Positions 1 through 32,000 of a DNA stretch of 32,000 bases are shown piece by piece. How positions within the stretch are numbered: position 1 is the first letter of the stretch; every line of letters begins with the position of its first letter. The stretch is from Pseudomonas aeruginosa (lineage in GTDB: Bacteria; Pseudomonadota; Gammaproteobacteria; Pseudomonadales; Pseudomonadaceae). The stretch covers positions 4,200,001-4,232,000 of the forward strand of contig NZ_LN831024.1 of NCBI RefSeq assembly GCF_001457615.1. The letters run 5' to 3'. Both the position numbers and the translations under genes were made by a program. The notes beneath the pieces are model-generated. The model did not search any database. It was given only the letters and a program-made list of their open reading frames with translations, and had not been told where the DNA came from.

Positions 1-573
1 GCCGGCTGGCGAAGCTGCGACCATCTGCGCGACGCGCCCGGATGCGACCTGGCGCATTGGCTGGACCAGGCCGCCGCCACGCTGGCCGGCGAGGAGCGGG
101 TGATACTCTGCGGCCACAGCTTCGGCGGCTACCTGGCGCAATGCCTGGCGGCCCGCCTGGGCGAGCGCGCCGCGCACCTGTACCTGTTCAGCGCGCTGGT
201 CAGCGAGGGCGGCGGCGCGCTGGAAAGCTACCAGGACAGCGGCCAGGACAATCTCCTCGGGCTATGCCGCCTCGACCCGCTCGGAGGGCGGGTCCGCCTG
301 GAAGACCGCGCCGGCTTCCTCGAACTGCTCGGCGCCGAGGTGCCGACCAGCGCCAGCGAACCCGCGCAATTGCTGATCGACTCGCCGCGGCAGGTTCGTC
401 CAGCCTGCCCGGTCACCTACGTTGTGGCGGCCGCCGACCGGCTCAGCCCGCCGCCGCTGCAACGTACCTTCGCCCACCGCCTGGACGCGCGAGTGCGGGA
501 ATACCCGGGCGGGCACCTCGCCGCACTGGCGGACCCGCGCTTCCTTCGCGCCCTTATCGAATCTAATAATTAG
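1..573 (+). CDS. alpha/beta-fold hydrolase, C-terminal part (5' end upstream of window)
   Basis: Frame 1 is open from base 1. GHSFGG nucleophile-elbow (GxSxG) motif at the start of track ORF 100..573. High-GC codon pattern. Confidence 0.6.
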   Translation, partial: AGWRSCDHLRDAPGCDLAHWLDQAAATLAGEERVILCGHSFGGYLAQCLAARLGERAAHLYLFSALVSEGGGALESYQDSGQDNLLGLCRLDPLGGRVRLEDRAGFLELLGAEVPTSASEPAQLLIDSPRQVRPACPVTYVVAAADRLSPPPLQRTFAHRLDARVREYPGGHLAALADPRFLRALIESNN

Positions 574-691
574 ATAGATAAAGCCAAAAATACGCGCTTT
601 TTTATCGCAATGATCTGACGGATGATGACCCCATCAACCGCCCGCCCCCCTCGCGCAAACGAGCGGCGACGGGCCCAATGGAGATCCGATC

Positions 692-1390
692 ATGATCGAA
701 CGTCGTCCCTTCGACCGTCTGGGCCATGCCAACCACGGCTGGCTGAACGCGCGTCATCATTTTTCCTTCGCCGACTACTATGATCCGGAGCGCGAGGACT
801 GGGGCCGCCTGCGGGTCTGGAACGATGACGAGATCGCCGCCGGCAGCGGCTTCCCGCCGCACCCGCACCGCGACATGGAGATCATTACCTATGTCCGCGA
901 AGGCGCGATCACCCACCAGGACAGCCTGGGCAACAAGGGCCGCACCGAGGCCGGTGACGTGCAGGTGATGAGCGCCGGTACCGGCATCGTCCATTCGGAG
1001 TACAACCTGGAAGCCGAGACCACCCGGATCTTCCAGATCTGGATCATCCCGGACCGCCGCGGCGACCAACCGCGCTGGGGCTCCAAACCGTTCCCGAAGG
1101 CCGAGCGCGACGGTCGTTTCGTCACTCTCGCCAGCGGCGACGAGCAGGACAGCGAAGCGCTGCACATCCGCGCCGACGCCGAGGTCGCCGCGGTGACCCT
1201 GAAGGCCGGCCAGAGCGCCGAGTACGCCCTGGAAAACGGTCGCCGCGCCTACCTGGTGCCGGCCACCGGCAGCATCGAGGTCAACGGCGTGCGCGCCGAG
1301 GCCCGCGATGGCCTGGCGGTACGCGACGAACCGACCCTGAAGGTCACCGCCCTGGAAGACAGCGAAGTGCTGCTGGTGGAAGTGGCCTGA
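692..1390 (+). CDS. pirin family protein (cupin)
   Basis: 232 aa. N-terminal HGWLNARHHFSF and GFPPHPHRDMEIITYV metal-binding cupin motifs are typical of pirins (YhhW-like). Confidence 0.85.
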   Translation: MIERRPFDRLGHANHGWLNARHHFSFADYYDPEREDWGRLRVWNDDEIAAGSGFPPHPHRDMEIITYVREGAITHQDSLGNKGRTEAGDVQVMSAGTGIVHSEYNLEAETTRIFQIWIIPDRRGDQPRWGSKPFPKAERDGRFVTLASGDEQDSEALHIRADAEVAAVTLKAGQSAEYALENGRRAYLVPATGSIEVNGVRAEARDGLAVRDEPTLKVTALEDSEVLLVEVA

Positions 1391-1396
1391 CCCGAC

Positions 1397-1433
1397 AGCC
1401 CCTCGCCCCCACGGGCGAGGGGCTGCTTTCGTT
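1397..1433 (+). terminator. rho-independent terminator after pirin gene
   Basis: Perfect 12-bp stem agcccctcgccc (1397-1408) / gggcgaggggct (1413-1424) with a 4-nt loop, followed by gctttcgtt. Lies 7 nt after the stop codon. Confidence 0.65.
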
Positions 1434-1559
1434 GCGCCCCAGCCTCTCTCGACGCAGCGGCGTTATCCGCCGCAACGCCTCCGGCCCTGCCGACTGGGTT
1501 CTTCCCAGCTTCACGCTTCGCGCTCACACTACCCGCAGAAGAATTCGAGAGGCTCCGCC

Positions 1560-2495
1560 ATGCGTGAACTGCAACCCCTGCTGGAGAACCACGGGCTGCT
1601 CCTGCTGTTCCTCAACGTGCTCTGCGAGCAGGCCGGGCTGCCGATCCCCGCCTACCCGGCGCTGATCGTCGCCGGCGCGCTGGCCATGCAGGGCGTCGGC
1701 GCGCCGCTGGGCGTGGTCCTGCTGGTGGTGGTGCTCGCCTGCCTGCTGGCGGACGTCGCCTGGTACCTGGCCGGACGCCGCTACGGCGGCTTCCTCCTGC
1801 GCAGCATCTGCAAGGTCTCGCTGTCCCAGGACAGTTGCATCCGCCAGAGCCAGAACATGTACCTGCGGGTCGGTCCGAGGGCGCTGCTGATGTCGAAGTT
1901 CCTGCCCGGCGCCAGTGCGTTGTCCACCACCCTGGCCGGCATGACCCGCACCCACCTGCGCCGCTTCCTCGCCTACGACGCCGCCGGCTCGGCACTCTGG
2001 GCCGGTTCCGCGCTGCTGCTGGGGGTGATCTTCAGCGATGCGGTAGACCACCTGCTGGCCCTGCTCAGCGACTACGCGGCCATCGGCGCGCTGCTGATCG
2101 CCGGCGCCTTCGCCGCCTTCATCGCCTGGAAGCTCTGGCAGCGCCAGCGCCTGCTGTCGCGCAGCCGGCGGATTCCGCGAATCAGCGTGGAGGAACTGGA
2201 AAACCTTCGCGAACAGGGGCAATTGCCGGTGATCCTCGATGTCCGCGCCCATCACGAAGACGAGCCGAGCGGCATTCCGGGAGCCATCCCGGTGGAGCTG
2301 AACGTGTCGCTGAAGGACCTCCCCGGCGACCTCAGGGACGCCAGCATCGTCATCTATTGCGCCTGTCCCCACGAACTTTCCGCCGCGATGCTCGCCCAGC
2401 GCCTCAACGCCTCCGGCTTCACCCGCACCTGGGCGCTGGCCGGCGGCCTGGACGCCTGGCGCAAGGCCTACGGGCAGGTCGTGGCGAACGCCTGA
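1560..2495 (+). CDS. DedA-family membrane protein with C-terminal rhodanese domain
   Basis: 311 aa. N-terminal half has multi-TM DedA/SNARE-associated-like sequence (LLLFLNVLCEQAGLPIPAYPALIVAG). C-terminus has ILDVR...IVIYCACPHELSAA, a rhodanese-like active-site loop. Confidence 0.7.
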   Translation: MRELQPLLENHGLLLLFLNVLCEQAGLPIPAYPALIVAGALAMQGVGAPLGVVLLVVVLACLLADVAWYLAGRRYGGFLLRSICKVSLSQDSCIRQSQNMYLRVGPRALLMSKFLPGASALSTTLAGMTRTHLRRFLAYDAAGSALWAGSALLLGVIFSDAVDHLLALLSDYAAIGALLIAGAFAAFIAWKLWQRQRLLSRSRRIPRISVEELENLREQGQLPVILDVRAHHEDEPSGIPGAIPVELNVSLKDLPGDLRDASIVIYCACPHELSAAMLAQRLNASGFTRTWALAGGLDAWRKAYGQVVANA

Positions 2496-2511
2496 GCGAC
2501 GCCCACCGGGT

Positions 2512-4011
2512 TCAGCCCAGGGCCTGCACCGCCGCGCCGCCGGCTTGCCGCTGCGGCGCCGGCGAGGAGAACACCAGGTAGCCGTCCTCGACCTTGCCGT
2601 AGCGCAGCAGCGCCAGGTCGAGGACGTAGTTCTGGTAAAGCTTCCAGGGCATCCGGTCGCCCTGCTTGGGCATGCGCTCGGCGGCGCGCTGGATGTAGCC
2701 GGAGTCGAGGTTGAGGAAGGGCTCCTCGCGCACGTCGCCGGTGCTGTCGCGGGCGGTCACCTGGCGCATGCCGGTGGCGTCCATGTGATTGATCAGGCGG
2801 CAGAAGTATTCGCTGGAGAGGTCCGCCTTGAGCGTCCAGCTGGCGTTGGTATAGCCGACCACCGCCGCCAGGTTTGGCAGGTCGCGCAACATGATGCCGC
2901 GATAGCCCATGCTCTGGTTGACCTGGAACGGCTTGCCGTCGACCGCCAGCTCGGCGCCGCCGAACATCACCAGGTCGAGGCCGGTGGCGGTGACGATGAT
3001 GTCCGCCTCCAGCACCTCGCCGGTCTTCAGGCGAATGCCCCGCTCGACGAAGCGGTCGATGTGCTCGGTGACCACCGACGCCTTGCCCTTGCGCAGCACC
3101 TTGAACAGGTCGCCGTCCGGCACCGCGCAGACCCGCTCGTCCCACGGCTTGTAGCGCGGGCTGAAGTGACGCATGTCGAAGCGCTTGCCCAGTTGCAGGC
3201 TGGCCAGCTTGAGCAGGACCTTGCGGACCAGGCCGGGGAAGGTCCTGGCGAGCATGAAGAAGACCACCTGCATGGCCACGTTGCGCGCCCGCGCCTGGCG
3301 GTAGACCCAGGTTTCCGGAAGGAAGCGGCGAAGGAAATTGGAGATCGCGTCCTTCTGCGGCAGGGTGATCACGTAGGACGGCGAGCGCTGCAACATGGTG
3401 ACGTGGGCGGCCTTGTCGGTCAGCGACGGCACCAGGGTCACGGCTGTCGCGCCGCTACCGATCACCACCACCTTCTTGCCGCTGTAGTCGAGGTCCTCGG
3501 GCCACAGCTGCGGATGGACGACCTGCCCGGCGAAGTCCTCGCGGCCGACGAATTCCGGGGTATAGCCGGCCTCGTAGCGGTAGTAGCCGGTGCACATCAG
3601 CAGGAACTGCGCGGTCATGCGCAGCGGCTCGGGCTCGTCACCGCGCTGCACGTCGAGGTCCCAGCGCGCATTGGCGGAATCCCAGTCGGCCCTGAGCACC
3701 CGGTGGCGGTAGCGGATCTTCCGGTCGATGCCGTTCTCCCGCGCGGTCTCCTCGATGTAGCGGCGGATCGAGGGACCGTCGGCGATGGCCTTGGGATCGC
3801 TCCATGGCTTGAAGTTGTAGCCGAGGGTGAACATGTCCGAGTCGGAACGGATGCCGGGGTAGCGGAACAGGTCCCAGGTACCGCCCATCGCCGCGCGCCC
3901 TTCGAGCAGGGCGAAGCTCTTGCCGGGGCAATGCTTCATCAGGTGGTAGGCGGCGCCGACGCCGGACAATCCGGCGCCGACGATGAGTACGTCCAGGTGT
4001 TCGACAGGCAT
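2512..4011 (-). CDS. FAD-dependent Baeyer-Villiger-type flavin monooxygenase
   Basis: Start moved to the ATG at 4011 (AGGAA SD; MPVEHLDVLIVGAGLSGVGAAY = GxGxxG). BVMO fingerprint FAGQVVHPQLWPED. Second dinucleotide motif VVVIGSGATAV. Confidence 0.8.
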   Translation of the reverse strand: MPVEHLDVLIVGAGLSGVGAAYHLMKHCPGKSFALLEGRAAMGGTWDLFRYPGIRSDSDMFTLGYNFKPWSDPKAIADGPSIRRYIEETARENGIDRKIRYRHRVLRADWDSANARWDLDVQRGDEPEPLRMTAQFLLMCTGYYRYEAGYTPEFVGREDFAGQVVHPQLWPEDLDYSGKKVVVIGSGATAVTLVPSLTDKAAHVTMLQRSPSYVITLPQKDAISNFLRRFLPETWVYRQARARNVAMQVVFFMLARTFPGLVRKVLLKLASLQLGKRFDMRHFSPRYKPWDERVCAVPDGDLFKVLRKGKASVVTEHIDRFVERGIRLKTGEVLEADIIVTATGLDLVMFGGAELAVDGKPFQVNQSMGYRGIMLRDLPNLAAVVGYTNASWTLKADLSSEYFCRLINHMDATGMRQVTARDSTGDVREEPFLNLDSGYIQRAAERMPKQGDRMPWKLYQNYVLDLALLRYGKVEDGYLVFSSPAPQRQAGGAAVQALG

Positions 4012-4177
4012 AAGGTTCCTCGATCGGCGGAAGCGTCCAGCCGTCTGCTGGGCTGATGCCCTCCACCCTACAGAGGGGATGCCGCGCGGGTATCCCAACC
4101 TTCGTACTGCGATATCCGCAAAGTATGGACCCAGGCGTGGGAATCACCCATGCCGGCGTACCGGCATGGGTCGGGCG

Positions 4178-6019
4178 CTAGGAGGCGCGGGAAGGTTTCT
4201 CCGGGGTCTCCGCCGCTACCGCGCCACGGTCTTCCAGCTGGTCGGTCTGGAACAGCGTCTCCAGCTCGACCCGCGCCTCGCGAGCGCTTTTGATCAGCGC
4301 GTCGCGGTCGTTGTAGAACAGGTGCTGGGAGGCCAGGACCTCTTCGTCGTGCCGACGGAAACGACGGATCCGCGCGTCCGCCTGTTCCTCGCTCAGACCC
4401 AGGCCGCAGAGCACCATGCGGCTCATCTCCAGGCTGGAGAAGAAGGTCTCGCGCACCGGCTCGACCCCGGCGTCGAGCAGCAGGTGGACGTGCTGGCGGT
4501 TACGCGCGCGGGCGATGATCTTCAGGTGCGGATACAGCTTGCGCACGCGCTTGGCCGTCTCGATGTTGGTCTCCGGGTCATCGGTGGCGATGACGAAGAA
4601 CTCGGCCTTCTCTACCTGGGCCGCGCGAAGGATCTCCGGGCGCATCGGGTCGCCGTAGAAGATCGGGATCGCGCCGAGGGTACGGGTCAGCTCGATGGTC
4701 TCCACCGAGGTGTCCAGGGCGATGAACGGCACGCGCTGGGCGCGCAGCACGCGAGCGACGATCTGGCCCATGCGGCCGACCCCGGCGATCACCACGCGCG
4801 GGGTGTCGTCGTTGTCGATGCGTTCCATTTCCGGCGGCGGCTTCGTCGCCTCCGGCTCCTTCGCCAGCAGGCGCGCGAGGCCGAGTACCAGCAACGGGGT
4901 CAGGGCCATCGACAGGGTGATGGAAAGCACCAGCAGGTTGTGCAGGTCGTTCTGGAACAGGCCCTGGTCGCGGGCCATCTTGAACACGACGAAGGCGAAC
5001 TCGCCGCCGGCCGCCAGGACCACGCCCAGGCGCAGCGCCGAGGCCTTGTCGAGGCCGCCGGAAATGCGTCCGACGAAGTACAGCACCGGCGCCTTCAGGG
5101 CGATCAGCAGCACGGTCAGGCCGAGCACCATCCACGGCGACTTGAGCAGCAGGCTGATGTCCGCGCTCATCCCCACGCTGATGAAGAACAGGCCGAGCAA
5201 CAGGCCCTTGAACGGCTCGATCTGCGCCTCCAGTTCGTGGCGGTACTCCGAGTCGGCCAGCAGCAGGCCGGCGAGGAAGGCACCGAGGGCCATGGACACG
5301 CCGGCCAGCTCCATCAGCAGCGCGGTGCCCATCACCACCAGCAGCGCGGTGGCGGTGGACATGTCCTGCAGCTTGGTCTGGGCGACGATGCGGAACACCG
5401 GGCGCAGCAGGTAGCGGCCACCGACCACCACCGCGGCGATGCTGCCGACTACCTTGAGGGTCTGGGTCAGTTCGCTGCCGCCGGCGTCGCTGTGCGCACC
5501 GCTGAGCAGCGGGATCATGGCGATCAGCGGGATCGCCGCGATATCCTGGAACAGCAGGATGGCGAAGGCCAGGCGGCCATGGGGCTGGGTCAGTTCCTTG
5601 CGCTCGGCGAGGATCTGCAGGCCGAAGGCGGTGGACGACAGCGCCAGGCCCAGGCCGAGCACCACCGCGCTGTTCACCGGTTGGTCGAAGCCGACCAGGG
5701 CCACGGTGCCGATCACCACGCCGGTCAGCAGCACCTGCAGCAGGCCGACGCCGAACACCGACTTGCGCATCACCCACAGGCGCCGCGGCGACAGCTCCAG
5801 GCCGATGATGAACAGCAGCAATACCACGCCCATCTCGGAGATCTGCGCGACGCTTTCCGGGTTGTCCACCAGGCCCAGCACGCTGGGACCGATCAGCACG
5901 CCGGCCAGCAGGTAGCCGAGCACCGCGCCCAGTTGCAGGCGCTTGGCCAGCGGCACCATGAACACCGCCGCGATCAGGAAGACCACGCCGGACTGGAGAA
6001 AACTGCTTCCGTGTTCCAC
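4178..6019 (-). CDS. kefB: glutathione-regulated K+-efflux (KefB/KefC family) monovalent cation:proton antiporter with TrkA-N/RCK domain
   Basis: N-terminus FLIAAVFMVPLAKRLQLGAVLGYLLAGVLIGP resembles E. coli KefB/KefC. C-terminal VVIAGVGRMG Rossmann (RCK) domain. Start uncertain: GTG 6019 (GGGAG SD) or TTG 6025. Confidence 0.8.
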   Translation of the reverse strand: MEHGSSFLQSGVVFLIAAVFMVPLAKRLQLGAVLGYLLAGVLIGPSVLGLVDNPESVAQISEMGVVLLLFIIGLELSPRRLWVMRKSVFGVGLLQVLLTGVVIGTVALVGFDQPVNSAVVLGLGLALSSTAFGLQILAERKELTQPHGRLAFAILLFQDIAAIPLIAMIPLLSGAHSDAGGSELTQTLKVVGSIAAVVVGGRYLLRPVFRIVAQTKLQDMSTATALLVVMGTALLMELAGVSMALGAFLAGLLLADSEYRHELEAQIEPFKGLLLGLFFISVGMSADISLLLKSPWMVLGLTVLLIALKAPVLYFVGRISGGLDKASALRLGVVLAAGGEFAFVVFKMARDQGLFQNDLHNLLVLSITLSMALTPLLVLGLARLLAKEPEATKPPPEMERIDNDDTPRVVIAGVGRMGQIVARVLRAQRVPFIALDTSVETIELTRTLGAIPIFYGDPMRPEILRAAQVEKAEFFVIATDDPETNIETAKRVRKLYPHLKIIARARNRQHVHLLLDAGVEPVRETFFSSLEMSRMVLCGLGLSEEQADARIRRFRRHDEEVLASQHLFYNDRDALIKSAREARVELETLFQTDQLEDRGAVAAETPEKPSRAS

Positions 6020-6021
6020 GC

Positions 6022-6495
6022 TCAACTCCCGCTGGCGGCGCTGGCGCCGAACCGGTCGCGGATGGTGGCGATGGTCTCCACATCCATGGCGATATAGGCC
6101 TGCTTGACGAAGGCGTCGTAGGGCAGTTCGTCGCCCAGCGGCTGCAGGTAGCGGGTGCAGTAGGCGAAACGCACGAACAGCGAGCCGGGCTCCGGCTCCT
6201 CGATGGTCATGTCGAGGCTGCCGCCGGCCACCTCGGCGCTCGGCTTGATGCTGTAGTGGGCACTGTCCGGCGCCTTCAGCACGACTTCGTCCTCGACCAC
6301 CAGACCCGGCAGGTACAGGCGCCGGTGCAGGCGGTCGCCGTCATCGACGAGGATCTCGAAACGCTCCAGGCCGACGACGAAATACTGTGGCTCGCGCGCA
6401 CGGCAGACCAGGCCTTCCCAGAGTTGCAGCCGGTCGAGGACCGGCAGGTCGACAAGCGTCCGGTCGTTGACCTGGACCAGGTGTTCGAATTGCAT
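6022..6495 (-). CDS. conserved hypothetical protein (possibly SRPBCC/DUF1857-like), stop overlaps kef start region
   Basis: ORF 6022..6504. The ATG at 6495 has an AGGAAG SD 8 nt upstream. Balanced amino-acid composition. Family assignment is weak. Confidence 0.5.
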   Translation of the reverse strand: MQFEHLVQVNDRTLVDLPVLDRLQLWEGLVCRAREPQYFVVGLERFEILVDDGDRLHRRLYLPGLVVEDEVVLKAPDSAHYSIKPSAEVAGGSLDMTIEEPEPGSLFVRFAYCTRYLQPLGDELPYDAFVKQAYIAMDVETIATIRDRFGASAASGS

Positions 6496-6654
6496 GTGGC
6501 TCACTTCCTGTTCGGTGCATGCGATAGGCGAGTTCTGACCGGCGATGGGTGCAGAAAGTTTTCCCGCTGCCGGCGAATCGCCAGACCGCAGGTCCGCAAC
6601 GATCGCCGACAGGCATTCGAGGACGCCGCCGGGGCACCCGGCGGCACATCGACC

Positions 6655-7602
6655 TCACTCGGCGTCGATCTTCCAGGGAATCGGCGGAGCGCTCAAGCGC
6701 GGCCCTTCCAGGGCGTCGAGCCGGCCGAAGCGAGCATCCCCCTCCTCCCAGGCCTTCTGCGCCCGGGCGATCTCACCCTTGCTGTGGCCGACGAAGTTCC
6801 ACCACATGAAGATCTCCGCGCCGAACGGTGCGCCACCCAGCAATAGCACCCGCGCGCCAGGGTCGAGTTGCAGTTGCAGGCCGTCGCGGCCGTCGCCCAG
6901 GTAGGCCAGTTCGTTCACCGCGAAATGCTCGCCGCCCACTTCCAACCCGCCTTCCAGCGGCAGCAGGCCGTACTCGAAGTGCGGGTCGAGCGTCAGTTGC
7001 AGGGTCGAGGCGTCGTGGCAGGCCAGGTCGGCACCGAGCAGCGGCGAGTAGAGCCGGCACGGCGCCTGTCGCCCGGCCAGCGCACCGGCCAGCAGGGTGA
7101 AGGTGACCCCCTGCTCCTGCCAGCGCGGCAGGTCGGGATGATGGTCGAAGGCCGGGGCGATGTCGCGCTGCTCGTAGGGCAGCGCGATCCACAACTGCGC
7201 GGCGTGGGCGTGGCGCTCGTCGGGCAGCGACTCCTCGGTGTGGGCGATGCCATGACCGGCGGTCATCAGGTTGACCTGGCCGGGGCGGATCACCTGGACG
7301 TTGCCCAGGCTGTCGCGGTGCAACGCCTCGCCCTGGATCATCCAGGTAAAGGTCTGCAGGCCGATGTGCGGGTGCGGGCCCACGGCCAGTCCGCCGCCAG
7401 GTTCGAATTCGGCGGGACCGGCATGGTCGAGGAAGCACCAGGCACCGATCATCCGCCGCTGGCGCGACGGCATCAGCCGACTGACGGTGATCCCGCCGCC
7501 GATTTCCGCGGCACGCGCGGTGACCCGTTGCAGCAGGTGTTCGCGGCGCTCCGGACAGTCCCGCGAGGAGGACAGGTCGCAACGCTCTTCGGTATTGCTC
7601 AT
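6655..7602 (-). CDS. pirin family protein (two-cupin, ~315 aa)
   Basis: True start is the ATG at 7602 (GGAGAG SD; MSNTEER...). GPHPHIGLQTFTWMIQGEALHRDSLG pirin motif. The 685-aa track ORF is a high-GC read-through artefact. Confidence 0.85.
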   Translation of the reverse strand: MSNTEERCDLSSSRDCPERREHLLQRVTARAAEIGGGITVSRLMPSRQRRMIGAWCFLDHAGPAEFEPGGGLAVGPHPHIGLQTFTWMIQGEALHRDSLGNVQVIRPGQVNLMTAGHGIAHTEESLPDERHAHAAQLWIALPYEQRDIAPAFDHHPDLPRWQEQGVTFTLLAGALAGRQAPCRLYSPLLGADLACHDASTLQLTLDPHFEYGLLPLEGGLEVGGEHFAVNELAYLGDGRDGLQLQLDPGARVLLLGGAPFGAEIFMWWNFVGHSKGEIARAQKAWEEGDARFGRLDALEGPRLSAPPIPWKIDAE

Positions 7603-7628
7603 GTTCAGGCTCTCCGGTGACGAGGCAT

Positions 7629-8186
7629 TCAACCGCGCAGGCGGCGCACCCATAGCTGCAGGGCCTGCAACTGCTGCTGGATCAGCTCGCGCGCCTTGTC
7701 GTCGAGCAGCCGGCCCTGGGCGTCGAAGGCGTTCTGCGCGCTGGAGATCATCACTTCCGGCTTGTTCAGCGGATGAACGTCGAGGAACACCAGCGTCTGG
7801 CGCAAGTGATACTGCGCCCGCGCGGTGCCGAAACGCCCGGCACTGGCACCGAGGATCGCCGCCGGCTTGCCGGAGAACGGCTGCTCCGGCGGCCGCGAGG
7901 CCCAGTCGATGGCATTCTTCAGCACCCCGGCCATCGAATAGTTGTATTCCGGGGTGGCGAACAGCAGCGCGTCCGCCGCGCGGATCTGCTCGCGGAAGCG
8001 TTCCACCGCGGGCGGGAAGCCGAGGGCGTAGACGTCCTCGTTGTACAGCGGGATGCCGGAGATGTCCGCCAGCTCGATGCTCATGCCCGGCGGGACCAGG
8101 CCAATCGCCTCCTGCAGCGCCGCGCTGTTGTAGGAGCCGCTGCGCAGGCTGCCGGAAATGCCCAATACCTTGATGTCGTCGCTCAT
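7629..8186 (-). CDS. NAD(P)H-dependent FMN reductase (ChrR/YieF-like)
   Basis: 185 aa. KVLGISGSLRSGSYNS flavodoxin-like FMN-binding N-terminus. GAGGAG SD. Confidence 0.8.
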   Translation of the reverse strand: MSDDIKVLGISGSLRSGSYNSAALQEAIGLVPPGMSIELADISGIPLYNEDVYALGFPPAVERFREQIRAADALLFATPEYNYSMAGVLKNAIDWASRPPEQPFSGKPAAILGASAGRFGTARAQYHLRQTLVFLDVHPLNKPEVMISSAQNAFDAQGRLLDDKARELIQQQLQALQLWVRRLRG

Positions 8187-8213
8187 GCCGTGCTCCTCGT
8201 TGTGCGTGCGGGT

Positions 8214-8621
8214 TCAGTCGCGTAGCTGGCTGCTGACGCTGACCTCTCCGGAGAGTACACGATGGATCGGGCAGGCATTGGCGATCTCCAGCAGACGCTG
8301 GCGCTGCTCGGCGTCGAGATCGCCGGCCAGGCGGATGTCGCGGCGGATATGGGTGAAGGGCTCCGGCTTGGTGCGTTCCTCGACGATGTTCAGTTGCACG
8401 TCGATACCCTCCAGCGGCCACTCCTTGCGCTGCGCGTACATCGCCACAGTGATCGCCGTGCAGGCGCCCAGCGCCGAGAGCAGGATCTCGTGCGGCGAGG
8501 GACCACTGTCGCCGCCACCGAGGGCGGCCGGCACGTCGCTCAGCCACTGGTGGCTGTCGTCGCCGAGGGTCACGCGATAAGGGGTGGTGCCGAGGGAAGC
8601 GTTGACGACCTGGGTAGCCAT
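8214..8621 (-). CDS. OsmC/Ohr family peroxiredoxin-like protein
   Basis: Start at the ATG at 8621 (AGGAGA SD; MATQVVNASLG). PSPHEILLSALGACTAITV and ANACPIH, the two conserved Cys regions of the OsmC family. Confidence 0.8.
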   Translation of the reverse strand: MATQVVNASLGTTPYRVTLGDDSHQWLSDVPAALGGGDSGPSPHEILLSALGACTAITVAMYAQRKEWPLEGIDVQLNIVEERTKPEPFTHIRRDIRLAGDLDAEQRQRLLEIANACPIHRVLSGEVSVSSQLRD

Positions 8622-8696
8622 GGGGTTTCTCCTGTGCATGGGGGCGTGCCGGAACCTCGGGTTCCGGCGAAGCGGCGTTCCGATGAAAACACCTGG

Positions 8697-8741
8697 ACGG
8701 AAAACGACACAAGGCACCCGATGGTCGGAGTGCCTTGTGTC
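8697..8741 (-). terminator. hairpin terminator downstream of isochorismatase-family gene
   Basis: Perfect 12-bp stem gacacaaggcac (8706-8717) / gtgccttgtgtc (8730-8741). On the minus strand it is followed by GTTTTCC. Confidence 0.45.
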
Positions 8742-8762
8742 CGGGACAGCGGCGAAGCCGGC

Positions 8763-9380
8763 TTACTTCTTCGTGCCGAAGCTCTGGATCAGGTTGGCGT
8801 ACGCCGGCAGGTGGCCGCCGAGGATGGCACCGAAGCCTTCGATGTCGTTGCGCCAGTCGCGGTGCAGTTCGCAGCCGACGCTGAACCAGTTCATCAGTTG
8901 CGCGCCGGCGGCGGTCATGCGCGCCCAGGCGGCGTCGCGCACCACCGGGTTGAAGGTGCCGGAGGCGTCGGTGACGACGAATACGTCAAACCCCTCCTCC
9001 AGTGCCGAGAGGGTCGGGAAGGCTACGCAGACATCGGTCACCACGCCGGCGATGATCAGTTGCTTCTTGCCGGTGGCCTTGACTGCCTTGACGAAGTCCT
9101 CGTTGTCCCAGGCGTTGATGTTGCCGGGGCGGGCGATGTACGGGGCCTGCGGAAACATTTCCTTGAGTTCCGGCACCAGCGGGCCGTTGGGGCCATCCTC
9201 GAAGCTGGTGGTGAGGATGGTCGGCAGGTTGAAGAACCTGGCGATGTCGGCCAATGCCAGGACGTTGTTCTTGAACTCGTCCGGGCTGAAATCGCGGACC
9301 AGGGAGAGCAGGCCTGCCTGGTGGTCGACGAACAGCACCGCCGCATCGTTCTTGTCGAGTCGCTTGTAGGTGAAGGACAT
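8763..9380 (-). CDS. isochorismatase-family hydrolase (YcaC-like)
   Basis: Start at the ATG at 9380 (GGAGAAACACC SD; MSFTYKRLDK). AVLFVDHQ, KQLIIAGVVTDVCV catalytic-Cys motif. Confidence 0.8.
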   Translation of the reverse strand: MSFTYKRLDKNDAAVLFVDHQAGLLSLVRDFSPDEFKNNVLALADIARFFNLPTILTTSFEDGPNGPLVPELKEMFPQAPYIARPGNINAWDNEDFVKAVKATGKKQLIIAGVVTDVCVAFPTLSALEEGFDVFVVTDASGTFNPVVRDAAWARMTAAGAQLMNWFSVGCELHRDWRNDIEGFGAILGGHLPAYANLIQSFGTKK

Positions 9381-9680
9381 GGTGTTTCTCCGGTCTCGGG
9401 CGGCGTCCGTCGCCGCGCGGTGTGAAACGAAGCGCCTCCTGGGAGGCAAGCATGGGCGGTCTCGGGAGCGCACGCCGCCCATCAAGAGTAGTGACAGCGA
9501 CAGCGATTTACCGCCCGGTAAAATGCGAAAACGGTGTTCTCGATACGAGAACAATGCCATTCCCCGGGCGCGCTACGCTTGCCCTGCCATTGTCTTTCCC
9601 GCACGTTCGACGCGCGCATCCCCTTACCAGGAGTTCTCCCGCATGCGACAGTCTGCCTCCCGATTGTTTCGAGATTCGCC

Positions 9681-10595
9681 ATGAGCCTGCGCCTTGAAGA
9701 CATACAGGCCTTCCTCAACGTGGTCGAGCTGGGCAGCATCAGCGCCGCCGCCGAACGCATGAGCCTGTCCAAGTCCGTGATCAGCAAACGCGTCAGCGAC
9801 CTGGAGCGCCACCTCGGCGTGCGCCTGCTCTACCGCTCGACGCGCAACGTCGAGCCGACCGAGGCCGGCGGCTTCTTCTACAAGTCGGCCAAGGCCTCGC
9901 TGCAGGACCTGAACAACGCCGCGGAAAGCGTGGCCCTGCGCGAGAACGACCTGTGCGGGGAATTGCGGGTGATGGCGCCGATGAGCTTCGGCACGCTCTG
10001 GCTGGGGCCGCTGGTGATGGAATTCATGGCGCGCAACCCGCGCCTGGAAGTGGTCCTGCAACTGGACGACCGGATCGTCGACTTCGAGAAGGAAGGCTAC
10101 GACCTGGCGATCCGCATCACCCGCCTGCAGGACAGCTCGCTGATCGCCCGCCAACTGGGCACCAGCCGCCGGGTAGTGTGTTGCAGCCCGGAATACCTGG
10201 AACGGCACGGCCCGCTGCAACGCATCGAAGACATCCTCTGCCATCCCTGCATCGGCTACAGCCACAACACCCCGTCGCAGCTATGGAGCTTCGAGCCGCG
10301 GGTGGCCGGCGAGCCGGCGCGGATGATCACCCCGCGCGGACGCTTCAACACCAACAACGGCCAGACCATGCGCGACGCCGCGGTGCGTGGCCTGGGCCTG
10401 GCGATGCTGCCGCTGTTCATCGCCGCCGAGGACCTGGCCGCCGGCCGGCTGGTCGAGGCCCTGCCGCAGGAGCGGCCGCTGGACGACCTGATCTACGCCA
10501 TGTATTCGCGAGCGGCAACCCTCTCGCCGAAGGTGAAGCTGTTCGTCCAGTTTCTCCAGCAGGCCCTGGGCAGCCCGCCGTGGGGCGTGCGCTGA
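9681..10595 (+). CDS. LysR-family transcriptional regulator
   Basis: ATG at 9681. N-terminal wHTH LEDIQAFLNVVELGSISAAAERMSLSKSVISKRVSDLERHLGVRLL. Divergent from the isochorismatase-family gene. Confidence 0.85.
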   Translation: MSLRLEDIQAFLNVVELGSISAAAERMSLSKSVISKRVSDLERHLGVRLLYRSTRNVEPTEAGGFFYKSAKASLQDLNNAAESVALRENDLCGELRVMAPMSFGTLWLGPLVMEFMARNPRLEVVLQLDDRIVDFEKEGYDLAIRITRLQDSSLIARQLGTSRRVVCCSPEYLERHGPLQRIEDILCHPCIGYSHNTPSQLWSFEPRVAGEPARMITPRGRFNTNNGQTMRDAAVRGLGLAMLPLFIAAEDLAAGRLVEALPQERPLDDLIYAMYSRAATLSPKVKLFVQFLQQALGSPPWGVR

Positions 10596-10602
10596 GCCTC
10601 GC

Positions 10603-11265
10603 TCAGCGCTTGCGACAGACGCTCAGCCCGTCGCCGATCGGCAGCAGCGAGTAGTCCACCCGCGCGTCGTTCTTCAGCGCCAGGTTGAGCTGCTGGATGC
10701 CGCGGGTATCCGCACTCTTCGGCTGCGCTTCGAGCACCCGGCCGCTCCACAGCACGTTGTCGAAAAGCACCAGCCCACCCTGGCGCACCAGCGCCAGCGC
10801 GGCCTCCAGGTATTCGGGGTAGTTGGCCTTGTCGGCGTCGATGAAGGCCAGGTCGAACTGCCCGGCCAGGCCTTCGTCGAGCAACGCACGCAGGGTTTCC
10901 AGGGCGGGCCCGAGGCGTAGCTCGATGCGCTCCTCGACAGCGGCTTCGCGCCAGTAGCGGCGCGCAGTCAGGTGGTAGTCGCCGGGCAGGTCGCAACAGG
11001 TAAGACGCCCCTGCTCGCCAAGGGCGGTAGCCATGCACAGGGCGCTGTAGCCGGTGAAGGTGCCGACCTCCAGCGCCCGCCGCGCGCCGATCAGGGTCAG
11101 CAGCAAGGCGATGAACTGGCCCTGCTCGGGGGCGATCTGCCAGCGTGCGTTGGGCAGCTTCGCGGTTTCCTCGCGCAGGCGGGTCATCAGCGGGGTTTCC
11201 CGCAGCGAAACGTCCAGCAGGTAGCGGTAGAGGTTGTCGTCGAGGTTGAGGGTGCGGGTGGTCAT
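10603..11265 (-). CDS. class I SAM-dependent O-methyltransferase (caffeoyl-CoA OMT-like)
   Basis: ATG at 11265 (MTTRTLNLDD). ALEVGTFTGYSAL SAM-binding motif I, FDLAFIDADK, GGLVLFDNVLW. Confidence 0.8.
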   Translation of the reverse strand: MTTRTLNLDDNLYRYLLDVSLRETPLMTRLREETAKLPNARWQIAPEQGQFIALLLTLIGARRALEVGTFTGYSALCMATALGEQGRLTCCDLPGDYHLTARRYWREAAVEERIELRLGPALETLRALLDEGLAGQFDLAFIDADKANYPEYLEAALALVRQGGLVLFDNVLWSGRVLEAQPKSADTRGIQQLNLALKNDARVDYSLLPIGDGLSVCRKR

Positions 11266-11284
11266 CGGCCCGGACCTCCCCGCC

Positions 11285-11818
11285 TCAGGGCACCCGCGCC
11301 AACGGCGACGGCGCGACCAGCACGCGCTTGGCGTCCAGGTACGCGCGTTGCCAGTAGCTGTTCTGCAGGCTGTCCAGGCGCACCGTGCCGCCGGTGCGCG
11401 GCGCATGCACGAAGCGACCCTCGCCGACGTAGATGCCGGCATGGCTCACGGTGCGACCACCGGAGGTGGCGAAGAACACCAGGTCGCCGGTCTGCAGGGC
11501 CTGCACCGGCACGCTGGGCGCGCGCATGGAAATCATCTCGCGGGTCGAGCGCGGCAGCTTGATGCCGGTCATGTCGCGGTAGACGAAGTTGATCAGGCCG
11601 CTGCAATCGAAGCCCGAATCGGGCGTGTTGCCGCCCCAGCGGTAGGGCGTGCCGACCAGGCCGAGGGCACGGAACAGCACATCGTCGGCGGCGGGCGAGA
11701 AATTCGTCGCCGGACGGAATACGACCTGTTTGGCGGGCGCGGGGGGCGGCGCTTTGCTGGCGCAGGCGGTAAGCAGCGCAGCAAAGGCGAGGATCGAGAA
11801 TCGGGCCAGTGCATGCAT
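11285..11818 (-). CDS. NlpC/P60 family peptidoglycan endopeptidase lipoprotein
   Basis: ATG at 11818. Lipobox LLTAC. GTPYRWGGNTPDSGFDCSGL catalytic Cys and SHAGIYVG His motifs. Confidence 0.85.
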   Translation of the reverse strand: MHALARFSILAFAALLTACASKAPPPAPAKQVVFRPATNFSPAADDVLFRALGLVGTPYRWGGNTPDSGFDCSGLINFVYRDMTGIKLPRSTREMISMRAPSVPVQALQTGDLVFFATSGGRTVSHAGIYVGEGRFVHAPRTGGTVRLDSLQNSYWQRAYLDAKRVLVAPSPLARVP

Positions 11819-11900
11819 AGTGGAAGCCTTCCTGGTGAGGAATGCTTCCACTTTGCTACGACAAGGAGTTAAACGCAATACTTAAAGTAAAACTTTAAGT

Positions 11901-12512
11901 TTAGCGCTTGCTCGTCAGGGCATCCTTGTAGCCGGGTTCGAGCACCCGCTTGGCTTCCATGTAGCTCAGGCTCCAGTAGCTGGAGTCCAGGCTGTCCACC
12001 CGCACCCCGCCGCCGCGACGGCTGGCGGAATGGATGAACTGGCCATCGCCGATGTAGATGCCGGCGTGGCTGACGCGGCCACGGCCACGGTTGTTGAAGA
12101 ACAGCAGGTCGCCGGGCTGCAGCTCGTCCTTGGAGACCAGCGGTACGTCCATATCGATGAGTTCGCGGGTGGAGCGCGGCAGCTTGATGCCGGCCTCCTC
12201 GCGGAACAGGTAGCCGACGAAGCCGCTGCAATCGAAGCCTTTCGCCGTCGTACCGCCGAAACGGTACGGCGTACCGATCAGTTCGAAAGCGCGCTCGAGG
12301 ATGCTGGACGCCAGCGCAGGCGTACCAGCCGATGAATTGTCCGCCCCTTCGTCCTCAACATCCTGCCAAGCGATCGCGTCGCGTTCGACGTCGATGCTGC
12401 TCTTGGCTGCGGTCGGCTCTTTGGCGACCTGCGGCTCCGGCGAATGGCTGGCGCAAGCGGCCAGCAGCAGAACGAAACTCATGGGCACGAGGGGTGCTAA
12501 GCGTTTAAGCAT
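11901..12512 (-). CDS. NlpC/P60 family peptidoglycan endopeptidase lipoprotein (paralog)
   Basis: ATG at 12512 (GTG at 12518 possible). Lipobox LLAAC. GTPYRFGGTTAKGFDCSGF, SHAGIYIG. Confidence 0.85.
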   Translation of the reverse strand: MLKRLAPLVPMSFVLLLAACASHSPEPQVAKEPTAAKSSIDVERDAIAWQDVEDEGADNSSAGTPALASSILERAFELIGTPYRFGGTTAKGFDCSGFVGYLFREEAGIKLPRSTRELIDMDVPLVSKDELQPGDLLFFNNRGRGRVSHAGIYIGDGQFIHSASRRGGGVRVDSLDSSYWSLSYMEAKRVLEPGYKDALTSKR

Positions 12513-12583
12513 GGGCACGACCGTGTCTCATTAGTTTTACTAGCGGGCTAATTTGCCTTCTCGATCAATCCTATGCAAGTTTT

Positions 12584-13354
12584 TTATCGATAAATGTGAC
12601 TTACCACCTGCGGCATGATGTCTAAGGCTCGTCCTGTCATTTTCACATCGACCCGCTCGCTGAGGTCGGTCACGCCAGGATTCACCTCCGCGGTGAAGCC
12701 TCCCGCCTGCCGCGTGCGCAGCACCGGTTCGACGATATAGGGGAAGCTCGCGGTGGTTCCCACCACCAGCACCGCATCGAAGCCTTTGCGCAATTCGCGG
12801 TACAGGGTATCGATCGCCTCTTCCGGCAACATTTCCTCGAACAGCACCACCGGCGGCCGCAGCACCCCACCGCAAGCGGCGCAGCGCGGCGGCAACTGGC
12901 CGTGCAGATGCTCCTCCAGGCCGCCGCTCTCGGCACCGCAGGACTGGCAGTAGAGCGGCGCCAGTTCGCCATGGATCTCGATCAGCCGCTCGGCCGGCGA
13001 GCCGGCCTGGCGATGGAAGCCGTCGATGTTCTGGGTCAGCACCCAGCATTCCGGCTTGTGCTTCTGCAACTCGGCGATGGCTTCGTGGCCGGCGTTGGGT
13101 CGGGCCGCCAGGCAAGCCTTGCCGAGTTCCGCGAGGTACTTCCAGCACAGCGCCGGATCGCGCCGCAGCATCGGTCCGGAAAGTGCCGCCTCGATCGGCA
13201 GGCCCTCTTCCGTGCGACCGTTGTAGAGACCGCCGAGGCCGCGATAGGTGGGCATACCGGAATCCGCGGAGAGGCCGGCGCCAGTGATGACCAGGATGCG
13301 TTCGGCGCGCCGCAGGGCCTGGGCGACGGTGGCGATCGGGCTGTGGCTGTCCAT
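12584..13354 (-). CDS. cobB: NAD-dependent protein deacylase, Sir2 family
   Basis: 256 aa. ILVITGAGLSADSGMPTYRG, QNIDGFH, and Zn-ribbon cysteines CQSC...CAAC. Confidence 0.85.
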   Translation of the reverse strand: MDSHSPIATVAQALRRAERILVITGAGLSADSGMPTYRGLGGLYNGRTEEGLPIEAALSGPMLRRDPALCWKYLAELGKACLAARPNAGHEAIAELQKHKPECWVLTQNIDGFHRQAGSPAERLIEIHGELAPLYCQSCGAESGGLEEHLHGQLPPRCAACGGVLRPPVVLFEEMLPEEAIDTLYRELRKGFDAVLVVGTTASFPYIVEPVLRTRQAGGFTAEVNPGVTDLSERVDVKMTGRALDIMPQVVSHIYR

Positions 13355-13366
13355 GGTTGGCTCCTG

Positions 13367-14767
13367 TCAGGCTGGCGGATCGAGGGAAGCCGGCAAGCCG
13401 AGCCGGCGCATGCGCCCGAGCAGGGTCGTGCGCGGAATCCGCAACCGGGCGGCGGCCCGGGAGAGATTGCCGCGCGCCTGGCGCAAGGCGTCTTCTATCA
13501 GGTTGCGCTCCTGTTGCGCCAGCGCCTCGCGCAGGCCTCCGACCGCCGCGCTGTTCATCGAGAGCGCGGCCTCGCCGCCCACGGCCTCGGCGCCATCGTC
13601 GGCGAACGCCACCTCATCCAGCAGTGCGCCGCCCTCCCCGTGCAGCAACAGGCTGCGTCGGATCACGTTTTCCAGTTGCCGGACGTTGCCCGGCCAGTCG
13701 CAGGCCAGCAACTGCGCCAGCGCCCGTTCGCCAAGGGCGGTGACACGTGGGTTGAGGCTGCGCGCATCGCGACGGACGAACGCCCGTGCCAGCAGTTCCA
13801 CATCGCCGGGGCGCTCGCGCAGCGGCGGGATGCACAGGCTGCCCACGTCCAGGCGGTAGTACAGGTCCTCGCGCAGGCGTCCCTCGGCGATCGCCTGGCG
13901 CGGCGGCTGGTTGCTCGCCGCGATCAGGCGTACGTCGGCCCGCTGCGGGCTCAGGCTGCCCAGAGGCAGGTAGCTGCCGTCCTGCAGGACCCGCAGCAGC
14001 TTGCTCTGCATGGCCATCGGCATGGAATTGATCTCGTCGAGGAACAAGCTGCCGCCCTGCGCCAGGGCGAACATGCCCTTGCGGTTCTCGGCGCCGGTGA
14101 AAGCGCCGCGGGTGGTGCCGAACAGGGTACTTTCCAGCAGCGTCTCGGGAATCGCTGCGCAGTTCAGGCTGATCATCGGACCGCTGCGTCGCGGGCTCAG
14201 GGCATGGGCGCGACGGGCGAACAGTTCCTTGCCGGTGCCGGTCTCGCCATGGATCAGCAGCGGCAGGTCGGTGGCGGCGAAAACGTCCAGGCGCTGCAAC
14301 TGCCGCAGCAGGCTCGGCGCCACGCTCAGGATGTTCGGGCAATCCGCCAGGCCTGCGGCCTCTTCGGTCTCGGCGACGACTTCGCCGAGTTCCATCGCGC
14401 CGAGCAGGCAACCGTCGCGCCCGCGCAGCGGGATCGCTCGGTGGCGATACTGCAACAGCTCGCCGCCGGCCCCCACGTAGGCCTGCAGCGTATCGATCGA
14501 CGGCCGCCCTTCGGCCAGGCAACGCAACAGAGTGCTTTGCTCGGCCGCCAGCCAGGGAGCGCTCTGCAACAGGTGCATGCCCAGCGCCCGCTGCGGGTCG
14601 AGACCATCGAGCAGGCCGCTGGCACGGTTGTAGTAGACGAAGCGACCGGAGGGGTCGACCACCGTGACCGGTTGCCGCAGGCCGTCGAAAATCGGCGCCA
14701 GGCAGTCCACCAACCAGGCCAGTTCACCGCTTCGCGTGGAAATCGTCGGCTCCTCGACAAGCGCCAT
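13367..14767 (-). CDS. ddaR: sigma-54-dependent transcriptional activator with N-terminal PAS-like sensor
   Basis: AAA+ GETGTGKELFA, GAFTGA loop, C-terminal Fis-type HTH RGNLSRAAARLRIPRTTL. Divergent from ddaH, as in P. aeruginosa (symbol by synteny). Confidence 0.75.
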   Translation of the reverse strand: MALVEEPTISTRSGELAWLVDCLAPIFDGLRQPVTVVDPSGRFVYYNRASGLLDGLDPQRALGMHLLQSAPWLAAEQSTLLRCLAEGRPSIDTLQAYVGAGGELLQYRHRAIPLRGRDGCLLGAMELGEVVAETEEAAGLADCPNILSVAPSLLRQLQRLDVFAATDLPLLIHGETGTGKELFARRAHALSPRRSGPMISLNCAAIPETLLESTLFGTTRGAFTGAENRKGMFALAQGGSLFLDEINSMPMAMQSKLLRVLQDGSYLPLGSLSPQRADVRLIAASNQPPRQAIAEGRLREDLYYRLDVGSLCIPPLRERPGDVELLARAFVRRDARSLNPRVTALGERALAQLLACDWPGNVRQLENVIRRSLLLHGEGGALLDEVAFADDGAEAVGGEAALSMNSAAVGGLREALAQQERNLIEDALRQARGNLSRAAARLRIPRTTLLGRMRRLGLPASLDPPA

Positions 14768-14927
14768 GCTCTCCCCCTCGGTTTCCCGGATGTCGAAATC
14801 TCGTCAGTTGTCCCATCTTCGACGCAGCGCGACCGAGCATCCTTGGCGTGGATCAACCAAGCCCTCGGAAAACCAGGAAAATCCTCCGATTTATCAAGGA
14901 TTTCCAAGGCAATTCCCGGGCGTTGGC

Positions 14928-14943
14928 TGGCGCGTGGCTTGCA
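14928..14943 (+). promoter_or_regulatory. sigma-54 (-24/-12) promoter of ddaH
   Basis: TGGCGCG-TGGC-TTGCA matches TGGCACG-N4-TTGCW with one mismatch. Lies 35 nt upstream of the ddaH ATG and next to a sigma-54 activator gene. Confidence 0.7.
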
Positions 14944-14977
14944 ACGACCTCGTCGTCCCCACACGAGGAAAATCGTC

Positions 14978-15742
14978 ATGTTCAAGCACATCATCGCTCG
15001 CACGCCCGCCCGCAGCCTGGTCGACGGCCTGACCTCCAGCCACCTCGGCAAGCCGGACTACGCCAAGGCCCTGGAGCAGCACAACGCCTACATCCGCGCC
15101 TTGCAGACCTGCGACGTGGACATCACCCTGCTGCCGCCGGACGAACGCTTCCCCGACTCGGTGTTCGTCGAGGACCCGGTGCTCTGCACCTCGCGCTGCG
15201 CCATCATCACCCGCCCCGGCGCCGAATCGCGGCGCGGCGAGACCGAGATCATCGAGGAAACCGTGCAGCGCTTCTATCCGGGCAAGGTCGAGCGCATCGA
15301 GGCACCCGGCACGGTGGAAGCCGGCGACATCATGATGGTCGGCGACCACTTCTACATCGGCGAATCGGCCCGCACCAACGCCGAGGGCGCCCGGCAGATG
15401 ATCGCGATCCTGGAGAAACATGGCCTCAGCGGCTCGGTGGTGCGCCTGGAAAAGGTCCTGCACCTGAAGACCGGGCTCGCCTACCTGGAACACAACAACC
15501 TGCTGGCCGCCGGCGAGTTCGTCAGCAAGCCGGAGTTCCAGGACTTCAACATCATCGAGATCCCCGAAGAGGAGTCCTACGCAGCCAACTGCATCTGGGT
15601 CAACGAAAGGGTGATCATGCCCGCCGGCTATCCCCGGACCCGCGAGAAGATCGCCCGCCTCGGCTACCGGGTGATCGAGGTGGACACCTCCGAATATCGC
15701 AAGATCGACGGCGGCGTCAGTTGCATGTCGCTGCGCTTCTGA
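14978..15742 (+). CDS. ddaH: N(G),N(G)-dimethylarginine dimethylaminohydrolase
   Basis: 254 aa from the ATG at 14978. MFKHIIARTPARSLVDGL... and C-terminal catalytic GGVSCMSLRF. The 946-aa track ORF is a read-through artefact. Confidence 0.9.
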   Translation: MFKHIIARTPARSLVDGLTSSHLGKPDYAKALEQHNAYIRALQTCDVDITLLPPDERFPDSVFVEDPVLCTSRCAIITRPGAESRRGETEIIEETVQRFYPGKVERIEAPGTVEAGDIMMVGDHFYIGESARTNAEGARQMIAILEKHGLSGSVVRLEKVLHLKTGLAYLEHNNLLAAGEFVSKPEFQDFNIIEIPEEESYAANCIWVNERVIMPAGYPRTREKIARLGYRVIEVDTSEYRKIDGGVSCMSLRF

Positions 15743-15846
15743 ACCATGCCGCGGCGGACCGACCCGCCGCCTCCCGCCGTCGCACCCCGGCGCAGGCTCC
15801 GCCTGCGCCTGGCGCGACATACCGGATGCAGTTTCGGAGGTGCCAC

Positions 15847-17265
15847 ATGGCCGATTCGGACAAGGGAAAACTGGGGCTGCCGGCGCTGACCGCGCTGGTG
15901 GTGGGCGGCATCATCGGCAGCGGCATCTTCAGCCTGCCGCAGAACATGGCCGAAGGCGCAGGCGCCGGCGCGATCCTGATCGCCTGGGCGATCACCTTCG
16001 TCGGCATGCTGACCCTGACGCGGATATTCCAGTGGCTGTCGACCACCCGCCCCGAACTGGACGACGGCGTCTACGGCTACGCCCGCGAAGGCTTCGGCGA
16101 ATACCTGGGGTTCAATGCCGCCTGGGGCTACTGGATTTCCGCCTGGGTCGGCAACGCCGGCTACCTGGTGGTGCTGTTCAGCGCCCTCGGCTCGTTCGGC
16201 GCGCTGGCCTTCTTCGGCGACGGAACCACCTGGCCGGCGCTGCTCGGCGAATTGACGGTGCTCTGGCTGATGCATGCCTTCGTCCTCCACGGCGTGCACA
16301 ACGCGGCGATCACCAACGCCATCGTGACCCTCGCCAAGGTGGTGCCGATCGCCCTGTTCATCCTCTGCGTAGCCCTGGCCTTCCGCATCGAGACCTTTCA
16401 CCTGGACTTCTGGGGCAGCCCGGCCCTGGGCAGCGTCACCCGCCAGGTGGAAACCACCATGCTCTACACCGTCTGGGTATTCCTCGGCATCGAGAGCGCC
16501 ACGGTCTATGCCAGCCACGCGCGGCACGCGGCCGATGTCAGCCGCGCAACCCTGCTCGGCTTCGTGGTCACCCTGCTGTTGCTGGTCTGCGTCTCGGTGC
16601 TGTCGCTGGGCGTGGTGCCGCAGCACGAACTGGCGCAGATGAAGAACCCCTCGATGGCCCAGGTGATGGCCGCGGCGGTGGGCCCCTGGGGCGCCACGCT
16701 GATCAACGTCGGGCTGATCGTCTCGGTCGGCGGCGCGCTGCTGGCCTGGACCATGCTCGCGGTGGAAATGCTCTACCTGGCCAGCCGTGGCCCAACGCAC
16801 ACCGCGCCGGCACTGTTCGGCCGCACCAATGCGGTGGAAACCCCGGCGCCGGCACTGTGGCTGACCAGCACGCTGATCTCTGCGCTGCTGCTGGTGGCCT
16901 TCCTCAACGCCTCGGGCTACAACGCGCTGATCCAGTTGGCCACCTCGATGGCGCTGATCCCCTACCTGCTCTGCGCCGGCTTCTGCCTGAAGCTGGTGGC
17001 GCGCCGCCCGCACTCGGGCGCGATGCTGGCGCTGGCGCTGTTGGGGACGCTCTACGGGGTCTGGCTGATCTACGCCGCCGGGCTGAAATACCTGCTGCTG
17101 TCGATGATCCTCTACGCGCCGGGCCTCGGCTTCTTCCTGCATGCCCGTCGCCAGCGCGGCCTGCCGGCGTTCGGCAATCGCGCCGAAGGCAGCGTCGCGG
17201 CGCTGGTGCTGGTCCTCGCGCTGGCGGCGCTATGGATGATCGGCAGCGGTCGGCTGAGCCTCTAG
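15847..17265 (+). CDS. APC-superfamily basic amino acid/polyamine antiporter (ArcD-like permease)
   Basis: ATG at 15847. ~12 TM segments. LVVGGIIGSGIFSLPQNMA signature typical of APA/ArcD-type permeases. Confidence 0.8.
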   Translation: MADSDKGKLGLPALTALVVGGIIGSGIFSLPQNMAEGAGAGAILIAWAITFVGMLTLTRIFQWLSTTRPELDDGVYGYAREGFGEYLGFNAAWGYWISAWVGNAGYLVVLFSALGSFGALAFFGDGTTWPALLGELTVLWLMHAFVLHGVHNAAITNAIVTLAKVVPIALFILCVALAFRIETFHLDFWGSPALGSVTRQVETTMLYTVWVFLGIESATVYASHARHAADVSRATLLGFVVTLLLLVCVSVLSLGVVPQHELAQMKNPSMAQVMAAAVGPWGATLINVGLIVSVGGALLAWTMLAVEMLYLASRGPTHTAPALFGRTNAVETPAPALWLTSTLISALLLVAFLNASGYNALIQLATSMALIPYLLCAGFCLKLVARRPHSGAMLALALLGTLYGVWLIYAAGLKYLLLSMILYAPGLGFFLHARRQRGLPAFGNRAEGSVAALVLVLALAALWMIGSGRLSL

Positions 17266-17266
17266 C

Positions 17267-17938
17267 TCAATGATTGACCGTATGCGCCAGCATCACCGAC
17301 AGCTGGCACAGCGGCCGACCGCTCTCCTCGCGCCACTGGTTGAAGGCTCCCTGGACGGCCGCCAGGTCCTTGAGGCTGGTGGGCGGTTTGTCGATGATCT
17401 CCTGGGCCTTCAGCGCGGCGACCATGTCGTCGCTGGGAATGAAGGTATCCTTGCCGGCCATCCGCAGGAAACGCGGCGCCGACAAGCCGCCGAGCTGGTT
17501 GCCGCGCTTGGACAGCAGCTTCCACAGGCCGACGATGTCGGTTTCCGGCCAATCCGCGAGGAAGTTGCCGAAGCTGCCATGCTCGCGGGCCAGGTCGAGC
17601 ACCATCTGCGCATTGCGCGGCACGCTCTTGAGCTTGCCCAGGTGGCGGATCAGGCGGGCGTCCTGCATCAGCCGCTCGAGATGCTCGGCGCTCATGAGCA
17701 CGACCTTCTGCGGATCGAAGCCGAAGAACACTTCCTCGAAGGCCGGCCACTTGGCGTCCACCAGGCTGTGCTTGAGGCCGGCGCGGAAGATCCGCAGGCT
17801 GATCAGCGACAGGTAGCGGTCGTCACCCACCGCGCGCAGCTCGGCGGCGCTCTTCGGCTGCGGCAGGCGCGCTTCCAGCGCCTCCCTGGAGCCGAAGCGG
17901 TTCAGGCAGTATTCGTACATCCAGGCGTAGTCGCGCAT
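17267..17938 (-). CDS. DNA-3-methyladenine glycosylase I (Tag) family protein
   Basis: 223 aa. FFGFDPQKV...RLMQDARLIRHLGKL..NA aligns with E. coli Tag core motifs. Confidence 0.65.
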   Translation of the reverse strand: MRDYAWMYEYCLNRFGSREALEARLPQPKSAAELRAVGDDRYLSLISLRIFRAGLKHSLVDAKWPAFEEVFFGFDPQKVVLMSAEHLERLMQDARLIRHLGKLKSVPRNAQMVLDLAREHGSFGNFLADWPETDIVGLWKLLSKRGNQLGGLSAPRFLRMAGKDTFIPSDDMVAALKAQEIIDKPPTSLKDLAAVQGAFNQWREESGRPLCQLSVMLAHTVNH

Positions 17939-17984
17939 CGGGAATCCTTGCAGACCGGAGAGAAGAACTGACCCGCGGCGCGGC

Positions 17985-18809
17985 TCAGAGGTTCATCACG
18001 TCGAGGAAGCGCGGCGTGGCGTTCTCGTCGATGCGCAGGTTGGCGAAGTCGAACAGGTTGCGGTCGGCCAGTTGCGACGGCACCACGTTCTGCAGGGCGC
18101 GGAACATGATCTCGGTACGCCCCGGCGACTTGCGTTCCCATTCCAGCAGCATTTCCTTGACCACCTGGCGCTGCAGGTTCTCCTGCGAACCGCAGAGGTT
18201 GCAGGGGATGATCGGGAACTCCTTGAGCTGGGAATAGGCCTCGATGTCCTTCTCGCTGCAATAGGCCAGCGGCCGGATCACCACGTTGCGCCCGTCGTCG
18301 GCCAGCAGCTTCGGCGGCATGGCCTTCAGGGTGCCGCCGTAGAACATGTTGAGGAAGAAGGTTTCGAGGATGTCGTCGCGATGGTGACCGAGGGCCATCT
18401 TGGTCGCGCCGATCTCGTCGGCGAAGGTGTACAGCGTGCCGCGGCGCAGGCGCGAGCACAGCGAGCAGGTGGTCTTGCCTTCCGGGATCTTCTCCTTGAC
18501 CACCGAGTAGGTGTCCTTCTCGACGATGTGGTACTCCACGCCGATCGACTTCAGGTACTCCGGCAGGACGTGCTCGGGAAAACCGGGCTGCTTCTGGTCC
18601 ATGTTCACCGCGACGATCTCGAAGCGGATCGGCGCGACCTTCTGCAGGTAGAGCAGGATGTCGAGCATGGTGTAGCTGTCCTTGCCGCCGGACAGGCAGA
18701 CCATGACCTTGTCGCCATCCTCGATCATGTTGAAGTCGGTGATGGCCTCGCCGGCCAGGCGGCGCAGGCGCTTCTGCAGTTTGTTCTGATTGACCGAAAG
18801 GGTGCCCAT
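17985..18809 (-). CDS. ttcA: tRNA 2-thiocytidine(32) synthetase
   Basis: Likely start at the ATG at 18809 ([10 protein letters not shown]). PP-loop [23 protein letters not shown] and CNLCGSQ Fe-S cysteine motifs. Confidence 0.9.
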
Positions 18810-18853
18810 GGTGCTCTGGAATCCGGGTGTTCGAGGAGAAAAGCTGGCTATTT

Positions 18854-18863
18854 TACGCACAAA
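18854..18863. repeat. candidate attL core (TACGCACAAA)
   Basis: Identical 10-mer at 29727-29736. Extended match is 14/17 (ttttacgcacaaatcgg vs ttctacgcacaaagcga). Sits at the host/phage composition boundary. Confidence 0.5.
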
Positions 18864-18914
18864 TCGGCAAAGCCGAATCAGCGCTCATAACTAATTGATA
18901 TGCAAAGGAAAAAT

Positions 18915-19931
18915 CTAGGACGTCTCGGCAAGTGTCGAAGAACTGTCGAAATCCGCCAGCGGGTTGAGTCGAATAGCGTCCCGCAGGTATTCCGGCGACA
19001 AATGCGCATAGCGCATGGTCATGTTCAGCGACGAATGCCCAAGAATCTCTTTCAGCGCCAGGATGTTTCCACCGTTCATCATGAAGTGGGAAGCGAACGT
19101 ATGGCGTAGCACATGGGTGCACTGCCCTCTTGGCAGTACGATACCGCAACGCTTCACCATCCGTGCAAACGCCTCCCGACAAGAGGGAAAGCGATTCCGA
19201 CCGGCGAAATATTTCTCAAGTCGAGCCTGCAAGTCTGTCGAGATTGGTACGGATCGAACACGCTTTGATTTGGTATTGGAGAAGACCACCGATCCATCCC
19301 GGACCATGGGCAGAGTCAACCCTTGCGCTTCCGACCAGCGAGCCCCCGTCGCCAAGCAGACCTCTGAAATCAATGCCAAGTGGGGAAAGGTCGAATAGTC
19401 CCGGAGCGCTGACACCAACACCGCTACCTGATCCTTAGACAGGAACGATACAACCGACTGTTGAGGCTTCAACGGCTTGAGACGATCCAAAGGATTCGGA
19501 TAGTCGATATCGCCGAGCCTACGAAGCTCGGTGAATACTGTTTTCAGATACGAATAGCGAACGTTGATAGACCTAGGTAAAGCGCCCTCCTCCAACTCAC
19601 GCTTCCTGAACGCGACCAGATCAGCAGTGGTGAACCTCTGCCCCACCGGGTCGCCCAGGCGAGACGCGATCAGCAATAGCAGATTCTTACGACGCCTCCC
19701 GCTGGTAATCGAGTGCCCATGCAATTCATACCAACGCTCTATAAGTTCCGACAGCAGTCGCTTATCTTGCTGAACGGGGTTCCACTCCCGCTGTCGCGCA
19801 TGCTTTGTCCGCACCATCGCCTCAAACCGCTGGGCTTCGCCCTTGGTCTTGAAACGCTTCCTAAAACGCTTGCCTTTGATCGGTTCAACGTCGGCCAGCC
19901 AGCGGCCATCCTCAAGCTTGGTGATCGCCAT
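18915..19931 (-). CDS. tyrosine-type phage integrase
   Basis: 338 aa. ATGARWSE (Arg), HVLRHTFASHF (H-x-x-R), LGHSSLNMTMRYAHL (His/Tyr). Its start overlaps the rep stop (TGATG). Confidence 0.9.
   Translation of the reverse strand: MAITKLEDGRWLADVEPIKGKRFRKRFKTKGEAQRFEAMVRTKHARQREWNPVQQDKRLLSELIERWYELHGHSITSGRRRKNLLLLIASRLGDPVGQRFTTADLVAFRKRELEEGALPRSINVRYSYLKTVFTELRRLGDIDYPNPLDRLKPLKPQQSVVSFLSKDQVAVLVSALRDYSTFPHLALISEVCLATGARWSEAQGLTLPMVRDGSVVFSNTKSKRVRSVPISTDLQARLEKYFAGRNRFPSCREAFARMVKRCGIVLPRGQCTHVLRHTFASHFMMNGGNILALKEILGHSSLNMTMRYAHLSPEYLRDAIRLNPLADFDSSSTLAETS
18925..18953. repeat. left copy of 29-nt imperfect direct repeat containing tandem (G/C)TGTCGAA motifs (arm-type Int site or att candidate)
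   Basis: tcggcaagtgtcgaagaactgtcgaaatc vs 29584-29612 ttggcacgtgtcgaaaaagtgtcgaaatc, 25/29 identical. Internal TGTCGAA repeat at 11-nt spacing. Lies inside the int 3' end. Confidence 0.6.
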
Positions 19932-21223
19932 CAGATCGCGTATCCCCGCCGTAGATACCGATCACACATGAGCTTGTGGATATGCCTTTCCAGATCGCGA
20001 CGAGTCCAACCCTTGGCGAGATAGTGGTCTTCGATAACGTGCCAGAACTCCAGTTTGCGGGCGGACTCAATAGCCTTTTTTGCAGGGATGCGCTCCCGCG
20101 CAATCAGGCTGATGAACTGGCCGAGGAACATCTCGCAGTTACGCCCACTGAAGCCCTTGGCGGTCTTGTAATAGCGCCGGTACTCGGTGCGCTCGATCAG
20201 CGGATCGCACTCGACCTGGACGCGGGCGTCCTGGCTGATCAGGCTCCAGAACGGATCGTAGACCGCCGTCCGGCTCAGCAGCTTGAAGCTTTCACAGGCG
20301 TAGTTCCACAGTCCTTGCAGGTGCGGGCAAAGCCCCTCATAGGTGCGGCAGCCAATGACCTCCCCCGAGGCCATACGCGAGCCTTCGGAGAACTGCTGGA
20401 CGATGGAGTGATGGAAGCGGAATTCGAGCCGCCACACCGTTTCCAGGGGGTTATAGGCCGGGTCGCCATCGCCGAACGGATCCCCGTTCAGGGTGGCCCA
20501 CACGCTTTCCCAATAGTCGAGCTTGTCGGTGGCCCGAGCCTGGAGGGTCTTGTTATAGATCGACAGTTGCAGGCCGTTGGCCGAGCCGAACATGTACGTC
20601 TCGCCACGCCCGTAGACCGAGGCGTTGCCGTCGAATTCGATCCGCTCGATCCCGCTGATTTGCCGCACCCGACGCGAGCGGCAATGCATGCGATCCACCA
20701 GATCGCGAGGCGGTTTCCAGCCTTGTACGTCCAGGGCGATATGCACAGCGGCTTGGTTGGTCTCGCAGTGGCTCAGCACGGCAGCGGCCAAGTCATCCAG
20801 CACGCCCTGGAGGATATGCGGGTCGGCACCGTCGAGGGCATGGGGCGACACCTCGATCTTGAGGTGCGAGCCAAGGGTATCGACCTTGATGTTGTGATTC
20901 TTGATCAGCAGGATCAGCCCCAATTCTGCGTTCTGCAGACGGTACTGATAGCCGGAGTCGCGACCGATACGGCCCTTGGACCATTCGTAGCCGGCGAACT
21001 CGACCACATCCACCGAGAGGTCAAACAGCGCCATGACTTCCGGGCGCAACTTGCCGTTGTACAACTGCCGCACCGTATCCACGCCGCAACGCAGAATGCG
21101 CACGCCTGACAGATCAGTGAACGCCCCCGTCATGGAATCAACGAAGAGCCGTCCCTTGGGGGAATCCAGCAGTTGTCCGTCGGGTTGCAGCAGGAGGCGG
21201 TTTTGATGGGTCACTTTCTTCAT
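19931..21223 (-). CDS. filamentous-phage replication initiation protein (gII-like, Pf4 PA0727-like)
   Basis: ~430 aa from the ATG at 21223 (AGGTGA SD). The position between zot and int is as in Pf4/Pf5. No motif verified beyond synteny and size. Confidence 0.7.
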   Translation of the reverse strand: MKKVTHQNRLLLQPDGQLLDSPKGRLFVDSMTGAFTDLSGVRILRCGVDTVRQLYNGKLRPEVMALFDLSVDVVEFAGYEWSKGRIGRDSGYQYRLQNAELGLILLIKNHNIKVDTLGSHLKIEVSPHALDGADPHILQGVLDDLAAAVLSHCETNQAAVHIALDVQGWKPPRDLVDRMHCRSRRVRQISGIERIEFDGNASVYGRGETYMFGSANGLQLSIYNKTLQARATDKLDYWESVWATLNGDPFGDGDPAYNPLETVWRLEFRFHHSIVQQFSEGSRMASGEVIGCRTYEGLCPHLQGLWNYACESFKLLSRTAVYDPFWSLISQDARVQVECDPLIERTEYRRYYKTAKGFSGRNCEMFLGQFISLIARERIPAKKAIESARKLEFWHVIEDHYLAKGWTRRDLERHIHKLMCDRYLRRGYAI

Positions 21224-21236
21224 GGTTTCACCTAAC

Positions 21237-21254
21237 AATGTCCATTAATGTCCA
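21237..21254 (-). promoter_or_regulatory. tandem TGGACAT(T) repeats just upstream of rep start
   Basis: Plus strand aatgtcca x2 at 21237-21244 and 21247-21254 (10-nt period). The minus strand reads TTGGACATTAATGGACATT, related to the TTGGACTATG operator motif of the repressor/xis switch region. Confidence 0.45.
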
Positions 21255-21353
21255 AATCGCGGGGTGCTTATCTGACGTGTTACAGGGGCGTCGGCCGCGC
21301 CTTCGGCCTATCGCTCATGCCTTGCGCTCCCGGCCGGCGGCGCGGCCCGCCCC

Positions 21354-21455
21354 TCATGGCGGCACCCCTACCGCCGCTAGCGCCGTCATCACCGACCACC
21401 AGTGATGCAGCGCCCAGCCCATCGCCACCGGAACGAGGAATTCCCAATCGATCAT
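21354..21455 (-). CDS. small hydrophobic protein (33 aa) translationally coupled to zot
   Basis: The ATG overlaps the zot stop (AAATGATC). [45 protein letters not shown]. Below the ORF-track size cutoff as an independent start. Confidence 0.4.
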
Positions 21456-22726
21456 TTGTGCCTCCAGGGCCGCGAGGCATATTCGGAATCGGGGACGATG
21501 GTCAGCGGCGATTGGCCCCTGGCCGGTGCGTCTGCGGACGCGGCGACAGGCGCTGCCGGAACGACGCTGGCCACCGCGCCGGGCTGCCTCCCGGTACAGG
21601 TGACGGTCTGTTTCCACTCCTCATAGCGAAGCTCTACGACGCACTCGCCCTTGGGCGTTACCCGGTAGCCGGAGCCGATCAGTTGCCAACTGGTGAGTTC
21701 CAGGCGCCGGCCCGTGGGATCGTCCAGGGCGAACATGTAAATGTCGCCCCGCGACTTGCGGTAGGCGTGGGCAAGGATGGAGATCCGCCGATCGGCGAAG
21801 GGATGGGCGTTCAGATCAACAGGCGCAGCAGCAGGCCCATCAGGTACAAGCCCAGGAGGAAGAAAGCTATTCGCAGCAGGACGCGTTGGAGCAGCCACAG
21901 CAGCGGGCGCAGCAGGGGCTTGAGCAGGGTCGCCAGGAGCGTCGGCAGGTGTCGCAGCAGCCGGAGCGCCAATCGTGCGCAGAGGCCCCATATACCAGAC
22001 AAAGCCAATAGTGCCGGCCAGCAATGCCAGTAGAAGAACCAGCTTAGGCGACCGGAAGAGGCTCTTGCCCGCCTTGGTGTCTTGGGTCTTGCCGGTGGCC
22101 GTGGACTGGTAGAGGGCGAAGGTCTGCTTTCGGATTCGCTTGTATTCGATGATGGTGCCATCGGCGGGCGGACGGTTGAGTTGGGCGTCATGCTGGGCCT
22201 CCTTGTAGCGGCCAGGGATGCCGATCACCGCGAGGTTGGAATGCTTGTAGGCCATCTCGCAGGTCATGCGGATGTCGTCGCGGATGTAGGAGATGTTCGG
22301 CGTGGTGAGGACGATGTCCCAGTTGAAATGCCGGTGCCGGGTCCAGGCGTCGAGCCAGCCCATGGGACGGTCGGCGGCGTGGGCCGCTTCCGGTCCACCG
22401 GGGTAGTCGAAACGCTCGAGGTCTTTTTCCCGCCAGGACTTGGGAAACAGCAGTTGGGTTTCGTCGAAGATCAGGAAGGCCCCGCGGGGCGCCCACTGAA
22501 ACCACGTGCGCATCTTTTCGAGGTCTTCCAGCGACTCCAGATCGAGGTTGATGATCTCCGCCGTGTTGGGCAGGTCCGGAAAGACCTGATAGGCCCGCTC
22601 CAGGGTGAAGCCGCGCACGTTGGTGATGATCACCCGTCCGTCTTTCAGCGCGGGCACGGCGTCATCCTGGATCGCGCCGGAGGTCTTGTAGGAGCCATTG
22701 GGGCCGTGATGGATCTTGATCGACAC
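21452..22726 (-). CDS. Zot-like assembly ATPase (gI homolog)
   Basis: 424 aa, GTG start with GGAGG SD. Walker [11 protein letters not shown]. Central TM segment followed by a Pro/Ala-rich region. Zonular occludens toxin family architecture. Confidence 0.9.
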
Positions 22727-22729
22727 GGA

Positions 22730-23086
22730 TCACCTCCCAATGAACGGCACGAAGCGCATGCAGAAGCGCGTCGCCGCCGCGACCATGATGATGTTCAACG
22801 CCTGCGGCACGCCGAAGAAGGCCAGCCCCGCCGCAATCGGCCCCGGCAGCGCGGCATACATGCTGCGGATCATCTGCGGCACGCCGAGGCTGTCGATCAG
22901 TTCGCGGGCGGCGGTGTAGCTGACATCGATCAGCAGGATCAGGGTCTGGAGCGCGGCGTACATCGACGCCTTGGTGGCGACCACCAGTCCGTCGCGCACG
23001 AAGTCATAGATGCCTTGGGCGAAGAAATCCCAGATCCACTGGAAGAAGGCGATGATCTGATCGAGAAAACCGGAGAGCCATTCCAT
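22730..23086 (-). CDS. minor coat/assembly membrane protein (g6-like, Pf4 PA0725-like)
   Basis: 118 aa, multi-TM, between coaA and zot as in Pf phages. Confidence 0.65.
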   Translation of the reverse strand: MEWLSGFLDQIIAFFQWIWDFFAQGIYDFVRDGLVVATKASMYAALQTLILLIDVSYTAARELIDSLGVPQMIRSMYAALPGPIAAGLAFFGVPQALNIIMVAAATRFCMRFVPFIGR

Positions 23087-23090
23087 AGGG

Positions 23091-24377
23091 TCAGTCCTTC
23101 AGCAGAATGAGGGCGGCGATCAGCGCGGCCATCAGCAGCAGCGCCACGCGCAGGCTGGAGAGTTGGCCGGCGTAGTCGGAGATACAGAGGGAGTAGGACT
23201 TGCCCCAAATGGTCATGGACTCGCAGGGCAGCTGCCCGCCGCCTTCCGCCAGGTTGAGGTCGAAGGCGCCCTTCATCTGATCGACGTTGGCCTTCACCTT
23301 GGTCTTGAGTTCTTGCTTGGCTTCCTCGACCTTCTTTTCCCAGGTGGCGATGGCGTCATCCCAGGTGCCGGGCGTGGGCTCCTTGAGTTCGCCGCCGGGG
23401 CCTTCGGGGCCGGTGGAGCAGTTCTCTTTCGCCGGGTCGCATGTACCGTTGCCATCGCCGCCCGTGCCGCTGCCGTCACCGTCGCCGCTACCCTCGCCCC
23501 CGCCGTTGCCGTCCCCTCCCCCGCTGCCGTCGCCGCCATTGCCGGTGCCACCGTCATTGCCGCCGCCGTTGTTGTTTCCACCGCCATTGCCATCGCCGCC
23601 ACCGTCGCCATCACCCCCCGGCGTGGTCGGGTCGGTTGGATCCGTGGGATCGGTCGGGGTCTTGACGCAGGTAGTCCCCGACCACGACCAGCCGGGCGGG
23701 CAGCCGGGGTCGTTCGGGTCGGAAGGATCGGTGTTCGGGGTGTCGGGTGGGTTCAGCGAATCGCCGGTCTGCGCGAAGGTGTAGGAATCGGCACCGCAAT
23801 TCTGTCCGGTGCCCTTGAGGATGTAATTGCAGAAGCCGGTCGTGGTGGAGCCTTTGACCAGATAGCAACTGGCCGGGCTGGGGTTGCCGCCGTACTCGCA
23901 GCTTTGATAACAGGCGCTCGGTGCGCCGCCGTCGCCGACATAGTTCCGCCCGCCCGAGGTGACAACAGGCGAGTCCGGGCCCTTGGCCGGGAACAGTTCG
24001 CCTTCCTTGCATTCTTCGGGCGGCGGTTTGCAGGCGCCATCGGCCGGATCGAGTTCTTGCTCTGAAGGACAGCTATCGCCAGTCAAAACAGCATCAGTCG
24101 AATAACTGTTAACACCTATATGGACAATGCATTGCACCCACCTGTCGTTAACCCTATTCATGGTCTTTCTGTACTCAGGAGACCAAGTATCAAAGTAGGA
24201 CTGACAAGCTGCTGCATAGGATGGAAAGAAGGCCGTAGGCCGCCCACCTATATCAATTTTCCATCGATAGATTTCAGCGCTCGCCAAGGGATGCCACAGC
24301 AGAGAGACCAGCAGACCCAGCAGCGAAAGAAGTCGGCCAAGGCCGGAACGTGCGTTGTTACTCATCCAGTCACCCAT
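23091..24377 (-). CDS. coaA: minor coat adsorption protein CoaA (g3-like)
   Basis: 428 aa. Signal peptide, Cys-rich N-terminal domains, PTDPTDPTDP plus long Gly/Asp/Asn linker, C-terminal membrane anchor LLLMAALIAALILL. Confidence 0.85.
   Translation of the reverse strand: MGDWMSNNARSGLGRLLSLLGLLVSLLWHPLASAEIYRWKIDIGGRPTAFFPSYAAACQSYFDTWSPEYRKTMNRVNDRWVQCIVHIGVNSYSTDAVLTGDSCPSEQELDPADGACKPPPEECKEGELFPAKGPDSPVVTSGGRNYVGDGGAPSACYQSCEYGGNPSPASCYLVKGSTTTGFCNYILKGTGQNCGADSYTFAQTGDSLNPPDTPNTDPSDPNDPGCPPGWSWSGTTCVKTPTDPTDPTDPTTPGGDGDGGGDGNGGGNNNGGGNDGGTGNGGDGSGGGDGNGGGEGSGDGDGSGTGGDGNGTCDPAKENCSTGPEGPGGELKEPTPGTWDDAIATWEKKVEEAKQELKTKVKANVDQMKGAFDLNLAEGGGQLPCESMTIWGKSYSLCISDYAGQLSSLRVALLLMAALIAALILLKD
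23445..23657 (-). repeat. low-complexity PTD / GGDGNGGG-encoding linker repeats within coaA
   Basis: aa 241-311 of CoaA: PTDPTDPTDPTTPGGDGDGGGDGNGGGNNNGGGNDGGTGNGGDGSGGGDGNGGGEGSGDGDGSGTGGDGNG. Confidence 0.8.
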
Positions 24378-24411
24378 GAAAAAGCCCCCTGCCGGAAACT
24401 CCGGAGGGGGC
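24378..24411 (-). terminator. rho-independent terminator between coaB and coaA
   Basis: Minus strand GCCCCCT-CCGG-aguuu-CCGG-c-AGGGGGC followed by UUUUU. The T-tract ends at the coaA ATG (24377). Confidence 0.65.
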
Positions 24412-24512
24412 TTCCGCCTCGGTCTGTTCGGTTAGAAGAATTCGCCGGTCCGGTACCCGGTGATGAAGGCGCCGGCGAAGAACGCCCCCAACCACACCGA
24501 CCAGAGCACCCG

Positions 24513-24761
24513 TTACGCCTTGCGCAACATGCTGTAGATCAGGCCGGCGACGGCCAGGATCACCAGGGCGCCGACGATGTAGCCGCCAATGGCCTTCATA
24601 TCGCCCTGCCCATCGGTGATCGCCGATTCCACCGCGCTGGTGTCGATCACTGCGGCGAAGGCCGGCAGCGAAGTCGCGGCAGTGACGGAACCGGCGATGC
24701 ACAGGTTGCGGAACGAGGCGACCGGGCTGAACTTGGCGATGCGTTGCTTCATTGCTTTCAT
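24513..24761 (-). CDS. coaB: major coat protein CoaB (g8-like)
   Basis: 82-aa precursor. The mature part VIDTSAVESAITDGQGDMKAIGGYIVGALVILAVAGLIYSMLRKA matches the Pf1 major coat protein sequence as I remember it. Confidence 0.95.
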   Translation of the reverse strand: MKAMKQRIAKFSPVASFRNLCIAGSVTAATSLPAFAAVIDTSAVESAITDGQGDMKAIGGYIVGALVILAVAGLIYSMLRKA

Positions 24762-24773
24762 GGTGTTTCCTCT

Positions 24774-25025
24774 CTACTTGGCTTTACGAAGAAGTGACGC
24801 GACCCAGCCAATCAAAAGCCCCGTCACGAACGATCCCAGGACGCCAGCGGCACCGATGCCGAAGGCTTCCGGGGAGAAACCACCGTTGACCAGGATGTCC
24901 ACGTATCCAGCGGCCTCGGGCGGCATCAGGTAGGCCTGCTGCCATGCGAGTTCGCGACACGCCATAAAGCCCTCGGGGGTCGAGGTCCACGCGGTACACA
25001 CCTGCACAGCGACAACGCCTGACAT
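24774..25025 (-). CDS. small Pf membrane protein (PA0722-like position)
   Basis: 83 aa, C-terminal TM GVLGSFVTGLLIGWVASLL, directly upstream of coaB. Confidence 0.6.
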   Translation of the reverse strand: MSGVVAVQVCTAWTSTPEGFMACRELAWQQAYLMPPEAAGYVDILVNGGFSPEAFGIGAAGVLGSFVTGLLIGWVASLLRKAK

Positions 25026-25037
25026 AGCGATCAGTCC

Positions 25038-25130
25038 TCAAACAGGCAGGGAGGCCGCTAGGCCGTCGATCCAGCCCCAGGCGTAGCCGGTGGCCAGACC
25101 TACCGCGAACAGCGAGAGATAGCGGAGCAT
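25038..25130 (-). CDS. pfsE: PfsE-like superinfection-exclusion peptide (30 aa)
   Basis: Not in the ORF track (<60 aa). AGGAGG SD, ATG at 25130. [30 protein letters not shown]. Lies between the ssDNA-binding gene and the PA0722-like ORF, as PA0721 does in Pf4. Confidence 0.75.
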
Positions 25131-25146
25131 CGCGGCCTCCTAGGGC

Positions 25147-25581
25147 TTACGCCTTGGCGTCCGGGGACTTGTCTTGTTTGTCCTGGCCCTGCGGCTGCTG
25201 GGCCGGGCGCGGGGCTTGGGACTGTGCTTGCGGGCGGGCCGGGGCTTGGGCGGTCGGCGCCATCGGCTTGCCGCCCACGGCCAGCAGATCCACAAGGACC
25301 TGGGTATTGGTGATCCGACCGAAACGGTCTTGGGTCGGGCGGACCACGCTGGCGAACTTGCAGAGCACCGGCTGGCCTTCGAAGACGATGGCGTCCAGCA
25401 GGGTCGGCTCGATGTTGTATTCACTGATCTCGAAGCCCTTGGCGTTGCCACGGGCACCTTCCGGGATCGGGGCGATGGACTGGACCGAGGCGTAGATTTC
25501 CCCGGTCTTGGTCGAGGTATAGGTGTCGGTCTTGGTGACCCACAGTTCGACGACGCCGCCTTGGGTTGCAAACATGTTCAT
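25147..25581 (-). CDS. ssDNA-binding protein (g5-like)
   Basis: 144 aa from the ATG at 25581 (GAAGGAGAAACACCG SD). MNMFATQGGVVELWVTKTDTYTSTKTGEIYA resembles the Pf1 gene 5 protein. Pro/Gln/Ala-rich tail. Confidence 0.85.
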   Translation of the reverse strand: MNMFATQGGVVELWVTKTDTYTSTKTGEIYASVQSIAPIPEGARGNAKGFEISEYNIEPTLLDAIVFEGQPVLCKFASVVRPTQDRFGRITNTQVLVDLLAVGGKPMAPTAQAPARPQAQSQAPRPAQQPQGQDKQDKSPDAKA

Positions 25582-25715
25582 CGGTGTTTCTCCTTCATTT
25601 CGCCTTTTTCGGCGTGAGTTGTCCCGCTGCTGCAAATTCGGCTGTTTCGCCTTCATTCAGCGGTGTTGGGTGAAAGTGATTTGTGGGGCGACCCCTTCGG
25701 GCCGGGCTCTATTCG

Positions 25716-26093
25716 CTAGCGAACCAAGCCAACCACGGGTGTTCGTCTCAGCCCATTCGGGTAACGATCCCTATCGCAACGTCGTCTCCGACGGCCAAGG
25801 GGAACGCTTCCCCTTGGAACCCGCAGAGCAACACCAAGGGCTCTGCCCTTGTCATCCCGCTCTTGCCGCCGAGGGCTCGGGAGCGCGGGGCGGAGGAGCT
25901 GCCCCACACTCCCCAGCGGAGGCTGTTTCAGGGGGGAGGCGTTCAAGGGTGCGCTGCGCCCGTGCTTCCGTTCGCCGGAACGGTAAAGCTGTTCCGACGA
26001 GCCGGGAGCGCGGCCCTTGACCGGATCGGCCACGGTGCGGGCGGCCTGGATCAGGCAGAACAGGAGCAGCGCTTTCAGGGTGTCAGCGAGCAT
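25716..26093 (-). CDS. hypothetical Pf protein (PA0719-like position); 3' two-thirds doubtful
   Basis: GGAGG SD and an ATG 4 nt after the upstream stop. Hydrophobic N-terminus [18 protein letters not shown]. The rest is Arg/Pro/Gly-rich and overlaps a dense hairpin cluster. Confidence 0.35.
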
Positions 26094-26607
26094 GGGTCAG
26101 CCCTCCAGTTGGAATGCTTCGCGCACGGGCACAAAGGGCGTGGGTTTCCCGCTGTCGTACACAACGTGCCAGTACTTCGGCGGACGCCGGGACGGGTCGT
26201 GTTTCGCGCAGAAGGAACGGGGACGGCAGAGCCAGCGGCCATCTTCCCGATAGGGCAGCCCAGGGGGCCGGCAGTCCGGACACGGCGACGGGCTGTGCAA
26301 TGGGATGACCTGCCTTGCGGACCAGCACACAGAGCAGGCGCAGTCCGGGGCGTGGGTTTGGCGCAAGTAATTCGGAGACGACATGGTCAGCTTCCTCCTT
26401 ATCTTGGCGAGCACGACCCCAGGCGAGAGCCTCAACCCGCAGGTCGGTCAGATAGGATTCTTCCGGCTGGGAGAGGTAGCCGGCGTCCATGAGGCCATCG
26501 ATCAGCATCAGGGCGCGGTCGAAGGGTTCGCTAGGGTGCTGTGCCGTTTGCAGCAGATAGCCTTCCAAGAAGGTCAGCAGCGCATGGATAGGGTTGCCTG
26601 ACAGCAT
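26083..26607 (-). CDS. hypothetical Pf protein coupled to xis (TGATG overlap); C-terminal extent uncertain
   Basis: The first ~80 aa have protein-like composition ([56 protein letters not shown]). The remainder looks like off-frame sequence and overlaps ORF 26097..26384. Confidence 0.4.
26097..26384 (-). CDS. Cys-rich hypothetical Pf protein (95 aa)
   Basis: AAGGAGGAAGCTGACC SD before the ATG at 26384. [21 protein letters not shown]...CPDC...WLCRPRSFC. Diverse composition (K, Y, W, H, D) unlike the overlapping frame. Confidence 0.55.
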   Translation of the reverse strand: MSSPNYLRQTHAPDCACSVCWSARQVIPLHSPSPCPDCRPPGLPYREDGRWLCRPRSFCAKHDPSRRPPKYWHVVYDSGKPTPFVPVREAFQLEG

Positions 26608-26822
26608 CAGAACTCCTCCTTTTCCATCAGCTGATGGGTGAAGAGCGCAACATTGACCATCACGTGCTTGCCGATCTTGTGCGCGGGGAGATAGCCCTTA
26701 CGAATCCATCCACGGACGGTTTCGTGGTCTTCCCCCATGCCAATCCAGTTCGCGAAGTCCCGCCACGGCAACACCGGGGGCGCCGCGCGAAGGTCTTGAG
26801 CCTTGATTTCTTCCACTTCCAT
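26607..26822 (-). CDS. excisionase-family (AlpA/MerR-type HTH) regulator, XisF-like
   Basis: 71 aa. FANWIGMGEDHETVRGWIRKGYLPAHKIGKHVMVNV fits the excisionase HTH_17 pattern. First gene of the phage operon, divergent from the repressor. Confidence 0.65.
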   Translation of the reverse strand: MEVEEIKAQDLRAAPPVLPWRDFANWIGMGEDHETVRGWIRKGYLPAHKIGKHVMVNVALFTHQLMEKEEF

Positions 26823-26832
26823 GGCCTTTGCT

Positions 26833-26928
26833 GCACTATGTTGGTCTATAGAGGACTATGGTCTTGGACTATGTCCATTGACTATGTGCAAACAATAGCT
26901 CTTGGACTATGTCATGTACATAGTCCAA
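26833..26928. promoter_or_regulatory. lysis/lysogeny-type switch region with five ACTATG operator repeats
   Basis: cactatgt 26834-26841. ggactatg 26853-26860. ttggactatgt 26864-26874. ttgactatgt 26878-26887. Perfect palindrome ttggactatgt-catgt-acatagtccaa 26902-26928. Lies between the divergent xis and repressor genes. Confidence 0.7.
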
Positions 26929-26949
26929 ATAATGATTAATACCTATTAA

Positions 26950-27216
26950 ATGAGCATTACAGATAGAGCTTTGCTATTGATTGGCCGTAGTAACCTAAGC
27001 GCCCTGACCAGAGCAGGCGCGACGGACTACAACCGATGGGTAAGCATCAAGCGAGGGAAGGCCAGAGTGGGCGCGGACGAGATTGAAATCCTCGGCAGTG
27101 TCTACCCTGCATATCGATGGTGGCTTACCACAGGCGAAGTCATGCCGGAGATTGGGCAAACAAGCCCTGACTACGACGAAGCCAACCGAAACTTGACCAG
27201 TCAAAGCGCGGGATAG
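26950..27216 (+). CDS. Pf immunity repressor (repressor C / Pf4r-Pf5r-like position)
   Basis: 88 aa, divergent from xis across the operator region. Assignment is by synteny. Sequence family not verified. Confidence 0.55.
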   Translation: MSITDRALLLIGRSNLSALTRAGATDYNRWVSIKRGKARVGADEIEILGSVYPAYRWWLTTGEVMPEIGQTSPDYDEANRNLTSQSAG

Positions 27217-27310
27217 CGATCACACAGGAAGTGGCTAGGCGTTGGTATGCCCGAGAAAGGCGGGATTGTTGAAGGATTGGCGTGAAGCCAACTATCAGGA
27301 AAGGGAACCC

Positions 27311-27724
27311 ATGCAGGTTGATACAGATGAAATTCGTGCCCCTTGGGCACCCCGCGTTCACGCAATTGGGCGCTTCGAATGGCTAGCCATAATCACTATT
27401 GGCGTGACCCTCGGTGGCTTACTAAAGGATGGGATAGAACTCGCAATCGCCAAAGCTGTAGCGGAGCGATATCTCTATGAGGCTGGCCAGGAGATGAAAC
27501 GCTCTAGCGAACGAATGCGACAAGATGCCGAAGCCATCAGACAACGCACAGCCCAACATAGAAACGAGTCTGAAAAAAAACGTCTTCAAGAACAAGCCGA
27601 AAATGAACGTCTGAATAGACTAAATAGCCCCGCGTGCAAGTTCTGGACAGAGCAGAATAATCGAAGTCCAACCCAGAAAACTAGAGATGGAGTCAGCCGA
27701 AGCTGTCCACAGTCTGAAATTTAA
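27311..27724 (+). CDS. membrane-anchored coiled-coil protein (137 aa), lysogeny-side cargo
   Basis: ATG at 27311 with a GGAAAGGGAA SD. One TM (FEWLAIITIGVTLGGLL), then a charged helical region (EMKRSSERMRQDAEAIRQRTAQHRNESEKKRLQEQAENERLNRL). Two C-terminal Cys. AT-richer than the Pf core. Confidence 0.55.
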   Translation: MQVDTDEIRAPWAPRVHAIGRFEWLAIITIGVTLGGLLKDGIELAIAKAVAERYLYEAGQEMKRSSERMRQDAEAIRQRTAQHRNESEKKRLQEQAENERLNRLNSPACKFWTEQNNRSPTQKTRDGVSRSCPQSEI

Positions 27725-27778
27725 ACTTATATAAGCCAGGCTTTTAAACTAATCTTTATCAAGCTACATAGAAGACTC

Positions 27779-28768
27779 TTAATCTCTAGCTTCCTTCTGC
27801 GCAAATGCAGCCCACTTACTAAAACGATTGCCATCAATAGTAGCAGCCTCAGCTATTGTTCCTGCAAGTTTTCTTTTAAGCTCATTTTTTGTGTAGCCGT
27901 AGTCAGGACTCTTTCCATCGAGAGCATCAGAAATTCGCCGAGCCGCCATGAGTCGAGCAAACGGGACGACAAGCTCACCGTTTAGTTTAACTACCCCGGT
28001 AATATGCGCAGGAGCGCCAAATCTAAAAACCTTTGTTTTTTCTATCGCCAGTTTGTAGCCATACCTGCTTACAATTATCTTTAGCTTAGACTTAAGCTCG
28101 CGAGGTATTCGGTCACCAGAGAAAGTTAAATCATCTATATAGCAGGTGAATTTTAGATCATATGTTTCTGCAAGCGCCGCGCACTCATCAAACATACCCT
28201 TGGCAACCCAAAAGGATAACAACGGGCTAAGCAAACTGCCTGTAGGCATAACTCCATCGCAGGTAACTAGGCGTGCTAATTTTCCTGCAATATCTGTTGG
28301 GCATTTCAATGCCCCTAAAAAAAACTCGTGAACCAAATGATATTTAGTGGACTCATAAAACTTACTTATATCGAAGGTTGCTGTCTGCCTTGATCTGGCA
28401 TGAAACGCAGCATTTGTTTGATAAGATCGCCCTTTTACTGCGCCTTGCACATAGTCCGGATATTTTACACGACGAAGAAAAGAAAAGATCTTAGCATGGA
28501 CCCGCCGAAGCCTATTCATAGGCACTTGGACTGCGCGCTTTTTCCGGGGCTTTTTAGTGAATGGGTTCTCAGACTGGGAAATTGTGAATTTCTTATAGTT
28601 ACTTTCGGACCTTAATAGCAGTCGTAGGTCTTGCAAGCTAAGACCTAAGATTTCCGCCAGGCGTTTTTCCGATCCGATCTTGTAAAGCCTGCACTGATCT
28701 AATTCTAAACTGTTATCTGGCTTGCGCTCTACTCTTTTGCTTTTCCCTGGCTGCATTTCGCTTTTCAT
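27779..28768 (-). CDS. retron-type reverse transcriptase (stand-alone, ~325-336 aa)
   Basis: GRSYQTNAAFH (retron NAxxH), FDISKFYES (motif A), MPTGSLLSPLLS (motif B), CYIDDLTFS (YxDD), KTKVFRFGAPAHITGVV (retron VTG-like). Co-linear with Ec86 RT motifs. Start ambiguous: ATG 28768, ATG 28756 or TTG 28789. Confidence 0.8.
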   Translation of the reverse strand: MKSEMQPGKSKRVERKPDNSLELDQCRLYKIGSEKRLAEILGLSLQDLRLLLRSESNYKKFTISQSENPFTKKPRKKRAVQVPMNRLRRVHAKIFSFLRRVKYPDYVQGAVKGRSYQTNAAFHARSRQTATFDISKFYESTKYHLVHEFFLGALKCPTDIAGKLARLVTCDGVMPTGSLLSPLLSFWVAKGMFDECAALAETYDLKFTCYIDDLTFSGDRIPRELKSKLKIIVSRYGYKLAIEKTKVFRFGAPAHITGVVKLNGELVVPFARLMAARRISDALDGKSPDYGYTKNELKRKLAGTIAEAATIDGNRFSKWAAFAQKEARD

Positions 28769-29039
28769 TCCATTCAAGCAAAGAAACAATAGTTTTAGCT
28801 ATTCCAAGGCGCAACGAGTCTGTTGGTCGAGGGGAGTTAAGATTTTCAGAGAAAAAAAGAATTGAAGATAAAGGGATGTCGAAGTAATCGCTATATTTCT
28901 GCAGCAGATCTATTGAGGGCTGCTTCTTACCTGATTCAATCTCAGACAAATATGAGTTTGAAAGGCCTAACTCAGCCGACAACTCGGTCTGGGACATATC
29001 GTAATAGGAACGGATTAATTTAAGTGCTTTGCACAGCAT
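28713..29039 (-). CDS. XRE-family helix-turn-helix protein (108 aa)
   Basis: ATG at 29039 with a GAGGT SD. MSQTELSAELGLSNSYLSEIESGKKQPS is a classic Cro/C1 HTH. The 3' end overlaps the RT start by 44-77 nt in another frame. Confidence 0.8.
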   Translation of the reverse strand: MLCKALKLIRSYYDMSQTELSAELGLSNSYLSEIESGKKQPSIDLLQKYSDYFDIPLSSILFFSENLNSPRPTDSLRLGIAKTIVSLLEWNEKRNAAREKQKSRAQAR

Positions 29040-29077
29040 TTGCACACCTCATATGGATGTGGCAACAGCGGGGTAGG

Positions 29078-29245
29078 TTATTCATCAAGCCATGAAGCAA
29101 TCTTACTCCAAAACTTATCAATCAGTGGAAGCCATATCACAAGCAGCTTAACCAAGCTGAAACAAGCATTGAGTAGCTTAGATCGCTTCTTTGCCTTCTG
29201 TTTAACCAGGCACAGTTCTGCGGTTTTTTCGTCATTAGGTTGCAT
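29078..29245 (-). CDS. unannotated 55-aa basic/hydrophobic protein, first gene of RT operon (candidate membrane effector)
   Basis: AGGAG SD 7 nt before the ATG at 29245. MQPNDEKTAELCLVKQKAKKRSKLLNACFSLVKLLVIWLPLIDKFWSKIASWLDE, stop TAA at 29078. Below the 60-aa cutoff. Same strand and composition as HTH/RT. Confidence 0.5.
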   Translation of the reverse strand: MQPNDEKTAELCLVKQKAKKRSKLLNACFSLVKLLVIWLPLIDKFWSKIASWLDE

Positions 29246-29325
29246 TTAAAAGCTCCTGTAAGGGTTTGCGTTGGCTCACGGGTGTGAGCCAACCTCTCGA
29301 AGCAACCTTTACAAGCCCAATGACG
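29230..29325 (-). promoter_or_regulatory. structured 5' element enclosing SD and start codon of the 55-aa ORF
   Basis: Bipartite 14-bp helix: 29319-29325 pairs with 29230-29236, and 29302-29308 pairs with 29237-29243. It encloses a perfect 10-bp hairpin (29270-29293). Codons 2-5 of the ORF are in the helix. Confidence 0.45.
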
Positions 29326-29500
29326 GATGATTGAACTGTACTTTTCCCCCTCGCTGAAACCACCTGGCTTCGTGCTCTCGACGAAGCCTGACTAGGCCGA
29401 TCCGATGACACACGCGATACCACGCGCCACGTCGGGGCCAAAAATTAGAGACTCAAGGCCTCCACGGTGTCGAAGCACCAACAGCAATCGAGAAATCATC
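29326..29500 (-). ncRNA. candidate retron msr/msd non-coding RNA (boundaries tentative)
   Basis: 175-nt non-coding stretch between the predicted promoter and the operon. Closed by the 7-bp inverted repeat GATGATT (29494-29500 on the RNA 5' side) / AATCATC (29326-29332). Contains an 8-bp hairpin at 29366-29388. Length and a1/a2-like closure fit retron ncRNAs. Confidence 0.3.
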
Positions 29501-29512
29501 GACCGCAGACTC

Positions 29513-29541
29513 ATAGTCTCAGGATGCTTCACGAAAGTCAA
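29513..29541 (-). promoter_or_regulatory. candidate sigma-70 promoter of the RT operon
   Basis: Minus strand TTGACT (29541-29536), 17 nt, GACTAT (29518-29513). The predicted TSS near 29506 is just 5' of the GATGATT repeat. Confidence 0.35.
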
Positions 29542-29571
29542 AATAATTTTCGCTGATAGCGAAATTATTTT
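29540..29571. promoter_or_regulatory. AT-rich inverted repeat abutting the -35 (candidate HTH operator or Int/Xis/IHF arm site)
   Basis: aaaataattttcgct-gat-agcgaaattatttt: 7+7 bp arms with a single-nt bulge. Confidence 0.4.
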
Positions 29572-29583
29572 TCATGGGAGATG

Positions 29584-29612
29584 TTGGCACGTGTCGAAAA
29601 AGTGTCGAAATC
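29584..29612. repeat. right copy of 29-nt imperfect direct repeat with tandem GTGTCGAA motifs
   Basis: 25/29 identical to 18925-18953. A further GTGTCGAAG copy lies at 29467-29475. Confidence 0.6.
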
Positions 29613-29726
29613 ACTGGCTAACAATGGCCAGTAATGACCACATGATGAATCCCAACACAAGCCCCCCACCCAGCATTGCCTAGCGTTGGCCAGTTATGAC
29701 CAACACCCCAAACGGCTCTGCACTTC

Positions 29727-29736
29727 TACGCACAAA
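29727..29736. repeat. candidate attR core (TACGCACAAA)
   Basis: Identical to 18854-18863. GC-rich host-like sequence resumes immediately to the right. Confidence 0.5.
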
Positions 29737-29784
29737 GCGACGCCGACCCCAGCCCCTCCCGACGCCCGATGCTAGTCTTGCCTC

Positions 29785-30378
29785 ATGACTCCCGACCTCG
29801 ACCACCGCCTCGACCTCGCCGGGCAGATCCTCTGCCTGCTGCGCGAGCATCCCGAGGGGCTTTCCGAATACCAGTTGATCCAGCTGCTGAAGGCCCGCCA
29901 TTCGACGCATATCCCCCATCGCGAACTGGCCGACAAGCTGGTGCTGTTCCGCACCCATTTCCTCCTGTTCAACGCGCTCTACCACCTGCGCGACCACCTC
30001 TGGGCCGAGCACGAGGCGCACCTGGAGATCAGCCCGCTGAGCCTGCGCCTGCATCCTTACGTGGATGGCACGCAGGCGCTGGAACAGGGCGATCCGCTGC
30101 GCGACTACTACCTCGACCTGCGTCACCTGGGGGAGACCAGCGAGGCCGACGTCGAGCGGCTGCTGCAGAGTTTCTGGACGCGCATGCAGGGCAGCGAGGA
30201 GAAGGCTGCCGCCCTCGCCCTGTTCGAGCTGGAGGGCGCGGTCGACTATCCCGCCATCAAGCTGCGCTACCGGCAACTGGTCAGCCAGCACCATCCCGAC
30301 CGCGGCGGCAGCACTGCGCGCCTGCAATCGATCAACAAGGCAATGGAAATACTGCAACGCTATTACAGCCGGCCGTGA
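29785..30378 (+). CDS. J-domain (DnaJ-like) protein
   Basis: 197 aa. C-terminal J domain YPAIKLRYRQLVSQHHPDRGGSTARLQSINKAMEIL with the HPD motif. Confidence 0.8.
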   Translation: MTPDLDHRLDLAGQILCLLREHPEGLSEYQLIQLLKARHSTHIPHRELADKLVLFRTHFLLFNALYHLRDHLWAEHEAHLEISPLSLRLHPYVDGTQALEQGDPLRDYYLDLRHLGETSEADVERLLQSFWTRMQGSEEKAAALALFELEGAVDYPAIKLRYRQLVSQHHPDRGGSTARLQSINKAMEILQRYYSRP

Positions 30379-30550
30379 AGCTTCGATTTGCTCTAAACCC
30401 GCGAGCGACGCGGGCTCGGGCCGTTCCTATACTGCGACATAAGGTCGCATAGGTCGGCCGAGCACCGGGTGGCGCTGTCCATGCGCGCCCGGCGCTTCGC
30501 TGGGGGGCGACCACATAAGAACGAGGAGGAAACGGCATGATCCATCATGT

Positions 30551-31135
30551 ATGGGGCTCTTCACCCATCCCGATCAGGAATGGCAGGAAATCCGTGGCGA
30601 AGAAGAAAGCATCAGCCACATGTACCTGACCCACATCCTGATCCTGGCTGCCATTCCGGCGATTTCCGCCTATATCGGCACGACCCAGGTCGGCTGGGTG
30701 GTCGGCGGCGGCGATCCGGTCAAGTTGACCCAGGCCAGCGCGTTGCAGATGACGGTCCTCACCTACCTGGCGATGCTCGCCGGGGTGGCGGTGATGGGCG
30801 CGTTCATCCACTGGATGGCGCGGACCTACGACGCCAACCCGAGCCTGACCCAGTGCATCGTGTTCGCCGCCTACAACGCCACGCCGCTGTTCATCGCCGG
30901 GCTGGCGGCGCTGTATCCGCACCTCTGGCTGGGAATGATCGTCGGGGTGGCGGCGATCAGCTACACGGTCTACCTGCTCTACGTGGGGATTCCCACCTTC
31001 ATGAACATCCACAAGGACGAAGGCTTCCTGTTCTCCAGCTCGGTGCTGGCGGTGGGCCTGGTGGTGCTGGTGGCGATGATCGCCCTGTCGGTGATCCTCT
31101 GGGGCAGCGGGGTCGGCCCGGAATACACCAGCTGA
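30551..31135 (+). CDS. Yip1/DUF1282-family inner-membrane protein
   Basis: 194 aa, 5 TM segments. FTHPDQEWQEIRGEEESISHMYLTHILILAAIPAISAYIG is typical of the family. Start uncertain: a strong GAGGAGGAAA SD sits before the out-of-frame ATG at 30537. Confidence 0.65.
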   Translation: MGLFTHPDQEWQEIRGEEESISHMYLTHILILAAIPAISAYIGTTQVGWVVGGGDPVKLTQASALQMTVLTYLAMLAGVAVMGAFIHWMARTYDANPSLTQCIVFAAYNATPLFIAGLAALYPHLWLGMIVGVAAISYTVYLLYVGIPTFMNIHKDEGFLFSSSVLAVGLVVLVAMIALSVILWGSGVGPEYTS

Positions 31136-31302
31136 CGTCCAGCGAACGCATCGTACGACCGGGCCGCGGGCAACCGCCGCCCGGTTTTTTCTTGCCCGCC
31201 GCCGCGCTTGCCTGATCCTGCACCCCGGACGAGCGGTCGTCCCGACGCCTGCGCCCGCCCTCCTGTCTCCGGCATAATCGCCCGCTGCTGGAGTCTTCCC
31301 GA

Positions 31303-31800
31303 ATGCCCGAACACCTCAACGCCCGCGTCGAGGCCTGCTATCGGCAGGCCGAACACTTCTTCCAACGCAGCTTCCCCCGCCCGACCGTCAGCTTCCGCCT
31401 GCGCGGCCAGAAAGCCGGGGTCGCCCATCTCGACGAGAACCTGCTGCGCTTCAATCCCCAGCTGTACCGCGAGAACCGCGAGCACTTCCTGGAACAGACC
31501 GTGGCCCACGAAGTCGCGCACCTGATCGCGCACCAGTTGTTCGGCCCACGCATCCGCCCCCACGGCGAGGAGTGGCAGTTGATCATGCGCGGCATCTACG
31601 GCCTGCCGCCGGACCGCTGCCACACCTACGCGGTCAAGCGCCGCGTCACCACCCGCTACCTGTACCGCTGCCATTGCCCGGAGCACAACGACTTCCCGTT
31701 CTCCCCGCAACGCCACACCCTGGTGGCCAAGGGGCGCCGCTACTACTGCCGGCGCTGCAAGGCGACCCTGGTGTTCACCGGCGAAGTGCTCCGCGAGTGA
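31303..31800 (+). CDS. sprT: SprT-family zinc metalloprotease
   Basis: 165 aa. HEVAH (HExxH) plus C-terminal Zn-ribbon CHC...CRRC. Confidence 0.85.
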   Translation: MPEHLNARVEACYRQAEHFFQRSFPRPTVSFRLRGQKAGVAHLDENLLRFNPQLYRENREHFLEQTVAHEVAHLIAHQLFGPRIRPHGEEWQLIMRGIYGLPPDRCHTYAVKRRVTTRYLYRCHCPEHNDFPFSPQRHTLVAKGRRYYCRRCKATLVFTGEVLRE

Positions 31801-31801
31801 T

Positions 31802-32000
31802 TCAGGCGATGGCCCCGGCCGCCTTCAGCTCGGCGATCCGTTCGGCGGAGTAGCCCAGGCCTTCGAGCACCGCCACGGTGTCGGCGCCGAGCGCCGCGCC
31901 GATGTGGCGAGGCGCCGGCAGGCCGGCGGAAAACTTGATCGGACAGGCCATCTGCGCCTGGCTGCCGCCGTCCGCCAGCGGCACCCGGGCGACCAGCCCG
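31802..32000 (-). CDS. CoA-transferase family III (CaiB/BaiF) protein, C-terminal part (5' end beyond window)
   Basis: The frame is open to the window end. PIKFSAGLP...LGADTVAVLEGLGYSAERIAELKAAGAI matches the conserved C-terminus of the family. Confidence 0.6.
   Translation of the reverse strand, partial: GLVARVPLADGGSQAQMACPIKFSAGLPAPRHIGAALGADTVAVLEGLGYSAERIAELKAAGAIA

Follow-up and report, generated by a model that had tools for sequence, protein, structure and literature searches.

Retrons of Type VI associate a reverse transcriptase (RT) with a helix-turn-helix (HTH) protein, and small auxiliary proteins were already listed with them by Mestre et al. in 2020 (PMC7736814). Two members have been characterised, and both defend against lytic and temperate tailed phages (10.1101/2025.10.22.683967, 10.64898/2026.04.27.721009). 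In Retron-Vpa2 of Vibrio parahaemolyticus, toxicity is due to the small protein (SP), whose coding sequence forms part of a hybrid RNA of ∼470 nt and whose translation is derepressed by msDNA (Zhang et al. 2025, 10.1101/2025.10.22.683967). For Retron-Sen3, a mode in which SP is the toxin and the HTH protein the antitoxin was reported (Garcia-Rodriguez et al. 2026, 10.64898/2026.04.27.721009), constitutive cDNA and post-translational control being features of this lineage. According to the latter report, no canonical msr-msd had been recognised for Type VI in 2020, and msDNA could not be detected in E. coli for six Type VI retrons, one of which came from a Pseudomonas sp. Among the SP clusters, cl2075, cl2760 and cl3272 have SPs of 75-79 aa (PMC7736814), and cl3897 is found mainly in Pseudomonas (10.64898/2026.04.27.721009).

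Retrons are also found on phage genomes. The filamentous prophage Pf4 of strain PAO1 carries one at its 5′ repressor-proximal end (PMC9980816), typed as Retron I-B by PADLOC (PMC11878078), and a Type VI retron is mentioned in the paper on the Shewanella Mu-like phage MuM16-1 (PMC8541194). We report here the analysis of a retron cassette in 32,000 nt of Pseudomonas aeruginosa DNA (contig NZ_LN831024.1, positions 4,200,001 to 4,232,000), called the window below. Positions are those of the window, and all features of the cassette lie on its minus strand.

The cassette and its genes

The segment 27779-29564 is almost certainly a complete and intact Type VI retron, made of the SP, HTH and RT genes and a hybrid RNA. 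The four elements proposed in the initial annotation, namely the RT, a 108-aa HTH protein, a 55-aa ORF and a structured leader, were all recovered, and none of the classical retron effectors adjoins the cassette, as had been stated. Two other statements did not survive comparison with the literature: a mechanism has been published for the RT+HTH class, both for Retron-Vpa2 (10.1101/2025.10.22.683967) and for Retron-Sen3 (10.64898/2026.04.27.721009), and the small third component, thought not to have been described, has counterparts in the Type VI auxiliary proteins of PMC7736814. The novelty claimed for the cassette is lost: the small accessory ORF was noted by Mestre 2020, the SP toxin, HTH protein, RT and hybrid RNA were characterised by Zhang 2025 and Garcia-Rodriguez 2026, so that the effector mechanism of such cassettes is already on record, and Pf4 has a retron at the corresponding prophage end. 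What is new is limited to the occurrence of a Type VI retron in an inovirus. The locus provides a natural Type VI retron of P. aeruginosa with well-defined limits, its operator, promoter, hybrid RNA helices, repeats and genes being mapped to the base.

The RT gene occupies 27779..28768. Its ORF spans 27779-28789 when read from the first TTG, and the ATG at 28768 is the likely start, giving a protein of 329 aa (∼325 aa in the initial annotation) with no fused effector domain. This protein is 100% identical to the P. aeruginosa NCBI protein cluster P0001. Profile-HMM classification gave retron Type VI as best class, with a match to PADLOC RT_VI (E 2e-75, 251.6 bits, model positions 1-275 of 279) well ahead of the next-best retron model, RT_III-A (128 bits); Pfam RVT_1 was matched as well. 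On the strength of this profile match the RT is placed in the Type VI clade, and the RT_VI and HTH_VI matches are both full length and far above those to other retron types. The retron signatures noted from the start, YIDD box, NAxxH and xTG/VTG-like motif, are carried by CYIDDLTF, NAAFH and HITGV, and fall on columns (Y210, D212, D213, N119, H123, T257, G258) that are invariant across 27 homologues. Assignment to another RT class (group II intron, DGR, UG/Abi) was rejected, the best 25 of the 39 PADLOC matches listed being all to retron RT models; a match to a group II intron maturase in NCBIfam reached 16.9 bits for a cut-off of 300.

The HTH gene (28713..29039) overlaps the RT gene by 56 nt and is preceded by a ribosome-binding site, GAGGUG, at 29045-29050. 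From its conserved ATG it encodes a Cro/C1-type protein of 108 aa, within the 91-110 aa of the HTH partners found just upstream of, or overlapping, Type VI RTs. It matches PADLOC HTH_VI (E 2.5e-36, model positions 1-91 of 92) and Pfam HTH_3 (E 3.7e-14), and is the most conserved protein of the cassette, being 54-69% identical in loci where the RTs are only 40-49% identical. A weak NCBIfam match to RstR, the CTXphi repressor (36 bits, cut-off 80), was judged to reflect generic HTH_3 similarity.

Upstream of the genes lies a perfect inverted repeat, TTTCGCT-ATC-AGCGAAA (29548..29564), to which the HTH protein may bind as its operator. The window has no other exact TTCGC-N5-GCGAA site. Of 29 related loci, 28 have a TCGC-N(2-6)-GCGA motif followed by TTGAC, as does Yersinia phage vB_YenM_56.17. 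The inverted repeat sits just upstream of the −35 box of a predicted sigma-70-type promoter (29513..29541; −35 TTGACT at 29541-29536, 17-nt spacer, −10 GACTAT at 29518-29513), from which transcription is predicted to start near 29507. A consensus promoter scan made no call at 29513..29541, so the promoter is called from conservation across loci: when 11 close loci are aligned, TTGAC is conserved, as is a hexamer, nAnnAT, at a fixed spacing from it.

Structure of the hybrid RNA

The hybrid RNA (hyRNA) is predicted to cover 29043..29507, that is ∼465 nt comprising the leader, the SP coding sequence and a 3′ inverted repeat, and to run into the HTH start. Its leader (29246-29507, ∼262 nt) had been annotated as ∼260 nt of structured RNA. 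Structured it is, but it is only a part of the whole, the conserved structure running on through the SP coding sequence. Folded with the SP region, the leader gave a minimum free energy (MFE) of −180.6 kcal/mol and a z-score of −5.6, and none of 100 shuffled sequences was as stable. The RNAalifold consensus had 28 pairs, 21 of them with compensatory change. In a curated structure 86.3% of cells were paired and the covariation score was 0.401, where slid controls gave 38-46% and 0.08-0.13; both sides had changed in 55 of its 72 pairs. These statistics are inflated, because the structure tested came partly from the MFE fold of the window itself and the curated helices were picked after viewing the per-helix counts. 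Projection of the window MFE fold on the alignment also gave a 61-65/605-609 helix and helices within the SP ORF body; as they were 43-62% paired, near the slid controls, these were dropped.

From the 5′ end, the hyRNA begins with two conserved stem-loops, SL-A (29466-29479) and SL-B (29446-29464), each 96.3% paired over 27 loci, with both-side changes in 5 of 5 and 4 of 7 pairs respectively. They are followed by a 45-nt hairpin (29395..29439) whose sequence cannot be aligned between loci, yet 26 of the 27 form one hairpin there, 29-63 nt long. The helix at its base is conserved (77% paired, 3 of 4 pairs compensatory), and we infer that this hairpin is the msd stem-loop, the template of reverse transcription. 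Next comes a hairpin closed by GGCUUCG / CGAAGCC (29363..29389, helix 83.8% paired). Covariance models of Rfam, run on 26500-30500 at E ≤ 10, found no retron msr and gave only a chance gntR-DTE match outside the cassette, which is consistent with the statement of 10.64898/2026.04.27.721009 that no Type VI msr-msd was recognised in 2020.

Two long-range pairings tie the leader to the SP gene. The first joins GUGGUUUCAGCGAGGGGG (29346..29363) to CCUACCCCGCUGUUGCCAC (29059..29077), immediately after the SP stop codon. This helix of 13 pairs is 85.8% paired, with an invariant GGG/CCC core and 7 compensatory pairs, and its 3′ arm, though non-coding, is conserved across loci whose RTs are merely 41-69% identical. 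In the second, GUACAGUUC (29333..29341) pairs with GAACUGUGC (29210-29218), which is also codons 10-12 of SP; it is 96.7% paired, and 8 of its 9 pairs have changed on both sides. Such strong covariation of a leader helix with coding sequence independently supports this feature of the published Vpa2 model. Between the 5′ arms and the SP gene, a riboregulator-like domain (29253..29324) is made of nested helices (75-91% paired; compensatory pairs 8/9, 11/13 and 5/5) and ends at the SP ribosome-binding site, GGAG (29253-29256). The locus has thus the hybrid RNA of its class, with the SP coding sequence inside and an inverted repeat closing it after the SP stop, the transcript ends being predicted.

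The sequence UCGAGAG occurs twice, ∼80 nt apart, and both copies are unpaired in the predicted fold. Repeat 1 (29375-29381) is in the loop of the 29363..29389 hairpin, presumably within the msd, and repeat 2 (29294-29300) in an internal loop of the riboregulator-like domain, which is the arrangement of the conserved 7-nt pair in this class, one copy in an msd-arm loop and one in the riboregulator loop. The first base of the two copies is jointly T/T or G/G in 25 of 27 loci, and the Yersinia phage homologue has UGGCGAC in place of both. That the repeats change together across lineages gives independent support to a second feature of the published Vpa2 model. Their identity could instead reflect a shared protein-binding motif rather than annealing between msDNA and RNA.

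Comparison with Retron-Vpa2 and Retron-Sen3

The family assignment, gene order, conservation of SP, RNA structure with its covariation, repeats, operator repeat and prophage context observed at this locus are probably best explained, as a whole, by a Type VI retron that is a moron of a Pf5-type prophage, lies at its repressor-proximal end and works in the manner of Retron-Vpa2. On the last point, we lean towards a Vpa2-like mechanism as opposed to a Sen3-like one. The likeness to Retron-Vpa2 includes the gene order SP-HTH-RT, a 55-aa SP with a hydrophobic C-terminal part, a hybrid RNA of ∼465-470 nt joining a structured non-coding part to the SP coding sequence, sequestration of the SP ribosome-binding site and start region in helices, a 3′ end pairing back to the 5′ domain (a1/a2-like), and two conserved 7-nt direct repeats in the msd and riboregulator loops. 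It is a likeness of architecture, not a placement at the level of sequence, and the carrier differs, being here an inovirus prophage of P. aeruginosa.

By analogy with Retron-Vpa2, a single transcript would be produced from the promoter, guarded by the inverted-repeat operator to which the HTH protein would bind. Its first ∼465 nt would fold into the hybrid RNA, bringing together the template for reverse transcription (variable and repeat-1 hairpins) and the SP coding sequence. The SP ORF would be shut by the long-range inverted repeat and by the helix of the leader with SP codons 10-12, and the riboregulator domain would occlude the region of the ribosome-binding site. The following steps are taken over from the Vpa2 work. 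RT, HTH protein and RNA would form a complex in which the HTH protein restrains reverse transcription; upon infection, phage recombination proteins or RecBCD inhibitors would lead to accumulation of msDNA; and this msDNA would release translation of SP, a small hydrophobic toxin that would arrest the cell by abortive infection. The lysogen population would be protected, and hence the Pf prophage too. Two points speak against a Vpa2-like reading: Sen3 shows that members of the family can work differently, and the six Type VI retrons reported to give no detectable msDNA in E. coli (10.64898/2026.04.27.721009) count against it.

The first alternative is that the cassette works like Retron-Sen3, with SP made constitutively and neutralised after translation by direct binding of the HTH protein, cDNA synthesis being constitutive and uncoupled, and inhibition of host RecBCD freeing the toxin. 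Such a mode has been described for another Type VI retron (10.64898/2026.04.27.721009), and a role of the HTH protein as a protein-protein partner would fit with its being the most conserved protein of the cassette. The locus also shares with Retron-Sen3 and cl2075 the Type VI RT clade, an HTH protein of cluster cl2_1 overlapping the RT, an upstream SP, a non-coding RNA within ∼280 nt of the SP start and an inverted repeat whose 3′ arm is just past the SP stop codon. However, SPs of the Sen3 lineage (cl2075) have 75-79 aa owing to an N-terminal extension of ∼25 residues, and their SL3 is ∼166 nt, whereas here the variable hairpin measures 45 nt and SP has the length of its Vpa2 counterpart, 55 aa; moreover, the covarying pair of 7-nt repeats is a feature used by the Vpa2 model. 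We regard Sen3-like working as rather unlikely.

The length of 55 aa argues against membership of cl2075, cl2760 or cl3272, and this clade may correspond to cl3897, which is associated with Pseudomonas, and not to the 'Large' lineage, to which Vpa2 belongs. Among the 112 relatives found in a profile search with 27 RTs, none was labelled Vibrio or Salmonella.

Prophage context and distribution

The Pf5-type filamentous prophage extends over 18854..29736, between 10-bp att direct repeats (TACGCACAAA, 18854-18863 and 29727-29736). Its core genes are 93-98% identical to those of the Pf5-type record AY324828, and Zot, CoaB and integrase are called in identical loci. Four P. aeruginosa assemblies share this prophage, identical retron included, and its chromosomal site. 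In a blastn comparison with the window, homology to AY324828 stops at 27327 and resumes at 29588. The cassette is therefore cargo inside the prophage, at its repressor-proximal variable end, as the initial annotation had it; the variable region (27328..29587) stands in place of the ParA-like Orf317 region of AY324828. The AT-richer composition was likewise confirmed, with a GC content of 0.42-0.46 across 27500-29500, compared to ∼0.65 in the flanks.

Pf4 also has a retron as accessory cargo at this end, but of Type I-B, so that type and effector differ from the Type VI cassette with SP and HTH described here. Pf filamentous prophages exchange different retron types in the same cargo slot, which bears on the arming of clinical P. 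aeruginosa strains against phage therapy by chronic phages. A blastn search ('distant' setting) of 27500-29750 against 50,697 phage records gave a match to nothing but the att end of AY324828, which means that none of these phage genomes contains the cassette, and no Pseudomonas phage record matched the RT at E ≤ 1e-10. More remote relatives were found in tailed temperate phages, P2-like and Mu-like, where the carrier here is an inovirus. Yersinia phage vB_YenM_56.17 (OM046627) has the same gene order, with a 54-aa ORF, a 105-aa HTH protein and a retron RT; TTGAC again follows the operator motif, TTCGCT-N4-AGCGAA, and there is a pair of 7-nt direct repeats. This phage cassette differs by an RT identity of 34.4% and by its repeat, UGGCGAC instead of UCGAGAG. 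The RT match in phage MuM16-1 has 30.7% identity.

Replication of Pf passes through ssDNA, and its ssDNA-binding protein is abundant. Since Type VI retrons are switched by the stability of a small ssDNA and by phage ssDNA-annealing proteins, some tuning to Pf is conceivable: the cassette, which would be the first Type VI retron documented in an inovirus, might ignore its own Pf, or sense Pf induction or superinfection. It might also stand for an uncharacterised Pseudomonas lineage (cl3897?) with a trigger logic of its own. We hold this reading to be quite improbable.

Still less probable is that the cassette mainly serves the prophage, either as an HTH/SP toxin-antitoxin addiction module, or in superinfection control, with Pf ssDNA replication or ssDNA-binding proteins acting on the msDNA pathway. 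The cassette does adjoin the Pf genes for repressor and excisionase, other Pf-like prophages have diverged versions of it (66-68% RT identity) at the same end, and Pf4 has both a retron and a toxin-antitoxin pair at its ends; the HTH-SP pair of Sen3 furthermore acts as a stand-alone toxin-antitoxin module (10.64898/2026.04.27.721009). Against this, relatives just as close are found in tailed phages and in unrelated islands whose integrases and resolvases are different, so the cassette is not tied to Pf biology, and the defence known from Vpa2 and Sen3 is directed at tailed phages, lytic as well as temperate.

The small protein

The SP gene (29078..29245) ends 38 nt before the HTH start and encodes a candidate toxic effector of 55 aa. 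Its N-terminal half is basic, residues 24-42 are hydrophobic, and the C-terminus is amphipathic with a LIDKxW motif. An AF2 model was helical (one long helix, pLDDT 78.7, pTM 0.34), from an alignment of 3 sequences that is too shallow to separate a helical hairpin from a single helix. SP corresponds in this to the small helical accessory ORF, hydrophobic in its C-terminal part, that directly precedes the HTH gene in this class. Of its description as a membrane-type peptide, the hydrophobic stretch (Kyte-Doolittle maximum of 2.13 over 19 residues) and the amphipathic C-terminus stand, while a membrane nature is no more than putative.

A syntenic ORF of 44-65 aa was found just upstream of the HTH gene in ∼38 related loci, and pN/pS, measured over 11 close loci, was 0.44, which makes SP a real third component, as first proposed. 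That it is a chance ORF in a purely non-coding retron RNA, the system being HTH and RT only, is very improbable: the absence of a family match in Pfam, NCBIfam, PADLOC and PHROGs, the mere 12 cluster representatives among 1.84 billion proteins, the missing gene call in four assemblies and the RNA-structure constraint on the region would agree with it, but length, position and frame are kept down to ∼30% RT identity, the LIDKxW motif, ribosome-binding site and AUG are conserved across loci, ORF lengths differ by whole codons in the codon alignment, pN/pS is 0.44, pairing within the ORF body is close to that of slid controls, and homologous SPs are toxic in experiments with Vpa2 (10.1101/2025.10.22.683967) and Sen3 (10.64898/2026.04.27.721009). 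The description of the ORF as previously uncalled holds for the four NCBI assemblies with an identical RT, but in related loci a gene of 53-55 aa is called at this place.

Genes of the cassette

The cassette comprises three ORFs in one orientation on the minus strand: SP, a small protein of 55 aa (29078-29245), HTH (28713-29045, 110 aa from a GTG) and RT (27779-28789, 336 aa from the first TTG). The HTH start that is kept across loci is the ATG at 29039, which gives 108 aa, and the HTH and RT genes overlap by 56 nt. A 329-aa protein identical to the RT from the start ATG 28768 is recorded for P. aeruginosa (protein cluster P0001). The GC content is 0.42-0.46 over 27500-29500, compared to about 0.65 on either side.

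The RT matched Pfam RVT_1 (E 8.5e-13). Among the PADLOC models, that for Type VI retron RTs ranked first (251.6 bits, E 2e-75, aligned over positions 1-275 of 279), and the second-best retron type scored 128 bits. The YxDD, NAxxH and xTG positions did not vary among 27 aligned homologues. For the NCBIfam model of group II intron maturases the score was 16.9 bits, with a cut-off of 300. The HTH ORF matched PADLOC HTH_VI from end to end (E 2.5e-36), as well as Pfam HTH_3. Type VI retrons are defined by clade-3 RTs associated with a Cro/C1 HTH protein of 91-110 aa, and small auxiliary proteins had already been noted beside them (Mestre et al. 2020, PMC7736814). All features that define an SP-HTH-RT Type VI system at the sequence level were tested and found here. 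The elements listed by the initial annotation, a retron-type RT, an HTH protein, a 55-aa ORF and a structured RNA, carried as Pf cargo, were all recovered, the RT being of Type VI.

In NCBIfam, the HTH protein (28713-29039, minus strand) also scored weakly (36 bits, below the cut-off of 80) with RstR, which represses the filamentous phage CTXphi; this probably reflects generic HTH_3 similarity.

The small protein SP

No family was found for the 55-aa ORF in Pfam, NCBIfam, PADLOC or PHROGs. It was therefore followed across 42 loci with RT relatives, taken from species-representative genomes, and 13 added loci with closer relatives (56-69% RT identity). Almost all HTH-bearing loci have an ATG-initiated ORF of 44-65 aa on the same strand, terminating some tens of nucleotides short of the HTH start, and tblastn with the peptide of the window recovered the syntenic ORF even where RT identity was only ~43%. 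These peptides have a layout in common, with a short acidic/basic N-terminus that contains K-x-A-E, and also a basic patch, a hydrophobic segment and the motif LIDKxW. We obtained a pN/pS of 0.44 for the 11 closest loci, between which length differences were whole codons. Synteny and coding constraint together indicate that SP is a real gene, as proposed initially. Its description as previously uncalled is fair for this genome, since four assemblies with an identical cassette leave it unannotated, but not for the family, as several relatives, and also one deposited Yersinia phage, do carry a gene call for it.

A profile search against 1.84 billion representatives returned only 12 matches at E ≤ 1e-3, and by these comparisons SP belongs to a small, fast-evolving family. 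Hydropathy peaks in a 19-residue window (residues 24-42, Kyte-Doolittle mean 2.13), and the C-terminus is amphipathic, with a hydrophobic moment of ~0.6. An AF2 model built on a shallow alignment was all helix (pLDDT 78.7, pTM 0.34).

Predicted promoter and candidate operator

When the 11 closest loci were aligned, conservation set in sharply at TTTCGCT-N3-AGCGAAA (29564-29548), a perfect inverted repeat that is the sole exact site of its kind within the window. It is followed by an A/T-rich tract, by TTGACT (29541-29536) and, 17 nt further on, by an nAnnAT hexamer (GACTAT, 29518-29513). TCGC-N-GCGA followed by TTGAC was present in 28 of 29 loci examined, and the same operator motif was found in Yersinia phage vB_YenM_56.17 despite an RT identity of only 34%. 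A consensus promoter scanner called no promoter here. We read 29513-29564 as a predicted promoter with a candidate operator to which HTH would bind, and this arrangement suggests that HTH also autoregulates transcription. The predicted transcription start, near 29507, gives a leader of ~262 nt, in agreement with the earlier estimate of ~260 nt.

A structured RNA extending through SP

For the 465-469 nt between the predicted transcription start and the HTH start, the MFE is −180.6 kcal/mol (z = −5.6). RNAalifold, applied to an RNA alignment of 27 loci, returned 28 pairs; compensatory changes occur at 21. We also curated a structure of 72 pairs in 9 helices, by projecting the MFE fold of the window on this alignment, retaining only helices supported by other sequences, and swapping one for an RNAalifold stem. 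In this structure 86.3% of cells were paired, 55 of 72 pairs were changed on both sides and the covariation score was 0.401; sliding it by 1-3 columns lowered these values to 38-46%, 22-36 pairs and 0.08-0.13, respectively, and none of 500 shuffles matched the observed values. The statistics of the curated structure are inflated, as it derives in part from one member of the alignment and its helices were picked after inspection; the RNAalifold result and the per-pair counts are independent of that choice. Helices inside the body of the SP ORF were only 43-62% paired, and were rejected as unsupported.

From the 5′ end (all on the minus strand), the RNA begins with a stem (29484-29506) and two well supported stem-loops, SL-A (29466-29479) and SL-B (29446-29464), each 96% paired. 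Next comes a hairpin (29395-29439) whose base pairs covary while its sequence is not conserved, and which forms just one hairpin, 29-63 nt long, when folded from 26 of the 27 loci. An msd stem-loop would be expected to behave in this way, and the hairpin is our candidate for it. A further hairpin (29363-29389) carries UCGAGAG in its loop. Two helices then tie the leader to the SP region. In one (86% paired), the sequence immediately past the SP stop codon, CCUACCCCGCUGUUGCCAC (29059-29077), has as its partner a G-rich segment of the leader (29346-29363); in the other, GUACAGUUC (29333-29341) pairs with GAACUGUGC (29210-29218), in SP codons 10-12 (96.7% paired, 8 of 9 pairs changed on both sides). 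The other copy of UCGAGAG (29294-29300) sits in an internal loop of a nested domain (29253-29324). This domain runs up to a GGAG ribosome-binding site, and one of its arms is predicted to pair with the first codons past the SP AUG. As judged from these helices, the "leader" belongs to a conserved RNA that extends beyond it.

The two 7-nt repeats lie about 70-83 nt apart. Their first base shifts jointly, being T/T among close loci and G/G for most of the distant ones (concordant in 25 of 27), and in Yersinia phage vB_YenM_56.17 both copies are another heptamer, UGGCGAC. No other observation points as clearly to a need for the two copies to match one another and not a fixed motif.

SL-B (29446-29464, minus strand) is followed by AUUUUUGG and was flagged as terminator-like. 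This U-run is present only in some close relatives, others having ACCCUUGG, so that a conserved attenuator seems unlikely; premature termination at SL-B in this particular locus is possible.

Relation to Retron-Vpa2 and Retron-Sen3

In Retron-Vpa2, a ~470-nt hybrid RNA (hyRNA) comprises msr-msd and also encodes a 55-aa SP, the effector responsible for toxicity. HTH enters a complex with RT and the RNA, and represses reverse transcription; phage recombination proteins and inhibition of RecBCD allow an 86-nt msDNA to accumulate, and SP translation requires it. The authors propose base pairing between the DNA copy of a 7-nt repeat from an msd loop and the matching repeat in a riboregulator loop (Zhang et al. 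2025, 10.1101/2025.10.22.683967); their hyRNA covariance model covers 81 homologues. The present locus resembles Vpa2 in its 55-aa SP, its ~465-nt hyRNA, a predicted occluded translation start and covarying twin repeats in unpaired regions, a likeness that is architectural only. On the strength of this architecture we lean, with slightly better than even confidence, towards a switch in which msDNA would derepress SP translation, all dynamic steps being what we infer. The main alternative is a post-translational mode as in Retron-Sen3, in which both cDNA and SP are made constitutively, HTH acts as antitoxin and the system is triggered by inhibition of RecBCD (Garcia-Rodriguez et al. 2026, 10.64898/2026.04.27.721009); we give it perhaps one chance in a few.

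The comparative evidence obtained here supports the riboregulator idea published for Vpa2. The initial annotation was largely right on anatomy; its claim of novelty, with no established mechanism, did not hold, as the Vpa2 and Sen3 work had already catalogued such systems with a defined effector mechanism. This kind of system is known, and the newness of the locus is modest. Type VI has been split into SP-defined subclades, of which cl3897 occurs mainly in Pseudomonas (10.64898/2026.04.27.721009), and the cassette may represent this Pseudomonas lineage, which is uncharacterised.

Prophage context and mobility

The segment 18854-29736 is a Pf-type filamentous prophage, 93-98% identical to the 10,675-bp Pf5-type phage record AY324828 across integrase, replication, coat, Zot and regulatory genes, and has the same 10-bp att repeat, TACGCACAAA, at its two ends. 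Beyond 27327, homology to AY324828 is lost until 29588, the 2.26 kb in between replacing its ParA-like Orf317 region. Immediately inward of this cargo, on the side of the prophage core, are a Pf repressor homologue (26950-27216, phrog_147) and an excisionase-like gene (26607-26822). Four P. aeruginosa assemblies have the same prophage, with an identical RT, at the same chromosomal site.

Retrons in Pf phages have precedents: Pf4 bears "a 5′ retron element" (PMC9980816), typed as Retron I-B (PMC11878078), and 2 of 12 new clinical Pf phages have a retron. None of the Pseudomonas phage records matched the present RT at E ≤ 1e-10, and this appears to be the first Type VI retron in an inovirus prophage.

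Other Pf-like prophages carry cassette versions with 66-68% RT identity at the same end, beside repressors 45-48% and excisionases 61-62% identical. Equally close versions adjoin unrelated integrases and resolvases, and more distant ones are found in P2-like, Mu-like and other tailed phages. This distribution argues that the cassette is a mobile module of which Pf is not the specific carrier.

Five close cassettes (L048, L049, L050, L052 and L054; 56-65% RT identity) are flanked by a tyrosine integrase of the DUF6538 type on one side and by a serine resolvase on the other. At L051 and L053 only the resolvase was seen, with DprA-like genes nearby, and the contigs end upstream. The same cassette thus moves between Pf prophages and a different type of integrative island. 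In Yersinia phage vB_YenM_56.17 (OM046627, P2-like; L057 1100-1990), a 54-aa ORF, HTH and RT lie between the tail genes gpS and gpV.

Neighbouring genes and integration site

The interval from the Pf repressor to the RT stop codon contains a ~137-aa ORF with a predicted hydrophobic segment (27311-27724, plus strand), oriented towards RT. This ORF begins where Pf5 homology ends, and is thus part of the cargo region. It matched PHROG 18252, of unknown function (E 9e-75), and had no tblastn match in 50,697 phage records. It accompanies the identical prophage in the four assemblies, where it is uncalled. Further cargo flanks the 66-68%-identity retron versions in other Pf-like prophages. In L044, a P. 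aeruginosa strain with an insertion at the same chromosomal site, the flanking genes (4346-5131 and 7041-8318) encode proteins of 261 and 425 aa, neither with a domain match; in L046 and L047, a Trypsin_2 protease gene is directly past RT (L046 5003-5884).

Within the core genes of the prophage, homology to AY324828 is broken only at 23611-24378; this stretch falls around the gene for coat protein A (CoaA) and may be a host-range variable segment. No tRNA gene was found within the window at the integration site. On the chromosomal side of attR (29785-31800) are genes for DnaJ-related, Yip1-family and SprT-like proteins, and the same flank was seen in L044 and L059-L062, which makes this a recurrent site of Pf integration.
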